DNA of 63,325 bases. Origin: Thermodesulfovibrionales bacterium (GTDB taxonomy: Bacteria > Nitrospirota > Thermodesulfovibrionia > Thermodesulfovibrionales > SM23-35). The position numbers and the translations under genes are program-made. Positions within the stretch are counted from its first letter, which is position 1. Every line of letters starts with the position of its first letter. Under the pieces are notes generated by a model that was not told the origin of the DNA, did no database searches, and saw nothing but the letters and a program-made list of their open reading frames with translations. The stretch is from the NCBI GenBank assembly GCA_963715195.1, contig CAVQRT010000035.1, positions 1-63,325 on the forward strand. The letters are read 5' to 3'. Positions 1 to 63,325 of the stretch are shown here, piece after piece.

Positions 1-2555
1 GAAGAACTGCTATATCTCCTCGATCTTGACCCTGAGAAGGAACTCACCGCAGCCCGGGTAAGAACAGGGATCAAGAGGGCTTTTCTCAAGGGTATATTCG
101 AATACATTGGACCAGATAACGCAAGATGACGCCCCGCAGATCATCGTCCGGGTCAGAGAAAGAACTTTCATAGACGATATCTCTGTTGAAGGCTCTTCTG
201 CGTTTTCCAAAAAAACAATAAAGAAAATGTTCAGGGTCAAGAAGGGGCAGTTCCTGCACTGCAACCTGCTGCAGAAGGCAGAGGAAGACCTGAGAACACA
301 GCTTGCGGTGCATGGATATCAAAAGGCCACGGTGCGGAGCACTATTGAACACCTGAAAGAGCCATACAGGATCAATCTGTTGCTTTCTGTGCATACAGGC
401 GAACCGGAAATCATCCTGGGAATAACCCTTTCAGGAGTTGACAGAGAACTCAGGGATGACATGGAGTTGTCCGAAGGGGATGTGTACGACCAGACACTCC
501 TGAAAAAAGACATTGCAGAAATAAAGAGCTCACTAAAAAAGGATGGGTATTACAGGCCTGTAATAGAATCTTACACTTTCAGGGAAGGGGTGCTGACCAT
601 CACCGTTCATCCTGGAAAGCGTTTAAAGGTTGCCCTTGAGGGGAATGACAAAGTTTCGAGGAAAGCGCTTCTCAAACAGGTCCCTTTCTTCTGACACCGA
701 AGATTTTAATGAAGATATTATCGAAGAGACTGTGCAAAGACTTCTTTCCGTATATCATGCAGAGGGATATCCCTTTGCACAGATAGCCCCGGTCGCCACA
801 GAAGAGGACGAAAACTGGATTCATCTCACCTTTTTTGTCTTTGAGGGACCCCCGGTCTGGGTCGGACGATCTCCCTGACGGGAACAACCCTTCAGGGAAA
901 AAGCCTCAAAGAGGTCATGTCTCTCAAGGAAGGCAAAAAATACAACCCTGATTTCCTGGAAACAGATCGCTCTCTGCTCCTGGATTTCTACCATGCCCTG
1001 GGATATCTTGGCTTGGCGGTTGAAGAATTCAGGACGGATTATTCCGGAGACACACAAACAACAGATATACATATCGTCGTTCATGAAGGCCCTCAGACAA
1101 CTATCGGCCGGATTGATGTCACGGGAATGAATACTGTTCCCGAAAGGGAGAATAAGGAAAGCGCTCAGTATCCACTCAGGGGATGCGTACAACGAGGTCG
1201 ATATCTCCGACGCACGTTAGCAGGCTGATCGAGCTGTACAGTAAAAAAGGATACCCTGATTCCGATATCAGCCTTACACGGGTGTTTGAAGGAGAGAAAA
1301 CTCACATTACGTTCACTATAGACGAGGGGCCCCGGGTACTTTCTCAAAGCCATTGTGACAGGTAATAATCTGACAAAATACAGGGTCATCAGGAGGGGAA
1401 CTCCTTCAGAGAGAAGGGAATCCATATAATTACAGCCTTGTCACAAAACAGAAGCAGCGGCTCTACAAGCTGGGGATATTCAGCGATGTCGATTCGGAAA
1501 TCATCGACCGCGGCAACCAGATACGGGACGTACTCATTCAGATACGCGAAGGAAACGCAGGGGCAGTTGAATTCGGGGTGGGATACGGCGACTACGAGAG
1601 GCTCAGGGGTTCTTTGACATAGGGTACCGGAATCTGTGGGGATTGAACAGGCAGGCCTCTCTCAGGTTCGAAATGAGCACGCTTGAAAAACGAGGCATCC
1701 TCCAATACTATGAGCCCTGGTTTCTTGACATGAATCTTCCGTTCAGGGCCTTTCTGCTTGGTGAAGATAAAAGGGTCATCAATATCGATTCCCGGGATAC
1801 CCGGTACGAACTCGAGCGTTATACTGCAACTGCCGGCATAGAAAAAAAGTTTGCAAATAACATAAAAGCTGAATTTTATTATGAGCTTTCGCATGTGGAT
1901 ACCTACAATGTCCAACCAGATGTTGTCCTGAGCAAAGAAGACACGGGAATCTCGCTCATTAGCGGGATTCGTCCTGGTCTCATCTATGACTCCAGGGACA
2001 ACCCTTTTTATCCGACGAAGGGAATACTGACAGGCCTGTCGCTGAAAGTGACCACTCCTCTCCTCTTCTCGGAAACCGACTTTATGAAACTGACATTCTA
2101 TTACAATATGTACCATGCCCTTTCGAAGCGAATTGTGCTCGCTACCTCGTTCAGGGGGGGCTCGCAAAAGGCTACAATGATACCACCGATCTGCCGCTCG
2201 TGGAAAGGTTCTTCCTCGGCGGAAGGTCAACTGTCAGGGGCTATGAACAGGACACGCTCGGCCCTAAGGGATCAGACGGGGATCCCACAGGGGGGAACTC
2301 CTTCCTCATGGAAAATTTTGAAATAAGGACATATCTGGGGAGAGGTATCGGCCTTGTTGCCTTCCTCGACGGAGGAAACGTATGGACAGATGTAGAAAGC
2401 ATAAAGCTGCGTGACTTCAAGTTCATGGCACCGGGATGGGCCTCCGTTACAACACACCGGTCGGACCAATCCGAATTGATTACGGTTACAAGCTCGATAA
2501 AGAGAAAGGGGAAAGCAGCGGTGAAGTGCACTTCAGCATCGGCCATGCATTCTGA
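1..2555 (+). CDS. bamA: Omp85-family outer membrane protein assembly factor (BamA/TamA-like), 5'-truncated by window, several apparent sequencing frameshifts
   Basis: POTRA-like repeats (…EGP…I..I…G) across ORF pieces 107-694, 630-878, 917-1228, 1643-2326, 2200-2571; barrel motifs ERFFLGGRSTVRGY and C-terminal GEVHFSIGHAF with TGA at 2553-2555. Confidence 0.8.
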
Positions 2556-2567
2556 GGGAGGAACATT

Positions 2568-3122
2568 ATGACACGCAAAAGAGGCTCAGCCGCTGTGCTG
2601 GTGTTTTCCTGCACTGTGGCGTTCCTTCTTTTCTTCATGTCTGTACAATCTTCTCCGCTTCTCGGACAGATAAAAGACCGTGTTGTTGCATACGTCGACA
2701 ATACCGCAATTATGCTCAGCGAGCTCGAGATCCAGTATGCTGATACCCTGAGGACCATCCCTAATGTGACAAGGGAGGAGGTTCTGGAAACGATGATCAG
2801 CAGGACCATTCTCCTGAGGGAAGCCAGAAAATTGAAGCTTGAAGCGCCCTCTGAAGAAGAACTGCTGAGCGAATACATTGACCTGAAAATCAGGGCGTTC
2901 ATTCGTCTTCAGGACGAAGAACTGAAGGACTTTTATACGCAGAATGCGGAAGAATTTCAAGGCAGGGAATTTGAGGAAGTGAGGGAGGAAATTGACCAGT
3001 ATCTGATCGAGAAAAAACTGAATGAGCAATTAAAGACTCATCTCAAAAAGTTCCGGGACGAGTCCTGCGTGCAGATTCAGCTTCATGAAACAGACACGGC
3101 ACCCGAAGGGGACCTGCCATAA
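2568..3122 (+). CDS. SurA N-terminal-domain-like periplasmic chaperone
   Basis: Signal peptide followed by DRVVAYVDNTAIMLSEL, typical of the SurA N-terminus; directly downstream of the Omp85 gene. Confidence 0.65.
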   Translation: MTRKRGSAAVLVFSCTVAFLLFFMSVQSSPLLGQIKDRVVAYVDNTAIMLSELEIQYADTLRTIPNVTREEVLETMISRTILLREARKLKLEAPSEEELLSEYIDLKIRAFIRLQDEELKDFYTQNAEEFQGREFEEVREEIDQYLIEKKLNEQLKTHLKKFRDESCVQIQLHETDTAPEGDLP

Positions 3123-3334
3123 AGTGTAGTTGCCACCACTTGACCTGGCAGACAATGTCAGGCCGGGGGTGGAGTCCTTCATCCTACCACACTCTGAATA
3201 TTTTTCAGTAAGTGCAGAGCAGAACTGGAAATCCGCAATATTATAATAGAATAATGTTTGTGCACTATTTTATGTTCCTAAATTGATGCTCTTGGCTATT
3301 TTATAAATATTCAATACAATATCAAGTATGAGTC

Positions 3335-4330
3335 ATGAATGAAAGTGAAATAAGACAAAACAAAGCTACTAAGCAATGGGTTATATATGCCCCTTATAGG
3401 GGAAAACGTCCCAGAGATTTTTCTACTAGAAAACGAAGGAAAAGATTACCTGTTTTTGATAAGGATTGCCCTTTCTGTCCTGGTAATGAAAACAAGCTAC
3501 CTCGAATTATTATGGAGACACATGGCAAGAATCAATACAATTGGCAGACACGGGTAGTTCCAAATAAGTACCCTTCCTTAATGCCACATGGTGATACAAG
3601 TCGATTCACTCACGGTATCTATGTAACCATGAAAGGATATGGACGTCACGAGGTTATCATTGAGAGCCCCTTTCATAATCAACATATAAATGAAATGTCA
3701 AATGATGATATACATATGATTATTGAAACCTATCATAAGCGCTATGTGGATCTCATGAAAGAGCATGACAACATGATGACTATTATCTTTCGAAATCATG
3801 GCATTCTTGCTGGCACTTCATTACTACATCCACATAGTCAAATAATTGTTACGGAAATAGTTCCAATACACATTCGATGGAGAGAAGAAGTGGCTCAGCG
3901 ATTTTATGACGAATGGGGTCGGTGTGTTTATTGCGATATATTAGAGTTTGAGATGAAGAATCGACAAAGAATAATTATGGAAAATGAATCTTTCTTGGCA
4001 TTTATTCCATTCGCAGCTGAAGTTCCTTTTGAATTATGGATTCTGCCCAAAAAACATAATGCAGATTTCGGTTCTATATCAGATAAGGAAAAAGAAGATT
4101 TTTCAATCATTCTTAGAGAAACTTTAGGAAGGTTATATGGAAAACTGAATGACCCTGACTACAACTATATCATTAATACTTCATCCAAGTATAGATCTGA
4201 TGAGCCACAACTACATTGGTATCTCCAAATTAGACCCCGGCTTATAACTCAAGCTGGGTTTGAATTTGGCTCTGGTATAAGTATAAATCCTTCCATGCCT
4301 GAAGAGGATGCTATTTTCTTAAACAAGTGA
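3335..4330 (+). CDS. galT: Galactose-1-phosphate uridylyltransferase
   Basis: R..RP, CPFCPGNE, VVPNKYP, HEVIIESP and catalytic HPHSQ motifs. Confidence 0.93.
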   Translation: MNESEIRQNKATKQWVIYAPYRGKRPRDFSTRKRRKRLPVFDKDCPFCPGNENKLPRIIMETHGKNQYNWQTRVVPNKYPSLMPHGDTSRFTHGIYVTMKGYGRHEVIIESPFHNQHINEMSNDDIHMIIETYHKRYVDLMKEHDNMMTIIFRNHGILAGTSLLHPHSQIIVTEIVPIHIRWREEVAQRFYDEWGRCVYCDILEFEMKNRQRIIMENESFLAFIPFAAEVPFELWILPKKHNADFGSISDKEKEDFSIILRETLGRLYGKLNDPDYNYIINTSSKYRSDEPQLHWYLQIRPRLITQAGFEFGSGISINPSMPEEDAIFLNK

Positions 4331-4403
4331 CCAAGTATGGTAGATAAGAAAGTATAATTGAGCAATATATTATCTTATTAAACATTTTTCAGCCGCACTA
4401 GAA

Positions 4404-7068
4404 CTAACGACTTCGCTTTCTCCTTCTTATCCATTTATCCATCTCAACTACAAGTATGACTGTAGTGGAGACCATAAATATTTGCACCCACTCGTTTATT
4501 GTAATCGGTACCGTCCTGAAGACCCACTGGAATGCCGGAACATAAATTACCGACAGTTGGGCAAGGAATGCAGCAATCATACTGATAAAAAGCAATGGAT
4601 TGCTTATTGGACTCATTCTGAAAACGGATCGTGTCTCTGAACGACAGTTGAACGCCTGATAGAATTGGAAAAAGACCATTGTTGTGAGGGCAATTGTACG
4701 AGCCCTTTCAAGAGGTACCCCTGCGTTAAGGTTTGAGATAAATAAAAACAGTGTTCCGACAGCCAGCGTTATTCCCATTAATAATGTTCTCTGGATCATA
4801 AGGCTTGATAAAATGCCTTCCTTTGGATTCCTTGGAGGTCTGTTTAATAGACCTTTTTCTGCTGGCTCAAAGGCAAGAGCAACATCCTGCAGTCCATTCG
4901 TTACGAGATTAAGCCAGAGAATCTGTGCAGGGATATATGGAATAGGGTATCCCGTGACTATTGTTCCGATGATAGCAATCAGTTCTCCAAAACCACATGA
5001 TATAAGGAAAAGGGTAACCTTCTTTATGTTGTCATATACAACTCTTCCCTCTTCAACTGCAGCAAAAATAGTGGCAAAGTTATCATCTGCAAGAACCATA
5101 TCTGATGCTTCTTTTGCAACATCGGTTCCCGACTTCCCCATAGCTATTCCTATATGTGCTGCCCTGAGTGCCGGTGCATCATTTACTCCATCACCCGTCA
5201 CGGCAACGACCTCTCCGTATCTCATCAGCTGCTCAACTATCCTGAGTTTATGCTTGGGTGAAACCCTTGCAAAGACAGAAATGTCTTTGACCTTATTGAA
5301 GAGTTCATCATCACTCATTGCTTCTATCTCTTTGCCAGTCATAACTCCGGATTCCTCACTTGATATTCCGAGCATCTTTGCTATTGCTGAGGCTGTAGCA
5401 GCATGGTCTCCCGTGATCATCACAACCTTAATCCCAGATTTTTTACAGCCTTTCACTGCATCCATAACATCCGTTCTTGGTGGGTCAATCATTCCCTCTA
5501 AGCCAACGTATATAAGATTTTCCTCAACATCATGGTGGGTTATCTCATCGATATCATGAGGTGCTTCCTTATAAGCCATGGCAAGTACCCTCATGCCTTC
5601 TCTGGCAAAAAGGTTGGCTTTATTCAGTATTTCTTTTTATCTCGATCCTATCCTTTACTGCAGATTCAGTACACATATCGAGTATTTTTTCTGGAGCACC
5701 TTTCACAAAAATAAACTTTTTTCCGTCGTGTCTGTGAAGGGTTGCCATATATCCATGCTCAGACTCAAATGGTATTATTGCTGTTTGAGGATAGTGTCTC
5801 GTTTCATCTATAAGGTTAAGACCTGCTTTCATTGCAGAAATTATTAATGCCCCTTCTGTGGGATCACCATCTACCTTAAACTCACCTTCCTCCTCATACA
5901 CATTGGATTCATTGCAGAGCATCCCTATCCTAAAGACCATGAGCAGGTTCGCAGATGCCTTGATATCGACTGGTTCCAGTTCATAGAGGATTTCCCCTTT
6001 TGGTTCATAACCGATTCCGCTTATTCTGTATGCCTTTTCCCCATCGTACACTACTCTTACGGTCATCTCGTTTTTTGTGAGGGTACCTGTTTTATCTGAC
6101 CCTATAACAGTTGTGCTTCCGAGAGTCTCAACCGCAGGCAATTTCCTTATGACGGCATTTCGCCTTGCCATCCTCGCAACACCAATAGCCATCACTATCG
6201 TTACAGCGACCGGAAGCCCTTCAGGAATTGCTGATACTGCTGTGGCCACGGCAATCATAAACATCTCGGAAGCCTTTTCTCCCAACAATACTCCTAATCC
6301 AAAGACCAAGGCAGAAAAGGCTATTACGAGAATTCCTATTAACTTCGCAAACCGCATAAGTTTATACTGAAGGGGGGTCTTTACCACTGTTACTTCCCTG
6401 ACTTCGGTGGCAATCTGTCCGAGGACCGTGCTATGTCCTGTCTCAACAACAACGCCTTTCGCTCTGCCGCTTACGACAATTGTTCCCATAAAGGCCATAT
6501 TTTTCTGATCGCCGGGTGTCAGGTTTGCTTCTTTGATCGGGGGAGTCACTTTTTCAGCAGGCAGGGACTCTCCGGTCAGCATTGCCTCTTCAACCCTCAG
6601 TTCAATTGTTTTAAACAGTCTGAGATCTGCAGGCACCCTCGCTCCTGATGCCAACAGGACAATATCTCCGGGCACAAGCTCTTCACTGTTAATTTCTTTC
6701 TCCCTTCCTTCCCGCAGAACCTTAGCCTTTGGAACTACCATTTTTTTGAGGGCCCTGACACTCTCTTCTGCCTTGTACTCCTGTATATATCCGATAATTG
6801 CATTCAGTATTACAACAGCAAAGATTACACCCGAGTCTATATACTCATTTAGAAATATTGTCACCATACCGGCGATGAGCAGGATATAAATAAGTGGACT
6901 GGTAAATTGGTGAAGGAGTATTTTGAGTTTACTTATCTTCTCTTCATCAATGAATTTGTTGGGTCCGAACTGCAGGAGACGATCTTTGATCTCTGAATCG
7001 GATAGTCCACTCTCTGAGGAACTAAGCTTTTCGAATGTTTCCTTAATTGTTAATTGGTACCAGTTCAT
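4404..7068 (-). CDS. Cation-transporting P-type ATPase (type II, Ca2+-like), copy 1; one frameshift near 5600-5640
   Basis: TGES, PEGL, DKTGTLT, KGAPE, DPPR and GDGVNDAPAL motifs over ORFs 5620-7068 and 4404-5594. Confidence 0.93.
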
Positions 7069-7151
7069 TCTTCACCTTTCATGGTAACTCTTAATAAAAT
7101 AAGGGGCAAACACATTCACTGTAATCCAGTGAGTCAACGAGAGGATACAGA

Positions 7152-7608
7152 TCAGAAGAACGTTACAATGCGATCAAATGATTTTCTCAAACGATCTGAT
7201 ACTGTACGGAGCATCCCCTTCAGGAGTTTTGCTCCCAATAAGGGATTTGTGGCAATCAGTCTATCAAGGCTTTCCTGAGTAATAATCGCGAGGGAGACAT
7301 CTTCAAGTGCTACCGCTGTAACTTTCCTGATACTGTCATCAAGAATGCATAATGCCCCCTTGCTGTATATGCCCATAACCACATTCATGTCCCCGAATGC
7401 CGCTTCTTTCTTTATTTCCACCTTTCCTGAAGCAATAAATGCGATATAATCGAAAGGGTCCTCTTTTTTCCAGAGAGTCTCACCTGCAGGGATATGCTTG
7501 CTTTCAAAAAAAGCAATTAGATTTGTGAGATCTTCTTCACTCAGAAAATTGAATACGCTCTTCTTCCCTTTCATAGAAGTATGGAGGTCTTTCAATATAT
7601 CGATTCAT
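7152..7608 (-). CDS. Cyclic-nucleotide-binding (cNMP) domain protein
   Basis: F..LSEEDL…GETLW…GKVEI…R..TA.ALED pattern; likely ATG at 7608 overlapping the upstream stop, with a frameshift shortly after. Confidence 0.7.
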
Positions 7609-7995
7609 ACTGCAATCCACTCTCCTTCTTTCCATTTCTTCTTCCGTTTTTCAAGCATGATAAAAGCAAGCCATAGTTTTTCCATGCTATCAAATTTATC
7701 GAAAGTATGATGCCTTGTCGCCCATCAAAACATTACTGAATGCTATGGCTAAATCCCAGGGCGTTGCATATTTTTCGATTACCATCTCCTGAAGCTGGTC
7801 TTGTCTTGGAAGCCAGACAGCCTTTATTGTTTTTAAGTAAGACCGCTTCTTCTCAAGATCACTTGTAATTGGCTGACATGGTGAAGTCAGGCCTAATGAC
7901 ATCGAGACAAAAAAGTCTCCAAGCTCAGGTTTCCACTGCTTTTGTATCACTTTTGCACTTTCACACATCTTGATATAGGGAGTTGATTTATCCAT
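7605..7995 (-). CDS. Hypothetical protein (WLPRQDQLQEM / SMEKLWLAF type), frameshift near 7700
   Basis: ORF 7696-7995 continues in another frame as FDKFDSMEKLWLAFIMLEKRKKKWKEGEWIAV to TGA at 7605-7607; RBS AGGAGG upstream. Confidence 0.6.
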
Positions 7996-8099
7996 AAAAC
8001 CTCCTGATTGTTAACTCAGTTACACGAGAATCCTTCAGCCCACGTCCATCCCTTCGAAACCATGTGACCTATTACTGTTCAAATGTGCCTTTGCTCGGT

Positions 8100-8317
8100 T
8101 CATAGAATTTTATTTATTCTTGGACAACTTCATCCTAAAGAGAGATACTGCACTTACTCCAATAACCGCACCTGCCACCGCAGTGAGAAATAAAACGAGT
8201 GCAAGGGAAGCCTCGAATTTCCATAAGAAAAAAGAAATTACAACAGGTACTCGCATTCTGTACCGAAAAGATCGTCACCACTGCAATGATGATGACCATG
8301 ATTATGAATGTGATCAT
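8100..8317 (-). CDS. LapA (DUF1049)-like small membrane protein, one frameshift
   Basis: MITFII…IFSVQNA..V.ISFFLWKFEASLALVLFLTAVAGAVIG pattern. Confidence 0.6.
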
Positions 8318-8447
8318 ATGAACCCCTTTGTTTTTTGTAAAATAATTTGCACTTCCCTCTTGAACACTTCGAAACCAGGGAATTCGATTACTGTTTGAGT
8401 GGAAACCGAGTCGGCAATATACCGACCCGGTCAACTAAGGGTTACCA

Positions 8448-9062
8448 TTACATTATCTGAAAGCTCACTTCTTTTGAGTCGCTCGCATAAGAACTTTGCA
8501 CTGTCGTGATAACGTTATATTTCCCCTTTTTAGCATCATATGGCAACGTTATGGGTATACTGGTAGAATATGTTCCATCTGCACGCGACACATTTATCTG
8601 AGGCTTCCCATAAATCTCACCCCCGTATCTTATTTCCCGTATCTCTGTAATCTCTGCTTCGTTACCGGAGCCGACACCAAGCAGCGCATAGGTCATTGTC
8701 ATTTCGATGGTATCTCCCGGTCTGGCTGTTGCAGGGACAACAGAAACATCTTCAATGCGCAGCAACTTTCCCTGGGAAGAGTTATAGTTATATTGTTGTG
8801 CAGTCTCATCTTTTGTTCTTTTTTGGTCATATGCGTAATGCCCGATTAAGCCTCCGGCAAGGGCTCCTGCAAGACCTCCCAGTATTGCCATCTCTGTCTT
8901 TGCCCCTTTTGATCCCAAGAGCGCACCGGCTGCTGCGCCGGTTGCTGCGCCGATTCCGGCTCCTGTTGTTGCACCCTTATGCTCTTCTCCAAAAGTTGCA
9001 CATCCTAACACTCCCGCGAAAAACGTAAGAATTACGATGATGGAAATAATTTTTCGATACAT
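8448..9062 (-). CDS. Glycine-zipper lipoprotein
   Basis: Lipobox VLGC; GAGIGAATGAAAGALLG glycine zipper; RBS AGGAGG. Confidence 0.75.
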   Translation of the reverse strand: MYRKIISIIVILTFFAGVLGCATFGEEHKGATTGAGIGAATGAAAGALLGSKGAKTEMAILGGLAGALAGGLIGHYAYDQKRTKDETAQQYNYNSSQGKLLRIEDVSVVPATARPGDTIEMTMTYALLGVGSGNEAEITEIREIRYGGEIYGKPQINVSRADGTYSTSIPITLPYDAKKGKYNVITTVQSSYASDSKEVSFQIM

Positions 9063-9128
9063 GTTCTTATCCTCCTTTTAAGTATTTAATGGAACGTTGC
9101 TTTGTGGCTTCTCTTCCTTTGATCCCTT

Positions 9129-9344
9129 TCAATTTTCAGTAGATTCCTTCACTTTTTCTCCCGCTTCCTCAATTTTGTCACCTGCTTTCTCAGCTGACTC
9201 TTTTATCGTTTCGCCGGCTTTTTCTACGGTCTCGTCTATTTTCTTTCCTGCACGCTCGGCAGGACCTTCTTTTTTACAGGCGGTGAAAGAAACGATAATC
9301 ATGCTGCTGAAAACAACTAAAATAATTTTCTTTAAAATTGACAT
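9129..9344 (-). CDS. Small lipoprotein with KAGEKI repeats
   Basis: Lipobox FTAC followed by KKEGPAERAGKKIDETVEKAG repeats; RBS AGGAGG. Confidence 0.7.
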   Translation of the reverse strand: MSILKKIILVVFSSMIIVSFTACKKEGPAERAGKKIDETVEKAGETIKESAEKAGDKIEEAGEKVKESTEN

Positions 9345-9575
9345 CCCTAACCTCCTTGACATCTGTAAGCCAAAGTACCAAAAATTACCTTAATCAAATG
9401 ATTCAGGTTAAATTTATTTAAGCCCCTATTGGTATGTAGCCGTTAATCACTCAGAGGCCACACCAATAACAACCAAAACAATTACTCATTGAATGAGAGG
9501 CACAGATTATCTCCTTTCATGTTTATCATGGTTATTCAAGCCCGGCTTCAAGATATTTCTGAAGTGTGTACTGTG

Positions 9576-11082
9576 TCAGTGTCTACCCCCGGAAAGATTT
9601 TTTTCGAAGACCTTGCGGAAATGAAACCCATAAATAGAGAGGGTAACGGCCTGAGGAAGAAGGCGGGGACGGCTGATCAGAGTCCAGAGCAGCAGTCCCC
9701 AATAGTAGAATCGCTCTTTCCCGATTAACCCAAGAACGACAATTGACCTGAAGAACGCTCCGAAATAGTGCGGCCGGAACCGAAAGGCCTTCTTCTTTTT
9801 ACTGGGAGGGGATATACTCCCTAAGAAATGTTCTGAGCCTTTCATAGTAGTGCCTTGGTGAATACAGTGTGCTGAGGACCCTTCTTGTAGCCGCTTATCA
9901 GCAGGTTATAGTCCATCTTGGGGATAAAGTTTGTCGCGAAATCCGTGTTGTTGCCTGAAGTCTCTTTCAGCAGCCGCTTCTCCTTCTTCAGTCTCTCGTA
10001 GAGTTGTGTACGCGGAAGGGCAGTGAGAATGCCGACCATGGCCGTGACGACGCCGCTTTTCTGGATGAACCTGATCTGGGTATCGAAAATCGTAAGGGGG
10101 TCGTTGTCAAAACCGACAATGAATCCTCCCTGCACCTCGAGGCCGGACTTCTGTATATTCCTGACACTGGCGAGGAGATCGCGGTTCTTGTTCTGGAATT
10201 TGTTGCATTCCGCCAGGCTCTGCTCATGGGGGGTCTCAATGCCGACAAAGACGACATCGAATCCTGCCCTTACCATCATCTCCATCAGGTCTTTATGGTC
10301 GGATAGTTCTATGGATGCCTGCGTATTGAAGGAGAAGGGATGCTTTCTCCATGTCCATCCAATCGATGATGGCGGGGAGGACTTCCTCCTTCAGCTTTTT
10401 CTTGTTCCCGATGAAATTGTCGTCTACGAAGAAGACCTGGCCCTTGAACCCTGTTGCGTACACACTTTCGATCTCCCTGATAATCTGGTACTTGTCTTTT
10501 GTGCGCGGCGTGCGGCCGCAGAGCAGGGTAATATCACAAAACTCGCAGTTAAAGGGACAGCCCCGGGAATACTGGATATTGATCGAGGCATAGTGCTTCA
10601 TGTTAATAAGCCCCCAGAGCGGAATGGGTGTCTTCGGTATGTCTGCCCACTGATCAGTGGTATAGAAATGACCTGCATCCCCTTTCTCGAAATCTGTTAA
10701 GGAAACGGGGCAGGGTGATTTCGGCTTCGTTCAGCACCAGATGGTCTACCTCTCCGAACGCTTCATATTCTGTCGTAAAAAGAGGACCTCCGGCGACAAT
10801 CCTGACGCCGAGCGGTTTTGCATCTCTGAATCACTTCTTTTACCGATTCTTTCTGGACAGACATCGCGCTTATAAAAACGAGGTCAGCCCACTTTATGGC
10901 CTCGTCTTCCAGGCTTTTCACGTTCATGTCGACCAGTCTTTTCTCCCAGTTTCAGGAAGCATTGCTGCAATGGTCAACAACCCGAGGGGTGGACTGCTCG
11001 CCTTTCTGTGAATGAATTTCAGGGCGTACCTGAAACTCCAGAAGGTATCCGGGAATTCAGGATAAATGAGGAGCGCTTTCAC
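9576..11082 (-). CDS. B12-binding radical SAM protein (DUF4070/HpnP-like family), several frameshifts
   Basis: N-terminal [14 protein letters not shown]…[21 protein letters not shown] (CxxxCxxC), [19 protein letters not shown]. Confidence 0.85.
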
Positions 11083-11100
11083 GGAATGCCCCTTATCCAT

Positions 11101-11415
11101 CTACTTTTTCTTTTCCACCTTCAAGTTGCTCTTGACGGATTTCACGCCTTTGATTTGCCTGATCTTTGCTACGATCCGCTCCTCAGCCTTTTTGTCATGT
11201 ATGAACCCATCGAGAACAACATTCCCCTGTGTAGAGGAAACATCGATCTTCCAATAACCGGCGTCCGGTTCCTTGATGATTATCGCATTCGCCTGCGTGG
11301 TAATGTTTGAGTCATCGATATATTCGCCTGTCGTTCTGCCCGTTATAGAGGCGCAGCCCGAAAACAAGGCCAATCCGAAAACCACTAGCACTGACAACAA
11401 AATAACCTTCTTCAT
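11101..11415 (-). CDS. BON-domain lipoprotein
   Basis: Lipobox FSGC; GEYIDDSNITT…G.V.L.G…GVKSVKSNL. Confidence 0.85.
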   Translation of the reverse strand: MKKVILLSVLVVFGLALFSGCASITGRTTGEYIDDSNITTQANAIIIKEPDAGYWKIDVSSTQGNVVLDGFIHDKKAEERIVAKIRQIKGVKSVKSNLKVEKKK

Positions 11416-11536
11416 TTCTCTCTCCTGTCTTTATATGTGCGATCATCAGATTGCAACGTTACTGTGTAAACAAACCATCTTCAGGGGAAGGAGCATAAAG
11501 TCCTTCCCCGGTGAATTTGTTCTCCCTCAGATAAAT

Positions 11537-12504
11537 CTATTCAGAGAGGATAAGAATTTCGACTCTCCTGTTTTCGGCCCTTCCTTCAGGATTATCTTTG
11601 CCATCCTGTGTATCGTTAGGGGCAATGGGCTCTTAACTCACCGTAACCCATAGCAGAAATCATTGCTTTTTCAACAGCCTCTTCTTTAATGAGGTACTGC
11701 CTTACTGCTTCCGCCCTGTCTTTCTGAAAGTTTCTGGTTGTATTCTTCGGTTCCCTTACTGTCAGTATGTCCTTCCAGTTTTATCCTTGGCGCCAGAGTA
11801 TTTCCTGACAAAGTTAATGGCCTTCTGCAATTCGGCTTTATCAGCCTCGCGTATGTTTGACTCATCAAAATCAAAGTTTACATGGATTGTCAGCCGGTCG
11901 ATGACTTTTTCTGCAGGCGGGGTGGGGCGGACGGACATATGGAGGCGGGCAGTGACTTTCACAGTAGCACTACAGGTGCTTGACCCTCCGGAACCGATAA
12001 CCTCTACAGTGTATGTTGTTGTCGAAGCAGGACTTACAGTATTCGTTCCATCACATGTCGATTCTATCTGTGCTCCGTCCAGAACAGCAGATTCCACCTT
12101 GCCCGATGTTGTCAGTTTGAGTGTTGTGGAATTACACTTTTCAATCTGTGTCGGAGACGCGTGTCAACTCGCATGTTGGAGGAGGCGGACAAAGTGCCTT
12201 CGCTTTCGCAGTTGCCTCCTTTGCCATAGCGATCGCCTCATCGGTACGGCATGACCAGTATGCATCGATAGGCCTCTTCCTTCAGTTCGTGGGCAGCCTT
12301 AAATTCCTCCGGACACTTTTTGTCCTTGCCGTCATTACGTGCATCTTCCACCGTGTTGTCCGCTTCAGGCAACTCCGGATGGTAGTACCATATGGCACTT
12401 CCTTCTTTCGGTGCATATATCCTCCCGCCGCATCCGATCAGGAAACTCAGGGAGAGTACAACAATGATGACAATAATCACTCTCTTTGCAATTATTGTGT
12501 GCAT
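11537..12504 (-). CDS. OmpA-like peptidoglycan-binding lipoprotein, several frameshifts
   Basis: Lipobox LIGC; Ig-like middle region; VNFDFDES, EGHTDSKG…YNQKLSER and C-terminal GRAKNRRVEI. Confidence 0.8.
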
Positions 12505-12613
12505 CTTTACACCTCCTTCATGATTTTTATTGCTTTTACAACATCTCCTTAACCAGAAAGCATCTTTTCTTGTTCTCACCCCTTTTGTATCCGTCCCTCC
12601 TTTATTCCGACAC

Positions 12614-12764
12614 TTACAAAGCTCTACGTCCTGAAATTACTCTGATCAGCACCGCAACGATTCGCGATGACAAGCAGGATATGAATGAATCCACCAATCG
12701 TATGACCGCTGATTATTCCCAAAAGCCAGAGCACCACAAGTATCCCAAAGATCGTCCAAAGCAT
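12614..12764 (-). CDS. lmo0937-family (DUF5670) small membrane protein, absent from the ORF track
   Basis: MLWTIFGILVVLWLLGIISGHTIGGFIHILLVIA…LIRVISGRRAL; one apparent indel. Confidence 0.8.
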
Positions 12765-12822
12765 TTATGTCCCCCTTCCCGGCAACTACAGTCCCAACTT
12801 TGTGTCATGTTATTGATTAAAA

Positions 12823-12838
12823 AGCAAAACCCGTACCA
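12823..12838 (-). promoter_or_regulatory. Sigma54 (-24/-12) promoter
   Basis: TGGTACGGGTTTTGCT = GG-N10-GC; near-consensus IHF site at 12844-12856; dyad GGGCAATTTGCC at 12894-12905. Confidence 0.7.
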
Positions 12839-13045
12839 GGAGGCAAGTCATTGAATATAAAGAAATATGAGGAAAGAAACGGATACTCAAAGTGGGCAAT
12901 TTGCCTGAATCGAGAGGGAGTTATGACCGAAGCATAGTATAGGGATAATGCCAGTTATTTCTGGTAATCTACAGGAGACAGAATTGTTCGATGTATTAAC
13001 TACTATGTGAAACAAACTCAATACTTTTTACAGAGGGCACTAATT

Positions 13046-13231
13046 TTATTTACAGTATCCTATATAATCCCCATGCTTTAAATGTGCTTTCACCGCTGAC
13101 TCATCAACATGGATAGTTTTTCCTTTATGGCATATAGCAACTTTGTCCCTGGATTTAGGAACTTTGTCAATAACACATCCTATACATGAAAGCATTACAA
13201 GACAGATAATCGTTTTTATGAATAAATTCAT
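13046..13231 (-). CDS. Small lipoprotein with ICHKG…AHLKHGD..G.C motif
   Basis: 61-aa ORF, lipobox CIGC, RBS AAGGAGG. Confidence 0.65.
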   Translation of the reverse strand: MNLFIKTIICLVMLSCIGCVIDKVPKSRDKVAICHKGKTIHVDESAVKAHLKHGDYIGYCK

Positions 13232-13367
13232 GGAAGCCTCCTTATCGTGGGGCTGAAACTGTTTCTTATCGTTACAAAGCTATTTCATTGTAGCAGATTT
13301 TGCAGTTGTTTACTCCTGTAAATAATCGATAGCATTGATAAATTTCAGATGCGTTGACTTCTATGTG

Positions 13368-13622
13368 TTATCGTTTATAGTGTTGGTAGATTGAATACCG
13401 ACTAGGGCATTGACAGATATCTGTTTTGCCGTAAGAAAGGTTATAGGCGCAGTTATTTCTATTACTTTTCTTTTCTATAAAAAGACCTTTGTTCTTTAAC
13501 TTGCAATCAATAGAACATGTATCCCAATGGTTGTTCCCCATACATTCAAAATCGCAATGACATTTTGTTGTCATATTTTTAATTTTTTGACTTATTTTAA
13601 ATACGGTATTATCTTGTTTCAT
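13368..13622 (-). CDS. Small Cys-rich hypothetical protein
   Basis: 84-aa ORF with C..DF.C, C.Y…YG…C.CP.R pattern. Confidence 0.5.
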   Translation of the reverse strand: MKQDNTVFKISQKIKNMTTKCHCDFECMGNNHWDTCSIDCKLKNKGLFIEKKSNRNNCAYNLSYGKTDICQCPSRYSIYQHYKR

Positions 13623-13897
13623 AAAAACATAATACCAATTAAATTAACCATACACAAGAGCAAACCTGTTTTTTAAACCATTATTATGTGTCATATTGGC
13701 TGAACTATAGATTTCCCTGAGTTTATTTGTGAGTGTGTTTCATGCAGGAATCAACAGGGAATAAAAACATGAGATGTGCAGAGTACTATGTGTATTGAAC
13801 ACTTTGAAGAAATGCGTGTGATTATTTAGTCCACCTACAAGTCAACACACCGACACATCTCAAAGGGTAAAGATTACAGGTAGGAATATGCAAAGGA

Positions 13898-13920
13898 GGG
13901 GTAAGCAGTAAACTCACCCC
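13898..13920 (-). terminator. Probable intrinsic terminator after 13956-14183
   Basis: GGGGTGAG-7nt-CTTACCCC followed by TCCTTT on the minus strand. Confidence 0.55.
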
Positions 13921-13955
13921 TTTTAGTTTAAGATATTACTGTTTTACCGTCTCCT

Positions 13956-14183
13956 TTAAAAATTTGGCGAAAAAGAGTGCGTTTTCGGTCCGCCGCCTTG
14001 TTGGCACTTTGTCTCGCCAGTATATGTATCGGTAACACAAACACTGTAGGTCATACCACCACCACCGACTGCCACTGCATATCTCCCTGCGCCATTATCC
14101 GTTGTCGCTGCACCAAGAAGCATGAAAACAGTAGTTGCCGAAAGTACACCGATAAGAAAATTTTTCCATGAAATCTTTTTCAT
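13956..14183 (-). CDS. Small secreted hypothetical protein
   Basis: MKKISWKNFLIGVLS signal-like N-terminus, GRY…DT.TGE motif, RBS GGGAGG. Confidence 0.6.
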   Translation of the reverse strand: MKKISWKNFLIGVLSATTVFMLLGAATTDNGAGRYAVAVGGGGMTYSVCVTDTYTGETKCQQGGGPKTHSFSPNF

Positions 14184-14362
14184 TGCGTTAACCTCCCTTT
14201 CAAATAGAATTGACACCTTATGAAAAGGTATCCCTTGAATACATCAATTATATCAAAAACCTACAGGCACATTAGTTTCCGATAGAAATCTGCACCTTTT
14301 TAGCAAAGATTGCTTCTAACGAGTACAGGAAGTAATCTTCACTATATACTTCATGATTAAAA

Positions 14363-14905
14363 TCAGTGTCTTCTTTTACTTCTAATATATTTTAAAACTA
14401 CATAACTTATAAAAATAGTAATGACTAAAAAGAAAACGACATATTTAATCATACTTGTATCAATGCCTATATCTTTCAGACTGTGACCCCCTACATACCC
14501 TATCGAAACCATTACAGCAATTGTAAAGGTAACTGCAATAGCATCTGTTAAGAGGAATTTCAACGGGTGCATTCTCATAACCCCAGATACAAGAAAGATC
14601 TGTGCCCTTAGACCAAGAACATGCCTTCCAAGCAATATAAAGAAGATTCCTTTCTTCTGATATTTATTTTCGAGCATGGCAAGCCTTTCTGGGGATAATA
14701 TTTTTTGAAACCATCTGTGATATACAACCATACGACCAAATTTTCTGCCAAAAAGGTAAATGATAAAATCTGCTATTAGCACTCCTATATAAATGACAAG
14801 GAGGGCGGGTATCGCTTTGATCATATTGCGTTGAATTAAGAATCCACATAAGATGAATGTAGCATCTTCGGGGAAGGGCATCCCAACACCCCCGAGAATA
14901 AGCAT
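14363..14905 (-). CDS. DedA-family membrane protein (true start probably ~14958 via a frameshift)
   Basis: GMPFPED…G, D…Y.FGRKFG, GRHVLGLR motifs. Confidence 0.85.
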   Translation of the reverse strand: MLILGGVGMPFPEDATFILCGFLIQRNMIKAIPALLVIYIGVLIADFIIYLFGRKFGRMVVYHRWFQKILSPERLAMLENKYQKKGIFFILLGRHVLGLRAQIFLVSGVMRMHPLKFLLTDAIAVTFTIAVMVSIGYVGGHSLKDIGIDTSMIKYVVFFLVITIFISYVVLKYIRSKRRH

Positions 14906-15230
14906 AACAAAGAGTGCTATATAAGGTGAGTTTTCTACTAACGTTTCGATTTTCTCATACCTTATTTATTACCAGTAGAACTATTTGCAATTATATCAGG
15001 TTCTAACGGTGAGGACTTCAGGAAGTAGTTCGCAGATGGAAGCAATCTAAGAATGTGCGGCTTACTATGTGTTATACGCAGTTTTTATTTTTCCAAGCTT
15101 GAAAACCGTAAAATTCAACACTACTTCAATAAATACGCACTTCAGGTGTCTCTCTTGGTTTGCGAACTACACCTACAAGTCAACAAATTTGACAACATGC
15201 AGGGAGTGTCGATTATTGGTAGAAACAGGC

Positions 15231-15260
15231 AAAAAAAGGGCGAGATATTTACCTCGCCCC
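15231..15260 (-). terminator. Intrinsic terminator of mipA-like gene
   Basis: GGGCGAG-8nt-CTCGCCC followed by T7 on the minus strand. Confidence 0.8.
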
Positions 15261-15300
15261 GATATCTGGAAACAGCCAGTGTTAACGCGCGCTGTTTCTT

Positions 15301-16164
15301 TTAGAAATTATAGACAGCAACAACACCCCCAAGGTACTGGTTCGCATCACCTTCGTCATCTACGACCGGGCTGTCCTTTGCATCGCTCACGAGTCGTTTG
15401 TACCCAAGTGCACCAATAAAGCTCCACTGTTTGTTGAGCACATAATTAAGGCCTGCCCGCACCCCGTAGTCCTTGATACCAGAGTCGGCCTTGAACACAT
15501 CAAGTCCACTTCGTGCCGCGTTATCTTTGTCTATCTCGAAATAGGCCTCCATGTAATCATCGCTGGCATACGTTGTTGAAGCACTGAGCGAGAGCATGAG
15601 TCCTGTATCCAATGGTATTGAATATCCGGTCACAAGGGTAACGAGCAGACCTTCATGCCCATCAGCCACATCCTGTGCCGCTTCAATCATCGCGGTCCAT
15701 TGGTCAATCTTTATTCCAGCAAATGCTCCCACCTCTAAGGCGCTATCAACTTTACGAAGATCGTCAACCTGCTTATCTTCAACATCATTACGCTCGATTC
15801 GATACCGTAAAACCGGCCCTACACTCCACATCTTACTTTCAAGAACGTTCGCTCTTATTGTCGTGCCCAGCAACCCGATGTACTGGCCAGTTTTCGAGTC
15901 TATTCTTGCAAAGGGGATGGGCACAGCGGTATAGTCGTTCGATCCTTCATAATCCGGGATTACTCCTATTCCCAAGCCGAGTTTGGTAGCTATTTTCGCC
16001 TCCTGCTCACCCACAGTATGGGACAATGTAGTTTCCATACCAGGGTCCCAATCCATATCTGTTGCACCTGCATTTGCCTGAGAGTACATACTTAGTGTCA
16101 GCATAACTGCAAACAAAGAAAACAGACACACTCGGAACATCTTGAATCCCTCTTGTTTGTTCAT
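15301..16164 (-). CDS. MipA/OmpV-family outer membrane protein
   Basis: PDYEGSNDY…P.P, YM..YF.I, DAKDSPVV, C-terminal Y.F. Confidence 0.88.
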   Translation of the reverse strand: MNKQEGFKMFRVCLFSLFAVMLTLSMYSQANAGATDMDWDPGMETTLSHTVGEQEAKIATKLGLGIGVIPDYEGSNDYTAVPIPFARIDSKTGQYIGLLGTTIRANVLESKMWSVGPVLRYRIERNDVEDKQVDDLRKVDSALEVGAFAGIKIDQWTAMIEAAQDVADGHEGLLVTLVTGYSIPLDTGLMLSLSASTTYASDDYMEAYFEIDKDNAARSGLDVFKADSGIKDYGVRAGLNYVLNKQWSFIGALGYKRLVSDAKDSPVVDDEGDANQYLGGVVAVYNF

Positions 16165-16304
16165 TGTTCAATCTCCTTATCTTTGGTTGTTTTTTCCCGT
16201 CTCTTTATTCCTTATTTTTTATTCAAACAGTGGCTTTTTCATCTCCTGCCTTTGAAAAATATTGATGTATTTACGCTGTTCACACTTAAATCCATTTATC
16301 CTAA

Positions 16305-16320
16305 AGCAATAATAATACCA
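16305..16320 (-). promoter_or_regulatory. Sigma54 (-24/-12) promoter of mipA-like gene
   Basis: TGGTATTATTATTGCT; exact IHF consensus TATCAATGAGTTA at 16338-16350; inverted pair CGGGCAAAATACC (16374-16386) / GGTATATTGTCCG (16398-16410). Confidence 0.7.
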
Positions 16321-16648
16321 GAGTAAGAAATACTATTTATCAATGAGTTATATACTACGGAGAGCACATTATTCGGGCAAAATACCATATTCATAGGGGT
16401 ATATTGTCCGACTTGCTTTGTATCTATTGTCTTTTTCTTGATTTCCATTTGTAAGCTACATATTCTTGTCCAATTGATTTTTTGCAGAGTACAGTAAGAA
16501 GCAAACAGAGGACATAAACCTTATATGGTGCGTGTTCCTATGTGAAGGTTGTTTTAATCAAGAAAGCTACTATTATTTATTTCTGCTCAAATCATCAGTA
16601 TTAAGATTTTTGAAAACCCACGAAATGTACATTATTTTTCTTTTATAC

Positions 16649-19306
16649 TCACACTTTTCGTCTAATCCATTTATCAATTTCTACTGCAAAAATAATTATC
16701 ATCGATACCACAAGCACTTCTCCCCACTCAATCATTGCCAAAGGAACGGTTCTGAATACCCACTGAAGAGCAGGCACATATAGGACAGCAAGATGAGCAA
16801 AGATGGAGGCAAGCATACCATAAAAAAGAAAGGGATTACTTATAAGGCTCATACGGAATATCGATCTTGTCTCGGAACGAGAGTTCCATGCTTGGAAAAA
16901 CTGAAAAAAGACCATCGTGGTAACCGCAACAGTTCTGGCCTGTTCCAGAGAATCTCCTGATCTTAGTGCAAGAATGTAGTTTCCGATAACTCCAAGTGAG
17001 ATGATAGAACCCACAAGAACAGTCCTCTGGAGAAGGAGCTTAGACATAAGTCCTTCCTGTGGCGATCTTGGAGGTTTATTGATGATCCCTTGTTCTCCTG
17101 GCTCGAATGCGAGGGCAAGAACCTGCAAGCCGTTTGTTACCAGATTTATCCAAAGTAGCTGTGAAGGAAGATACGGGAGGGGAAGTTTTAGCAGTTGTGA
17201 GATTATGATGGATAATATTGCAGCAATGCCAGTTGGAATAAGGAAAAAGATTACTTTCCTAATATTTTCAAACACAATCCGGCCTTCCTCTACTGCATGG
17301 AAGATACTTGCAAAATTATCGTCTGCAATCACCATGTCAGCAGCTTCCTTGGCAACATCTGTACCTGATCTGCCCATAGCAACTCCGATGTGGGCAGCCT
17401 TGAGTGCTGGTGCATCGTTAACGCCGTCACCTGTGACTGCCACTATCTCATTATGTTTTTTCATCTGCTGAACAATACGCAGTTTATCCTGTGGAGCTAC
17501 ACGGGCATAAACTGATGTTTGTTGCACTTTATAGAAAAGTTCATCATCGCTTATAGCCTCAAGCTGCTTCCCTATCAATGCGTTGGTTTCCTCTTCCTGT
17601 ACGATTCCAAGCTGTCTTCCAATAGCTACTGCGGTGATTGCATGGTCTCCTGTAACCATAACTGTCCTTATGCCAGCCTTTTTACATCCATCAATTGCAT
17701 GCTTTACTTCTTCCCTCGGCGGGTCGATCATGCCCTGTAACCCAGTCAGGATGAGACCGGATTGTATATCCTGGTGTGTAATCGCTTCTGTATCGTCAGG
17801 CATCTCTTTGTATGCCATCGCAAGAACTCGCAAACCCTGTTTTGCCAATGTATCTGCAAACTTGATGAAATCTTTTCTTATAAGATGTTCACTTATAAGG
17901 CAGGCTGTACACATATCAAGAAGTTTTTCAGCTGCGCCCTTGGCAAAAATGATCTTTTTGCCTTGATACTCATGCAGGGTTGCCATGTATCCTCGGTCAG
18001 ATTCAAATGGGATGATACCAAGCCTTGGATAATTCTCTCTTTCTGCTTCCGGGTTCAGCCCGGCTTTCATGGCAGAGACGATGAGCGCGCCTTCTGTAGG
18101 ATCACCATCGACCCTGAACTGACCCTCTTCTTCATAGATGTCAGACTCGTTGCATAGCAACCCTATGCGAAACACGTGCAGAAGCGTAACTAATTCATTT
18201 GGTTCCACAGGCATCTTGTCGTGAAGTATTTCTCCCTGCGGTTCATAACCGCTACCGGTTATCTCATAGGTATGCTCTCCGTCATATACAAGCAAGACTG
18301 TCATTTCATTTTTAGTCAGAGTACCTGTCTTGTCAGAGCATATGACAGTTGTACTTCCTAAGGTCTCAACGGTCGGGAGATTCCGTATGATCGCGTTTCT
18401 TTTAGCCATTCGTGCTACCCCGGCAGCCATTGCAATCGTTACTACAATTGGAAGCCCTTCTGGGACAGTTGCAACAGCGGCAGCAACTGCAGTCATAAAC
18501 ATATCTTTTATACTTTCTCCTGTAAGTATCCCAAAAATAAAAACAGCAACAGAAGCTGCCAAAACAAGCAAACCTATCTGTTTCGAAAACTTATTAATCT
18601 TTTCCTGTACTGGAGCTTTTACAGGACGTACACCTTTAAGCTCCTGGGCAATTGTCCCTAAGATGGTTGTTGTTCCCGTATTCACAACGATACCTTTTCC
18701 CCTGCCAGTCACTACAATTGTTCCCATGAAGGCCATATTTGTCTGATCACCAGGGGTAAGATTTGCACTTTGAATGGATAGTGATTTTTTTTCTGCAGGA
18801 ACTGATTCACCGGTCAGCATTGCTTCTTCAACCTTTAATTCCAGTGTATGAAAAAGCCTTAGGTCAGCCGGTACTTTAGATCCAGAGCTTAGGAGCACAA
18901 TATCTCCGGGCACCAATTCTTCACTGTCTATCTCCCGTTCTTTTCCATCTCTGAGAATCCGTGCTTTCGGTACCACCATCTGCTTTAAAGCTCTTACACT
19001 CCGTTCAGCTTTATATTCCTGTAGATATCCAATTACCGCGTTAAGGACTACAACTGACAAAATAACTGCCATGTCAATATATTCTGAGAGCAGAAAAGTA
19101 ACAAATGATGCGATAAGGAGAATATATATGAGCGGGCTGGTAAATTGATGGATGAGTATTTTCAGTCTACTTATCTGCTCATGTTCTGCAAGTTTGTTTG
19201 GACCATATTTTGGAAGGCGAACTTTAGCTTCAGCATCGCTAAGACCTTCATGTGATGAGTCAAGATTGCCGAATACTTCTTCTATTTCTGACCGATACCA
19301 GTTCAT
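16649..19306 (-). CDS. Cation-transporting P-type ATPase (type II), copy 2
   Basis: Intact 885-aa ORF with TGES, PEGL, DKTGTLT, DPPR, GDGVNDAPAL; paralogue of 4404-7068. Confidence 0.95.
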   Translation of the reverse strand: MNWYRSEIEEVFGNLDSSHEGLSDAEAKVRLPKYGPNKLAEHEQISRLKILIHQFTSPLIYILLIASFVTFLLSEYIDMAVILSVVVLNAVIGYLQEYKAERSVRALKQMVVPKARILRDGKEREIDSEELVPGDIVLLSSGSKVPADLRLFHTLELKVEEAMLTGESVPAEKKSLSIQSANLTPGDQTNMAFMGTIVVTGRGKGIVVNTGTTTILGTIAQELKGVRPVKAPVQEKINKFSKQIGLLVLAASVAVFIFGILTGESIKDMFMTAVAAAVATVPEGLPIVVTIAMAAGVARMAKRNAIIRNLPTVETLGSTTVICSDKTGTLTKNEMTVLLVYDGEHTYEITGSGYEPQGEILHDKMPVEPNELVTLLHVFRIGLLCNESDIYEEEGQFRVDGDPTEGALIVSAMKAGLNPEAERENYPRLGIIPFESDRGYMATLHEYQGKKIIFAKGAAEKLLDMCTACLISEHLIRKDFIKFADTLAKQGLRVLAMAYKEMPDDTEAITHQDIQSGLILTGLQGMIDPPREEVKHAIDGCKKAGIRTVMVTGDHAITAVAIGRQLGIVQEEETNALIGKQLEAISDDELFYKVQQTSVYARVAPQDKLRIVQQMKKHNEIVAVTGDGVNDAPALKAAHIGVAMGRSGTDVAKEAADMVIADDNFASIFHAVEEGRIVFENIRKVIFFLIPTGIAAILSIIISQLLKLPLPYLPSQLLWINLVTNGLQVLALAFEPGEQGIINKPPRSPQEGLMSKLLLQRTVLVGSIISLGVIGNYILALRSGDSLEQARTVAVTTMVFFQFFQAWNSRSETRSIFRMSLISNPFLFYGMLASIFAHLAVLYVPALQWVFRTVPLAMIEWGEVLVVSMIIIFAVEIDKWIRRKV

Positions 19307-19692
19307 AGATTTACATTAAGTATCTGCTTTTTATAATTTGTTATCAAATATATTTATCAAACTGACTGATATTTTGTCACAATAATGATTCCGTATGCTA
19401 TCGTAAATCTGTTCTTCAAAATATATCCCGATCAATAGCTCAATCATTAAGATCTTGTTTATTTAATATCAACAATAAAGAAATCCCCATTTCCAAATAT
19501 AATCGTAACAATGAAAATGCGTTATGCTGTGCATGTTTCAACTGGAAATAAACGATTTTCGGAAATTGCAAGGGTGTAGATTTCTATGTGTAAGTTCTTC
19601 ATCAAGATGCAATTGAGTTTTTTTATGAGAAATCCGGAGTGCTCTACACAATCTTCAATCTCCAATAGGGGGAATTGAATTGCTTGTTGATT

Positions 19693-20832
19693 TTAGAGGA
19701 AACGTGTTTTCACCAAGATAATCCCAAAGACAATTAAGAACATCACCCTCCAGACGCGGTCAATCTTGCGTGCTAAGGCTTCCTTCTCAATACGGACGAG
19801 AAATGATGTCATGGTCACCATGAAAAGAGATGACAGGATAAGCAACGTATCAGCCAAGATGAAGATGTCCAGACGAGTCAAGTAAGGTACTCGGGGCACT
19901 TGGGATTCGACAACGAACCGATAGGCGATCAGCGTCAGCATGGCGGTGGTGGCTACCCCAATCTTCGTCCCGGCATTCGTTGGGTCGATGAGAAAGACCG
20001 ACCATGACATCAAAACGATCAGCACGAGCGGGAGGATGATCTTCCAAATATAATATTGTATGTGTCTTTTAGCTGTGAACTCGAAGGCATACCCGGCAAC
20101 ATCATACCCGGGGATTATGGTATAAGGCAGTTCCTTCGTCTCAAACTCGGTAATTTCCCAGTCAGGGAGGGAGATATTCTGGGCAATGCCGGCGCCATAC
20201 TCCAAGCCAATATCAAGAAACTTTTGGTCAGTTACAAAAAGTATCTGGTCGGTCGTATATACTGGAGCTACAAGATGCAGCTGGAAGACATGCGTGTCAA
20301 GCGGAAAATCATGTAGGTTCAGGGGCTGGGAAAAAGGCCCCACGTATCTCTGCCGGTAAGTCACCGTCCCATCGGGACTGACCTCAACTTCTTCGGGCAT
20401 TGTCTTTCTTATCAGGCCGATCTCATTAGCGATCTGAACGCGGGGGTCCCAAATATCTGCAAGCTTGTATTTACGAAAATCGCTACCCCGATATGCCAGT
20501 CTGTTGTCTTTCCATCTCAGGGCTACGAATACGTTGGCAACAAAATTCTGTTGTGCACTGTCAATGTTGTCGATATCGAGTACCCAGATAGCAACAGAAA
20601 CAGTCGTTGGCCCGGCTTTAGCGTCTGGGCGGACAAATTGCCGCTGCTGCGCAAAGGCTACTTCTGCATATAAAATTCCAAAGAAAATACAGAAAAGAAG
20701 AATAAACTGCGAGAGATTTCTCCAGATATACCTTATCTCAATGATGTCTGTTTGATACATCGTTGATTGCTTTATACTCTTATCACCCACATACAATTTT
20801 CTCAATAGGCGTAACATCGTTTTCAGTGTCAA
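19693..20832 (-). CDS. Prokaryotic pentameric ligand-gated ion channel (GLIC/ELIC-like)
   Basis: W.D.RL, IWDPRVQIAN, Pro-loop L.DFPLD, pre-M1 R…YYIWKIILPL, four TM helices, M2-M3 loop VPRVPYLT.LD; true start may be downstream of the track start. Confidence 0.88.
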   Translation of the reverse strand: MTLKTMLRLLRKLYVGDKSIKQSTMYQTDIIEIRYIWRNLSQFILLFCIFFGILYAEVAFAQQRQFVRPDAKAGPTTVSVAIWVLDIDNIDSAQQNFVANVFVALRWKDNRLAYRGSDFRKYKLADIWDPRVQIANEIGLIRKTMPEEVEVSPDGTVTYRQRYVGPFSQPLNLHDFPLDTHVFQLHLVAPVYTTDQILFVTDQKFLDIGLEYGAGIAQNISLPDWEITEFETKELPYTIIPGYDVAGYAFEFTAKRHIQYYIWKIILPLVLIVLMSWSVFLIDPTNAGTKIGVATTAMLTLIAYRFVVESQVPRVPYLTRLDIFILADTLLILSSLFMVTMTSFLVRIEKEALARKIDRVWRVMFLIVFGIILVKTRFL

Positions 20833-21118
20833 TTATATCATAACGAAAGAAGTGCTCGAAAAAGTCTAATTCCTTAACTTTGATTCTGTTAATAACTCAG
20901 GTTAAGTTGTAATCTTGAAAGAGGCTCCATTATGTAAAAGCATCTTGTTCTGAGTATTTCCAAAGGCAATATTGTCTGCTTAAAAAAGGCAATCGACTCT
21001 GTGTGTTTGGGTGACAAATACGCGTCGCTAAGAATATTCTGAACTACGGACTTCTATGTGGAAGGCACACTTTGTAAAATTTTCCCAGGTTTGAAAGCCT
21101 ATTAATTATAATAGGGAC

Positions 21119-21670
21119 ATGAAAGGTAAATATACCCTTCCTGAGAAATTTAGCATCAGATTCGATAAGACAGATAGGCATACCTTTCTGCTCAGCACGC
21201 AACAGATTATTCCCATCCCGGTAGAAAAAGCTTTCTCTTTTTTTGAAAAACCGGAAAATCTCCCTGAGATCACACCTGAATGGCTGAATTTCAGATTCAA
21301 GATGAAAGGCGCTCAAAGTAAAACATATAAAGGTGCAGAGTTTGATTATACGATCAGATGGTTCGCGATAAGAATACAATGGCATACGAACATATCAGAA
21401 TACCGTCGTCCTGAGATGTTCACTGATGTGCAGGTCAGGGGACCCTATGCTCTATGGAAACATCTTCACACCTTTGAACCGGTTCCTGAGGGAACACTTT
21501 TAAGGGATTTTGTTACTTATCGAATTCCTTTTGGATTTTTCGGTAACATCTTGTTCGGCACAATAATCAGAAAGCAACTCCGGGACATTTTCTCATATCG
21601 GGCATTTCGTATCGCTGAGTGGGCGAGTGGGACATTGAAGAGGAAACTCCCATCTAATCCTCATTCCTGA
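21119..21670 (+). CDS. SRPBCC-family protein
   Basis: F.FF..PENL..ITP, F.D.Q.RGPY..W.H.H.F. Confidence 0.85.
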   Translation: MKGKYTLPEKFSIRFDKTDRHTFLLSTQQIIPIPVEKAFSFFEKPENLPEITPEWLNFRFKMKGAQSKTYKGAEFDYTIRWFAIRIQWHTNISEYRRPEMFTDVQVRGPYALWKHLHTFEPVPEGTLLRDFVTYRIPFGFFGNILFGTIIRKQLRDIFSYRAFRIAEWASGTLKRKLPSNPHS

Positions 21671-21682
21671 TATAATGAAGCC

Positions 21683-22582
21683 ATGAAAATAATGATCTGC
21701 GGCGGTGGGGGTTTTATCGGCCAGCGTCTTGCGGGATTTCTTCTTAATAAGGGATACGAAATCATTATTCTCGACAGAAATAAATCAAGGATATCATCTC
21801 CAAAATTAAAATCATTTGTAGCTGACCTTCTCAAACCAACCCTTTTTAAAAAAGAATGGTTTTCGAATATAGAAGCGGTCATCAATTTAAGCGGGAAGGA
21901 TGTCCTTAAACTCTGGACAGAAGATTACAAAAAAGCAATATGGGAAAGCCGTGTCACCGTCAATAAGCATCTTGTTGATTTTCTCTCTTCTTTAGATAAC
22001 AGGCCAAAGACTTTTATCTCGGCTTCTGCCACTGGCTATTACGGTGATAAGGGAGAAAACGAGGTCGATGAGAATGCAAAAAACGGAAAGGGATTCCTGG
22101 CAGATGTCTGTGTTGCCTGGGAGAGAGAAGCACTCCGTGCAGAGACGCTGGGAATGCGTTCTGTTCAGGTGAGAACGGCACCCGTGCTTGATAACAAAGG
22201 CGGCTTTCTCGAAAAGCTCCTGAAGTCTATGAAATTCGGGGTTACCGTACAGTTTGGATCAGGAAAGAACTGGTTTCCCTGGATCCATATGAAGGACCTC
22301 ATCAGTATTTACGAGGCAGCAATTACTCATGAGAGCCTTTCAGGTCCTGTGAATGCCTGTTCACCCGAGCCAGTCCGATTTCATTCACTGCTCAACCAAA
22401 TCACGCAATGTCGCAAAGCTGTTATCATTCCTTTCCCGGTTTCCGTGTTCAGGCTTTTTGCAAAAGAACTTGCTGATGAGTTGACAAACAGCCAGAGGAT
22501 ATTACCTATAAAACTGCAAAATATTCAGTTCCGTTTTGTCCACGGCAACCTGAATGAGGCATTGAAAGCTGTATTAACATGA
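21683..22582 (+). CDS. TIGR01777-family NAD-dependent epimerase/oxidoreductase
   Basis: GGGGFIG, INLSG, SASATGYYG, GFLA.VC..WE, PWIH..D. Confidence 0.9.
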   Translation: MKIMICGGGGFIGQRLAGFLLNKGYEIIILDRNKSRISSPKLKSFVADLLKPTLFKKEWFSNIEAVINLSGKDVLKLWTEDYKKAIWESRVTVNKHLVDFLSSLDNRPKTFISASATGYYGDKGENEVDENAKNGKGFLADVCVAWEREALRAETLGMRSVQVRTAPVLDNKGGFLEKLLKSMKFGVTVQFGSGKNWFPWIHMKDLISIYEAAITHESLSGPVNACSPEPVRFHSLLNQITQCRKAVIIPFPVSVFRLFAKELADELTNSQRILPIKLQNIQFRFVHGNLNEALKAVLT

Positions 22583-23040
22583 TCGATAAGGAGATGTTCA
22601 TGCTCTTATTCGAAGGCGTTGTATCCGGATTAGCAGCAGGATCCCTGATGGGTCTTATATCCCATGTAGGCTTCAAAGTTGGCATATTCAAATCAAGCCT
22701 TTTCATCATTGACGGTACTTTTGTTCAACACATCCTACGACTGAAACCCAAAGCAACACAAGCTGTGATTTTCGGAATTCCTGTTCACCTGATCACCAGC
22801 ATGTCCTTTGGTATTGGATATGTAATTCCTGTAACCATTTTCAAACTTGATCTGCTCAATGGATGGTTGATTGTGGTTTATACGTTTATTCTCTGGCTCT
22901 CGATGCTTTTTGTGGCGCTTCCGACAGCAGGACAGGGATTCGTCGGGAGAAAATTAGGTTCTCTTACGTGGCTTGAGCAGATGGTACTTCATGTTGTTTT
23001 TGGCTTTGGGTTATGGGGATTTCTTTTTCTTCTCCATTGA
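22579..23040 (+). CDS. Membrane protein (4 TM)
   Basis: Hydrophobic ORF, ATGA-coupled to the epimerase, with H…G motifs. Confidence 0.65.
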   Translation: MIDKEMFMLLFEGVVSGLAAGSLMGLISHVGFKVGIFKSSLFIIDGTFVQHILRLKPKATQAVIFGIPVHLITSMSFGIGYVIPVTIFKLDLLNGWLIVVYTFILWLSMLFVALPTAGQGFVGRKLGSLTWLEQMVLHVVFGFGLWGFLFLLH

Positions 23041-23874
23041 GAATAGAGACCTTTTTCTTGTAACCGCATGGACAATCAGGAATGTATTCCACTCTTTTTG
23101 TGTTCTTCCCCATGTACCATCTTTGTTTTGTTTTTCCTTTAAATAAACGAATGCCCGTTTCAATGATGCGTCTGATTGCTTAAAATTCAGATGACCAAGA
23201 GCATTGACTGTCTGGTAAAAAGGTATTTGCTTGGGCCAAGACCCATCCGTTCTCTGCATTTTTCCTAGTTTTGTTACATACATTCTGATTACTCTACTCT
23301 TTGCGTATTCCGGGTGTACAACAAATGCCCTCAGAATATTGTTGGAACAAGACCACGTACACCATTTGCCGTTTCTTTTTTCTCCGATGTTGCGGAGCAT
23401 TTCATATACGCGAATCACTCTTGAATCATTTCCCAAACCGAAAATAGTTGCAAGGAAAAGAGAAGCACCCTTTACGAAATGGTCAGGGCAACCAGCAGAA
23501 AAGGGAAGGCTATGCAGATTTCGGATAGAGACCCTTTCAGGCTGCACAAGTGATATCCTTCTTTCTTCGGTAAAGGCTTTCTGTGAAAGCAGCCAATCGA
23601 GACCTTTTTCAATCCGTACATCTTTATGCCTGATAGTAAGATGCAACCCAAATAACTTGTGAATGGTATGTATTATGGAGTCGTCCCATGAACCATCTGC
23701 AAGTTGTCCTGAAAACAAGGCACTGACTGTTTCACGAAAATCGTTTCTCCATCTAGGTGTCTCATGCTGCTGTAACCATTTTCGTCTTGCATAAAGAGCA
23801 GCCGGTGTCTTGCTGCAAAGGAAAATGTTCAGTGGATTATACTGTAAAAAGGGAAATAATGCTTTATGTTGCAT
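23011..23874 (-). CDS. Prenyltransferase/squalene-oxidase-repeat protein
   Basis: Three Q..DG.W (QW-like) repeats; likely start MQHK at 23874. Confidence 0.65.
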   Translation of the reverse strand: MQHKALFPFLQYNPLNIFLCSKTPAALYARRKWLQQHETPRWRNDFRETVSALFSGQLADGSWDDSIIHTIHKLFGLHLTIRHKDVRIEKGLDWLLSQKAFTEERRISLVQPERVSIRNLHSLPFSAGCPDHFVKGASLFLATIFGLGNDSRVIRVYEMLRNIGEKRNGKWCTWSCSNNILRAFVVHPEYAKSRVIRMYVTKLGKMQRTDGSWPKQIPFYQTVNALGHLNFKQSDASLKRAFVYLKEKQNKDGTWGRTQKEWNTFLIVHAVTRKRSLFSMEKKKKSP

Positions 23875-24262
23875 ATTGGAGACTAGCCTCAATTCGTTTG
23901 ATAGCGATCCAGCAGATAAAAAGATAGGGTAATGCGATAGAAGGAACTTCGAAGAATATATTACATTTGAATTCATCAACTGGCTCTATCCTGTGACCGG
24001 TTGCACGGATTCCCCAAATTTTCCATGACCAGTACCTTTGATCATCAAAATCAGTTATAACGAATGGCAGCCATATTCCGAAAAGTGTTTTTACCCTGCC
24101 GCGAGTTCCTTTTCTGATATATTTGTCAACAGAGTCGACAGCAATGATTGATGGTCCCCATTTCGGCCAGCGCGTTGTATCAGTTATGATGTCCCAAACA
24201 TCCTGAGAGGGCACATTGAGCGTCTCCCCTATCGCACTAAATGAAAAAGAAAACTTAATCAT
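23864..24262 (-). CDS. SRPBCC/polyketide-cyclase-like protein
   Basis: VWD..TDT..WP.WGPS; W.W…G..ATGHR.EP. Confidence 0.8.
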   Translation of the reverse strand: MIKFSFSFSAIGETLNVPSQDVWDIITDTTRWPKWGPSIIAVDSVDKYIRKGTRGRVKTLFGIWLPFVITDFDDQRYWSWKIWGIRATGHRIEPVDEFKCNIFFEVPSIALPYLFICWIAIKRIEASLQYAT

Positions 24263-24434
24263 AATGAATTATTAATATTATTCACATGAAATCGGCAGGC
24301 AGAAAAAACGCATATCCTCCGATAGAAAAACCTTGGCCTTATTAGTATTATGTAGTAGTATGTGTAGATTTTGACAGTAACTTAATTGTCAACTGATGCT
24401 AGCGCAGACGTTCTTCGCCTTTTATAACAAGCCA

Positions 24435-24616
24435 GTGAAACTCCCACGCGGCAAGCCGCGGGGCATCTAAGGCACAGCTTAAAGATGCTGTGCAGGCCAT
24501 GGGCATACCCAATGGCCTTTGAGGATAAGGGAGCCTTCGCGTCTCCCTTATAACCCTCTGCGAAAGGCATGCATTCATCCCCGTGTCAAGACACGGGGCA
24601 TTCTGCAAAGGCCTTC
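24435..24616 (-). mobile_element. Non-autonomous IS200/IS605-family element (PATE/MITE-like), 182 bp
   Basis: Subterminal hairpins at both ends, insertion 3' of TTAC, right end TCAC, no target duplication; its removal restores …GFVY|WLVIKGEERLR* of the globin gene. Confidence 0.85.
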
Positions 24617-25477
24617 GTAAACAAAGCCAATCACTAAAATTGATGCGATTAGATAAACCATCATTTCGGATTGTTCATGTTTCATTGTTGCGATCATCGT
24701 CTCCCTGATTACCGTAACAAGTGCAACACTTACAAATATGCTAATGCGAAACTTTCCACCCTTGAGATGTGATATCTCCGTGTTCATAAGCTCTATCATG
24801 ACCCATATGATGAGGAGTGAACCAAGTGAGGTGATAATGCCCTTCTCAAGATCGCCCGTAAAAAGTTGTCGTACGTCGGAAATAAAAAGACCTATGGCAC
24901 CCACTGTCAGTCCTATCAACGCAAATACGAGAATGAGATTTGCACTCTGGAGGAATTTTTCTGAGAAATCTATCATCGTGTTTTTGATTCGATACATGGA
25001 AGAATAGCTTCGTATTTCTTCTTCAATATATGATGAGGTCATCACATCAAGATTGATATCGAGAATCTTATCAAAGACAAGAATGTCAGCAATTGTTTCC
25101 TCTTCATCATCTTTTGCTTCACAAATTATTTTGACACAGAGGGTCCTAATAATGTTCACAGCCCTGTTTAAATAGTGCGCATCAATCCCATTCTTGACAT
25201 GAACGATACCGATTCTTATTAATCTGTCATAATATGCATTATCATATTTTCCCTCAAACATCGCTAAAAACCATTTCTTCTGCGATTCGAATAAATGTAC
25301 ACGTCTTGTCTCTTCATTGAGGAGTCGCATACCTATTTTTGTGCTCATGATATAAGAACTAAGCGCACTAGCGACATCTTCGACATGCTCTGCCATAACA
25401 GACCTCAATTGAGCGAGTCTCCGTTCGTCATCTGCAGCAAAGCTATACCCTTCTTTAATTTCCTTGAATGATCTCAT
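24575..25477 (-). CDS. Protoglobin/globin-coupled sensor with PsiE-like TM domain (original stop at 24399 before the insertion)
   Basis: W…F.G.YD..Y..L.RIG..HV..G globin signature, K.LDINLD, followed by 4 TM helices. Confidence 0.85.
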   Translation of the reverse strand: MRSFKEIKEGYSFAADDERRLAQLRSVMAEHVEDVASALSSYIMSTKIGMRLLNEETRRVHLFESQKKWFLAMFEGKYDNAYYDRLIRIGIVHVKNGIDAHYLNRAVNIIRTLCVKIICEAKDDEEETIADILVFDKILDINLDVMTSSYIEEEIRSYSSMYRIKNTMIDFSEKFLQSANLILVFALIGLTVGAIGLFISDVRQLFTGDLEKGIITSLGSLLIIWVMIELMNTEISHLKGGKFRISIFVSVALVTVIRETMIATMKHEQSEMMVYLIASILVIGFVYEGLCRMPRVLTRG

Positions 25478-25803
25478 TTTTCACCTACTGTACTATCTTA
25501 TCCATACGTCTTATTAAACCACTTTTGAAGCACTTTTCACCTTAAAGGTATTTTCAGAGCCATACAAAACAATATAATCCTGCTGTTTGATTATAACAAA
25601 TGTGATATTAGAGAATTATTTTTTCCGATAAAAATCTGCACCTTTTTAATTAAAATATTTTAAAAGTTTTTACATGTGAAATATTGCCTGCAAAAGATAG
25701 CCCTTCCATACAATACTTCAGGAAAATATCATCCCGGCATATTTCCAAAAAACACACCCGGATACTCTGTATTTCACAAATCGCCAGGAGGCATAAAAAG
25801 ACG

Positions 25804-26727
25804 CTACCCTATCTTATCAATAATAAAAGAGGCAATGAGAATGAGTGAAGAAAGCATCTGGAACTGAATGGTCCCTGCCTGTGCAGAAATTATCGCGACC
25901 GGATCAGCGTGAGTCTTCCACATGTGTACTGTTGTTTTGATTGCAACCGGCACGGTCAGGAGAATAAGGAGAGACCACCGCGGGTAGATATCGTAAATGA
26001 TGAGGAAAAGGGCAGAGAGATAAAAGAGTATCATCAGGATTGCATATCCGTACCTGGCAGCGCCTGTGCCGATTCTCACCACAAGGTTCCTTTTGCCGGC
26101 ATCCCTGTCCGCTTCGTAGTCCGGAAATTCATTGATCCACAGAATATTTGCGACTGCAAACCCGTTGGGGACCCCGAGGAGGAGGAACTCCGGACTGAAC
26201 ATGCCGAAATTCACATAGCCGATTCCAAGTGTAATGAGGGGTCCGAACGAGAAAAAGATAATCAGCTCACCAAGGCCTCTTGACTGAAAAGAAAACGGCT
26301 TCAGAGAGTAGATGATGCCGCAAAGCCCTCCGGCAGTCCCGATGAGCACTACATGGGGACGGTCTGCAAAAAACAGCACTGCACCTGCGGCAGCCGCCAT
26401 TATAAAAAACACTACCGACATATGCAAAAATGCCCGTCTCGACAATATATGCTCAAGCCGGCTTCTGCTTCCACCGCTGAAAGGAGTGGCGAACCTGTTA
26501 ATCCTGTCACTTTCCTCCCAGTCAAAATAGTCATTCAGGGTATTTGCCCCGAGGTGGAGAAAGAAAACCCCGAGCACTCCTAAGAAGACGTTCAGGAAAA
26601 TAAATTCTGTGCCGTAGACACCGCACCACACAGCAGCGAGCACCGCCGGGAGCACGGAGGCTGATACAAAAGGAAGCCTGGTGCCGGCTATATAGGATTT
26701 TTTCTTCGAAAGACCCTGTGATGTCAT
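25804..26727 (-). CDS. menA: 1,4-dihydroxy-2-naphthoate prenyltransferase (UbiA family)
   Basis: N..NDYFD, PFSGGS, GLGE, NEFPDYEAD…GKRNLVVR. Confidence 0.8.
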   Translation of the reverse strand: MTSQGLSKKKSYIAGTRLPFVSASVLPAVLAAVWCGVYGTEFIFLNVFLGVLGVFFLHLGANTLNDYFDWEESDRINRFATPFSGGSRSRLEHILSRRAFLHMSVVFFIMAAAAGAVLFFADRPHVVLIGTAGGLCGIIYSLKPFSFQSRGLGELIIFFSFGPLITLGIGYVNFGMFSPEFLLLGVPNGFAVANILWINEFPDYEADRDAGKRNLVVRIGTGAARYGYAILMILFYLSALFLIIYDIYPRWSLLILLTVPVAIKTTVHMWKTHADPVAIISAQAGTIQFQMLSSLILIASFIIDKIG

Positions 26728-26964
26728 GGAATCCGCTCAGGCTTTGAAATTATAACAGAATGCACTATAAATCAGGCAATCTGCAATGTATGACCTCCCG
26801 ATGTCCCGCCCTCAACAAGGGCCTATAATGAATTCGGCTCTCACTATTTGGATAAAAAAGCATCTAAGGATTCTCAACCTATTGATTGCCACTCTTAAAC
26901 TGAAGTATACTTGCACAAAGGAACAGGGCACACAAAAATATCCCGCACATGGAAAGGAGGCTGT

Positions 26965-27516
26965 ATGGAAAAGTTCTTTCTCGAACAGAACAACACCGCA
27001 CTGTTAATCATAGACGTGCAGGAAAGACTCGCAAAGGTAATGAAAGTGAAGGAAACGGTCGTTGCAAACTGCGTACACCTTGTCGAGGTCGCAAAGACAT
27101 ACGATATGCCCGTGCTTGTCACCGAACAGTACCCCAAGGGCCTTGGACCAACGGTGGAGGAGATCAGGAGCGCGGTTCCCGGGTACAGGCCTGTTGAAAA
27201 ACTAACTTTCAGCTGCTGCGAGGAGCAGTCTTTTCTTGACGAGCTCAGGAGACTGAACAGAAAACACATTATTCTCACGGGGATGGAAACACACGTGTGC
27301 GTCCTGCAGACAGGGATTTCACTGCTCCGCAAAGGGTTCCATGTGCATCTCGTAAAAGACGCGGTATGCTCCCGTGCAAAAGAGAACTGGAAAACAGGCA
27401 TCGGATTTCTGCGTGACGCGGGGGCTGTCATCACCTGTACGGAAACCGTCTTGTTCCAGATACTGAAAATTGCGGGGACAGAAGAATTCAAGGCACTCTC
27501 AAGAAGAATTAAATAG
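26965..27516 (+). CDS. Isochorismatase-family hydrolase
   Basis: LLIIDVQERL, TEQYPKGLG, K..FSC, G.ETHVCVLQT; RBS AAGGAGG before ATG 26965. Confidence 0.9.
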   Translation: MEKFFLEQNNTALLIIDVQERLAKVMKVKETVVANCVHLVEVAKTYDMPVLVTEQYPKGLGPTVEEIRSAVPGYRPVEKLTFSCCEEQSFLDELRRLNRKHIILTGMETHVCVLQTGISLLRKGFHVHLVKDAVCSRAKENWKTGIGFLRDAGAVITCTETVLFQILKIAGTEEFKALSRRIK

Positions 27517-27713
27517 TCTTCCGGCATTTCCCCATTTGCAAATCCGTCTGATGACCAGAAGCTGGGGGAGCGAGAGCGGCATATGGTACAATTGAACTAT
27601 GCTGAAGGTTTCAGGGTCAGATTCTTTTTTTGATTTTATGGTCAAAGTCGAATAATCCCCGACTACCGGGGGTGAATCCCATCTTTTCTTGTGTATAAGG
27701 GAAATGTACGGGC

Positions 27714-28013
27714 ATGGAAAGCGAAAAGGGATACCTGGAGGAAATTGCTGAATTAATCAGGCTCTATGGTCTTGAACAAGATCCCGAGCACGTCATTATT
27801 CCGTATACAGACCACAGTGGCCGAAAGAAAAGATGTTATCTCTTAAAGAGACGCTTTATCAGAATTGTGTATTCTGAAGACCAGTTTGTCGACTATCCCC
27901 TGTCCGATGCAATAAAAGCAACCGTCAGGTACCCTGAACTTCCCCTGAGTGAGGCACTCTATAAAATATACGTTGATCCCGGCACTGATACATTCCTTCC
28001 TGACTCTCCATAA
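27714..28013 (+). CDS. Hypothetical protein
   Basis: 99-aa ORF with upstream AAGGGA; no recognised motif. Confidence 0.5.
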   Translation: MESEKGYLEEIAELIRLYGLEQDPEHVIIPYTDHSGRKKRCYLLKRRFIRIVYSEDQFVDYPLSDAIKATVRYPELPLSEALYKIYVDPGTDTFLPDSP

Positions 28014-28121
28014 CCTGCCAGGGGAAAAAGAAAATGCGGTGTCAGAAGCAGTGAGAGAACGGATGAGAATGCTCCCCCTGCTCCATTTTTCTGCACTCAT
28101 TTATTGCCACCGCAGGTTCAA

Positions 28122-28658
28122 TTACCAGAGAATTCCAAGGCCGAGTGTCACGACGTGATTGCCCGAGCTTGTGTCTGAGACGTCACTGAGCTCCATCTCT
28201 TCGAAGAACCACTCATACCGGTACGCCGTGAGCAGATATGTCTTTTCATGCAGAAAGACCTTGAACCCGATATTCGGGCCAGCCGTTCCGGTAGAGTCAT
28301 TGTCATTGTAAACAGCACCGATGAAGGCACCGAGAAATGGCTGGAACATATCGTCCTGGGACAATCCAAGAAAATGGTAATTCACAAAGGGAACAGTTGA
28401 TGCTGTCCAGGTATCGTCCCCCCCGTCTATAAAATTATAGTTTACCGACTGATTTACCCCAACTTCCAGCGGTTTTGTGACAAAATATCCATAAGACAGG
28501 CTCAGTGTGGCCGTACCAATATCAGTGTCCTGCGCATGGAAGAAACCTCCTGACAGCTGAATCGCATTATCCCCTGCAGATTGTGCTGCAAAGCAGTTTA
28601 TCCCAATAAATGCAATCAGAAAAAGAGTGACGCCCGCAGACATTATTATCTTCTTCAA
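28122..28658 (-). CDS. Small outer-membrane beta-barrel protein
   Basis: Signal peptide, alternating beta strands, C-terminal W; TTG start after AAGGAGG. Confidence 0.7.
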   Translation of the reverse strand: MKKIIMSAGVTLFLIAFIGINCFAAQSAGDNAIQLSGGFFHAQDTDIGTATLSLSYGYFVTKPLEVGVNQSVNYNFIDGGDDTWTASTVPFVNYHFLGLSQDDMFQPFLGAFIGAVYNDNDSTGTAGPNIGFKVFLHEKTYLLTAYRYEWFFEEMELSDVSDTSSGNHVVTLGLGILW

Positions 28659-28815
28659 CTCCGTCCCTCCTTTCATCCTGGTTTTATAGGAAACAAATTG
28701 ATATAGAATAATGTCTTTCCTGAAAAAATGCAAATGACTGAAACGGGGGCAAACTCATCTCAAAAAGCTCCCTGTAATACGCCCGGCAAGACACACTTGC
28801 AGGTATGTGCCGCAT

Positions 28816-31071
28816 TTATGTGGTAAGCGTACGATAGATCTCGGTAATCCTGTTCGGAAGCTTCCGTACATCGTCGAGAACAATATAACTTACTTCCCCG
28901 AACATATGCGGGAGGTATGACCGCGCCTCTTTATCAATGGTAATACAAAAAGGCTGAATCCTCTGCTCCTTGGCTTCGATAAGGGCCTTCCTTGTATCCT
29001 CGACCCCGTAGTCACCCCTGTAACTGTCGCGGTCCTCCGGATGACCATCACTCAGTGTCACAAGCAACTTTGTCTTCACATCAACTTTTTTAAGAATCTG
29101 TGTTGCATGCCGGATAGGAGGGCCCATGCGCGTATAGTCCTTCGGGACAATACCTGCAATTCGCCTCTTCACGGATATGTCGTATCCCTCATCAAATCCC
29201 TTCACCTTATAGAATTCGCACATGTTTCTTGTGACCCCGGAAAAACCGTAAATCGCATACCGGTCACCCAAAGCCTCGAGCGCCTCGCACATAAGTACGA
29301 GGGCCTCTTTCTCTGCCCTGTTCACCCACCCCTTGGTTGAACCACTCATGTCGAGGAGAAAAAGGGCACCGATACTCCTCTCCTGGCGGTCAAGTTTCGT
29401 AAAGAGGTTCTGGCTCGGGGAAAGTCCTGCCCTGGCGTCGGCAAAAGCCTCGACAATCGCATCGATATCTATATCGTCACCCTCTTTCTGACGCCTCATG
29501 ATGTTCAGCTCTTTCTTCAGGAGTTCGAACTTCCTCCTGAGTGTTGTGACGTACCCTCCATAGCGCTTCAGCGTCAGATCAACGAACGGCTCATCACCCG
29601 GATTTATTTCTTTCTCAAAAAGACTGCACCATCCCTTCTTGTAGTCATTTCTTCGGAAATCCCATTCATCATATCTTATGCCTCCCTCCTCACCTTCCTC
29701 TTCCTCTTCTTCAATGAGATCCTTCAATGAGAATATCACTTTCGAATCCAGTGAAGAACTCCCATCGAGAAGCATTCCGTCCGATACAATCCTGACTTCC
29801 TGAAGGATATCTTCTGTTTCCTGATCTACTTCGAAAAGCCTTCCTTTTACCAGAAGATACTTCGCGTCCTTTTTCGGCAATCTCTGTACCAGCGTTGATT
29901 TCCGGGATATCTTGTGCAGGAAAGGGTGCACTTCAGCATTTGGCATATTCACAAGTTTCGAGATAACGCTTTCAAGTCTCTTCTTCTTCTGTGCGGTCTT
30001 CTCTTTCAGGTGTGCGGACACTTTTTTCGGTTGTATCCTTCCCAGATATCCCATGTCCGTTCCGTGGTATTCACCTTTCAGCCCTTCTGCCAAGGAGTAA
30101 AGAGCACACAGGACATCCAGAATTTCCAATGTTTCCCCTGCCTTCCTTACCCTGTGAATCAAGGGAAGTGCTGCCTGAATAAACCTGGTATTCCCTCCCT
30201 TTGTACCACCGGTCAGAAATACCTGATAGAGGCCTTCAACTGCAGCTTGTTTTTCCGAAATTACGCAGAGCGAAGGCCTTTTCTCAAAGAAGCATTTTTT
30301 TATCACCTGTGCGTCTCTCATGAGACCCGACAGCTCCTGCTGAAGATGACGCTCCAGTCTGAATGCATCTATAACGGCGTAAAGATCTACCGCAAGGGCC
30401 TTATGCGCGAACGTGTGAAACAGGTCTGCGATATCAGGACGCGCCACGCGATCTTCTCCTATCACATTCCTCAGGTGCAAGGGATCAGGAGTGAGAGTTC
30501 CCCAGGCGATCCGGGCCCATTGGTAAACCGCCATTAACTTGTAAAGGACAAAATTATTATCCCGTTCCTTAAATTCATTCACATGGTGGGGCAAAAAAAT
30601 ACTCTCGGTATCGGTATAGGATTGATCATCAGGCACAATCCTCAGATGCATGCCTGAAATTCCACACAGGTAGGTTTCAAGAATCACGCTCACCGCCTGC
30701 AGAGAAAGGCCATCCTGTCTTTTGAACTTATTAAGCTCTTCCTCGTCAATCCTAGAAAGAAAACGGAAAAAGGCATCCATGCCCTGTGCTTCGAGAAGAT
30801 CAAAGGCATGGGTTATCCAGAGTTCCATCTCCTTGGGGGAGAGACTTTTTGATGCGGTATTGATCCTTCTGATAAGGTTAGGGACAAGGCCTGATGCTGA
30901 CTTTGAAAGCGAGGCACAAAGTGCGAGGGCCTTCAGACGGTAACGCTGGTCAAAAGCCCTGATGTCACGGGAGACCTTTTCCACCTCCTCGTCTTCGAAA
31001 AGGTCAAAGGTCAGGTTTTGAACAAGATCCTCCCATAGTTCTTCTTTTGCTCTTTTTGCTGCTGTCAGCAT
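28816..31071 (-). CDS. CbbO/NorD-family VWA-domain protein
   Basis: YDEWD, GD.ID.DA, MIDAS DMSGST, YTRMG..IRHA, LSDG.P.D, YG.EDTRKA. Confidence 0.9.
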   Translation of the reverse strand: MLTAAKRAKEELWEDLVQNLTFDLFEDEEVEKVSRDIRAFDQRYRLKALALCASLSKSASGLVPNLIRRINTASKSLSPKEMELWITHAFDLLEAQGMDAFFRFLSRIDEEELNKFKRQDGLSLQAVSVILETYLCGISGMHLRIVPDDQSYTDTESIFLPHHVNEFKERDNNFVLYKLMAVYQWARIAWGTLTPDPLHLRNVIGEDRVARPDIADLFHTFAHKALAVDLYAVIDAFRLERHLQQELSGLMRDAQVIKKCFFEKRPSLCVISEKQAAVEGLYQVFLTGGTKGGNTRFIQAALPLIHRVRKAGETLEILDVLCALYSLAEGLKGEYHGTDMGYLGRIQPKKVSAHLKEKTAQKKKRLESVISKLVNMPNAEVHPFLHKISRKSTLVQRLPKKDAKYLLVKGRLFEVDQETEDILQEVRIVSDGMLLDGSSSLDSKVIFSLKDLIEEEEEEGEEGGIRYDEWDFRRNDYKKGWCSLFEKEINPGDEPFVDLTLKRYGGYVTTLRRKFELLKKELNIMRRQKEGDDIDIDAIVEAFADARAGLSPSQNLFTKLDRQERSIGALFLLDMSGSTKGWVNRAEKEALVLMCEALEALGDRYAIYGFSGVTRNMCEFYKVKGFDEGYDISVKRRIAGIVPKDYTRMGPPIRHATQILKKVDVKTKLLVTLSDGHPEDRDSYRGDYGVEDTRKALIEAKEQRIQPFCITIDKEARSYLPHMFGEVSYIVLDDVRKLPNRITEIYRTLTT

Positions 31072-31092
31072 TGAGAATACCCGGCCTGGATC

Positions 31093-31905
31093 TCAGAAAA
31101 CGGAAACCACAATTTCAGAGAGTGCAACCAGCATTTCACGGTCATCGGTAAGGGGGGATGAAACAGCCACCTCGCAGGCTTTCTTCATATCAATCCCAGC
31201 ACTATTCATTTTTGCAGCGTGGATGAGCAGGCGAGTACTTGCCCCCTCTGTGAGACCCCTGTCCTTGAGGTTTCTCGTCTTCATTCCGAAATATACCAGT
31301 TTCTCTGCAAGATTCTCTTCGATTCCCGATTCATGGATGAGAATTTCTCTTTCAACCTCTTTTGAAGGATAGGAAAACTCTATTGCCATAAAACGCTGCC
31401 TTGTTGACTGCTTCAGATCCTTCAGTACGCTCTGGTATCCCGGGTTATATGATATTGCGAGCATAAACTCGGGGGCTGCCTTCAGTATCTGCCCCTTTTT
31501 CTCTATCGGGAGGATACGTCTGTCGTCTGCAAGTGGGTGAATTACAACGGTCGTATCCTTTCTCGCCTCGACAATTTCGTCAAGATAGCAGAATGCCCCT
31601 GCCTTCACAGCCTTTGTGAGTGGCCCGTCAACCCAGACCGTTTCCCCTCCCTTCACCAGATATCTTCCCACAAGGTCTGACGCGGTAAGGTCGTCATGAC
31701 AGGATACTGTGATCAGAGGCCGTTCCAGCTTCCATGCCATATATTGCATAAAACGTGTCTTCCCGCATCCGGTAGGCCCCTTCAGAAGAACAGGGATATG
31801 ATTTCTATAGGCAGATTCAAAAAGACTCACCTCATTTTCCACCTCACGGTAGTAAGGTTTCTCCGTAACGAGAAATTTTTCTGTTTTCTTGGCTTTTGTT
31901 TTCAT
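31093..31905 (-). CDS. CbbQ/NirQ/NorQ-family MoxR AAA+ ATPase
   Basis: [38 protein letters not shown]. Confidence 0.93.
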
Positions 31906-32038
31906 ATTATTTATTATAAATAATTTTATTATTATAGTAAATATATCTATGAGCGCACAAAGCTGTCACAGAACAATAATACTTTTAAATCAGGGTTTTA
32001 TGAAAATATAAATGGACTGCGCTCCAACTGGAGCGCAT

Positions 32039-32662
32039 CTACTGCAGATATCTGACCTTCTTCTCAACCGGCTGTTTTTGGGGGCCCTTTGACCGCCGTT
32101 CAGCATATCCCACAGGGATTACGGCCATGAACTCACCTTCCGGCTCACCGAGGAACTTGAGCACATCATCCTTGATCATGAAAAGAATCCCGAGCCATAC
32201 CGTTGCCAGACCGAGTGATGTCGCGGCAAGAAGCAGGTTTTCAACCGCTGCAGCAGAACTCTGTATTTCCATGGTCCGGAAAAAATCCCTCGCGAGTTCT
32301 TTCTCAACCTTGAAGAGTTTTGACCCATGCCCTATCAGTTCCCCTGTGTTTGCCACTGCAACCACGACCGGCGCACTCTGGATGCTTCTTGCCGCCATTC
32401 GCAGGAGCGTGGAAGACGGCTTGGGAAAGCCTGCGGACCTGGAGGTCACGAGTCGGGCAAGGTCCTTTTTTTTCTGTCCCCTGATCACGATGAACTTCCA
32501 GGACTGCTGGTTGTGCGCGGAAGGGGCCTGGTTTGCCGCATCAAGAAGCACATCAATGAGGTCTTCGGATATGTCCCTGTTCTGGAATTTCCTCACGCTG
32601 TGCCTGTCTCTTATTGTGGCCAACGTCTCAGTCAGCACAAAAGCACCATCCGGTGATTTCAC
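32039..32662 (-). CDS. Nitroreductase-family protein
   Basis: R.SVR.F, APSA.N.Q.W.F, ENLLLAATSLGL. Confidence 0.9.
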   Translation of the reverse strand: MKSPDGAFVLTETLATIRDRHSVRKFQNRDISEDLIDVLLDAANQAPSAHNQQSWKFIVIRGQKKKDLARLVTSRSAGFPKPSSTLLRMAARSIQSAPVVVAVANTGELIGHGSKLFKVEKELARDFFRTMEIQSSAAAVENLLLAATSLGLATVWLGILFMIKDDVLKFLGEPEGEFMAVIPVGYAERRSKGPQKQPVEKKVRYLQ

Positions 32663-32902
32663 GATCCCCCTCCGTAAAGGATAATTTTGATTTCCAATGT
32701 TATCACAGAAACTCTTTGACGGGCAATGATCATTCTCTCATCGGTACTGCCGCGCATTCAGAAATAATATTCGTGTACACTATCGCGGGGCTGGATAGCG
32801 TTCATTCCATTCGGATACATAAAAGCAGGGCATTACGCGGCAAAATACACATGGAATTGGTAACAAGTTGGGAAAAAGTCCTTTGCGGATATAATCCCGC
32901 GC

Positions 32903-34330
32903 TCAGAAGCCTGCGACTGCTGCTTTCGCAAAACCGAGGAGATACGACGGAAAAATACCGATAAAAAGAACGGCGACAACCGCGATCCCGAGAGCGACGT
33001 TTGTCGATGCGGATGTGGTCAGCGTGACATCTCTCTTAGGATCCCTCATATACATATACATGACGATCCTGAGATAGAAGAATGCCGAGATTGCACTGAA
33101 AATTACTGCAATGACGACGAGCCACGTATAACCTGCGTTTATTGCGCCAAGGAAGAGATAGAGCTTACCGATAAAACCGGCCGTAGGAGGAATGCCTGTC
33201 AGGGAAAACATAAAAATCAGCATAAGCACCGCTGCGAGAGGATGCTGTTTCGAAAGACCCTGATAGTCATCGATATCCTCACCCCTGAATCCTTCACTCC
33301 GGAGCATGGTGATAACCCCGAAGGCACCTATGTTCATGAACGCGTAGATCATCATGTAGTTCATCATGCTTGCGATCCCGTCCTGATTTGCAACAATAAT
33401 CCCGAGAAGGGCATATCCTGCATGGGCAATCGAAGAGTATGCAAGCATCCTCTTGATGTTCGACTGTGAGAGTGCAACGATGTTCCCGACACCCATGGTG
33501 AGGATCGAAAGGACAATCAGAATAGTCTGCCAGTCAACCTTCACAGAAGCAAATGCAATGATGAAGACCCTGCCGAGGACCGCAAATCCGGCTGCCTTCG
33601 GACCGACTGACATGAACGCGGTGATTGAAGTAGGAGCGCCTTCATACACGTCAGGGGCCCACATATGGAATGGTACAAGTGCGATCTTGAACCCGAATGC
33701 CACAATGAGGAACATTGCCGAAAGGAGCAATGACGGATTACCTGCAAGACCGTTCTCCGCGATATAAGAAGCGATATGCTGAAGGTTTGTCGTCCCGGTA
33801 AGGCCGTAGACAATCGAAATGCCATAGAGCAGGAATCCAGAGGAAAATGCCCCGAGAAGGAAATATTTCAGTGCCGCTTCGCTGGACCTTCCGTCATGCC
33901 TGATAAACCCTGCAAGCACATAGGTGCTCAACGCCATGAGTTCAAGCCCCAGGTAGAGCACAATCAGGTCGCCGGCAGATGCCATGAGCATCATCCCTAT
34001 CGTCGAGAAGAGAATCAGGCTGTAATACTCACCGTAATTCACCTTTTCGACAATTATATACTTCATCGAGATGAGTACGGAGAGGACGACATTCACAAGA
34101 AAAATGATCTTGAAGAAAGTGCTGTACCCGTCAGCAATGAACATTCCCCCGAATGTCTCGCCGGACGAACCGATGAGCGAATATGCAACAACGCACACAG
34201 ATGCGATACTCATGAGCGCAACGATCTCTTTTCTCTTTATCAGCAGGTCTGCAAGTAATATGATGAGGGCGAGTCCCGTCAGGACAAGCTCAGGCATCAA
34301 GGGGCTGAGGTCGGGAAGCTGGAAGTTCAT
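32903..34330 (-). CDS. nuoN: NADH-quinone oxidoreductase subunit N
   Basis: EA.LKYF, FK…VPFH.WAPDVYEGAP, KRMLAYSSI.H. Confidence 0.95.
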   Translation of the reverse strand: MNFQLPDLSPLMPELVLTGLALIILLADLLIKRKEIVALMSIASVCVVAYSLIGSSGETFGGMFIADGYSTFFKIIFLVNVVLSVLISMKYIIVEKVNYGEYYSLILFSTIGMMLMASAGDLIVLYLGLELMALSTYVLAGFIRHDGRSSEAALKYFLLGAFSSGFLLYGISIVYGLTGTTNLQHIASYIAENGLAGNPSLLLSAMFLIVAFGFKIALVPFHMWAPDVYEGAPTSITAFMSVGPKAAGFAVLGRVFIIAFASVKVDWQTILIVLSILTMGVGNIVALSQSNIKRMLAYSSIAHAGYALLGIIVANQDGIASMMNYMMIYAFMNIGAFGVITMLRSEGFRGEDIDDYQGLSKQHPLAAVLMLIFMFSLTGIPPTAGFIGKLYLFLGAINAGYTWLVVIAVIFSAISAFFYLRIVMYMYMRDPKRDVTLTTSASTNVALGIAVVAVLFIGIFPSYLLGFAKAAVAGF

Positions 34331-35874
34331 TTCAACACTACCTCCATGATTGCTTTTGCGATATTCACTTCCTGCACACCGCTTCCTGTGGTCACCCTCT
34401 CAAGGAGATGCTCAACAGATACATGCATAAAGCTGAGGAGTGCATTCGGATACACGCCGATCCAGAAGACAAGAAAAAGCATAGGAAGAAGAGTGATCAT
34501 TTCCCTGATATCCATGTCAGGCAGGCCGATCACCTTCTTGTTTATCTCCGTGAAAAACACCCTCTGGTAGAGCAGGAGCATATAGGCCGCACCGATGATC
34601 ACACCGGTTGCCGCGAGTACCCCGACCAGCTTGTTCGCAGTGAATCCACCGAGCAGGATGAGAAACTCTCCGATAAAACCGTTTGTTGCGGGGAGACCGA
34701 TGGATGCCATGGTAAATACCATGAAGAACGCGGCATACATTGGCATCACGGTCGCTAGGCCTCCGTAATCTGCAATTTTCCTTGTATGCGTTCTCTCATA
34801 GACGATTCCTACCGAAAGGAAGAGAGCACCTGTCACCACCCCGTGGTTGATCATCTGGAGGATTCCTCCTTCCATACCCTGGCTGTTCAGTGCAAAAATA
34901 CCGAGTGTCACAAATCCCATGTGACTGACAGAACTGTATGCAATAAGTCTCTTAAGGTCTGTCTGGCCAAGGCATATGACCGCACCGTAGATGATCGCGA
35001 TAACTGACAGGGTAAGCATCACCGGTGTCATGGCGACTGAGGCTTCCGGGAAGAGCGGCAGAGAGAATCTCAGGAATCCGTATGCGCCCATCTTGATAAG
35101 TATGGCGGCAAGGATGACACTTCCTGCGGTTGGCGCTTCTGTGTGTGCATCGGGAAGCCATGTATGGACAGGCCACATCGGCACCTTCACCGCAAACGCA
35201 GCGAAGAATGCCCAGAATAACCACATCTGCATTGTGTAGGGATAAGATTTTGTCATAAGTTCAAGTATGCTAAACGTCTTTCCGGCATAAAGATAGAGCA
35301 TGATGATACCGATAAGCATCAGGAGACTCCCGACGAGAGTATACAGGAAGAATTTTATCGCGGCATACACCCTGTTGGGCCCTCCCCATACGCCGATGAT
35401 GAGGAACATGGGGATAAGCATTGCCTCCCAGAATATGTAGAACAGGAAAAAGTCGAGCGAACAGAAGACCCCGATCATCGCTGCGGTCGTGAGGAGTATG
35501 GATATATAGAATTCCTTTACTTTTGTCTTGATGGAGTTCCACGAAATAAGCACACAGAGGATCGCCGTAAGAGAGGAAAGGAGCACGAAGAGTACGCTGA
35601 TACCGTCGACCCCAAGGAAATAATTCACATTCCACTGCGATATCCACGGATGTTTCTCGACGAACTGCATTTTATGGGTGGTCTTGTCAAAATTGAGGAA
35701 AAGCGGCAATGCAAAGAGCAGCGTCGCTGAACTGGTAATCAGCGCAATCCATTTTGTAAGGAGTTCCCATCCTCTCCTGTTGATAAGAATCAGAAGGGCA
35801 CCGAGAACAGGCAGGAATATCAACGTCGAGAGTATCGGGTATCCAAGTTGATTCATTATGACCTGTTCTTCCAT
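34327..35874 (-). CDS. nuoM: NADH-quinone oxidoreductase subunit M
   Basis: FWEAMLIP, VKVP..P.HTWLPDAH.EAP, LIAYSSVSHMG. Confidence 0.95.
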   Translation of the reverse strand: MEEQVIMNQLGYPILSTLIFLPVLGALLILINRRGWELLTKWIALITSSATLLFALPLFLNFDKTTHKMQFVEKHPWISQWNVNYFLGVDGISVLFVLLSSLTAILCVLISWNSIKTKVKEFYISILLTTAAMIGVFCSLDFFLFYIFWEAMLIPMFLIIGVWGGPNRVYAAIKFFLYTLVGSLLMLIGIIMLYLYAGKTFSILELMTKSYPYTMQMWLFWAFFAAFAVKVPMWPVHTWLPDAHTEAPTAGSVILAAILIKMGAYGFLRFSLPLFPEASVAMTPVMLTLSVIAIIYGAVICLGQTDLKRLIAYSSVSHMGFVTLGIFALNSQGMEGGILQMINHGVVTGALFLSVGIVYERTHTRKIADYGGLATVMPMYAAFFMVFTMASIGLPATNGFIGEFLILLGGFTANKLVGVLAATGVIIGAAYMLLLYQRVFFTEINKKVIGLPDMDIREMITLLPMLFLVFWIGVYPNALLSFMHVSVEHLLERVTTGSGVQEVNIAKAIMEVVLK

Positions 35875-35894
35875 ATTTCTCCTCTAACTGTTTT

Positions 35895-37838
35895 TTACGA
35901 ACGCCACAAAAGGACATACAGGAGAATAAATACAGCCCCTGCAGCCATAAAAATGCCGTAGTGATGCGCAAGGCCGGTCTGAATCCTCCTCAGCTTTCCG
36001 CTGAAACTTCCGATCAGGCCAGGCACCCCGTTCACAACTCCTTCTATGATCTTTGCATCCGTGAATCCGACGAGAATCTTCCTCGCCACCCACATGGTAG
36101 GCTTCACGAGGATAATGTTGTACAGTTCGTCAACATAATATTTGTTATAAAGTATCAGATAAAAGAGATTGTAACTCTTTCCCATCCTGACGGGGATGTG
36201 TGTCTTTTTAAGATAGAATATAAAGGCGAGTATAAGACCAATAAATGCAATTGTGGTGGACAGGCTCATAATTCCGAGTTCCTGTGCATGAGTCCCGTGA
36301 AATTGAGGGTGTCCGACCACCGGCTCCAGGAAATGGGCGAAATGGGCACCCCCACCAAGTACCGGGGGAATACCGATCCAGCCGCATGCAACCGCACCAA
36401 TCGCAAGTATCATCAGGGGAATTGTCATCACCTTCGGCGATTCGTGGAGGTGATGTTCTTCATGGTGCGTACCCCTGAATTTACTGTGAAAGGTGAGGAA
36501 CATCAGCCTGAATGTATAGAACGGGGTAAAAAACGCGATACTGGTCATCAGCAGCCATACAAAAGTCCCGACCCCGCTGTGGGCGGCAAATGAAGACCAG
36601 ACAATCTCGTCCTTGCTGAAAAATCCGGCAAACCCCGGGATACCTCCCGCGCTGAGCGCTGCGAGCAGCATGGTAATGTATGTGACAGGCATATACTTCT
36701 TGAGCCCTCCCATCCTCTGCACGTCATTATGTCCGACCGCATGGATGACACTCCCCGCCCCGAGGAAGAGCAATGCCTTAAAGAACGCATGCGTATAAAG
36801 GTGGAACACTCCGGCTGCGAATGCCCCTACCCCGCACGCAACGAACATCATCCCGAGATGGCTAAGCGTCGAATACGCGATGATCCTCTTGATGTCATTC
36901 TGCACGCAGGCGATTGTTGCAGCAAATACCGACGTGACCGCTCCGACCACGGCCACCATGTTCATCGTAAACGGTGCAAGCACAAAAAGGGAATTGCAAC
37001 GCGCAACGAGGAATACACCGGCGGTTACCATGGTTGCCGCGTGTATGAGTGCACTGACCGGTGTCGGGCCTTCCATCGCATCAGGGAGCCACACATGCAA
37101 GGGTATCTGGGCTGATTTACCGACTGCGCCGCAGAAAAGAAGGACGGTAATCAGGGTAATCAAATCAACGTCATACCCCAGGAAATTAACTCTGTGCCCA
37201 ACAAAATCCTTGACGCCCTCAAAAACCGGCGCATAGTGTATCGTTCCGAAAGTGAGGAATATCATGAAAATCCCGAGTGCGAACCCGAAATCGCCGAACC
37301 TGTTCACGATGAATGCCTTTTTCCCTGCGTCGGCTGCTGACTTCTTCTCGTACCAGAAGCCGATGAGGAAATACGAGCAGACACCGACACCCTCCCAGCC
37401 GAAATAGAGCTGCAGGAAGTTGTTCGAAGTGACGAGCATCAGCATCGAAAACATAAACAGACTGAGATAGGCGAAAAACCGGTAGTATCCCTTGTCACCA
37501 TGCATGTAGCCTATCGAATAGATATGAATAAGCGTACTGATGGCTGTGACGACAATGAGCATGACCGCGGAGAGCTGGTCAATCAGAAAACCGACCGATA
37601 CATGAAAATTACCTGACACGATCCAGGTGTAGAGGTCTTCATTGATTATCATGCCCCCGAGCACATCAAAAAGGGCTATGACCGATACAATGAATGAACC
37701 GATAATCGCAAGGCATGAAGGCCAGTGGGCCTTCGTCCGCAAAATCTCCTTTCCAAGGAGGATGTTGATTATGAAGGCCGCAAGCGGCAAAAACGGTATC
37801 AATAAATATAATTTCATCAGTTCAGGCCCTGTGCCCAT
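35895..37838 (-). CDS. nuoL: NADH-quinone oxidoreductase subunit L
   Basis: GKSAQIPLHVWLPDAMEGPTPVSALIHAATMV, HAFFKALLF. Confidence 0.95.
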   Translation of the reverse strand: MGTGPELMKLYLLIPFLPLAAFIINILLGKEILRTKAHWPSCLAIIGSFIVSVIALFDVLGGMIINEDLYTWIVSGNFHVSVGFLIDQLSAVMLIVVTAISTLIHIYSIGYMHGDKGYYRFFAYLSLFMFSMLMLVTSNNFLQLYFGWEGVGVCSYFLIGFWYEKKSAADAGKKAFIVNRFGDFGFALGIFMIFLTFGTIHYAPVFEGVKDFVGHRVNFLGYDVDLITLITVLLFCGAVGKSAQIPLHVWLPDAMEGPTPVSALIHAATMVTAGVFLVARCNSLFVLAPFTMNMVAVVGAVTSVFAATIACVQNDIKRIIAYSTLSHLGMMFVACGVGAFAAGVFHLYTHAFFKALLFLGAGSVIHAVGHNDVQRMGGLKKYMPVTYITMLLAALSAGGIPGFAGFFSKDEIVWSSFAAHSGVGTFVWLLMTSIAFFTPFYTFRLMFLTFHSKFRGTHHEEHHLHESPKVMTIPLMILAIGAVACGWIGIPPVLGGGAHFAHFLEPVVGHPQFHGTHAQELGIMSLSTTIAFIGLILAFIFYLKKTHIPVRMGKSYNLFYLILYNKYYVDELYNIILVKPTMWVARKILVGFTDAKIIEGVVNGVPGLIGSFSGKLRRIQTGLAHHYGIFMAAGAVFILLYVLLWRS

Positions 37839-37857
37839 TCATAGAGTGTGTACAAAA

Positions 37858-38160
37858 TCATCCTTTTAGCCCTTTCGCCTCGTCCACATGTGCGGTTGCC
37901 CTGTTCCTGAAGAAGGCTATGACGATCGCCAATCCTATGGCTGCCTCGGCTGCTGCGACCGCGATCACAAAAAATGCGAGTATCTGCCCCCTCACGTCCT
38001 GCATGTAATGGCTCATTGCAATAAGATTGATGTTCACCGCATTCAGCATTAGCTCTATCGACATGAACATCAGAATGATATTCTTCCTTGTGAGAAAGCC
38101 GAACACCCCGATGGTAAATACCGCGAGACTGAGTACCATGTACCAGCTTAAAGGAACCAT
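37858..38160 (-). CDS. nuoK: NADH-quinone oxidoreductase subunit K
   Basis: SIELMLNAVN, AAAEAAIGLA. Confidence 0.95.
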   Translation of the reverse strand: MVPLSWYMVLSLAVFTIGVFGFLTRKNIILMFMSIELMLNAVNINLIAMSHYMQDVRGQILAFFVIAVAAAEAAIGLAIVIAFFRNRATAHVDEAKGLKG

Positions 38161-38163
38161 ATA

Positions 38164-38675
38164 TTAACTTTTCAGCCTCCTCTTCGCAAGGACTATTGCA
38201 CCGATAATCGCCACAAGGAGGACCAGCGATGCGATCTCAAACGGGAAAAGATATTCTGTATATAAAACCTTTCCAATCACTTTTGTATGGGTCTCCTGCT
38301 GAATGAGGTCGATCGAGTAGTTCCCTGCGGCGCGAGGATAAACGACCTCAGCGAGAGAATGACAAGCACGAAAAGAGCAACGGCAAACGTGAACCCGGCC
38401 GACCAGGCCCCGATGAACCGCCCGATAGTGAGTTCCTCTCTGAGGTTCATCAGGAGCACGACAAAGAGAAACAGCACGAGGATGCCTCCTGCGTAGACAA
38501 TCAGCTGTACCGCGGCCATGAACTCGGCATTCAGGAAGAGATAGAGGCTCGCGATATGGAAAAACAGGAGCAGCATCCAGAGCAGGCTGTGTACCGGATT
38601 CTTCCGGGTGACTACCACCAGCGAAAGAGCGACGATCGCAAAGGCGAAATACGCAAAAAAGAGTTCAGGAATCAT
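38164..38675 (-). CDS. nuoJ: NADH-quinone oxidoreductase subunit J (frameshift near 38320)
   Basis: NPVHS, AEF.AAVQ..VYAGG..VLFLFV; C-terminal FPFEIAS.VLLVA..GA. Confidence 0.93.
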
Positions 38676-39199
38676 GCGTCTTTCCCCCTCGGCTGATTTG
38701 CAGGTGTCTCAAAGTCCTCAGACATAGGCCTCCAGAACTTTTTGAAATAATACTCGCCCTTGTTCCCCGGCATGTACTTGTCCCAGTTTGCAAGCAGCTT
38801 TTCCTTATTCATAAGAAGCCGTTCCTTCGCGTATTCAGAATATTCATAGTTCTCTGTGAGGACAATCGCCCCGTACGGACATGCCTCCACGCAGAACCCG
38901 CAGTAGATGCATCTCAATACCTCAATCTCATATCCGGTCACCTGCCCCTTTGACCTTGTCACCTTGATGCACTGCGCCGGACAGATCGTTGCGCAGAGAC
39001 CGCACCCGACACACTTTGCTTGCCCGGTAGCCTGGTTCTTTGCGAGGGCATGCTGTCCCCTGAATCCTGCAGCGATCTTCCTTCTTTCCTTGGGGTACTG
39101 AATAGTGACAGGACGGGAAAACAGCCTGCTCAGGGTAAGGGCCATTCCCTGGAGAATCTCGATGAAAAAGACCTTTTTGACAAGTTGCCTGACAGTCAC
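38672..39199 (-). CDS. nuoI: NADH-quinone oxidoreductase subunit I
   Basis: T.QYP, FRG.H, CVGCGLCATICP and CIYCGFCVEACP. Confidence 0.95.
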   Translation of the reverse strand: MTVRQLVKKVFFIEILQGMALTLSRLFSRPVTIQYPKERRKIAAGFRGQHALAKNQATGQAKCVGCGLCATICPAQCIKVTRSKGQVTGYEIEVLRCIYCGFCVEACPYGAIVLTENYEYSEYAKERLLMNKEKLLANWDKYMPGNKGEYYFKKFWRPMSEDFETPANQPRGKDA

Positions 39200-39210
39200 C
39201 TATTTGCTCC

Positions 39211-40272
39211 TTACCATATGATTTTCACCAGTCCTGTGATAAGTATGTTCGCGAGTGCGACCGGAATGAGCACCTTCCACCCTATCGCCATCACCTGGTC
39301 ATACCTGTACCTCGGCAGCGTCGCGCGTATCCAGTAGTAGAAGAATATGAATGCATACACCTTCATGAGGAACCACACTATCCCAGGCACATGGGAAAGG
39401 AAGGGGAATACCTTGAGCACGTACCATGGCAGTGTCCAGCCACCGAGAAAACAGACTGCGGAAAGTGAGGCAATAATGAACATTGCAATATATTCGCCGA
39501 GGAAGAAGAGCGCGAACCTGAACCCGCTGTACTCAGTAAAGTATCCCGCAACGAGTTCGCTCTCTGCCTCCGGCATGTCGAACGGGGTTCTGTTCGTCTC
39601 CGCAACCGCAGAGATGGTAAAGACGACAAACGCAACGAACTGGGGTATGGCGTACACCCCGAAGACAGACTGTTCCTGCATCCTGACGATCTCTCCAAGA
39701 TTCAGCGACCCCGCCATGATCATCACCCCGACTAGACTCAGTCCCATCGCAATCTCATAACTGATGACCTGCGCAGAGGACCTGAGTCCGCCGAGGAAGG
39801 CGTACTTGGAGTTCGATGCCCAGCCTGCAATAAACACCCCGTAGACACCGATACCGGCAATGGCAAAGAGAAATAAAAGACCGATATTAAGGTCGGCAAT
39901 CACAAAATTCTCTGCAAACGGGATCACGGAAAGATTGACCATTGCCGATGCCATGAAAATGACCGGCGCAAGATAAAAGACTGCCTTATCCGCCTGTGCC
40001 GGGATGATATCTTCCTTGAAAAAGAGCTTGAGCCCGTCAGCAAAAGGCTGCAGGAGCCCGTGCGGGCCGACCCTCATAGGGCCCATCCTTACCTGCATAT
40101 GACCGATTACCTTGCGCTCGAAATATGTTGCATATGCAACGTGCAGCAACCCCACTGCGAGGACAACCGCAATCTTCACTATAATAATGATGACGTCGAT
40201 GCTGAACTGAATCACTGCACCCAGGGCTGCAGGCGGCATGAGGTTATTTAATATGCCGTTCAATGTATCCAT
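39211..40272 (-). CDS. nuoH: NADH-quinone oxidoreductase subunit H
   Basis: ERK…MQ.R.GP, LLQP.ADGLKL..KE, ETNRTPFD.PEAESEL..G. Confidence 0.96.
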   Translation of the reverse strand: MDTLNGILNNLMPPAALGAVIQFSIDVIIIIVKIAVVLAVGLLHVAYATYFERKVIGHMQVRMGPMRVGPHGLLQPFADGLKLFFKEDIIPAQADKAVFYLAPVIFMASAMVNLSVIPFAENFVIADLNIGLLFLFAIAGIGVYGVFIAGWASNSKYAFLGGLRSSAQVISYEIAMGLSLVGVMIMAGSLNLGEIVRMQEQSVFGVYAIPQFVAFVVFTISAVAETNRTPFDMPEAESELVAGYFTEYSGFRFALFFLGEYIAMFIIASLSAVCFLGGWTLPWYVLKVFPFLSHVPGIVWFLMKVYAFIFFYYWIRATLPRYRYDQVMAIGWKVLIPVALANILITGLVKIIW

Positions 40273-40275
40273 TGG

Positions 40276-41740
40276 CTATCTATCGCACTCTCCAAGCACA
40301 ATATCGATTGTACCGATGTTCGCAATGACGTCGGCAACCAGATGTCCCTTGCAGAGCCGGGGCAATACGCCTGCGTGGATAAAAGACGGCGCTCTCACCC
40401 TCATTCTGTAAGGCTTTCCTGTTCCGTCGCTCACGAAATAGAATCCGAGTTCCCCTTTCGGGACTTCGGTTGCAACATAGACGTCCCCTGCCGGCGCCTT
40501 CGGACCTTTCTTTATAAACGTAAAGTGTTCGACAAGGTGCTGCTGGGCCGTCTTCATCTCCTCCGAAAGCTCGGCTTTGGACATTTCGACCAGCTTGTCC
40601 TCGGGCTGTCCTTTTCCGCCCGGCACTATTTTCATTGCCTTGAACTTGCATGTGACAAAGCAGGTTGCACAGTTCAGGCAGAGGCTTTGATCGATCTTGT
40701 GCGGCTTTTTCTTCTCCCCAGTGATTGCCTTTGCAGGGCATGCCCTGAGACACATGCCGCATCCCTTGCACGCTTTCTCATCCACAAGGTACGCCACGTC
40801 CTTCATCGGATGTGTAATCGCCATCATCTTGTCTTTCGGCTGGAGTACGAATTTGGGTGCATCGGCCATTATCGGTCCGGGAGGCAGCTTGTCAATGACA
40901 CTGCCTTATGATGCTGTTTGACTCTCTCATCTCGAGCATTCTGCAGCGGTAACGGTCATACGTATCTCCCTTGGTGCCGATCGGAACACTGAACTCGACC
41001 TGGTCGTACGCGTCATATGGCATGTGTTTCCTTATATCATATGAGACTCCCGACCCCCTCAACGTGGGCCCGGTCATTCCCCAGCTCACCGCTTCTTCAG
41101 CCGAGATCACCCCGATATCAACCGTCCTCTTCAGCCAGATCCTGTTCTGGTCGATCAGGGTTTCATATTCAAGTATCCTTGAAGGGAACTCATCGGTAAA
41201 CTTCCAGACACTATCGATGAATTCCTGCGAGATATCGTTCCTCACCCCGCCTATCCTCGGGTAGGTGACGGTGAGCCGCGCTCCGCAGATATTCTCATAC
41301 AAGTCGAGAATCCATTCCCTCTCTCTGAAACAATAAAGGAAATACCGTCATCGCCCCTATGTCGAGCGCATGGGTTGCGAGCCAGAGAAGGTGGTTTGCA
41401 ATCCTTGACAGTTCACCGAGGATCGTCCGTATGAACTTAGCCCTCTCGGGGGCCTCTATCCCGTAAAGTTTTTCGACCGCAAGGACATACCCGATATTGT
41501 TTGACATCGCTGACACATAATCCATCCTGTCAGTAAGAGGAAGGGCCTGGAAGTAACTGAGGCTCTCCCCTGAGCTTCTCAATCCCCCTGTGGAGATATC
41601 CGACGTAGGGGGTCACATTCACGATCACTTCTCCATCAAGGTCGAGCACAAGGCGCAAAACACCGTGTGTAGCCGGATGCTGCGGCCCCATGTTTACATT
41701 CAGCTCTCTCTGTTTCGAATATCTTCTCTAACTGCTCCAT
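40276..41740 (-). CDS. nuoD: NADH-quinone oxidoreductase subunit D with an inserted 2x[4Fe-4S] ferredoxin domain (frameshifts in the 5' part)
   Basis: [37 protein letters not shown]-terminal DIVLGECDR; insert [12 protein letters not shown]…[12 protein letters not shown]. Confidence 0.92.
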
Positions 41741-41741
41741 A

Positions 41742-42330
41742 TTATCCTTCCCACTCGAACTCTTTCAGTTCCTCAGACCTCTTGAGCGTGTCGGTAAATC
41801 CTGGCCAGTCCTGCTCCAACGGAGGACCTGCGAGGGGGTAGTCTTTTCTCAGGGGATGCCCTTCCCAATCCTCCGGCATAAGGATTCTCCTGAGATCAGG
41901 ATGGCCGGTGAATTGAATGCCAAACATATCGAAACACTCACGCTCATGCCAGTTGGCACCCGCCCAGAGGGGGACGACCGACCTGATGGCCGGGTCTCTC
42001 TGGCACCTGTGCCTTCAGGCGCAGACTGTGGCGATAGCGTATGGAATAAATATTATAGACGACTTCAAACCGCGGTTCCTTTTTTCCGCGCCAGTCGACC
42101 GCGGTGAGATCCTGGAGATGGTCAAACAGCAGATGGGGATCGTCATGAAGAAATCTGCAGATATCGAGGATTCTCCCGCGCTTCAGGATCACCGAGACCT
42201 GGCCCATCGTCTCTGTGACTTCGACCACTTCTTCAGGGAAATTCTCCTTGATCTTTTCCGCAATTTCGTTCGGATCAATGCTTGCCGGGGGAAGCGAGAG
42301 TCTTAATGACGTTACCGCCATGGGCTCCAC
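41742..42330 (-). CDS. nuoC: NADH-quinone oxidoreductase subunit C (frameshifted)
   Basis: [44 protein letters not shown]. Confidence 0.92.
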
Positions 42331-42830
42331 CTCGCTTTTTCGTTTCTGATTTTCTCCTGAAGCATCATCATACCCTCCAAGAGTGTTTCAGGCCTGGGCG
42401 GGCAGCCCGGGACGTATACATCTACAGGGAGGAATGTATCGCATCCCTGAACCGTGCTGTATGTCCTGAATACCCCGCCGGTACACGCACAGCTTCCCAT
42501 CGCGACTACATACCTCGGCTCGGGAATCTGGTCATATACCCGTCTTACCACAGGGGCCATCTTTTTTGTCACCGTACCGGCGACAATCACACAGTCCGCC
42601 TGCCTGGGGGACCCCCTGAATATTATCCCGAACCGGTCAAAATCGTAGTGAGCCGCACCTACCGCCATCATTTCGATCGCGCAGCAGGCAAGCCCGAATG
42701 TGGTTGGCCATATCGAAGACAGTCTTCCCCAGTTGATGACCTTGTCGAATGTCGTGATGATTACGTTCGGAGGCAATATCCTGGTGTCTTCTTCTACCTG
42801 TATAAGTCCGACTGTCGATGTGTCAAGCAC
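42312..42830 (-). CDS. nuoB: NADH-quinone oxidoreductase subunit B
   Basis: [32 protein letters not shown]. Confidence 0.96.
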
Positions 42831-42859
42831 CTTCTTCTACCCTCCGTTTTCCATGAAGG

Positions 42860-43231
42860 TTAATCCCATTGAAACGCCTCTTTTTTCCATGCATAGAGGT
42901 AGCCGATCAAAAGGATCACTATAAAGATAACCATTTCTATAAAGGCATAAATGCCGATCTTGTCGAAAACTATAGCCCAGGGATAAAGGAATATTGCTTC
43001 CACGTCGAAGACGACGAAGAGCATGGCAATGATATAGAACCTTATCGAGAATCTGTAGCGTGGTTCTCCTGTCGGGGTAATGCCTGATTCGTATGGCATG
43101 AGCTTTTCAAAATAGGGTTTTTTCAGTCTGAAGATCATGCCGATAAGTAGTGCACCGAGACCGAATGCCGATGCAATCAAAATGAAGATAAGAACCGGTA
43201 AATATTCTGATGGCAAATATGTTCCAGGCAT
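42860..43231 (-). CDS. nuoA: NADH-quinone oxidoreductase subunit A
   Basis: K..PYESG, FY..AMLF..FDVE..FLYPWA. Confidence 0.96.
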   Translation of the reverse strand: MPGTYLPSEYLPVLIFILIASAFGLGALLIGMIFRLKKPYFEKLMPYESGITPTGEPRYRFSIRFYIIAMLFVVFDVEAIFLYPWAIVFDKIGIYAFIEMVIFIVILLIGYLYAWKKEAFQWD

Positions 43232-43241
43232 AAGCGCTTAT

Positions 43242-43271
43242 GTTATACTGAATAGCGCCACCTCTTGTCAA
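43242..43271 (-). promoter_or_regulatory. Sigma70-type promoter of the nuo operon
   Basis: TTGACA-18nt-TATAAC ending 10 nt before the nuoA ATG. Confidence 0.6.
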
Positions 43272-43337
43272 GTAAAAATTTTTCGGATATTCGCGAAAGG
43301 CTGAAAATGGACAGGGGTATCTTAAAAAGGGGGTTTT

Positions 43338-44174
43338 ATGTTTAAAATTCTCAAAAAAGAGACTCTCTCAGATGCCGTCACACTCTTTGATATTGAAGCG
43401 CCTGACATTGCCCGGAAAGCAAAGGCCGGAAATTTTTTCATACTCAAAATCGATGAGCGTGGCGAGAGAATCCCGCTCACCATTGCTGACTTTGACAGCG
43501 GGAGAGGCACTATCACGACCGTTTTCCAGAAAATCGGGAAGACAACCTTTCAGCTTGATGAACTCGGGGAAGGGGATATCCTCTCCGACGTCACCGGACC
43601 CCTCGGCATGCACAGCCATATAGACAGGTTTGGCAAGGTTATCTGTGTTGGAGGCGGGGTCGGGATCGCGCCGGTGTATCCTATCGCGAGGGAACTGAAA
43701 GAAGCGGGGAACCAGGTCATTTCGATCATCGGGGCCCGCACAAAAGACCTCCTCTTCTGGGAAGAAAAGATGCGGGAGGTCTCTGATGAACTCATCGTCA
43801 CGACCGACGACGGCTCATACGGCAGAAAATGTGTCGTGACGGTCCCGCTGGAAGAAATACTCCGTGAAAAGCAAGAGGTGGCACAGGTAACCGCTATCGG
43901 CCCTGCCATCATGATGAAATTCGTCTGTATCACCACTGAAAAATATAATGTAAAAACAATCGTGAGCCTCAATTCCATTATGGTCGACGGCACAGGAATG
44001 TGCGGCGCATGCAGGATCGAAGTCGGGGGGGAAACCAGGTTTGCCTGTGTGGACGGCCCCGAGTTTGACGGGCATAAGGTGGACTTTGACCTGCTTATGT
44101 CGCGGCAGAGAATGTATCTGGACGAGGAAAAATCTGCGCTTGCACAATACAGGGCATCTACCGTAGGGGAGTAA
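43338..44174 (+). CDS. nfnA: NfnA/SudB-type small subunit (FAD, [2Fe-2S]) of electron-bifurcating transhydrogenase
   Basis: GERIPLTIAD, GGGVG.AP, TDDGSYG, MVDGTGMCGACR, CVDGPEFD. Confidence 0.85.
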   Translation: MFKILKKETLSDAVTLFDIEAPDIARKAKAGNFFILKIDERGERIPLTIADFDSGRGTITTVFQKIGKTTFQLDELGEGDILSDVTGPLGMHSHIDRFGKVICVGGGVGIAPVYPIARELKEAGNQVISIIGARTKDLLFWEEKMREVSDELIVTTDDGSYGRKCVVTVPLEEILREKQEVAQVTAIGPAIMMKFVCITTEKYNVKTIVSLNSIMVDGTGMCGACRIEVGGETRFACVDGPEFDGHKVDFDLLMSRQRMYLDEEKSALAQYRASTVGE

Positions 44175-44176
44175 TT

Positions 44177-45598
44177 ATGGATGAGAAGAAAAAGAAACCC
44201 AGAGTAGCGATGCGTGAGCAGGATCCGCGGGAACGGGCGAAAAATTTCATGGAAGTCCCCCACGGCTATTCACCCGAGGAAGCGGTCGATGAGGCTTCGC
44301 GATGCCTGGGGTGCACAAGGCCCGCATGCAGGAACGGCTGCCCCGTACGGGTTGATATTCCCTCCTTTATTAAACTGATCAAGGAAGGCAGGTTTATCGA
44401 GGCGGCATGGAGCGTGAAAGAGCAAAACGCGCTGCCTGCTGTATGCGGCAGGGTATGTCCCCAGGAAATACAGTGTGAATCAATGTGTATCCTTGGGAAA
44501 AAGGGAGAACCTGTCGCCATAGGGAATCTCGAACGGTTTGTTTCTGATTATGAAGCAGCGGCGGGAGAGATTCAGGTGCCCAAGATACCAAGGAAGACCG
44601 GCAGGAAGATCGCAATCATCGGCTCTGGTCCGGGAGGGTTAACGTGTGCTGCCGAACTGATCAGGTCAGGTCATGAGGTAACCCTGTTCGAGGCCCTGCA
44701 TAAACCGGGGGGCGTGCTCGTCTACGGCATCCCCGAATTCCGGCTTCCGAAAGCGATCGTTGAAAGGGAAGTTGCCTATATACAACAACTTGGGGTCAAA
44801 GTTGTCGTGAATGCGGTCATTGGAAATCTCCATACGATTGATGAATTGCTGGACGTTCAGGGATACGATGCATGCTTCGTCGCGACAGGAGCAGGCCTGC
44901 CCGTATTCATGGGCATCCCCGGGGAAAACCTGAACGGCATCTATTCGGCGAATGAGTTTCTCACACGGGCCAATCTTATGAAGGCATACCTCTTCCCGGA
45001 ATATGACACCCCTATCAGGAGGGGAAAGCATGTGGCGGTCATCGGCGGCGGGAACGTCGCTATGGACTCTGCAAGGGTGGCATTGCGCCTCGGCGCAGAG
45101 AAGGTATCTCTCATTTACAGGCGGTCCGAAGCCGAGATGCCAGCCCGGAAGGCAGAGGTACACCACGCCCACGAAGAGGGCATAGATTTTCAGTTTCTGA
45201 CCAATCCCCTGCGTTACATAGACGACGGCAGCGGAAATGTCTGTGCAGTGGAATGCATCCGCATGGAACTGGGCGAAGCCGATGACTCGGGGAGAAGGAG
45301 ACCCGTCCCCGTTCAGGGGAGCGAATTCCAGATCGAGATAGATGTAGGTATCCCTGCAATCGGCACAAGATCAAACCCCCTGCTTCTGAACAGCACGGAA
45401 GGCCTCCGGACAAACAGAAGAGGCTATATCATCGCAAATGAAGAAACGGGGATGACCTCACGCAAGGGCGTATTTGCCGGCGGGGACATCGTTACCGGTT
45501 CCGCGACCGTAATCCTCGCGATGGGCGCAGGGAGGAAGGCAGCATCCGCAATCAAAGAATACCTGAAGTGGAAGTACTGGGACTTCGGGGAAGAGTGA
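44177..45598 (+). CDS. nfnB: NfnB/SudA (GltD-like) large subunit
   Basis: RCL.C…C..GCP, CGRVCPQE.QCE, GSGPGG, YGIPEFRLP, GGGNVAMD, YRR, AGGDIVTG; follows nfnA with no gltB nearby. Confidence 0.85.
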   Translation: MDEKKKKPRVAMREQDPRERAKNFMEVPHGYSPEEAVDEASRCLGCTRPACRNGCPVRVDIPSFIKLIKEGRFIEAAWSVKEQNALPAVCGRVCPQEIQCESMCILGKKGEPVAIGNLERFVSDYEAAAGEIQVPKIPRKTGRKIAIIGSGPGGLTCAAELIRSGHEVTLFEALHKPGGVLVYGIPEFRLPKAIVEREVAYIQQLGVKVVVNAVIGNLHTIDELLDVQGYDACFVATGAGLPVFMGIPGENLNGIYSANEFLTRANLMKAYLFPEYDTPIRRGKHVAVIGGGNVAMDSARVALRLGAEKVSLIYRRSEAEMPARKAEVHHAHEEGIDFQFLTNPLRYIDDGSGNVCAVECIRMELGEADDSGRRRPVPVQGSEFQIEIDVGIPAIGTRSNPLLLNSTEGLRTNRRGYIIANEETGMTSRKGVFAGGDIVTGSATVILAMGAGRKAASAIKEYLKWKYWDFGEE

Positions 45599-45677
45599 AC
45601 GATCCCCTGTCCCGCAGAAAAAAAACTCCCTCTGCAACTCTGAAGATATTTTCCGTCTCTTCCGATAGAATAAAAAA

Positions 45678-46152
45678 ATGGACCAGGCCGAAGCTGATGC
45701 CCGCTTTATGAAACTCGCCCTCCAGGAGGCGGAATCTGCCTATATCGAAGGCTGAGGTCCCTGTTGGTGCAGTTCTCGTTCGGAAAGGCGAAGTCATCGC
45801 AAGGGCACACAACAGGAGGGAATCATCAAAAGACCCGACAGGCCATGCAGAGATGCTTATTATGCGGGCCTCCGGAGGGGGCGGTGACAGCTGGAGACTC
45901 GAAGACACCACGCTTTATGTGACGAAAGAACCATGCATAATGTGTGCAGGAGGCATGATCAATGCAAGGCTGGGAAGGCTTGTATACGGATGCGGGGACG
46001 AAAAAGGCGGGGCAGTCGACAGTCTTTACCATATCCTTTCAGATGAGAGGTTGAATCATCAGGTCGAGGTTGTTTCAGGCATCCTTGCTGACCTGTGCGC
46101 AGAGGTGCTGAAAAAATTTTTCAGGGAACGGAGGCAGGAAAAGCTTCCCTGA
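45678..46152 (+). CDS. tadA: tRNA adenosine(34) deaminase (one frameshift)
   Basis: FM..AL.EA, EVPVGAV, HAE, WRL…TLYVT.EPC.MCAG. Confidence 0.88.
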
Positions 46153-46257
46153 GAAATGCGTTCAGGAAAACGTACATTTCTGCTTTTGTATTAATCAAAT
46201 CATTTCATTTAAACTATCATTTGTTGCTGAATGCTCATGTCTGTTGATTCTTGATGC

Positions 46258-46347
46258 GGAGGGGTGCCAGAGCGGTTGAATGGGACGGTCTCGAAAATCG
46301 TTGTGGGGGCAACCCCACCGAGGGTTCGAATCCCTCCCCCTCCGCCA
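46258..46347 (+). tRNA. tRNA-Ser(CGA)
   Basis: GGAGGGG acceptor stem, anticodon loop CTCGAAA, long variable arm, GGTTCGAATCC, CCA end. Confidence 0.95.
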
Positions 46348-46407
46348 CTCATTTTGCCTCATGACCACCACGTTCCGTGACCCTGGCCCCCTTTTCTGTT
46401 CTCATCG

Positions 46408-46830
46408 CTATGTGGGCACCCACACCTTCCCCTTTTCTATAATATGTATCACCTCCCATCCTCTCTTCCGGAGTTCTTTCGCAATCCATTTCCTGTGGCA
46501 TTTCCAGGGAAATTTTTCGGCGCAGATAATCACCGCCGGGCTTCGCAATGCAATCGGTTCGATCAACCCCACCCCCTCCAGGAAATCCTCTGTAGCTTTA
46601 TAGGAGAGGTACCCCCCCTTTCGAAGCCCTCCCAATTCTCTTCCAAGGAAATAGTACGCTATTCCTTCGCGGGCGAGAAAGGGTTAAAGGAGTTCCCTGC
46701 TGAAGATGCTGATCCTGCTACTGGAAAAACTTCTTACGTCAATCAATGACCGGATATCGTACGCCTTGAGAATTTCTATAAAATCCTCTTCGCTTCTCCT
46801 GCTCGTCCCCAGGGTAAATACCTTTTTCAT
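46408..46830 (-). CDS. DUF488-family protein (frameshifted)
   Basis: FTLGTS.R..E.F…L, LIDVR, LGG.R, CAE…W.CHR. Confidence 0.8.
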
Positions 46831-47211
46831 CTTCTTATAAAGAAATTCACCTGAAGGAGAAACTAACAATGCATGTGAGGAAGTTGTGGATAGAGGTGTG
46901 TAAAACTCATCCCGGCTTTACAGATATCAGGGTCTTCTTTTCTTTGCATATAAATTAGGCAGCCTAAATGTAGCGCAAAAACATGCCCTTGTCAATTTTC
47001 TCTCGCATTCTTTCCTGGAGCATGACCTCTATGGGCGCTGAATCTTTGTCATACGGGGCTTTTCTTTAGTCCTGTTTTCCGAAACACCTCTGAATGCCTG
47101 TATTCACTGGGAATGCGAGGATGGATCATCGTGTCACACTTTCTCCTGAGAGCTGTTCACGAAATCTCTGCGTGTGTACTGACGAATTCGTGCAGGTGCT
47201 TCTTCAGCGTC

Positions 47212-47922
47212 TCAATTCGCCGTCTTTTTGTCCAGCGAGGATACAAACCTCTCGAGTGTCGCCATATCAGTTTCAGACATGTCCATGAACTCAATCCCTA
47301 TCTCATATCGCGGCGGGGTCATAATCTCTGCCGGCCTGCATGTGACAATTCTTCCCCATAGGGCAATTGCATAGTTTTTCGAAAGGGTCATTTCCATCGG
47401 GACCATTTCCTCAACCGGCAATACAAAATCACTCTCTATCAGCATACCGCATTTACTTAACCTTTTCACCGTGTAATTCTCAACGCACCGGACCGTTGCC
47501 CGCTCCGGGTCATGGATTGTGAACCTCACATGAATCCTGATTCCGTTCATCAGGGGAGCCCCTCCGCCTACCGGCTGATAATCGATATAATTGTCCCTTA
47601 TGAACTTTTCAATCTCTCTTGTGCGCGTGTCTGAAATATTCTGGAACTTCATGCCAACCGTAAATGCCTGAGGGACCTCCCCCTCCTTCGCGGTGCCAGC
47701 CTGCTGCGTGGACCAGACAATTTTCCCTCTTAAATGCAGGATGCAGCCTTTGTTTTCAAGCCTGAGCACATACACCCCCCCGGTATTCAGCTGTTTTTCT
47801 GTCATAAAGGCAATGCCACCGCCACTGATATTGAGTACCTTCACATTGTTTGAAAAAAGTATTTTTCCGTGGATATTCATAAAATCCACAGAGAACCTTG
47901 GATGTCGCCTGTTTTCTTTCAC
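47212..47922 (-). CDS. Tandem PilZ-domain protein
   Basis: RRHPRF…NISGGG (RxxxR, N/DxSxxG); second PilZ is degenerate. Confidence 0.85.
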   Translation of the reverse strand: MKENRRHPRFSVDFMNIHGKILFSNNVKVLNISGGGIAFMTEKQLNTGGVYVLRLENKGCILHLRGKIVWSTQQAGTAKEGEVPQAFTVGMKFQNISDTRTREIEKFIRDNYIDYQPVGGGAPLMNGIRIHVRFTIHDPERATVRCVENYTVKRLSKCGMLIESDFVLPVEEMVPMEMTLSKNYAIALWGRIVTCRPAEIMTPPRYEIGIEFMDMSETDMATLERFVSSLDKKTAN

Positions 47923-48201
47923 CGGACCCGGTCCTTTTTCATCTGTAAGAACATGTCTGTGCTATATGCCTGAACACCAATGTAACTGTACATACACTTT
48001 TGTCCCTCTATATGTAATTTTCACTTTTCAAAGAAGGAAGTCAATCCTACTTGGGGAGGGGAGTGTGCTTTCACTTAGAGAATTCAGACATGAGCCATGC
48101 GTCTTTCCGAAAAGAGCATATGTCGGATTGGAGCTGTTCACAGGGGGTCAAAAACTGGGTTGACAGTTATGACAGACTCCATGTTATTTTATATACTCTT
48201 C

Positions 48202-48276
48202 GGGCGATTAGCTCAGCGGGAGAGCGCTTCCTTCACACGGAAGAGGCCACTGGTTCGAAACCAGTATCGCCCACCA
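48202..48276 (+). tRNA. tRNA-Val(CAC)
   Basis: GGGCGAT acceptor stem, CTTCC-TTCACAC-GGAAG anticodon arm, GGTTCGAAACC, CCA end. Confidence 0.95.
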
Positions 48277-48658
48277 TATTTTTCAAGGACTTACCCCAAT
48301 CCCCCTCTTTACTCCCTTTTTTTTGCGAGGGTACCGCACTTTTTAATCTCCGCGATGCTGCACCTCGCAATTCTGCGGGGATGTCACGTGGGTACGAGGA
48401 GATGGCTCGATGGGTAGGGCCTTGATCCGGCCGGAGTCATTTTTTTGTTGCAGAAACTGTATGGTATATATTAAATAAATAGCAAATCAGGCCGAAGGAG
48501 TGATGGGAGACTGTTTCTTTTCACCGGGGTTGTCCTTGCCGAAAAATGATCAGGCCAGGGAGCCCGGACTTGAGCAAGTAAGGGGAAGACAGGAGCGGGC
48601 ACAGAGTTATTTCAGATGAAAACACCTCGTTTTTCTTAAAATACTATTAGGGCATCCT

Positions 48659-50812
48659 ATGAGTCAAAACCTGGCAAAACAGAAAAAACTGATCGAAAAG
48701 ATCGCGTTCAACATTATCGAGCAGGAAATGCGCACCGTGGTCCAGGGGCAGAGGACTTATCCCGAGATTTACATGGATGTAAGGAAAACGGTCGACTACG
48801 CGGCACGCATCCATAAAAAACAGATTAGAAAAAACGGGGAGCCCTATATATTCCACCCTATGCACGTTGCACTGATCGCTGCCGAGAACGGCATGGTCGA
48901 CAAGATCTCGATTGACAGCTGCATGCTTCATGATGTGATTGAAGACGGTGGGGTCAGCAGGAAAGAAATATCGGAACTGTTCGGGGAGGAAGTTGCCGAG
49001 ATTGTCGAGGGTCTTACAAAAATAAGGATGCATAAGGCCGAATCCTATGACAAATTCTTTTCCCACACCGTCAATAATCCGAGGGTAGCCTATATAAAAA
49101 TATTTGACCGGCTCCACAACCTCAGGACATTATGGCCTCATTCCCCTTCGAAACAGGTGATCATCGCGGAAGAATCGATGGAAATATATCATAAGCTCTG
49201 CATCCGCTTGTGTCTTACCGATATCGCAAACGAGATAGAGAGCCTGTGCGCCCCCGTTCTCTATCCCGATAAATTCGATCAGTTTTCCGCCCGCCTCCAG
49301 CAAATTCAGAAATGGTCGGGAGACATCATCAATAGCTTCAAGATGAACGTCCTGGAGAAATGTCATGAAAACGACGTGAAAATAAGAAAAATCCGGGTGC
49401 AGTGGAAGCCCTTTCTCGATATCCCCGACTACGAACTCATGCAGGTCCCCGGTGTTCTTCTGTTTAAGTTGGTTGTCAATTCTGTCGAAAACGCATACAA
49501 AATGCTCTGGGTCCTGAATACAAGCTACAAGGTTGCCGGGGATATTGAAGACAGCATCTCGGTTCCCAGGTTCAACAATTTCAGGGGCATTCAGTATACC
49601 GTGATTGTTGAAGGGGTGAAAATCCCGTTGCTCATCACGACTGACACATTCAACGAGTTTAACAGAAAGGGAATCCTTGTGTACGGCAGTTTCAGCAATG
49701 ATACCGAAATCAACATGAAATTTATGAAACACCTGCAGGAATACCTGACAGACGAAAGCAATTTCCTCGACATAAAGACCCTGACTTCATTCATCGAAAA
49801 AGACGAAATACAGGTCTTTGCGAAAGACGGGAAGACCATGATCGATCTCAAAAAAGGCTCAACCGTCCTTGATTTTGCATTCAAGATACATTCGGACCTG
49901 GGGCTCAGGGCAGATTACGGTGTCGTCGACGGAGCGAGAGTCGGGTTGCGTCACCAATTACAGAACGGAAATATCGTGCGTGTCTATACAAAAAACGAGG
50001 CGACCGCAACTGAGGAGTATCTGAGAAAGTGCGTGACCCCCAAGGCCCACAGGGTCCTGAAGAAGTATTTCGAAACTGCCCGCATAGATGCGGTATTCAA
50101 TCTTGCAAAAGAGTATCTGGAAAAGAATCTTTCACTTTTCCATGTGGATTCCAAGATGTTCTGGGAAAAGCTGCATGAGGCATGTCCGACCGAAAGGGAA
50201 ATACTGGACAGGGTACTGGGGACGCTTCATGACGTCCACAATATCGAAAATCTGCTTATTGAATTTAACCTGATTGACGGGGTGGCTCTCTCTGCATACC
50301 GGAAAAAAGGGGAATCGCTCTTCAGGATATTGAATATCTTCTCGGTGGGGCAGAAGGGTCTGCCCGTAGAGGTCGATTTCATGGATATTCATTACCTGCC
50401 GTGTCCCTACTGCATCCCCACCTTCCACAACGGGCCCCACAGGGGGGTCCTTGAAGATACCAAATTCATAGTCCATTCAGGGAACTGCCAGAAGATCAAG
50501 GATTTTCCGGAGGAGCGTATTTTTCCGGTCAAGCTCAGAAAAACCAAGCAGATAGAAAGCCAGATTTATATGGTGATAGAGACAGACGATGTGTCAGGCA
50601 TTACCCACGCGATCTCCTCAGTATTTAAAAACACAAACCTTGAGATGTTTAACGTCGAAAACGACCATGTAAAGGCCCTCTACCGGCTCGCTTTTTACCA
50701 AAAATCTCCCCAGACAGTCTCTTCATATCTTGATCAGCTCAGAAAAATTCATGAAGTGAGAGGCATCACGATAAGCACCAAGAATATCTTCAGCATGTAT
50801 CCCCTGCATTAA
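48659..50812 (+). CDS. Long RelA/SpoT homologue: HD hydrolase, degenerate synthetase, TGS, Zn-finger-like, ACT-like
   Basis: H..Q.RK.GEPY..HP, LHDVIED, K..DRLHNLRTL; TGS GST.LDFAF.IHS.LG. Confidence 0.85.
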   Translation: MSQNLAKQKKLIEKIAFNIIEQEMRTVVQGQRTYPEIYMDVRKTVDYAARIHKKQIRKNGEPYIFHPMHVALIAAENGMVDKISIDSCMLHDVIEDGGVSRKEISELFGEEVAEIVEGLTKIRMHKAESYDKFFSHTVNNPRVAYIKIFDRLHNLRTLWPHSPSKQVIIAEESMEIYHKLCIRLCLTDIANEIESLCAPVLYPDKFDQFSARLQQIQKWSGDIINSFKMNVLEKCHENDVKIRKIRVQWKPFLDIPDYELMQVPGVLLFKLVVNSVENAYKMLWVLNTSYKVAGDIEDSISVPRFNNFRGIQYTVIVEGVKIPLLITTDTFNEFNRKGILVYGSFSNDTEINMKFMKHLQEYLTDESNFLDIKTLTSFIEKDEIQVFAKDGKTMIDLKKGSTVLDFAFKIHSDLGLRADYGVVDGARVGLRHQLQNGNIVRVYTKNEATATEEYLRKCVTPKAHRVLKKYFETARIDAVFNLAKEYLEKNLSLFHVDSKMFWEKLHEACPTEREILDRVLGTLHDVHNIENLLIEFNLIDGVALSAYRKKGESLFRILNIFSVGQKGLPVEVDFMDIHYLPCPYCIPTFHNGPHRGVLEDTKFIVHSGNCQKIKDFPEERIFPVKLRKTKQIESQIYMVIETDDVSGITHAISSVFKNTNLEMFNVENDHVKALYRLAFYQKSPQTVSSYLDQLRKIHEVRGITISTKNIFSMYPLH

Positions 50813-50869
50813 CCAGCAAGATACACACGCCATGCAGCGAGATCAAAGCTATCGCGCGGAATTCAGACC

Positions 50870-51877
50870 CTATCTCTCCTTATTCCATACGTATACTTCA
50901 TAGCCATCTATGATCTTGCTTATCGGGACAAACCCTGTGGGGTCCAGTATAGGCTTTATGAGGTTCTTCGCGAGACAGATCGTATTGGGAGCCGCATGCT
51001 TTTGCATGTGCCCGGCTACATCAATTACACGGTCGGTCATTTCTTCCATGGGCACCTGGTCATCAAAATAGACAAGTCCCGCATTGATGCCGCATCTTAC
51101 CCTGAAGTCTTTTCTCATCGTCTTCACATGCGCATTGAAGGATTCCAGGCCGTCTATAACTTCACGCGCTGTTCTTACGGCCGCCTCAACAGTCCGGAAA
51201 CAGCTCATCACCCCCTCCGGGGTCCATGCAAATTTAAGCGCTCCCTGCATCCTGAGCTTGTTCTCCACAAATTTCTTGTATTCCTTGAAATCATATTCTA
51301 TGGCTGCGCTTTCCTCCCCTTCCTTCAGACCTGTTGAATCAACGATCCCGATCGAGAGAAAGGCGAGTTCCTTTCCCATTGTATCGAGCTTCTTTTTCGT
51401 GTCCGCAAACAGCTTAAGAAGCTCGTCCCTCTCACCTTTCGGCGCGGTACCAAGCCTTTCGAACTTCTCCTTCAGGGGCATGATCACCTTTGCATCATCA
51501 GAGAGCTTCATCCTCACTTTCCATTCCTCATATTCGTCCCTGATCCTGATATTACTGAGCTTCATCCTGCAACTGCTCCGTATCCTGCTTGACAGAATGC
51601 CAAGGACAACTGCACACCCGATCCCTATCCAGCGTGTCATGTTCATGCCGGAAATCCTGGTGGGCACAACCCCCTGGACAAACGAAGAGAGTGACTTTTC
51701 CCAGAGCAGTGCCTTTTCAATATAGGGGAATGAACGTGCATCTTTCACGTAAGGCAGTCCGAGTGGCAGGAGAAAAATAAGGATCACAACAATCGCCGCG
51801 ATAATGGCCAGCTGTGAGAAAAAGATTGCCCCCCTGCAGGGGACGGTCTTCAGCAGTTGTGTTTTTCGCACGCGCAT
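50870..51877 (-). CDS. Membrane-anchored class III nucleotidyl-cyclase-like protein
   Basis: Two N-terminal TM helices; FLSIGIVDST, RCGINAG.V, D.A..MQK.A. Confidence 0.6.
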   Translation of the reverse strand: MRVRKTQLLKTVPCRGAIFFSQLAIIAAIVVILIFLLPLGLPYVKDARSFPYIEKALLWEKSLSSFVQGVVPTRISGMNMTRWIGIGCAVVLGILSSRIRSSCRMKLSNIRIRDEYEEWKVRMKLSDDAKVIMPLKEKFERLGTAPKGERDELLKLFADTKKKLDTMGKELAFLSIGIVDSTGLKEGEESAAIEYDFKEYKKFVENKLRMQGALKFAWTPEGVMSCFRTVEAAVRTAREVIDGLESFNAHVKTMRKDFRVRCGINAGLVYFDDQVPMEEMTDRVIDVAGHMQKHAAPNTICLAKNLIKPILDPTGFVPISKIIDGYEVYVWNKER

Positions 51878-52050
51878 CTTCCTTTCTTCGCTGTATGAAT
51901 TACTTTATGTGCATTATAGGATGAGTCAAGATATTTTGCAATTACGGAGCACCACGATAAACAGAACAGAGCAGACAGGAAAAAGGGGGTACCAATGCCT
52001 CTTTGTTTTTATTCAGTGAAGAGAAGAACCAAAGTGTTCTGATGAATCCC

Positions 52051-53619
52051 TCACAGTTCAGGGGGGAGATGCGGGCTGTATTTTTCGGTCAGATTACTGG
52101 TAATGCGTGTCTGGTATCTGCCGATAATTTTATCTATGCTCCAATGGAACAGGACCCAGTTTTGCCCAATCCTGTGGAGGTAGTGTCGTAATCCGGAGAG
52201 GAAGTTTGGCTGCCCAGAGTGGGGAAAAGTTTTCACGTATATGAATGAAAATAGCTGGATGATTCTGCTGAACACGCCCACAGCTTTATCATATTTCTCA
52301 TATTGGCTCTTTTTGTATTTCCTCATAAAATACCCTTGATAATCTTTAAAGGAATCGGGACACATGAAAATCCTCATGTCTTCGGGCCCTTGTATGAAGT
52401 GGTCGAACATGCGGACCCCGATTGCCTTTTTTGACTGTCCGAACAGACTGCGGGGGATGCCGCTCTCCTCTGCAATTCTCCGGGGAATCGGCTTTTCATA
52501 ATGTCCCCCAAGCACCCACGGTTTCATTTCAGGTGAACGGGATATCGCAAGAATCTCTGGTTGCCTAACGGCCCCGATAAAAGGGACCGGCAAATGAATG
52601 AAACCCACCCGCAACCTGAATTCCTCCATTAGCGAACCGCTTGCGTCAGTGCGCAGAATTGCGCGATTTGGACGATTTTTGAGCTCCCATACGTAACCGC
52701 CGTTGAATCCCGTCACAAATACCTTACGGCGAAGAAGTTCCTCCTTACAGGCAAATACAATGTCGCCCCCGTTGGTTGCAGTGCCCGGGGCAAAAAATTC
52801 TGCCTCCGGGCAGGTCTTAAGCTTCTGGTATTCAAGACGCTCGGCTTCTACCACCGAGTATCCAAGATGTTGGGCTGCCTCCCTCCCGGAGTCGCTCAAT
52901 GGTCTGACTCGTGCTTCAGGAAAGGTAATCGCATGCGCACACCCGATTCTTCTTGAGAGGGCTGCACCGGCGGTAGAATCATACCCCGATGAGATAGTTA
53001 CAAGAAAATTGTATTGGATACGACGTGCAGGTGAGGTAACATTGTCTCTGATCTTCTCAAGGGTCTCGACAAGATAATTATAGTATTCGGCATAATTCAA
53101 AAATGCAGGGGGTAGTGGTTTGTTCACAGTATTCCATGAGAGATCATTTTTCACTTGTACATTGTCCATGTAGCGCAGTGCGACACTTCCCTGCTCCAAA
53201 GGAATATTTTTTTTATATTTTTCTATTCCCCTTATGATTGACTGGAAGTCCCTGAAGTAAAGTGAATAGTCAGGCTTCAGCCTGTTCCCTGAGGCGGAGA
53301 GACAGAAAGGAAAGGAATTTGAAACAAAAAGCGTATCATCTCTTCTTATAATGTGGAGTCTTGCAAGGGTGTGTGACGGGGGGCAGAATGTAAGTCCGTG
53401 CTGTTTTAGTTTCCCTCCCGAACCTTTGAGCACACTAGACCTGTCGAAGTCTCCTGCAATAAATGCTGAATTCCAGGTTCCCTCAAAGAAAAAATCTTTC
53501 CCTGTTTCAACCCACTCTCCGTGAACAACACTCACTGCTGGCCGGTTTTTTTGCACAATCGCCACCCATGCGAGTCTGGGGAGCTGGGTGTCCCTGAAAA
53601 AATTAAAATACATGGACAT
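52051..53619 (-). CDS. Asparagine-synthetase-like (PP-loop) hypothetical protein
   Basis: ISSGYDS PP-loop, TG..GG.VW, Y.KPIPRRIAE. Confidence 0.55.
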   Translation of the reverse strand: MSMYFNFFRDTQLPRLAWVAIVQKNRPAVSVVHGEWVETGKDFFFEGTWNSAFIAGDFDRSSVLKGSGGKLKQHGLTFCPPSHTLARLHIIRRDDTLFVSNSFPFCLSASGNRLKPDYSLYFRDFQSIIRGIEKYKKNIPLEQGSVALRYMDNVQVKNDLSWNTVNKPLPPAFLNYAEYYNYLVETLEKIRDNVTSPARRIQYNFLVTISSGYDSTAGAALSRRIGCAHAITFPEARVRPLSDSGREAAQHLGYSVVEAERLEYQKLKTCPEAEFFAPGTATNGGDIVFACKEELLRRKVFVTGFNGGYVWELKNRPNRAILRTDASGSLMEEFRLRVGFIHLPVPFIGAVRQPEILAISRSPEMKPWVLGGHYEKPIPRRIAEESGIPRSLFGQSKKAIGVRMFDHFIQGPEDMRIFMCPDSFKDYQGYFMRKYKKSQYEKYDKAVGVFSRIIQLFSFIYVKTFPHSGQPNFLSGLRHYLHRIGQNWVLFHWSIDKIIGRYQTRITSNLTEKYSPHLPPEL

Positions 53620-53952
53620 GAATCACCGGGGGGCTCTGCAGTATACGATCAGTCTATTTTGCCTCCACACTATTGACATATCTTACACCATTTATGTGCA
53701 GAGGTAATCACGAAAATTTTTGCATATAGGAGCAGTTATGGTGATAAAATCGGGGGAACTCCGCCGCTGAAATCAGAAAAAACACCCCCCGGCAAAGGTG
53801 AAGGAGGTTACTCGGGGGATGCTGTAAGGAGATGATAAGGAGTTACATTCACAATACAATAATAAAACAGGGGACACAGTGATCGAAATCACATCATGAA
53901 AAAAAAGATCCCACTGCACGCCTGTGTCCGGTGCCTGACGTGCGAAAAGGGT

Positions 53953-54483
53953 TCATGTCTCTTTCATCATTTTCTTTTTTCTTTTCCTTATAATTGAAAG
54001 AACGATCAGTCCTGCACCGGTAAAGAAAACGAGGAGACTGAAAATAACGATGTATTTGTAAGGGATATCAATCCTGCCTTTATGGGTCACTACTTTCTTT
54101 TTTTCGAGTTTCAGCCTGAATTCCATTTTCGGCATTTTCCCTCTGTAACGCTCTTCATAAAAGCGCTCGACGATTTCCGCCCGGGGAGTCCCTTCCGGGC
54201 CAAGTTGTGTCCTCGTGTATTCCTGCAGATCAGAGAAGAGCTGCTCATCCCTGTCAGGCACCATCTCGATCACGCTCTCCCTTAAGATCACCTCTCCTGA
54301 CAGCGCGTTTCTGAGTACATTCCCGAAGAGGGAGTCCTTTACGTCGTATGCTGACGTGAAAGGCAATACACCAAGCGGCAGCCCCATCCCGAGCAGAATC
54401 AGTATGATCCCCGCCGTCCTTTTACGGGTCATCTCAGGCCGGGTCCCCCGTGTGCTCTTCTCTTTACCTTTCCTTGCATTCAC
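53953..54483 (-). CDS. Hypothetical membrane protein
   Basis: N- and C-terminal TM helices. Confidence 0.55.
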   Translation of the reverse strand: MNARKGKEKSTRGTRPEMTRKRTAGIILILLGMGLPLGVLPFTSAYDVKDSLFGNVLRNALSGEVILRESVIEMVPDRDEQLFSDLQEYTRTQLGPEGTPRAEIVERFYEERYRGKMPKMEFRLKLEKKKVVTHKGRIDIPYKYIVIFSLLVFFTGAGLIVLSIIRKRKKKMMKET

Positions 54484-54543
54484 ACCTCTGCATTCCGACT
54501 GGGGTCTGCCCGTAGTACCGCAGAAATTCGAGATATCGAATCT

Positions 54544-56649
54544 TCACTCTTCTTTTCCGGGCATGGGCCCGAATACCACAATGTTATTGGTTTCATCCGT
54601 CTCTTCCACAGTGTCATCTGCATCAATCAGCGCGATTAAGTACCTGCCCGCCGCAGTCTCCCCCGGAGGGAGCTTGTATGAATACGCCTTGGGGTTCGAC
54701 CCCGAAGCCTTCACGTTCCCCGTTTTCGCCTTTTTTATTTTTCTGTCATTGGTATCCAGGACACCGTCATCAGAAAGAAAAAAGAGGATGACAGAAGACT
54801 TTGCATGATGAGTGCCGGTGTTTTCGACACTGAACTGTCCCCTGAGAGTGCATTTCCCGGAATCCTTTTTATACGCGCATGTTTCTTCCATAGAGTACCA
54901 CCGCCCCTGCAAATCAATATCCTCCTGAAAAAACGCGTTCAGTCTCCTGTCCGCATCCATCTCTACAGAGCAGTTCCTCTGGTGTGTACTGTCACAGCCG
55001 TTCCATTCTGCAAAAATATAGCCCTCGTTGGGTTGTGCGGTAAGCATAACGCCCATGCCGGAAAAATACTTCTCAGAACAGCTCGAATAACAGCTAATCC
55101 CGGCACCTGTAATGATTCCGCCGTCAGGTGGTTCAATATTAAGAGTCAGGAGATAATCTGTACCCGTCACGGTAATGTACGAGTGTTTTACTGCCGTATC
55201 AGTCCCGCCGGAACCGTATGCGGTGAGACTCACTGTGTAGGTGCCTTCAGATTCATAGGTATGACTTGGATGCTGTTCCGTGCTGTCTATGATCCCGTCG
55301 CCGTCAAGATCCCATTCCCAGGAGAACGGAGAATTCCTCGACTTGTCGTTGAAAAATACCGTAAGGGGGGATTCGCCATATGTCGGGCCGGCGCTGAAAT
55401 TGACCGGCGAACTGTCGCTCTCGATAAACTGTGAGACATCCCCCTTTGTAAAATTAATGGTATACGCGTTGTTAGCATTTTTTGAGCCCGCAGGACAGCC
55501 ATAGAAAGAGACGTCGGGATTCGAAAATGTCTGGGGTGGTATTCCGCTGTATGACATTACTGTCGCGAGTTTTCCTTTTGGTGCCTGTGCACATTTCGAC
55601 TTGTATCCATGAGAAAATTCAAAATAGCCTTCGTCACCGTTTTTGTTTCCTTCCTCATGGCCGCATCCAAAGTTATGGCCAATTTCGTGGATGAAACAAC
55701 GTGCGTTCTCAGGAGAAGTGATGATCGAATACGGGCCGTAGCGCTGTCCCACCCCGCGTGCCTCACAGGACATGCATCCGGATTTGCACCACATGATCAG
55801 CGTCACCAGGTCTGCCCTGTAGTCTTCTCTCAGCTGCTGTGCCTCGGCATAGGCCCCGGTTCCCTGGCTGAGTTCCCAGAGCGTCTTCTGCATCGTCTTG
55901 CCGCAGTTTTTTCCGATCTTTTGCGTGTGCACCAGTTCAAGCCGCGTCTCAACTCCGCTGTCGAGAAACGTCTGGTTCGCCTGTGAGATGAGTGAATGAA
56001 CCATAACGTCCATCTCTTCCCTGGAATATTTGCTTAACCAGTCCTCGTGATAGAGGACAAGGATATCAATCACTGAACCATCGTCACGTGAAAGAAGGGG
56101 CTTTTTTGCCGCAGCCGGCCAGGAGACATCTACCTCCACATCCATCCCGTCATCCGGGGATACCTCGCACGCAGGGTCGACTTCGGTCAGTATGAAGGAA
56201 TCACTCTCCGGAGCCGGGGCGATCCGGAACTGCCTTCCCCCAAAGGTATACACGCCGTAAAACCCATGGCCATCGGCATCGCATGTCAGGTATGCCCTGT
56301 CATGCGGGGTATCAGGAAGCTCACCTACCCAGCTTATATACCCGTTCTCATAGGTGTCGACATGCTGCTGACGATAGGTGACCGGCCCTGAACCGGGGAC
56401 AGGAATCTCGATCTCCCGGGGGCCTGCCATGGCCTGCATCAATACTCCAGCATCTACGGACACAGCCCTTTGCATGGATGAACACCTGAATTCCTTCTTC
56501 CTGCCGTTTTCCTTGTATACATCTGTCTTTTCATCGATATATGAAACAAGGGATTTTATTTCTCCCTCAGCAGGCCGTACACTGACCCCTGAGGCACTGA
56601 TCGCCATAAAGATGAGCAGCAGGGTCGAGATCAATGCAACGGACTTCAT
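54544..56649 (-). CDS. Secreted metzincin (M12/reprolysin-like) metallopeptidase with PKD, B-repeat and CARDB-like domains
   Basis: Signal peptide, HEIGHNFGCGH, Met-turn TVMSY, PKD W.WD.DGDG, E.DETNN. Confidence 0.85.
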   Translation of the reverse strand: MKSVALISTLLLIFMAISASGVSVRPAEGEIKSLVSYIDEKTDVYKENGRKKEFRCSSMQRAVSVDAGVLMQAMAGPREIEIPVPGSGPVTYRQQHVDTYENGYISWVGELPDTPHDRAYLTCDADGHGFYGVYTFGGRQFRIAPAPESDSFILTEVDPACEVSPDDGMDVEVDVSWPAAAKKPLLSRDDGSVIDILVLYHEDWLSKYSREEMDVMVHSLISQANQTFLDSGVETRLELVHTQKIGKNCGKTMQKTLWELSQGTGAYAEAQQLREDYRADLVTLIMWCKSGCMSCEARGVGQRYGPYSIITSPENARCFIHEIGHNFGCGHEEGNKNGDEGYFEFSHGYKSKCAQAPKGKLATVMSYSGIPPQTFSNPDVSFYGCPAGSKNANNAYTINFTKGDVSQFIESDSSPVNFSAGPTYGESPLTVFFNDKSRNSPFSWEWDLDGDGIIDSTEQHPSHTYESEGTYTVSLTAYGSGGTDTAVKHSYITVTGTDYLLTLNIEPPDGGIITGAGISCYSSCSEKYFSGMGVMLTAQPNEGYIFAEWNGCDSTHQRNCSVEMDADRRLNAFFQEDIDLQGRWYSMEETCAYKKDSGKCTLRGQFSVENTGTHHAKSSVILFFLSDDGVLDTNDRKIKKAKTGNVKASGSNPKAYSYKLPPGETAAGRYLIALIDADDTVEETDETNNIVVFGPMPGKEE

Positions 56650-56822
56650 CAGCCCTTGTTCTTGTTCCCGTATTTTTTCAGGAGCATTTCTATGCCCTCT
56701 TCGATGAGCACGTTCACCGCGCTGTTCTTATGAATCGCGAGTATCTTCAGCTTTTTCACCAGGTCAACCTTCAGCCTGAAACCGAATGATTTCCTTGCAA
56801 ATGTCAATTTTTCCCTTACCAT
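56649..56822 (-). CDS. 57-aa ribbon-helix-helix protein, absent from the ORF track
   Basis: MVREKLTFARKSFGFRLKVDLVKKLKILAIHKNSAVNVLIEEGIEMLLKKYGNKNKG; RBS GGAG; TGATG overlap with the peptidase gene. Confidence 0.7.
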   Translation of the reverse strand: MVREKLTFARKSFGFRLKVDLVKKLKILAIHKNSAVNVLIEEGIEMLLKKYGNKNKG

Positions 56823-57208
56823 TCTCCAGACCCGGAATACAGTATAGCATCAAAACGATAGTATTTCAAATTTTTATCTTTTTATTATTTTTAAATGATA
56901 GTATTTTGAGCGAATACGCCTCTTCATTCACTTCATGAAGAATCTTTTTCAGGAGAGCATTTGAATATATGTGGGGGTGTGACAGAGTGTACTACAGTGT
57001 AACGGGGGATATTCCTTTTTTCGGGTCGCTCAAACCCCGCCCCTGGCAGATGGTGCGGCGTAAGCCGGAGGATGAAGCAGCCTGGCGCGCCTGTTCCCTG
57101 AGATGTCCGGCCTTAGATAGTGCGGGCTAACCCGTGCCAACATGCCGGGAGATTTCAACAGGATTTGTGGGGAAACATCGGACAGGATGGAAAGGTGAAT
57201 AACAGGAA

Positions 57209-58081
57209 CTATCCCCGGGTGGCGATAAACACGTATTGCTCTCTCCCCAAGTACCCGAAATTCTTCGACCAATAGAAATGTGCGGACACATCATTGAATC
57301 CGGCCTCTCTCAGCTGATCAAGCATTTCCCACCCGAACACGTAAAAAGAAAGGGACCCGTGGTCCGGATTCACGGGATTGCCGTGTATTTCGGGAGGGAG
57401 CAAATGCTGTATTTCATCACGGTCGTTCATGATCGCCCGCACCAGGTTCTCCTCGCGATTCGTGTCGAACGGCACCGTAAAAAAGAGCTTCCCGCGGGGC
57501 TTCAGCACTCGGTGGCATTCCCTGAACGCCGTCTGAAAATCGGGGATATGCTCGAACACATCAAACGACAGCACAAAGTCAAACGTACCGTCGAAGAATG
57601 AAAGCTTTGTGAGGTTCTCATTTCTGATACCGTTTCTGTGAATACCGGACGGTACGCTTCCCCCGAAATATTCTGTTCCGGTCACGTTCACATAATGCCT
57701 TGCGAGCCACTCGTATACAGGAGTAACTCTCTCGGTTATATAGATTGCCGAGTGTTCCCTGTCAGTTTTGAGAAGCATTTCGAAAAGGTGAATGCAGGCT
57801 CTCATACGGTTGTTGAGTCCGCATACGGGGCAAATGAGGCGTTCCCTCCAGTTTGGAGTCAGGAGGCCTTGTATGGTACAGGAGAGCAGATAATCAAATG
57901 AAAAAGGCACTGCTCTGCGGCATGGATAGCAGTAACCCGTGACAGCACACGAACGGTGACCCTCGAGAAGGCTTCGTTCGTACTCCTGTCTCTTCGCGTA
58001 TTCAGAATCCCTTGACTGAACATGTTCCCCGTAGGCTTCGCGTGAACCGATGCTCGCAACAGGGAAAAAGGTGTCTTTCAT
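57209..58081 (-). CDS. Class I SAM-dependent methyltransferase with N-terminal Cys pairs
   Basis: C..C…RE.L.C..C..N.R.R, FD.V.S.DVFEHIPD, RVLKP.G. Confidence 0.85.
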   Translation of the reverse strand: MKDTFFPVASIGSREAYGEHVQSRDSEYAKRQEYERSLLEGHRSCAVTGYCYPCRRAVPFSFDYLLSCTIQGLLTPNWRERLICPVCGLNNRMRACIHLFEMLLKTDREHSAIYITERVTPVYEWLARHYVNVTGTEYFGGSVPSGIHRNGIRNENLTKLSFFDGTFDFVLSFDVFEHIPDFQTAFRECHRVLKPRGKLFFTVPFDTNREENLVRAIMNDRDEIQHLLPPEIHGNPVNPDHGSLSFYVFGWEMLDQLREAGFNDVSAHFYWSKNFGYLGREQYVFIATRG

Positions 58082-58109
58082 CTTGTGTGGGAATCCCCGG
58101 GGAGCCCCT

Positions 58110-59780
58110 TCAGATGCCCCCCTCCTTGTCTTCAGTGCTTCCCGGTGCCTCCCGGCCTCCCTGAATCTCGGAGAGCAGCCTTTTTACCCCTTTCTCAGAA
58201 GTTCTGAGGTTCATCCTGCATGTCTCGATCAGGCGGGCAGCCCTCTTTAGTTTGTCGGCGAGCACCTCAATCTGCAGGCTCTCATCCCTGATCTGCCGCA
58301 TAATCCCTTCAACCTCCTCGATTGCGAGGGCATAGGTTGACTCTTCCTCCAGCAGGTATTCGCGCGGGTAGAAGGACTTGACAAGGTCCTCGATGTACTC
58401 AATCCTCTCCCTTCCGAACGGCTGTCCCTGCCAGTCGAAGGGATAATCATGGTTTCCCTTTTTTCTGAAAAGTGCAAAATTCTCCCTCTTTTCAACACAT
58501 TCCCAGTGCGGGTCGTTCAGCATGAACCTGAAAAGGATATGACAGCTGATTATGTCGGTATCATCAATGATCACGAGACCAAATCGCTTTAAAAGCATCG
58601 CGCAGTAAAACCAGTCGACGATCGGGAAGGGAAATCGGTGAGCCCCGTCAATAAAGATGAGGTCGTAACTCTCTCCCGGCAGTGACGGAATGTGTTCAAA
58701 AGACTGCCCGATTATGAATTCGGCCGTATCAAGTGCGATGTCTGATCCTGTACAGTACTCCCTGATACGCGCAACTTCATCATTCGACGGAACGATGCAG
58801 GTATGCTGGCACTTGCGTGAGAGAAAAATCACGGTGCTGTACCCGGCGCCTATTTCGAGTGTCTTCATGCCGGGCTTCAGGTAGTGCTCGATGAGGGCCA
58901 GTAAATTCTTATTCGAATACCAGGTAATACGCCCTCCTTTGCCGTCATCGTGAAACATGGGGTTGTCTCTTTCGAGCTTTTCAAGAATTGTCTGCGGTTC
59001 ACCCTCGGGAGGCATCGTTTTCACGGGCCGGTGTGACGGATTGAACATGTGTGCGACGTGCGCCATTCTGTAGGCCTCTTTCATAAACTCGGGGTTTTCA
59101 ACAATGAAAGGTTCGGATTCGGCCGATGAGCCGTCACGGGCGAAGAGCGAAAAACAGTCGGTGAGGGGGCCGCCCCCCCAGTTAATAATTTCCTGGGAAA
59201 GACACTTAAGTCCCGATTCTTTACAGTAGCTCCTGAAAAGTTCGGCAGACATGCTCTTCGCGCGCCAGTGGAGATTGGCCACTGTCAGCTCCCCGGTTTC
59301 AGGGTCAGTGAAGGCACCGAGGTTTGAATGGTGGATAAACCCGAATCCCCCCTCTTTCAATTTCCTGGCTATTTGAGGCACGTAGAGGCTCATGATATCG
59401 CTCTCCACGTGGACAAGAGAATCCCAGCTGAAGATAAAATCTATTGAACCGTCCGGCACCATCTCCAGGGTTTTGCCATCGTTCACAAAATAACGTATAT
59501 GGGAATACTTTTCGAAGCGTTTCCTGCAGTAATCGATGCCCTTCTCCGAGATGTCAACCACAGTAAGCTCATCGCAGAGAGGGGCAAGATACTGGGTGCA
59601 TCTCCCGAAACCGGGAGCGATTTCAAGCACATTTCCGGTCGGCAGAAAGGCCTGTATACGGGGAAATACCGTACCGTACCAGAGATACGATGTGCCCCCC
59701 CATTCGGATGACCACTCGTCCCCGGCCTTTGCCCACTCAAACGTTTCAAACATCTTACGGTTTTCATCAAGTGTAGGCAC
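58110..59780 (-). CDS. Tandem class I methyltransferases with C-terminal XseB-like helical domain
   Basis: VLEIAPGFGR…FSWDSLVH; second domain LEIGAGYST…IFIDGAH; tail TY..AIEEVE.I…I….L.IE.L..K.KRA..LI..CR..L. Confidence 0.8.
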   Translation of the reverse strand: MPTLDENRKMFETFEWAKAGDEWSSEWGGTSYLWYGTVFPRIQAFLPTGNVLEIAPGFGRCTQYLAPLCDELTVVDISEKGIDYCRKRFEKYSHIRYFVNDGKTLEMVPDGSIDFIFSWDSLVHVESDIMSLYVPQIARKLKEGGFGFIHHSNLGAFTDPETGELTVANLHWRAKSMSAELFRSYCKESGLKCLSQEIINWGGGPLTDCFSLFARDGSSAESEPFIVENPEFMKEAYRMAHVAHMFNPSHRPVKTMPPEGEPQTILEKLERDNPMFHDDGKGGRITWYSNKNLLALIEHYLKPGMKTLEIGAGYSTVIFLSRKCQHTCIVPSNDEVARIREYCTGSDIALDTAEFIIGQSFEHIPSLPGESYDLIFIDGAHRFPFPIVDWFYCAMLLKRFGLVIIDDTDIISCHILFRFMLNDPHWECVEKRENFALFRKKGNHDYPFDWQGQPFGRERIEYIEDLVKSFYPREYLLEEESTYALAIEEVEGIMRQIRDESLQIEVLADKLKRAARLIETCRMNLRTSEKGVKRLLSEIQGGREAPGSTEDKEGGI

Positions 59781-59861
59781 TGTTACTCTCTCCTGATTAA
59801 TGAGATTTCCGCGCAGAAAAAAATCCGGGAACCGGCAAAAAATAATGTTGCAACAATGTTA

Positions 59862-59890
59862 AAGTTAAACTGTTGCATGCTTTTTGTCAA
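59862..59890 (-). promoter_or_regulatory. Sigma70-type promoter for the methyltransferase pair
   Basis: TTGACA-17nt-TAACTT. Confidence 0.5.
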
Positions 59891-60003
59891 GTCAGGCGGC
59901 CCTGTAACAGGACAATTCATCTGCGTTGCACTGAGCCCGTTCCCGCAGAGAATCGCAACGCTTCCCCGTTCCCGTCAAGACGCCCTTGCAAGTGCTTCAA
60001 TCC

Positions 60004-60094
60004 CATGGGGTCAGGTCTCAACATTTGACATTCAAAGCTTTTTTGATGAAACAGGCGTAGTCATGAATGTCAAATGTTGAGACCTGACCCCATG
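60004..60094. repeat. Perfect 31-bp inverted repeat (REP/MITE-like)
   Basis: CATGGGGTCAGGTCTCAACATTTGACATTCA (60004-60034) and its exact reverse complement (60064-60094), 29-nt spacer. Confidence 0.9.
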
Positions 60095-60120
60095 ATCCCC
60101 ATTTCCATGAATAATCCAGC

Positions 60121-63100
60121 TCAGATTTCCGGGTGATTCGCGTGTGACGGGCCCAGCCCCATAAGAGAACGGACGTCTTCCAGAACAGTGTAGAGGGCCG
60201 GAATCAGAAGCAGCGTAATGCCCGTTGCAAAAAGGACACCGAATGCAAGGCTTATGGCCATCGGGATCAGGAACTGCGCCTGGACGCTCGTTTCCAGTAT
60301 CATCGGTGTCAATCCGAAAAATGTGGTCAGAGACGTCAGGAGAATCGGACGGAAACGCCTCCTGCAGGATTCTGCAATCGCCTGAAAAAGCTCGGCTCCT
60401 TCCCTTCTCACGGTTGGTGTAACTATGAGAAGGAGGGAGTCATTCACCACCACGCCCGCCAGGCCGACCATGCCGAACATGCTCAGGATGGTCAGGTGAA
60501 ACCCCATGAGGAGGTGCCCGAGGATAGCGCCGACCATGCCGAACGGAATTGCTGACATGATCAGGAGCGGCTGGGTGTAGCTCTGAAGGGGATAGCCAGG
60601 AGGGCGTAGATACCGAATAATGCAAGTATGAACCCGGTCTTCATGCTCTCAAAAGATTCCCTGCTTTCTTTTGCCTCGCCTTCAAGGTTGTAGGAAAGCC
60701 CGGGATAGTTTCATCATGAGATCAGACAATACGGTACTCTTCATGTTCTGAATGATCTCTTCCGCATTCGCAATGCCGCTGTCCACACTCGCGGTGACAT
60801 TGATCACCCTCTTGCGGTCTGTGCGATTGATTTCACTGAAGCCCCTCCCTTCGGTCACATGTGCGGCAGTGAGCAGAGGAACCTCCCCGCCATCTGGCGT
60901 CCGAATACGCATTGACTCAAGGTCCCAGAGGCTCTTCCGGTCCTTCTCCGGATACCTGACCATGACCTTCACCTCGTTCCGCTCGCGCTGCAACCTCAAT
61001 GCTTCGGCGCCAAAGAACGCACCCCTGAGTTGTCTTCCCCAGGTCCTCCTCGGAAATGCCGAGTGTACGCGCTTCGGGTTTCAGCCGTATCTTCAGTTCC
61101 CTGTTCCCCCTTGCATAGTTATCGACGATATCCCCGACCCCGGGATAATGCTGCAGCGTCTCTTTTATCTCTTCTGCCGCTTTTTCCAGGACCGCGAAAT
61201 CTTCATGTGCGATCAGGATGTTGATATCATCACCGAGATGCACAATGTTTGCCCTGAACGTGAGAGAATCAGACCCCGGGGATAGACCTGGCCGATGCCC
61301 TCCATTTCTGATTGATCTCTGATGCAGATATCCCCCGCTGTTCGCTCGGGGTAAGGAACAGGACGATATTGGCAAGATGAGAACCTGACGCTGCCTCTTC
61401 ACCAAGCGCCCCTGCCTCGGCAATTGTCCCGCCTATAAGCGAGTAGATATGGCGCATCACCGAATCCCCCCTGGACGGTCCCTGTCATATTCCGCAACGA
61501 TCTCCTTTGCCTTGCCCACAATGTGATCATGTGCCTGTGCGGTTTTCTCAACCGGTGTGCCCCTCGGCATTTCCGGGATTTTCACGATAATTTCATCTCC
61601 TTCAACCTCCGGCATGAAATGAAATTTCATCCCCCCCCCTTGTATAAGCCCAATGGTAATAAGCACGCTGACGACTGCAATTGCAATGGTCACATACCGG
61701 TTTCTCAGGCAGAGTTCAAGCAGCCTGTTGTAGGGACCCTGAATGAAGTTTTCCATCCTCCGCACAAACCCTTCCCGCGCAAGGCCTAGTGCCCCCAGGG
61801 AATTCTCCCCCTTTTTCGGATGTTTCCCGAATGACAGGTGTGCGGGAAGGATGAAAAGGGATTCAAGCAACGAAACAACGATGACACTGATGACGATCAA
61901 TGGGATGACTTTGATAATTTGCCTCTACCCCGGTCACAAAGATCGGGGGAGAAATGCTGCAATCGAGGTCAGCACCGCAAAGGTGACCGGTCTTCCGACT
62001 TCCAACGCGCCATCGACTGCCGCCTTGATAAACGGCTTTCCCCTCTGCCGGTGCTCAAAGATATTCTCACCTACGATAATGGCATCATCAACAACAATGC
62101 CAAGGGCCATAATGAATGCGAAAAGTGACATCATGTTGATGGACACATCCATTGCGGGCATGAATAAAAGCGCGCCAAGAAAAGAGATCGGGATACCCAG
62201 CATTACCCATAGGGCAAGGCGTATTCGCAGAAACATGCTGAGCACAATGAATACCAGGATCAGGCCGATCAATCCGTTCTTCATGAGCAGCTTCTTCCTG
62301 CCTTCATAAAGTTCTGTCATATCGCTGTAAGTCGCTATCTGCACGGACCCGGGAAGTTCGAGTCTCTTTCTTTCGACATATTCCTTCACGATACGGGATA
62401 TCTGTGTCGGCTTTTGATCGCTGACCCTGAAGACCTGCACCGTTGCGGCCGGCATCCCGTCAAAACGTGCGCGCAGGTCGGTATCACGGAAAGTGTCGCG
62501 TACTTCGGCAATCTCCCCAAGGGTCACCTCTGTCCCGTCAGGGCGGGAAATGATCGCAATCCTTTTATATTCATCGCCTGTATACCGCCGTTCCTTTGTC
62601 CGTATGAGTATCTCGCTTGTTTCCGTTTTAATCTTTCCTCCCGGCAGGTCCAGTGAGGCCCTCCGCACCCGGTTCGCCACCTGATCAAGCGTCAGGTTAT
62701 AACGTCTCAGGTTCTCCTCGGGGATTTCAATGGATATCTCATAGGGACGGACCCCCGCCTAAATCGACCTGGGTAATCTGTGGGATCTCCAGCAGTTCAT
62801 CCCGAACAGCCTCCGCCTGCTCACGCAGGGCACGCTCGGAAACCTCTCCGTAGACAACGACCGAAATCACCCCGTACCTGGCGAGTATCTCCGTGATGAC
62901 CGGCCTTTCAGCGTCCGCGGGGAATGTGTCGATGCGGTCTACCTCGGTCTTTATGTCCTGGAGCACACGGTCAGCATCTCTTCGTTCTCCAGAAGCTCTG
63001 CCGTGACAGTACCGAATCCTTCCGCCGCAACCGATTTTATCTCCTTGATCCCGTCAACACCCGTGATGTTTTCCTCGATCTTCAGGATTATGCCCTCTTC

Positions 63101-63281
63101 CACCTCTTCGGGGCCGGCCCCTGGGTATTCTACCGACACCTTCACCATGTCCAGCGATATTTCCGGGAAGACCTCCTGCTTGATCGGAAAAACCCATCAC
63201 CAGTCCCCCGACAATGAAGACCATCATCAGCAGGTTGGCGGCCACATGGTTATGTGCCATCCACTGTATTGCCTGTTTCAT
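60121..63281 (-). CDS. RND efflux permease (AcrB/AcrD/AcrF family), many frameshifts
   Basis: N.VAANLLM, LGIVVDDAII.GEN, G.VVNDSL, RFRPILLTSLTT. Confidence 0.9.
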
Positions 63282-63325
63282 TTCACCGTGCCCGGCTGAT
63301 CAACCCTGAGCTTCATCCCGTCGGC
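63278..63325 (-). CDS. 3' end of a probable RND periplasmic adaptor subunit
   Basis: …ADGMKLRVDQPGTVK* overlapping the permease start (ATGA). Confidence 0.5.
   Translation of the reverse strand, partial: ADGMKLRVDQPGTVK

Follow-up and report, generated by a model that had tools for sequence, protein, structure and literature searches.

The 17-bp motif that recurs in the spacers of the accessory island proved to be the unit of a chained site, in which a 7-bp core lies between an arm and its inverted counterpart; the site borders accessory modules exchanged among the genomes of one Nitrospirota family and is probably the crossover site of a Xer-like tyrosine recombinase acting in the style of integrons. 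The stretch analyzed, hereafter the window, comprises 63,325 bp from a Thermodesulfovibrionales bacterium (GCA_963715195.1, CAVQRT010000035.1:1-63325) and belongs to a 2.8-Mb bin (G000). The site is neither dif/pdif nor attC, and its best reading is that of a predicted tyrosine-recombinase cassette system. An earlier note on this DNA had suggested a pdif-module-like or new tyrosine-recombinase cassette system; the second part of this suggestion gained support, since homology breakpoints lie at the motif, site-seeking elements use it and its distances to start codons vary, whereas the pdif/Xer part did not. Of the ways in which bacteria stack single accessory genes, integrons and pdif modules have been studied best, and the site in the window looks like a third type of site for the same task in an uncultured lineage. 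No published description of it was found in the literature searched, and supplements on SE and RIT elements may list related elements.

Organization of the site in the window

The simple site consists of an 11-bp arm (consensus GTGYKRAYTW), the 7-bp core next to it and the inverted arm. Its dyad axis is odd, which gives a 7-bp center; the main core is CTATGTG, a fixed and asymmetric center, and a second core, GTAGGTG (CACCTAC on the other strand), was found in most of the inverted copies. Simple sites are chained with a period of 45–47 bp, the spacing of simple-site pairs in the bin peaking at 45 bp (26 pairs) and 46 bp (39 pairs) against a median count of 9, and each module end has a second, inner site 45 bp inward. 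The exact CTATGTG core was present in 65 of the 85 strong right ends versus 4 of the 19 left ends with no preceding right end, the share among right ends being biased by an arm model trained on CTATGTG sites.

All 12 copies quoted previously (seven on the plus strand and five inverted) were read exactly as given, and the match of 26 of 27 bp between 14276–14302 and 25622–25648 was reproduced; as sites, eleven of the copies are real, whereas that at 19633 is misregistered. In leave-one-out 17-mer scoring, ten of the copies had no more than 71 matching positions in the 2.8-Mb bin, the copy at 16528 was weak (537 positions) and that at 19633 was at background level (20,798 positions). An arm model built from mobile-element insertion targets, with a training set free of any sequence from the window, placed 11 of the 12 copies within the top 1.5% of genome positions; the copy at 19633 failed in the quoted register, and the adjoining cores 19623 and 19642 scored well. 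A 43-bp model grown from the seven plus-strand copies and iterated on its own matches gave 40 sites at a score of at least 17, versus 0–2 in five column-shuffled controls.

In the window, seven co-oriented CTATGTG sites part modules of one or two genes and form a direct-repeat array (13003–21054). The leftmost of these sites is part of a two-tier cassette end on the plus strand at 12946..13020 (simple-site cores 12958 and 13003, the latter CTATGTG), and the cargo genes that follow, up to the ion channel homologue, all lie on the minus strand. A 61-aa ORF with a signal-peptide-like N-terminus (13046..13231) and an 84-aa Cys-rich ORF (13368..13622), neither with a Pfam family, flank a plus-strand chain at 13258..13378 (cores 13269, 13316 and 13361, the last CTATGTG). 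The next chain, at 13685..13941 and without assigned strand, contains six simple sites (cores 13696, 13741, 13786, 13832, 13877 and 13923, with spacings of 45, 45, 46, 45 and 46 bp), of which 13786 is CTATGTG and 13832 is CACCTAC, i.e., GTAGGTG on the minus strand. It is followed by an 86-aa ORF with no Pfam family (13956..14216), two unstranded simple sites at 14268..14344 (cores 14279, CCGATAG, and 14326, CAGGAAG) and the gene of a DedA/VTT-domain membrane protein (14363..14905). The unstranded chain at 14961..15234 (cores 14972, 15019 (CAGGAAG), 15065 (CTATGTG), 15124, 15170 (CACCTAC) and 15216) precedes the gene of a MipA outer-membrane protein (15301..16164), and the plus-strand chain at 16434..16600 (cores 16445, 16492, 16538 (CTATGTG) and 16582) precedes that of a P-type cation ATPase (16649..19306), a copy of which, 83% identical, is located on contig C30. 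Further plus-strand chains were found at 19482..19660 (cores 19493, 19539 and 19584 (CTATGTG), with 19623 and 19642 off period) and at 20949..21120 (cores 20960, 21009, 21054 (CTATGTG) and 21102), on either side of the gene of a pentameric ligand-gated ion channel homologue (19693..20832). An unstranded accessory block follows at 21119..25477 (SRPBCC, epimerase-DUF1731, squalene-cyclase-like, SRPBCC and protoglobin-PsiE genes), and a single unstranded simple site lies at the right island edge, at 25614..25648 (core 25625, CCGATAA; the right-hand partner in the 26 of 27 match). Of the weaker copies reported near the left island edge, that at 3260 belongs to a degenerate but real two-tier end on the plus strand (3211..3276; weak, scores 12 and 7.0), with an inner core at 3222 and the outer core lost, whereas that at 4382 fell short of the score of a site. 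Near 4382, module homology with relatives begins at 4365–4375. No recombinase gene was found within the window.

Six gene-less units of 165–166 bp were detected, in which the left 7-mer was variable and the right one fixed, and the 45–46-bp segments reassort independently at both ends; 49 of 75 pairs shared the 45-bp left segment but had ostensibly unrelated upstream DNA, at most, since no gaps were allowed in comparing them and an indel is the sole difference in one pair or more. NIMEs (neisserial intergenic mosaic elements) and BIMEs likewise consist of short modules assembled into mosaics, with a repeated motif, itself a target of mobile elements, at the joints, and the gene-less units and the independent reassortment would both suit selfish intergenic repeats of this kind, with 45-bp modules built by element-borne recombinases and genes caught by chance. 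Such an origin is highly improbable: single genes recur together with their own site in differing contexts, the sites are located at core/accessory junctions, and, unlike NIMEs and BIMEs, the junctions in the window have the arm–core–arm form of a tyrosine-recombinase site, serve a tyrosine-recombinase element in that capacity and lack a REP-like hairpin.

Homology switching at module borders and spread of the site

Comparison with related genomes located the homology breakpoints at the motif core. Site-bearing neighbors shared a single flank, with a switch of homology at the core, in all six informative pairs, the choice of which, from 92 distinct sites, relied on sequence beyond the motif itself; in one pair, an identity of 96.5% started at the C of CTATGTG. 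The module 13034–13360 recurs in two relatives (87% identity) and terminates at the core, and a block similar to 21104–24264 (73–76%) is present in two relatives in other contexts. At two dispersed loci, the boundary relative to an empty relative lay 40–100 bp beyond the core and not at it. None of the sequencing runs covered half of the region, and four runs, consisting of assembled contigs from related strains, contained no joint at a site.

Copies of the motif are also present outside the island, with the site occurring about 40 times in the bin and concentrated in low-GC accessory regions. It was detected in 39 of the 56 genomes of the Nitrospirota family; a complete genome (G211) had 21 site matches, and on a complete chromosome the sites were dispersed all around and on both strands. 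Viral contigs gave no matches to three patterns. It should be noted that the window contig looks like that of a second organism within the bin. The surA gene was considered as a fixed insertion locus and rejected: apart from omp85, seven genes of the window, galT and ubiA among them, were tested, and none adjoined surA in 29 loci of relatives.

Alternatively, an abundant DNA-binding protein of the host, either a regulator or a nucleoid protein, may use the arm–7-bp–arm chains as operators, binding every 45 bp close to accessory genes. For the three mobile elements considered below, the chains would then be landing marks, and the reshuffling of flanks would be no more than a by-product of the element recombinases. 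The long right end is usually upstream of an opposite-strand gene and travels with it, which would suit an operator, as would the dispersal of sites on both strands of the complete chromosome and the fact that a dedicated recombinase was not found. Nevertheless, this explanation is rather unlikely, since a fixed asymmetric center, a homology switch exactly there and the gene-less units, in which only the left 7-mer varies, would not be expected of operators. As the earlier note had observed, distances to start codons also vary, from about 130 to about 380 bp between core and start in the window (about three-fold), and the copies, concentrated in low-GC accessory regions, do not behave as transcription-factor or sigma-factor sites, which would lie upstream of co-regulated core genes at a fixed distance from the start.

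Mobile elements at the site and candidate recombinases

Three unrelated mobile elements insert at the site, each at its own fixed offset, which makes it likely that an integron-like system of gene shuffling cuts and joins DNA at the motif. The first, a 2.2-kb element with two recombinase genes only and 12-bp terminal inverted repeats, inserts directly after the core; a Tfp-, Srap- or TnpC-like gene was not seen in it. Its flanks fitted a second arm model, trained on CTATGTG sites of the bin, at an exact 7-bp gap, with scores above zero in 40 of the 54 flanks on the left and 41 of the 66 on the right; random 11-mers scored above zero in 4.7% of cases, and the other gaps between 0 and 15 gave no more than 11 flanks each. 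CTATGTG was the left-junction 7-mer of this element in four family loci; the left 7-mers were varied, and the right 7-mer was CGCGGTG in 15 of the 32 family right ends. In one relative (G225), the element occupies the orthologue of the site 13258..13378, which is empty in its sister genomes G227 and G013. The link between element and site emerged only after the element ends were aligned; with the long-site model, seven loci of relatives had no site closer than 1.5 kb to the element. The family is abundant (at an E-value of 1e-40, 7,992 of 8,000 scored candidates were accepted, a set that includes more distant recombinases). Plasmids contained nothing similar to the pair protein at an E-value of 1e-60.

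The second element, a lineage of group II introns, inserts inside the core (5|2) in 25 of 25 copies, namely, after GTAGG (18), CTATG (3), CTGTG (2), TCAGG (1) and GCAGG (1), and removal of the intron restores CTATG|TG for two copies in the bin. The third, an IS91 element with a recombinase, inserts 2 bp past the core; its end lay 9 bp after the arm in 23 of 34 distinct flanks, versus at most six at any other gap. Neither element end was found, as an exact pattern, in 18 of the 40 site-positive family genomes, and the pair element was absent from the complete genome with 21 site matches.

A dedicated recombinase was not found among the 14 PF00589 matches in the bin, which were XerC, XerD, phage-type integrases or fragments, and broken pairs; two broken copies of the pair are located on contig C14. 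Several candidates were rejected. An integron-like SAM_4 integrase adjoined the site in one of 30 loci, and several site-rich genomes gave no match to the query used for it. A divergent recombinase-fold protein of 364–375 aa, present in four of five site-rich relatives, was a TOBE-like fusion, presumably a TunR/ModE-like regulator, with no nearby site, and was absent from the bin. The phage-type integrases of four genomes (G211, G151, G212 and G004) had no consistently adjoining site in 20 regions. The best candidate enzymes are the two-recombinase pair and the IS91-borne recombinase, which would act in trans; both recognize the arm.

On the cassette-system reading, a module would extend from a left end with a variable or CACCTAC outer 7-mer to a right end with the fixed CTATGTG and would integrate as a circle into any arm–core–arm target with a core ending in GTG or TG. 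The 7-mer of the target would stay at the left junction, as in the two-recombinase element and SE/Tn554-type elements. The inner site of each end, 45 bp further in, would serve as an accessory and sometimes as a crossover site, and repeated insertion at CTATGTG would produce the direct-repeat array 13003–21054. More tentatively, the 45–46-bp chains with their fixed 7-mers CTATGTG and GTAGGTG might be a recombination standard shared by sediment Nitrospirota and probably other anaerobes, i.e., a genome-wide cassette economy, neither integron nor Xer/dif, in which element-borne recombinases would act in trans as wandering integrases and group II introns would home to the cores. The site is the natural target of an abundant two-recombinase family, which makes the reaction of this element directly testable, and a small tyrosine-recombinase pair with a degenerate arm–7-bp–arm target and about 3 bp of core homology would be of interest both for mechanism and as a tool.

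Relation to dif, attC and SE-type elements

In the pdif modules of Acinetobacter, as in the window, short tyrosine-recombinase sites, frequently paired in inverted orientation, delimit accessory modules, and these form multi-module islands with no dedicated integrase gene (PMC13141974, PMC12907356); dif/pdif sites consist of a XerC box, a 6-bp spacer and a XerD box (PMC13141974). Unlike pdif, the site in the window has a conserved 7-bp core between two like arms, its junctions are mostly direct repeats, and a second site lies 45 bp inside each end. A candidate host dif was found at the GC-skew switch (G000:C7:154504), and its inner sequence is also present in one relative (G010). Its spacer is 6 bp versus the 7-bp core, and its arms do not fit the arm model (−3.5 and −4.3), with the limitation that it lies on contig C7 and the window contig possibly belongs to another organism.

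Recombination of the sites as non-canonical dif modules by host XerC/XerD, perhaps with an accessory factor, is improbable. Both proteins pass the NCBIfam cut-offs in the bin, and no other recombinase was shared by the site-rich genomes that were checked. The XerD arm of the candidate dif is similar to CTATGTG-WA-N-K, its XerC arm has 8 of 11 bases in common with the copy at 25625, and the converging inverted ends recall alternating C/D modules. However, the odd dyad axis and 7-bp center differ from the 6-bp dif/pdif spacer (PMC13141974), and the dif arms score negatively. The reading of CTATGTG as a Xer box (the XerD arm) was abandoned on three grounds, namely, the fit at a 7-bp gap, the arm scores of dif and the insertion offset of the elements: since these insert directly after CTATGTG, it is the center of the site and acts as a core between two inverted arms.

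Integron cassettes, attC sites and CALINs are similar to the window in their single-gene modules, direct-repeat arrays, small site at each junction and lack of an integrase beside the array; unlike integrons, the modules keep long upstream regions, and the sites occur genome-wide in 45-bp chains. The sites are not attC: the motifs RYYYAAC and GTTRRRY were both present in none of seven sites, and no consistent fold signal of an attC-like hairpin was detected (z-scores from +1.6 to −2.4 versus base shuffles). A single-strand hairpin of the attC or CTX type was likewise rejected, with no excess of own over cross pairing for four arm pairings in the expected register (p = 0.16–0.84); off register, two shifts had p = 0.003 and 0.016 among 20 tests. 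No IntI was found: the four longest recombinases of the bin, which is incomplete for the organism of the window, were all below the TIGR02249 cut-off, and the remaining PF00589 matches were genes of the pair or fragments. Sites of the attC type are parasitized by group IIC-attC introns (PMC3001079) and group IIB introns occur at integrons (PMC7923331); both attC and the site in the window are targets of group II introns and other site-seeking elements, and the parasites of the latter mirror the known attC parasites.

SE, GInt, Tn554 and RIT elements leave the bases of the target at their left junction and bring a footprint of their own to the right one (PMC10214605, PMC9345347). This junction logic was seen for the two-recombinase element and would, by inference subject to the training bias noted above, apply to the cassettes. 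Unlike in those elements, the footprint is 7 bp and not 6 (PMC10214605, PMC9345347), and whereas they are described there as carrying three or four recombination genes of their own, the cassettes encode no recombinase and the associated element has two genes.

Site structure and genomic setting

All 12 copies of the 17-bp motif quoted in the earlier note were present as given there, and 10 of them scored as true motif far over background (leave-one-out scoring), whereas the copy at 16528 was weak and none was found in that register at 19633. The motif is part of a real feature, larger than was reported at that time: when extended, it formed a site about 75 bp long that was found 40 times in the bin with a score of at least 17, compared with 0–2 in five shuffled controls. 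The site was composed of simple sites, in which an arm (about GTGYKRAYTW) and its inverted counterpart flank a 7-bp core. Another simple site was located 45–46 bp upstream of the CTATGTG core, and 33 of 92 sites had a third, with a CAGGAAG-like core, about 46 bp downstream. For an arm model whose training set was limited to targets of mobile-element insertion, the spacing of simple sites in the bin was most often 45 or 46 bp (26 and 39 pairs, respectively, against a median of 9), and one chain in the window had its cores at 13696, 13741, 13786, 13832, 13877 and 13923. The copies at 13832 and 15170, previously listed as inverted, had the identical two-tier structure with the core GTAGGTG. No sign of a selected hairpin was found at the site.

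The motif copies were in the spacers of a low-GC accessory stretch from surA (2568–3122) to a UbiA-family gene (25804–26727), with one or two genes between successive copies (short ORFs, DedA, MipA, a P-type ATPase and a ligand-gated channel homologue), hereafter modules; no recombinase gene was found among the 57 ORFs scanned in the window. The homologue of pentameric ligand-gated ion channels (19693–20832) was single-gene cargo between two sites, and further homologues were present in the bin and its relatives. The BamA-like (107–2571), P-type ATPase (4404–7068) and radical-SAM (9576–11050) genes were broken by frameshifts; since one-base differences were found at 11720 in related contigs of three runs, many of these breaks are probably assembly errors. 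A short palindrome-rich stretch (24430–24605), where contig depth in sediment runs was very high (maximum 217 at 24586–24591), probably belongs to a small mobile element of wide occurrence, either as its end or as what is left of it. An AAA ATPase gene (CbbQ/NirQ/NorQ) and one for a VWA protein, at 28816–31905, adjoined the nuo-like operon.

Core genes of the bin were duplicated on the window contig (C35) at 66–72% nucleotide identity, namely, the nuo region (second copy on contig C33, 72%) and omp85-surA (contig C14). Compared with same-genus relatives, the C14 copy of surA had an identity of 59–75%, and the window copy 48–54%. This duplication, together with the greater distance from same-genus relatives, suggests that the window contig probably comes from a second organism within the bin. 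Contig C15 of the bin carried a selenocysteine tRNA gene (L085:2842–2935).

Insertions and breakpoints at the core

Three kinds of mobile elements inserted into the site: a two-recombinase element, a group II intron lineage and an IS91-family element. Contig C14 contained two broken copies of the first, a 2.2-kb element of two tyrosine-recombinase genes between 12-bp terminal inverted repeats; the two recombinases had 31% identity with each other, and both were under the XerC/XerD cut-offs. In the loci compared (80 from metagenomes, plus those of the family), the flanks of this element fitted the window arm when the gap was exactly 7 bp (40/54 left, 41/66 right), and a second simple site was 45–47 bp off in 24 of 65 right flanks, compared with about 2 at control offsets. 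The junction 7-mers included CACCTAC, CAGGAAG, GATGAAG, GTAGGTG and CTATGTG; the left one was CTATGTG in four family loci, and the right one was CGCGGTG, with the last three bases as in CTATGTG, in 15 of 32 family ends. In the relative G225, the element directly followed CTATGTG, and the same site, which ends the first module of the window, was empty in G227 and G013. The element junctions identify the 7 bp between the arms as the exchange region, which CTATGTG is able to fill. Within the order, 41 of the 317 genomes carried the terminal repeat.

The intron lineage (Rfam) inserted after the fifth base of the core, and the flanks of two copies in the bin rejoined to CTATG/TG. The bases before the intron in 25 family copies were GTAGG (18), CTATG (3), CTGTG (2) and, in one copy each, TCAGG and GCAGG. 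Two ORF-less copies were located within cores on contig C16, and two units with reverse-transcriptase ORFs, nested or tandem, were about 90 bp from a site (C25:57996–61830; L078 9000–12830). This homing parallels that of group IIC-attC introns, which target attC (PMC3001079). The IS91-family element also carried a recombinase gene (Y2_Tnp + PF00589); of its 34 distinct flanks, 23 placed its start 2 bp past a core. That the site is an operator and these elements its parasites is unlikely; breakpoints also fell at the core.

Among the 92 distinct sites compared, identity switched at the core in six of six pairs related on one side only, which were chosen by sequence outside the motif. Contig C23 had 96.5% identity with C11/C12 starting at the C of CTATGTG, with unrelated sequence upstream, and the window module 13034–13360 had an 87% copy in G013 and G227 that stopped at the core and was followed by a different right flank. 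The 45-bp segments on either side of the core also reassorted, at neighbouring cores (at most 49/75 pairs, an upper bound from ungapped comparison); an origin of the sites as selfish mosaic repeats is nevertheless very improbable. At two empty loci in relatives, the whole site was absent and the boundary was 40–100 bp past the core, which argues against a one-step model. A repeat of about 160 bp with many copies in the genus of G227 was located at the edge of an accessory insertion (L138:17614–17800, G227:C14).

Comparison with known systems and putative mechanism

The arrays resembled integron-less cassette arrays and pdif modules in their working, but the defining tests of both were negative. 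Neither an attC hairpin at the site nor IntI in the source bin was found. The dif and pdif sites consist of a XerC box, a 6-bp spacer and a XerD box (PMC13141974), whereas the centre of this site was 7 bp, between two like arms. The arms of a candidate chromosomal dif of the bin (C7:154504–154531, at the GC-skew switch; inner sequence also in G010) did not fit those of the site. The Xer-box reading was therefore not upheld, and non-canonical Xer sites are decidedly unlikely. Of the earlier proposal of a pdif-like or new tyrosine-recombinase cassette system, the second part was retained: on balance, the site rather probably belongs to an undescribed system of this type. No published description of the site was found in the literature searched, which lay mostly outside subscription journals.

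Module right ends were nearly always CTATGTG (65 of 85 strong ends, a count biased by training), left ends without a right end in front had varied 7-mers (CTATGTG in 4/19), and six gene-less units of 165–166 bp had the same asymmetry of variable left and fixed right. This matches the junction pattern of SE and Tn554 elements, whose left junction retains bases of the target and whose right junction has those carried by the element (PMC10214605 and PMC9345347). Modules may be non-autonomous elements; they would integrate at arm-core-arm targets and stack at CTATGTG. At five positions in the bin (C16:10487, C17:4696, C26:11570, C26:23427 and C30:59119), CTTCTAT followed a right end, and in some of these CTT was just before a CTATGTG that was whole or nearly so, as though the crossover had added three bases.

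The recombinases of the bin included XerC and XerD, along with integrases of phage type and the broken pairs. Of 26 genomes with an end of the pair element or the IS91 element, 22 had sites, as did 18 of the 31 that lacked both ends, a comparison confounded by kinship and genome size; in G211, the pair element was absent and the IS91 element present. A conserved protein of 364–375 aa in G010, G211, G212 and G151 (L172–L175), adjoining sulfite-exporter-like genes, combined a degenerate tyrosine-recombinase domain with TOBE-like domains and is presumably a TunR/ModE-type regulator. In G212, a 427-aa integron-integrase-like recombinase (L431:147–1430, contig C33) had no site of this type within 10 kb.

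Distribution of the site

Of the other 56 genomes in the family, 39 were matched by a profile built from 31 sites. This profile gave no match at E 0.001 in 150 genomes of other families in the phylum (31 candidates scored per genome), and only weak matches (E 0.004–0.04) in three of five chosen genomes of other families. Beyond the family, a GTAGG-class profile had 6 and 2 matches in two genomes of one other family and 0 in two others. In the complete genome G211, it had 29 matches. The sites in G211 were on both strands and scattered along the chromosome, chiefly where core genes meet accessory ones.

Follow-up and report, generated by a model that had tools for sequence, protein, structure and literature searches.

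An 11-subunit complex I with a ferredoxin-like insert in NuoD, encoded head-to-head with nfnSL in a Thermodesulfovibrionales bacterium

Results

The window analysed here, 63,325 nucleotides of a Thermodesulfovibrionales contig, carries on its minus strand (32903–43231) the genes nuoA, B, C, D, H, I, J, K, L, M and N, all 11 of which match NCBIfam Nuo models; nuoE, nuoF and nuoG are absent between nuoD and nuoH (Table 1). This is the gene set of an 11-subunit complex I, as an earlier note on this DNA had claimed; nuoC, nuoD and nuoJ are broken by indels here but intact in relatives. The ATG of nuoA (43231) and that of the divergent nfnS (43338) leave a gap of 106 bp, the distance given in that note. 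RNA run X22 covered nuo and nfn in parts only, as short contigs.

Table 1. Features of the nuo–nfn locus, with positions in the window.
Feature	Position	Strand	Basis
nuoA	42860..43231	-	PF00507 and NCBIfam subunit A models
nuoB, tandem Cys-Cys of cluster N2 in window copy	42312..42830	-	TIGR01957 over cut-off
nuoC, lacking 2 bases near 41997 (probable assembly error)	41742..42321	-	
nuoD, containing a ferredoxin domain insert and four 1-base gains	40276..41740	-	intact 486-aa homologue P0001
NuoD insert, ~90 residues: short helix and 2[4Fe-4S] domain with eight Cys, of BfuB/HydB C-terminal type	40546..40812	-	
nuoH	39211..40272	-	NCBIfam match
nuoI, with both cluster motifs kept and the hairpin between them short and basic	38672..39199	-	
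nuoJ, 1-base loss near 38328; public contig shows open frame	38164..38675	-	
nuoK	37858..38160	-	NCBIfam match
nuoL	35895..37838	-	NCBIfam match
nuoM	34327..35874	-	NCBIfam match
nuoN	32903..34330	-	NCBIfam match
Promoter-like TTGACA-18 nt-TATAAC before nuoA	43242..43271	-	by eye in relatives
nfnS (nfnA), FAD/[2Fe-2S] small subunit of bifurcating transhydrogenase	43338..44174	+	NF004862 over cut-off; 5jca_S
nfnL (nfnB), FAD/2[4Fe-4S] large subunit	44177..45598	+	4ylf_B

The promoter-like element of nuoA is conserved among relatives, as judged by eye, whichever gene stands upstream, and because it ends 10 nt before the ATG the nuoA mRNA would be almost leaderless. A consensus promoter scanner made no call in the nfnS–nuoA gap. 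Inspection by eye revealed neither a Rex-like palindrome in the upstream sequences nor, on the nfn side, a conserved motif common to the relatives.

Six small indels are present in nuoC, nuoD and nuoJ of the window assembly, those of nuoD near 41710, 41571, 41338 and 40897, and are most likely assembly errors. Contigs of the public run X3, whose cover is patchy, show an open frame at three of the six places and have no row for the other three. Contig C33 of the bin carries a second copy of the whole block, 72% identical; there nuoC, nuoD and nuoJ are intact, breaks occur at other places and nfnS again stands head-to-head with nuoA. A pseudogene or decaying operon was rejected, since each copy has indels of its own and three of the six are missing from the public contigs. 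As the bin is mixed (6.57% contamination), partner genes may come from a relative.

The gene that the earlier note had taken for a nearby menA is a UbiA-family gene at 25804–26727, 6.2 kb beyond nuoN and five genes off. It scores under every MenA model cut-off (TIGR00751, 78.1 versus 102.15) and, distant as it is, was dropped as functional evidence. Futalosine-pathway genes (PF02621) are present in the genome.

The divergent pair was correctly named NfnAB. The best matches of nfnS and nfnL are subunits of solved NfnSL structures (5jca_S, E 3.9e-104; 4ylf_B, E 6.7e-186), the best glutamate-synthase small chain reaching 2.9e-87. The small subunit has an Asp/Cys3 [2Fe-2S] motif, while the GltD-like large subunit carries the flavin Arg along with two [4Fe-4S] motifs; ligand patterns with Asp/Cys3 and Glu are typical of NfnSL. 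Although nfnL passes TIGR01316 'gltA' (574.6 versus 471.75), this model presumably takes in Nfn large subunits as well. Arg189 of NfnL aligns to the flavin Arg187 of T. maritima NfnB (PMC6405883). A glutamate synthase small subunit was excluded, as GltB pieces on contig C31 have a GltD-like fusion of their own.

Adjacency of nfnSL and nuoA proved common but not fixed. Among 39 fused-NuoD relatives with upstream sequence, 29 show the head-to-head arrangement; in six, pntAB occupies the slot, 98–120 bp from nuoA. An NfnS match is missing in 10 of 43 fused genomes, eight of which have PntB. Outside the family, nfnS was upstream of none of ten EFG-less operons, being located elsewhere in seven of those genomes. 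The nfnSL pair is found ~3 kb upstream of nuo operons still containing nuoEFG (G189, G240) and immediately before bfuC at 9 of 62 BfuB loci, from which we infer that it travelled with the bfu cluster. RnfC was detected in 33 of 42 NfnS-positive family genomes and in none of 11 PntB genomes; Nfn thus tracks Rnf. As a separate observation, Rnf, itself a ferredoxin oxidiser, occurs in 26 of 40 good-quality family genomes, which counts against the ferredoxin-oxidising role proposed below for complex I.

These distributions bear on the earlier proposal that NfnL docks on the NuoD insert, NfnSL being a dedicated input module for electron flow from NADPH through complex I to menaquinone. The frequent head-to-head order, found in both bin copies as well, the ferredoxin-like nature of the insert and a ferredoxin position predicted near the distal cluster of NfnL would suit such docking. 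The exchange with pntAB, the genomes without an NfnS match, the occurrence of nfnSL at 14-subunit and bfu loci, the basic charge of the insert as against that of acidic soluble ferredoxin (see below) and the lack of a common motif seen on the nfn side make it very unlikely. Some relatives hold an unrelated membrane transhydrogenase instead, and NfnSL is therefore likely a supplier of NADPH. NfnSL and complex I may be coupled indirectly via soluble ferredoxin, in either direction.

The ferredoxin domain that the earlier note had recognised within NuoD was confirmed by matches to 2[4Fe-4S] domains. The intact homologue P0001 (486 aa), 96% identical to the window NuoD over a 197-residue C-terminal piece, has CxxC motifs only within the insert and retains the quinone-site residues H21, H25, Y74 and D126. 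P0001 and the window pieces together thus show the quinone-site His/His/Tyr/Asp and the NuoB Cys-Cys and no NiFe CxxC. A Group 4 membrane NiFe hydrogenase, rejected already in the earlier note, is ruled out by the missing N- and C-terminal CxxC ligands of the large subunit.

The eight-Cys motif is complete in 69 of 69 fused homologues, and the inserts share a mean identity of 79%. Their net charge is +5 to +8 (43 inserts), that of the small ferredoxin of the bin −6. The insert finds its best single-domain PDB matches in the C-terminal domains of RnfB and HydB/BfuB (9eri_B, 9bov_B, 7p5h_B, 9n5u_B). In BfuB, ferredoxin was observed 12.8 Å from the clusters of this domain (B3/B4), which pass electrons on to it (PMC12018979). 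Our search of the open-licence literature found no description of such an insert in NuoD.

With an HMM of the inserts, nine BfuB ends from the neighbour cluster scored 103–110 bits and the remaining 26 at most 91, in a BfuB set gathered partly with the candidate donor as query. Orthologues of this neighbour-cluster BfuB are present in 8 of 10 plain-NuoD family genomes and in 0 of 43 fused ones. A FastTree domain tree of 75 columns, poorly supported at its root, grouped the inserts with other BfuB paralogues (0.94) and not with the neighbour BfuB. Scoring tail similarity without gaps failed to tell the BfuB groups apart. Only identity and distribution consequently favour the donor paralogue. 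The AlphaFold model of NuoD alone is modest (mean pLDDT 63; insert 69–85), and its Foldseek search returned only 49-kDa subunits among the matches listed, without placing the insert. Complex prediction of NuoI 28–145 with insert residues 309–390 scored 0.00 in two runs, whose controls did not fold.

The NuoI hairpin between the clusters is 18 residues long in all fused operons compared (33 of 33) and 22–24 in all plain ones (45 of 45), so that it is 4–6 residues shorter in all of the former and none of the latter. NuoI of fused operons forms one clade (0.95, FastTree). Insert and short loop probably have a single origin, and their match counts as one event. In cyanobacterial NDH-1, ferredoxin contacts NdhH Lys315/Lys321 and the NdhI hairpin, 9.6 Å from N6a (PMC7021789, PMC6992706). 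Plain NuoD is offset by −2 from the NdhH profile (a profile offset, not a superposition), which puts the insertion site ~10–17 residues ahead of these lysines. Mapping and charge, both read from sequence, fit ferredoxin as donor at the NuoD/NuoI apex. Accessory NdhL–O, S and V are not encoded within the nuo operon, and NuoD scores higher with TIGR01962 than with the NdhH model, for which reason the operon was not classified as NDH-1.

It could be argued that the insert is merely tolerated, or has a structural role in capping the exposed NuoI cluster, with ferredoxin docking on NuoI directly, as it would in plain 11-subunit enzymes; plain EFG-less operons do occur at six loci within the family, and the six indels of the window copy might speak for decay. 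The invariant cysteines and high identity of the inserts, like the differing and partly absent indels, make a passenger or a decaying copy a very improbable explanation.

None of the 44 fused operons with sequence as far as nuoH, or close to it, has EFG behind nuoD, whereas NuoF lies between D and H at 29 of 44 outgroup loci. Orthologues of the in-operon NuoF, which match those of 14-subunit family members at 67–68%, were found neither in the genome of the window (G000; best 47–48%) nor in the 43 fused genomes (best 50%). A nuoEFG elsewhere that would complete the complex, for which the earlier note had advised checking, was thus not found in this genome as an orthologue. A few relatives carry a second, NuoCD-type operon; EFG-less operons without insert occur at 16 loci in the class, and core-gene trees (FastTree) intermix a few plain operons with fused ones.

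The bin does encode four Bfu/NuoF-like paralogues, that on C31 (548 aa) ending before the C-terminal ferredoxin domain. A NuoEFG-like, Bfu-type module could dock in trans and find its missing B3/B4 domain in the insert, rebuilding Nuo-Bfu. A BfuB core–GltD-like fusion without that ferredoxin domain is divergent from nuoA in G187 and G205, and in G090 a bfu cluster stands between nuoD and nuoH as in the predicted Nuo-Bfu (PMC9304861); bfuA/B/C are absent from this and all fused operons. Each paralogue, however, has its own context (CODH/ACS, formate pathway, pyruvate oxidoreductase, glutamate synthase), most fused genomes have no NuoF-like module linked to nuo, and the insert would likely take up the docking face of NuoG, which renders this arrangement improbable.

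Discussion

The gene set, the insert and its closest relatives, the change in NuoI and the exchange of nfnSL for pntAB are observed. On this basis we consider it somewhat better than an even chance that the operon encodes an 11-subunit complex I in which the NuoD insert serves as a built-in port, passing electrons from soluble ferredoxin to menaquinone with proton pumping, and nfnSL a neighbouring, NADPH-supplying transhydrogenase. The insert would bind two [4Fe-4S] clusters and sit above cluster N6a of NuoI, electrons passing from ferredoxin via the insert, N6a, N6b and N2 to menaquinone. The ferredoxin-like donor assumed in the earlier note is supported by the likeness of the insert to the ferredoxin-contacting BfuB/RnfB domains, its charge and the NdhH mapping. 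Pyruvate:ferredoxin oxidoreductase, CODH/ACS and Bfu-type enzymes, all with genes in the bin, may reduce the ferredoxin, while dsrA, aprA, a DsrM-like gene and Mqn genes point to a menaquinol sink. With slightly less than even confidence, we further suggest that the B3/B4 ferredoxin-docking domain of a BfuB was transplanted into NuoD atop N6a and the NuoI hairpin shortened to match, resulting in a self-contained ferredoxin:menaquinone pump.

Such a history could have begun with a class ancestor possessing nuoA–N and a divergent cluster of a sensor kinase, regulators, sometimes nfnSL, and bfuC-bfuB-bfuA. The family would then have lost nuoEFG and taken a BfuB C-terminal domain into NuoD; regulators and bfu genes may later have disappeared, leaving nfnSL head-to-head with nuoA.

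Electrons might also run backwards, proton-motive force being spent to reduce ferredoxin with menaquinol and NfnSL joining ferredoxin and NADH to form NADPH. Nfn is described as NADPH-forming in vivo and in need of reduced ferredoxin (PMC6405883), BfuB B3/B4 clusters do deliver electrons to ferredoxin (PMC12018979), sulfur disproportionators are reported among the class (PMC10203281), and nine of the 42 NfnS-positive family genomes have no RnfC match. The remaining 33 nevertheless possess this cheaper source of ferredoxin, and the fused complex is kept where Nfn is missing. Moreover, at a proton-motive force of ~180 mV, four protons could barely drive each electron up the ~0.35–0.43 V required. 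We regard this direction as rather unlikely, and ferredoxin-to-menaquinone flow is the one adopted here.

NADH oxidation by menaquinone may not pay for four protons (PMC9304861); ferredoxin would, which may explain why energy-limited sulfate reducers made the swap. The host family consists of anaerobic sulfur-cycling bacteria whose complex I lacks the NADH-oxidising head. If true, the model describes an N-module-less complex I with a hard-wired inlet for electrons, an extant intermediate among pumps driven by NADH, Bfu and ferredoxin. The candidate port, residing within the NuoD polypeptide, is amenable to testing with the 90-residue domain and a few cysteine mutants. The tight divergent pair is a poor guide to function, since close relatives fill its slot with NfnSL, PntAB or a Bfu-type module.

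Among known systems, cyanobacterial NDH-1 likewise has 11 core subunits and no NuoEFG, and builds its ferredoxin site from the C-terminal segment of NdhH and the hairpin of NdhI, both elements altered here (PMC7021789, PMC6992706). There, however, a [2Fe-2S] ferredoxin is bound directly with NdhO/S/V and three clusters are present, whereas here two extra clusters are predicted in NuoD, the predicted quinone is menaquinone and the operon derives from a 14-subunit ancestor. Nuo-Bfu, a predicted assembly of complex I and BfuABC, also joins a BfuB B3/B4-type domain to a Nitrospirota complex I with menaquinone as predicted acceptor (PMC9304861); here only that domain is present, inside NuoD, and as the operon encodes no flavin or NADH site and no BfuA/C, no confurcation would occur in the complex. 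Other 11-subunit enzymes share nuoABCDHIJKLMN and the lack of a dedicated partner: none was identified in the account of PMC3144371, and ferredoxin is a proposed donor outside cyanobacteria, a route of cytoplasmic electrons from ferredoxin to menaquinone being suggested for Desulfitobacterium hafniense (PMC11238625). The relevant passages of both papers describe no Fe-S insert in NuoD, and the 11-subunit state is here a secondary loss. NfnSL of Thermotoga maritima and Pyrococcus furiosus (4YLF, 5JCA) agrees in its two-gene pair, cluster ligands and flavin-contacting Arg, and differs from the present pair in that the latter lies opposite nuoA and is swapped for PntAB in relatives.

Gene organisation of the nuo-nfn region

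The arrangement described in the earlier note, an 11-gene nuo operon divergent from an nfn pair, was borne out in gene order and in the 106-bp gap that separates nuoA from the plus-strand pair (see table). Arg189 of the window NfnL aligns to Arg187 of T. maritima NfnB, a residue that contacts the flavin. A partnership of this GltD-like gene with a glutamate synthase was checked; the glutamate synthase genes of the bin sit on another contig, C31, with a GltD-like domain of their own, and the window gene is therefore not their partner. Judged from sequence, the nuo mRNA may have almost no leader, since the promoter-like motif has a similar spacing to the ATG over much of the class.

Six small indels were seen across nuoC, nuoD and nuoJ in the window assembly. 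Public contigs have an open frame at three of these places, the other three being without a row, and intact fused NuoD proteins (i.e. carrying the insert described below) of 469–505 aa are abundant, 69 of them with the full motif. A second copy of the block, on contig C33, has different breaks. The indels are treated as assembly errors. Since the two copies are 72% identical, since none of 56 other family genomes showed two fused copies and since contamination of the bin is 6.57%, one of the two contigs is probably from a relative; this is likely C33, from a co-binned relative. aprA was matched on three contigs of the bin.

The Cys-Cys pair of N2 is present in the window copy of nuoB. An in-frame TGA at the first of these cysteines, a candidate selenocysteine codon, was found in 20 of 95 loci scored, namely the C33 copy and 19 relatives' loci (e.g. 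L023, L028, L032, L034).

Features of the window and of related loci (G000, source bin; L numbers, relatives' loci)
Feature	Location	Strand	Remarks
nuoA, B, C, D, H, I, J, K, L, M, N, in order	window 43231 to 32903	minus	11 genes
Pair of 278-aa and 473-aa genes	window from 43338	plus	best matches: solved NfnS, NfnL
TTGACA-18-TATAAC	window 43242-43271	minus	ends 10 nt before nuoA ATG; no Shine-Dalgarno
P-type cation ATPase, two copies	window 4404-7068 and 16649-19306	minus	first copy broken over two frames; closely similar copies also on contigs C7 and C30
Pentameric ligand-gated ion channel homologue	window 19693-20832	minus	PF02931/PF02932
Protoglobin domain fused to PsiE membrane domain	window 24575-25477	minus	
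NorQ/CbbQ-type AAA ATPase and 751-aa VWA protein	window 28816-31905	minus	downstream of nuoN and a nitroreductase; pair not seen in relatives' loci examined
tRNA-Ser(CGA)	window 46258-46347		downstream of tadA
tRNA-Val(CAC)	window 48202-48276		downstream of tadA
Second isochorismatase-nuo-nfn-tadA block	G000:C33:35411-48105		
nuoB with in-frame TGA	G000:C33:44860-45375		
BfuB core fused to GltD-like domain, 1061-1062 aa	L117:2356-5544 (G187); L085:6570-9755 (G205)		no terminal ferredoxin domain; divergent from nuoA; both genomes fused-NuoD
Small protein directly after nuoD	L041:9213-9692; L049:9142-9684; L042:9184-9639		some outgroup operons; cyclic-nucleotide-binding domain by its look, judged by eye

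The insert in NuoD and the NuoI hairpin

NuoD is interrupted by an insert of about 90 residues, at about residues 309–397 in the intact homologue P0001; it falls between the equivalents of residues 362 and 369 in the mouse 49-kDa subunit. The structure model shows a ferredoxin-type domain with helices (pLDDT 69–85), and in the PDB its best single-domain matches come from RnfB and HydB/BfuB, in each case the terminal domain; in NfnABC, ferredoxin is reported at 12.8 Å from the B3/B4 clusters of such a domain (PMC12018979). The insert is basic and the small ferredoxin of the bin is acidic.

In NDH-1, the ferredoxin pocket is described as NdhH Lys315/Lys321 together with the NdhI hairpin (PMC7021789, PMC6992706). 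By profile offset, not superposition, the insertion point would lie about 10–17 residues before these lysines. The NuoI hairpin has 18 residues and is basic in all 33 fused operons counted, one frameshifted operon having been dropped; in all 45 plain operons (NuoD without insert) it has 22–24 residues and is neutral to acidic. Because NuoI of the fused operons forms one clade, the shortening is likely a single co-adaptation. That the insert is passive is very improbable.

The sequences closest to the insert are BfuB C-termini of a divergent cluster (61–65% mean identity), which score 103–110 bits against the insert profile versus at most 91 for 26 others. Some other BfuB paralogues are also 61–62% identical, and a short tree gave no support for the divergent-cluster BfuB as donor. 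Its orthologue occurs in 8 of 10 plain versus 0 of 43 fused genomes, as expected if the BfuB end had moved into NuoD and the gene was then lost. Docking of a separate Bfu module in trans is quite unlikely.

Distribution of fused NuoD and loss of nuoEFG

Among 201 genomes of the class Thermodesulfovibrionia (Nitrospirota), the fused form turned up in 14 of the 15 relatives belonging to the source family and in 1 of 185 others; on the operon tree the latter genome, G140, falls within the family. The 57 family genomes comprise 43 fused, 10 plain and 4 without a match. A pattern search across 185,579 genomes retained 78 loci, made up of 16 fused NuoD, 61 BfuB C-termini and one other, and 1.84 billion cluster representatives held a single match to the whole insert region.

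NuoF lies between D and H in 29 of 44 outgroup loci, which makes the 11-subunit state a secondary loss; the remainder are three cut loci with E or F after D, ten with plain NuoD lacking nuoE, nuoF and nuoG, one with a bfu cluster there and one cut. Completion of the complex by nuoEFG elsewhere was checked: an orthologue of the in-operon NuoF was matched, at 67–68%, in G240 and G241 alone, with a partial match in G239, the best match being at most 50% in all fused genomes. The source bin carries four NuoF-like paralogues in other gene contexts, plus Rnf. In one outgroup genome (L077, G018) an EFG-less operon directly follows, at 94 bp on the same strand, genes resembling pyruvate:ferredoxin oxidoreductase subunits.

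The slot opposite nuoA

Of 42 fused relatives, three lacked upstream sequence. The adjacency to nuoA is common in the other 39, with nfnS head-to-head in 29, but not fixed: in three a nuoE-F-G-like module comes first and nfnS and nfnL lie farther out, and seven have no nfn. In six of these seven the slot is filled by pntA1-pntA2-pntB, 98–120 bp from nuoA (PntA passes the NCBIfam cut-off; PntB matches at E 5.5e-116, under its own). Genome-wide, NfnS is found in 33 of 43 fused genomes; of the 10 that lack it, 8 have PntB. Several of the bins concerned are incomplete, but not G219 (99%), G169 (96%) and G214 (96%). RnfC is present in 33 of 42 NfnS genomes versus 0 of 11 PntB genomes. PntAB exchanges hydride between NADH and NADP and cannot serve as an electron input to complex I, so the role preserved at this position is most likely that of supplying NADPH. 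As the genomes are kin, these counts stand for few events.

Direct docking of NfnL on the insert as input module is thus very unlikely given the six pntAB relatives and the ten fused genomes without NfnS. Operons that keep nuoEFG (G189, G240) likewise have nfnSL about 3 kb upstream, with a sensor kinase and regulators in between; the same is seen in the plain genome G159. The best reading of the 106-bp gap is that the regulators were deleted. nfnSL is directly 5′ of bfuC in 9 of 62 BfuB loci. Outside the family, ten EFG-less operons showed no nfnS in the roughly 6 kb upstream of them; seven of those genomes carry it elsewhere.

Proposed electron path

Most likely, the insert would be reduced by ferredoxin that has received its electrons from pyruvate:ferredoxin oxidoreductase, CODH/ACS or a Bfu-type enzyme; genes for all of these were seen in the bin. 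Electrons would pass from the insert through N6a, N6b and N2 to menaquinone, with proton pumping by the intact L/M/N/H arm, and the menaquinol formed would be used in sulfate reduction; the genes present include dsrA, aprA, a DsrM-like gene and Mqn genes. At the potentials quoted, two electrons passing from ferredoxin (−500 mV or below) to menaquinone (−74 mV) would yield about 0.8 eV, which suffices for four protons, and NADH (−280 mV) about half of that. Operation of the complex in reverse is unlikely. With the forward path, NfnSL would be a consumer of the shared ferredoxin pool, making NADPH, the direction described for Nfn in vivo (PMC6405883).

Comparison with known systems

The 11-subunit enzyme and NfnSL are reported as known kinds (PMC3144371, PMC11238625). 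G090 places a whole bfu cluster between nuoD and nuoH, like the Nuo-Bfu layout as described (PMC9304861); its loci L051/L163 (G090:C4) hold there sensor kinase, regulators, RR-BfuC fusion, BfuB, BfuA, kinase and PHP genes. Nfn-Bfu enzymes, as described, carry the GltD-like domain on the A subunit, whereas in G187 and G205 it is on the BfuB core. Literature searches at the level of listings turned up no report of a NuoD with an internal ferredoxin domain. The fused-NuoD complex is a real variant and a new one, and the docking system of the earlier note is unsupported. Added here are a test of the nfn link, which is exchanged for pntAB and tracks with Rnf, the finding that the candidate donor is distributed in a way complementary to the fusion, and the change in the NuoI hairpin.

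Follow-up and report, generated by a model that had tools for sequence, protein, structure and literature searches.

The nuoD gene of the window (the whole 63,325-nucleotide stretch of contig CAVQRT010000035.1 analyzed here, from a Thermodesulfovibrionales bacterium) encodes a complex I subunit with a ferredoxin-type domain inserted near its C-terminal end. By sequence, this domain is a putative two-cluster B3/B4 domain descended from the C terminus of a bifurcating-type BfuB/HydB protein. The insert belongs to an operon that has lost nuoEFG, occurs together with a shortened hairpin in NuoI, and has spread laterally. We propose that the enzyme is a ferredoxin:quinone (probably menaquinone) proton pump in which the insert serves as an in-series relay to cluster N6a, a reading that we hold at about even odds (roughly 0.5).

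The fusion lies in a single stop-free frame of 197 aa on the minus strand (40869–40279), which runs from the end of the NuoD N-terminal domain through the ferredoxin domain and a linker to the NuoD C terminus, as the first-pass annotation had described. This frame is the C-terminal part of nuoD only. A tblastn search with P0001, an intact insert-bearing NuoD homolog of 486 aa (96% identical), placed the whole gene at 40276–41716 (minus strand) and showed it to be broken into four frames in the window. Compared with contigs from run X4 that belong to a close relative, the window has four extra single bases (40898, 41343, 41571 and 41711). Because those contigs do not have them, and because nuoC (once), nuoJ (once) and rpoB of the same assembly are also frameshifted, the breaks are most likely assembly errors. 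A Pfam search returned a Complex1_49kDa domain split by Fer4: Fer4 occupies residues 28–78 of the 197-aa frame, Complex1_49kDa positions 156–271 follow directly after the insert, and positions 21–155 are found in the ORF upstream. The many indels in the assembly, together with the lack of cover over the insert itself in the reads of four sequencing runs, would fit an artefactual join of nuoD to a hydB fragment; RNA run X18 gave short pieces only. Since none of the four runs covered the insert, the case against misassembly rests on homologs. The same in-frame fusion occurs in P0001, in 71 protein clusters from several sources and in 45 of 301 genomes; the artefact reading is thereby already refuted, we give it practically no weight, and the fusion is confirmed as real.

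Alignment with insert-less relatives delimits an insert of ∼90 residues (P0001 residues 306–395; window 40552–40821, minus strand), composed of a linker, the ferredoxin-type domain (40624–40791, minus strand; from Pfam Fer4 and the domain tree) and a BfuB-derived helical tail or linker. It is placed between the loop that follows the four-helix bundle and the helix where bovine NDUFS2 resumes, at residue 369. We take this NuoD surface to be the one that faces NuoG in 14-subunit enzymes. The two CxxCxxCxxxC motifs first noticed in the translation are present, with eight Cys at 40648–40770, none of which varies in any of the 69 aligned homologs; both motifs would be expected to hold clusters. The median dN/dS was 0.15 for the ferredoxin domain (59 unsaturated pairs) and 0.045 for the NuoD C terminus, and conservation within the insert is lowest in the linkers (0.74–0.81 vs. 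0.84–0.93). The insert is strongly basic (net charge +5 to +9), and the small ferredoxin of the genome (61 aa) is acidic (net −8) and a candidate electron donor. The structure predicted for P0001 from a deeper alignment has a pLDDT of 89.6 (84–89 over the insert) and a pTM of 0.85; that alignment was used in place of one with 69 close homologs only, which gave a pLDDT of 58. A search of the ESM Atlas yielded no usable match. One homolog, P0071 (469 aa), is without the first linker of roughly 17 residues and keeps all eight Cys, which is either a natural variant or an assembly error.

Profile, fold and quinone site all identify the protein as NuoD. P0001 scores 549 against TIGR01962 (cut-off 459), and its model matches the 49-kDa subunit NDUFS2 with a TM-score of 0.94–0.95 (by target length, on core-length chains). 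The quinone-site residues H25, Y74 and D126 (P0001 numbering is that of NdhH +2) are invariant in 69 of 69 homologs, and correspond to the His/Tyr/Asp set described as H38, Y87 and D139 in T. thermophilus and as H23, Y72 and D124 in NdhH (PMC6992706). Neither the N-terminal nor the C-terminal CxxC pair of NiFe ligands is found in P0001, which has a lone C-terminal Cys484; the protein is therefore not a group 4 [NiFe] hydrogenase. A NuoD has no iron–sulfur cluster of its own, and this one, with its two motifs, would have two. The helix and loop after the insert are remodeled (40498–40551, minus strand; from alignments and NdhH profile position). Position 409 of P0001 is Lys in 90% of insert-bearing NuoD and Thr in 80% of insert-less NuoD, and K413, 18 residues past the end of the insert, aligns with NdhH profile position 321, a match that assumes agreement between the profile and the T. 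elongatus numbering (both are 394 long). The comparison with NdhH and NdhI was made through profile positions, with NdhH K315 outside the aligned stretch. K315 and K321 of NdhH are reported to contact ferredoxin in NDH-1 (PMC7021789), and the insert, whose position the first-pass annotation had singled out, sits just 5′ of this ferredoxin-binding segment.

The operon reads nuoABCDHIJKLMN (32903–43231, minus strand; from ORFs and Pfam), without nuoEFG, as had been seen in the first pass; the N-module of the 14-subunit NADH:quinone oxidoreductase is thus missing from it. Divergent from nuoA lies nfnAB, for an NfnA/NfnB-type transhydrogenase (43338–45598, plus strand; from Pfam and locus annotation). 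No sigma-70 promoter match was found between nuoA and nfnA. A survey of 57 genomes of the family found the insert in 43, no insert in nine, a fragment in one and no match in four. In all 41 insert loci of the family where the gene after nuoD can be seen, it is nuoH, as in G110 and G201. Operon-type NuoF is absent from all 43 insert genomes and was found in three of the 57, all insert-less; outside the family, 10 of 12 genomes carry nuoEFG in the operon. The suggestion that the insert tracks with loss of nuoEFG holds in one direction, in that the two never co-occur; in the other it fails, with five of the nine insert-less members also lacking operon nuoEFG and one having a nuoG remnant. Given these five, and given that G017 and G057 are also without the donor-type BfuB described below, the insert is not required after loss of the head. 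The apparently decaying head is seen in G052, where a 203-aa C-terminal nuoG remnant lies between nuoD and nuoH (L127:7697–8305).

Several other features of the locus deserve mention. Downstream from nuoN and a nitroreductase, at 28816–31905, the window carries a CbbQ/NirQ/NorQ-type AAA ATPase with a VWA-domain partner, a pair not seen in the other annotated insert loci; in E. coli, complex I is a target of the related RavA–ViaA pair. Genes for tRNA-Ser(CGA) and tRNA-Val(CAC) lie at 46258–46347 and 48202–48276. A candidate selenocysteine codon, an in-frame TGA, takes the place of the first Cys of the tandem-Cys N2 ligand in the nuoB of 16 of 59 readable loci, whether or not the genome carries the insert; locus L025 (G000 contig C33) is among them, and the window copy has Cys.

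The likeness of the insert to the C-terminal ferredoxin domain of HydB-type subunits, pointed out from the sequence, reflects descent: tree and shared tail both lead to the HydB/BfuB C terminus. In a tree of 121 domains, built on about 80 residues, the 36 inserts form a clade (support 0.945) that is sister to long-tailed BfuBs (0.89; joint support 0.90). Mean identity of the insert is 62% to 39 long-tailed BfuBs and 55% to 50 others. In insert-less relatives, the BfuB of the putative donor type (620–650 aa) has a ferredoxin domain that matches HydB/NfnB structures and, after it, a tail that resembles the second linker of the insert. Its gene is divergent from nuoA; neighbors in the cluster code for a sensor kinase, regulators, a NuoE-like fusion, a thioredoxin-like 2Fe-2S protein and a NuoG-type subunit with the N5 motif and without the Mo ligand, and often include nfnAB. 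Donor-type BfuB (>1000 bits) occurs in seven of the nine insert-less family genomes (all except G017 and G057) and in G015. It was found in none of the 43 insert genomes, where the best match (825 bits) is a fusion without the domain. Directly upstream of nuoA, 30 of the 43 have nfnAB and six have pntAB; nfnAB at this place is what deletion of the rest of the donor cluster would leave behind. Other BfuB-like genes persist in insert genomes (four in G000), and in three of the 43 a different Bfu-like cluster adjoins nuoA, which may supply a head in trans. Schut et al. (2022) predicted a Nuo-Bfu complex in Nitrospirae (BfuB clade 39) and assigned to B3/B4 the exchange of electrons with ferredoxin in Bfu enzymes (PMC9304861), and a cryo-EM structure of NfnABC places ferredoxin 12.8 Å from B3/B4 (PMC12018979). 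We also noted that in two insert genomes (L131:3975–7157 in G034, L185 in G047) the gene immediately upstream of nuoA codes for a 1060-aa NuoF/BfuB–GltD fusion in which the C-terminal ferredoxin domain is missing, and that the donor-type BfuB and NuoG-like pair is tandemly duplicated beside a nuoEFG-bearing operon (L201 on G066 C116; L204/L205 in G068).

The insert is accompanied by a change in NuoI. The basic hairpin between the N6a and N6b motifs (38912–38980, minus strand; from NuoI alignments) is 23 residues long rather than 27–29. Each of 36 insert genomes has a spacing of 23, and each of the 45 insert-less ones in which it could be measured has 27–29, whether nuoEFG is present or not. 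A first count had given 33 of 33 insert genomes at 23, and 18 of 18 insert-less genomes plus G015 at 27–29; G110, G201 and G003 were then found to have 23 as well. A hunt for exceptions among those NuoI matches of the order that scored lowest found 27–29 in all 27 measurable sequences from other families (one match was partial). G037 has a spacing of 23, and nuoD was not found there. We rejected the idea that the short hairpin follows loss of nuoEFG, as all eight headless insert-less NuoI are long. With the insert, the hairpin turns from neutral or acidic to basic (mean +2.6), and Arg82 is present in 100% of insert genomes. Since nuoD and nuoI are linked genes (only in G006 does a nuoH of native type separate them), most of this co-occurrence is inheritance. 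In NDH-1, K86, K89 and K91 of the NdhI hairpin are described as binding ferredoxin together with the NdhH lysines, 9.6 Å from N6a (PMC6992706, PMC7021789).

We then asked how the insert is distributed. The 71 protein clusters that match the whole query carry the source labels Thermodesulfovibrionales or Nitrospirota. In the order-wide sample, the 45 carriers are G000, 42 of 54 further family genomes and 2 of the 20 genomes of a second family; the 226 genomes from eleven more families have none, so that the insert is in 2 of the 246 genomes of the order sampled outside the family. Of 19,204 representatives at 50% identity, the best 150 included a single cluster that matched end to end and no independent NuoD–ferredoxin insertion; a NuoCD with two motifs was discarded as a separate case, the motifs being N-terminal to NuoD and not inserted. 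Contig C33 of G000 (35411–48105) has a second nuoA–N and nfnAB locus with the same insert and ∼72% DNA identity to the window, which may be a paralog or come from a second strain or bin contamination (6.6% contamination).

Insert genomes do not form a clade in the RpoB tree, and a single origin with vertical descent was rejected: 33 selected RpoB rows need five changes, and monophyly has a p-AU of 4e-42 (the test left out G000, G064, G015, G054, partial rows, extra genus members and 9 of 12 outgroups). G006 groups with three members of its genus that have nuoEFG and no insert. The products of its nuoA, nuoB, 5′ nuoD and nuoH are 88%–98% like theirs, and its insert and 3′ nuoD are 88%–95% like those of other genera, with DNA windows switching likewise; it has the short NuoI hairpin and has neither nuoEFG nor donor BfuB. 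This mosaic may be a chimeric assembly. A NuoD core tree (FastTree) had suggested that G066–G068 lost the insert, an idea that we set aside because G006 is the mosaic. In G110, of another family and without nuoEFG, nuoA–I are 90%–96% identical to insert genomes and nuoK and nuoL are of native type. G201 has the operon in full; the RpoB type of its bin is one also found in G064, and this bin may be a mixture. (G064 itself has two full rpoB genes, on C121 and C152, one of which groups with another family, and its bin is contaminated.) The insert and the short hairpin have spread jointly by recombination, and the mosaics G006 and G110 gained both. Judging by G006, G110 and G201, the 45 carriers reflect some two to five independent events of lateral spread rather than 45 of them, and repeated lateral gain suggests that the insert is beneficial.

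The relay reading is favored by the eight invariant Cys, the dN/dS of the domain, its sister position to BfuB and the 23-residue hairpin. On this reading, the ancestor would have had two possible heads, the NuoEFG of the operon and a divergently encoded bifurcating BfuABC of Nuo-Bfu type. The lineage has dropped both and retained only the ferredoxin-contacting B3/B4 domain of BfuB, spliced into the NuoD loop beside NuoI, where it would stand in place of NuoG, and the NuoI hairpin would have been trimmed to fit it. A reduced acidic ferredoxin would dock on the basic surface, and electrons would pass from the two insert clusters to N6a, N6b, N2 and quinone. The basic insert, the trimmed hairpin and the new NuoD Lys fit a pocket for an acidic partner shared between subunits as well as they fit a tight contact between insert and NuoI. 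That shared pocket leads to a different division of labor, which we consider unlikely although it is the strongest of the rivals: ferredoxin wedged between insert and NuoI would feed N6a directly, and the insert clusters would be an off-path buffer that helps to pair one-electron deliveries for the two-electron reduction of quinone. The basic residues on all sides (insert, NuoI Arg82, NuoD Lys409) agree with this, as do the ferredoxin reported to be wedged between B3/B4 and another domain in NfnABC (PMC12018979) and NDH-1, which is described as needing no extra cluster (PMC6992706). However, the ferredoxin grip of NDH-1 is a long hairpin, which is shortened here, and eight invariant Cys would be costly for a mere binding wall.

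Compared with an in-series relay, other roles for the domain fare worse. Flow could be reversed, with the proton motive force driving electrons from quinol to ferredoxin and the insert as the exit toward NfnAB (for NADPH) and reductive carboxylations. In Bfu enzymes, B3/B4 is the exit site at which ferredoxin is reduced (PMC9304861), and nfnAB commonly adjoins nuoA, but by our own estimate electrons from menaquinol would have to climb ∼0.4 V each, close to the limit of the energy that four protons supply, and the adjacency is accounted for by the donor-cluster remnant, with pntAB instead in some carriers; we regard this direction as quite improbable. The first-pass annotation had offered two roles, an extension of the Fe–S wire or a tethered ferredoxin replacing the N-module, and the second, acting freely, is the less likely, because the domain is basic like a ferredoxin-binding domain and the small ferredoxin of the genome is acidic. 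Such a mobile domain would take electrons straight from NfnAB, a 2-oxoacid oxidoreductase or another Bfu module and swing to N6a, and free ferredoxin would play no part. B3/B4 is described as loosely attached in Bfu enzymes (PMC12018979), the linkers vary most and other Bfu modules are still in the genome; yet no one partner gene lies beside the operon in all carriers, and we rate the idea slightly below reverse flow. Least probable of these is a role without catalytic electron transfer, as a structural cap or a redox or oxygen sensor that would cover N6a once NuoG had been lost. The faster evolution of the insert relative to the NuoD core would suit it, and off-path clusters such as N7 are known in the superfamily (PMC9474812), but headless operons of the same family do without the insert, a capped N6a would leave a pump without electron entry, and repeated lateral gain speaks for a benefit.

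The protein, a NuoD within an 11-subunit operon, belongs to none of Nuo-Bfu, NDH-1 or the hydrogenases. Like Nuo-Bfu (PMC9304861), it joins a complex I core to a BfuB-type B3/B4 domain that would here, too, exchange electrons with ferredoxin, and the likely donor cluster lies beside nuoA in insert-less relatives. Unlike Nuo-Bfu, where a BfuABC head is encoded with the nuo genes, insert genomes have no donor-type BfuB, and there is no BfuA, BfuC, FMN or NAD site; B3/B4 stands alone and is covalently part of NuoD. Cyanobacterial and chloroplast NDH-1 similarly has 11 core subunits and no N-module (PMC6992706, PMC7021789), and electrons enter it at N6a, close to the NdhI hairpin and to a segment in the C-terminal part of NdhH; by analogy we propose the same entry point here. 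NDH-1, however, is described with a long hairpin as its ferredoxin pocket, the accessory subunits NdhL–O, S and V and a cluster-free NdhH, whereas here the hairpin is short (six residues fewer than in the ndhI profile) and a two-cluster domain is built in. Short inter-motif spacing recurs in HycF of formate hydrogenlyase and in subunit N of Pyrococcus MBS (PDB 6u8y_N). In the E. coli formate hydrogenlyase, HycF, a NuoI homolog, receives electrons from the ferredoxin-like protein HycB (PMC9474812), much as proposed here. There and in MBS/MBH, though, the feeder is a separate subunit, and the catalytic subunit of formate hydrogenlyase is a [NiFe] hydrogenase, whereas this NuoD keeps the quinone-site residues and has no NiFe ligand pairs. 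The gene set nuoABCDHIJKLMN is shared with 11-subunit complex I-like enzymes (PMC3144371, PMC11238625), for which the cited passages give no fixed entry module; here a candidate one is encoded inside NuoD. The literature searched, with most subscription journals outside its coverage, held no description of a NuoD–ferredoxin fusion.

In the passages cited, a genome survey designates no electron partner for 11-subunit complex I (PMC3144371), and a more recent study of anaerobes only proposes a donor (PMC11238625). With a candidate electron port that is hard-wired, traceable in origin and matched by a change in NuoI, the question of what feeds these enzymes becomes testable. The scope is uncultured anaerobic Nitrospirota, mostly of one Thermodesulfovibrionales family, in which the function is read from genomes. 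The close relatives keep the ancestral states (a NuoEFG head, a Bfu head and no head) and so form a natural series for swaps of the input module. Tentatively, and with somewhat less confidence than in the relay itself, we suggest that the NuoD-borne entry clusters are a minimal portable ferredoxin head taken from a bifurcating enzyme, mobile as a nuoA–I cassette or as two small tracts (insert and NuoI hairpin), which would make a pump fed by NADH or a Bfu head dependent on ferredoxin alone. If true, these bacteria would offer a living example of the transition from Nuo-Bfu to a ferredoxin-dependent complex I.
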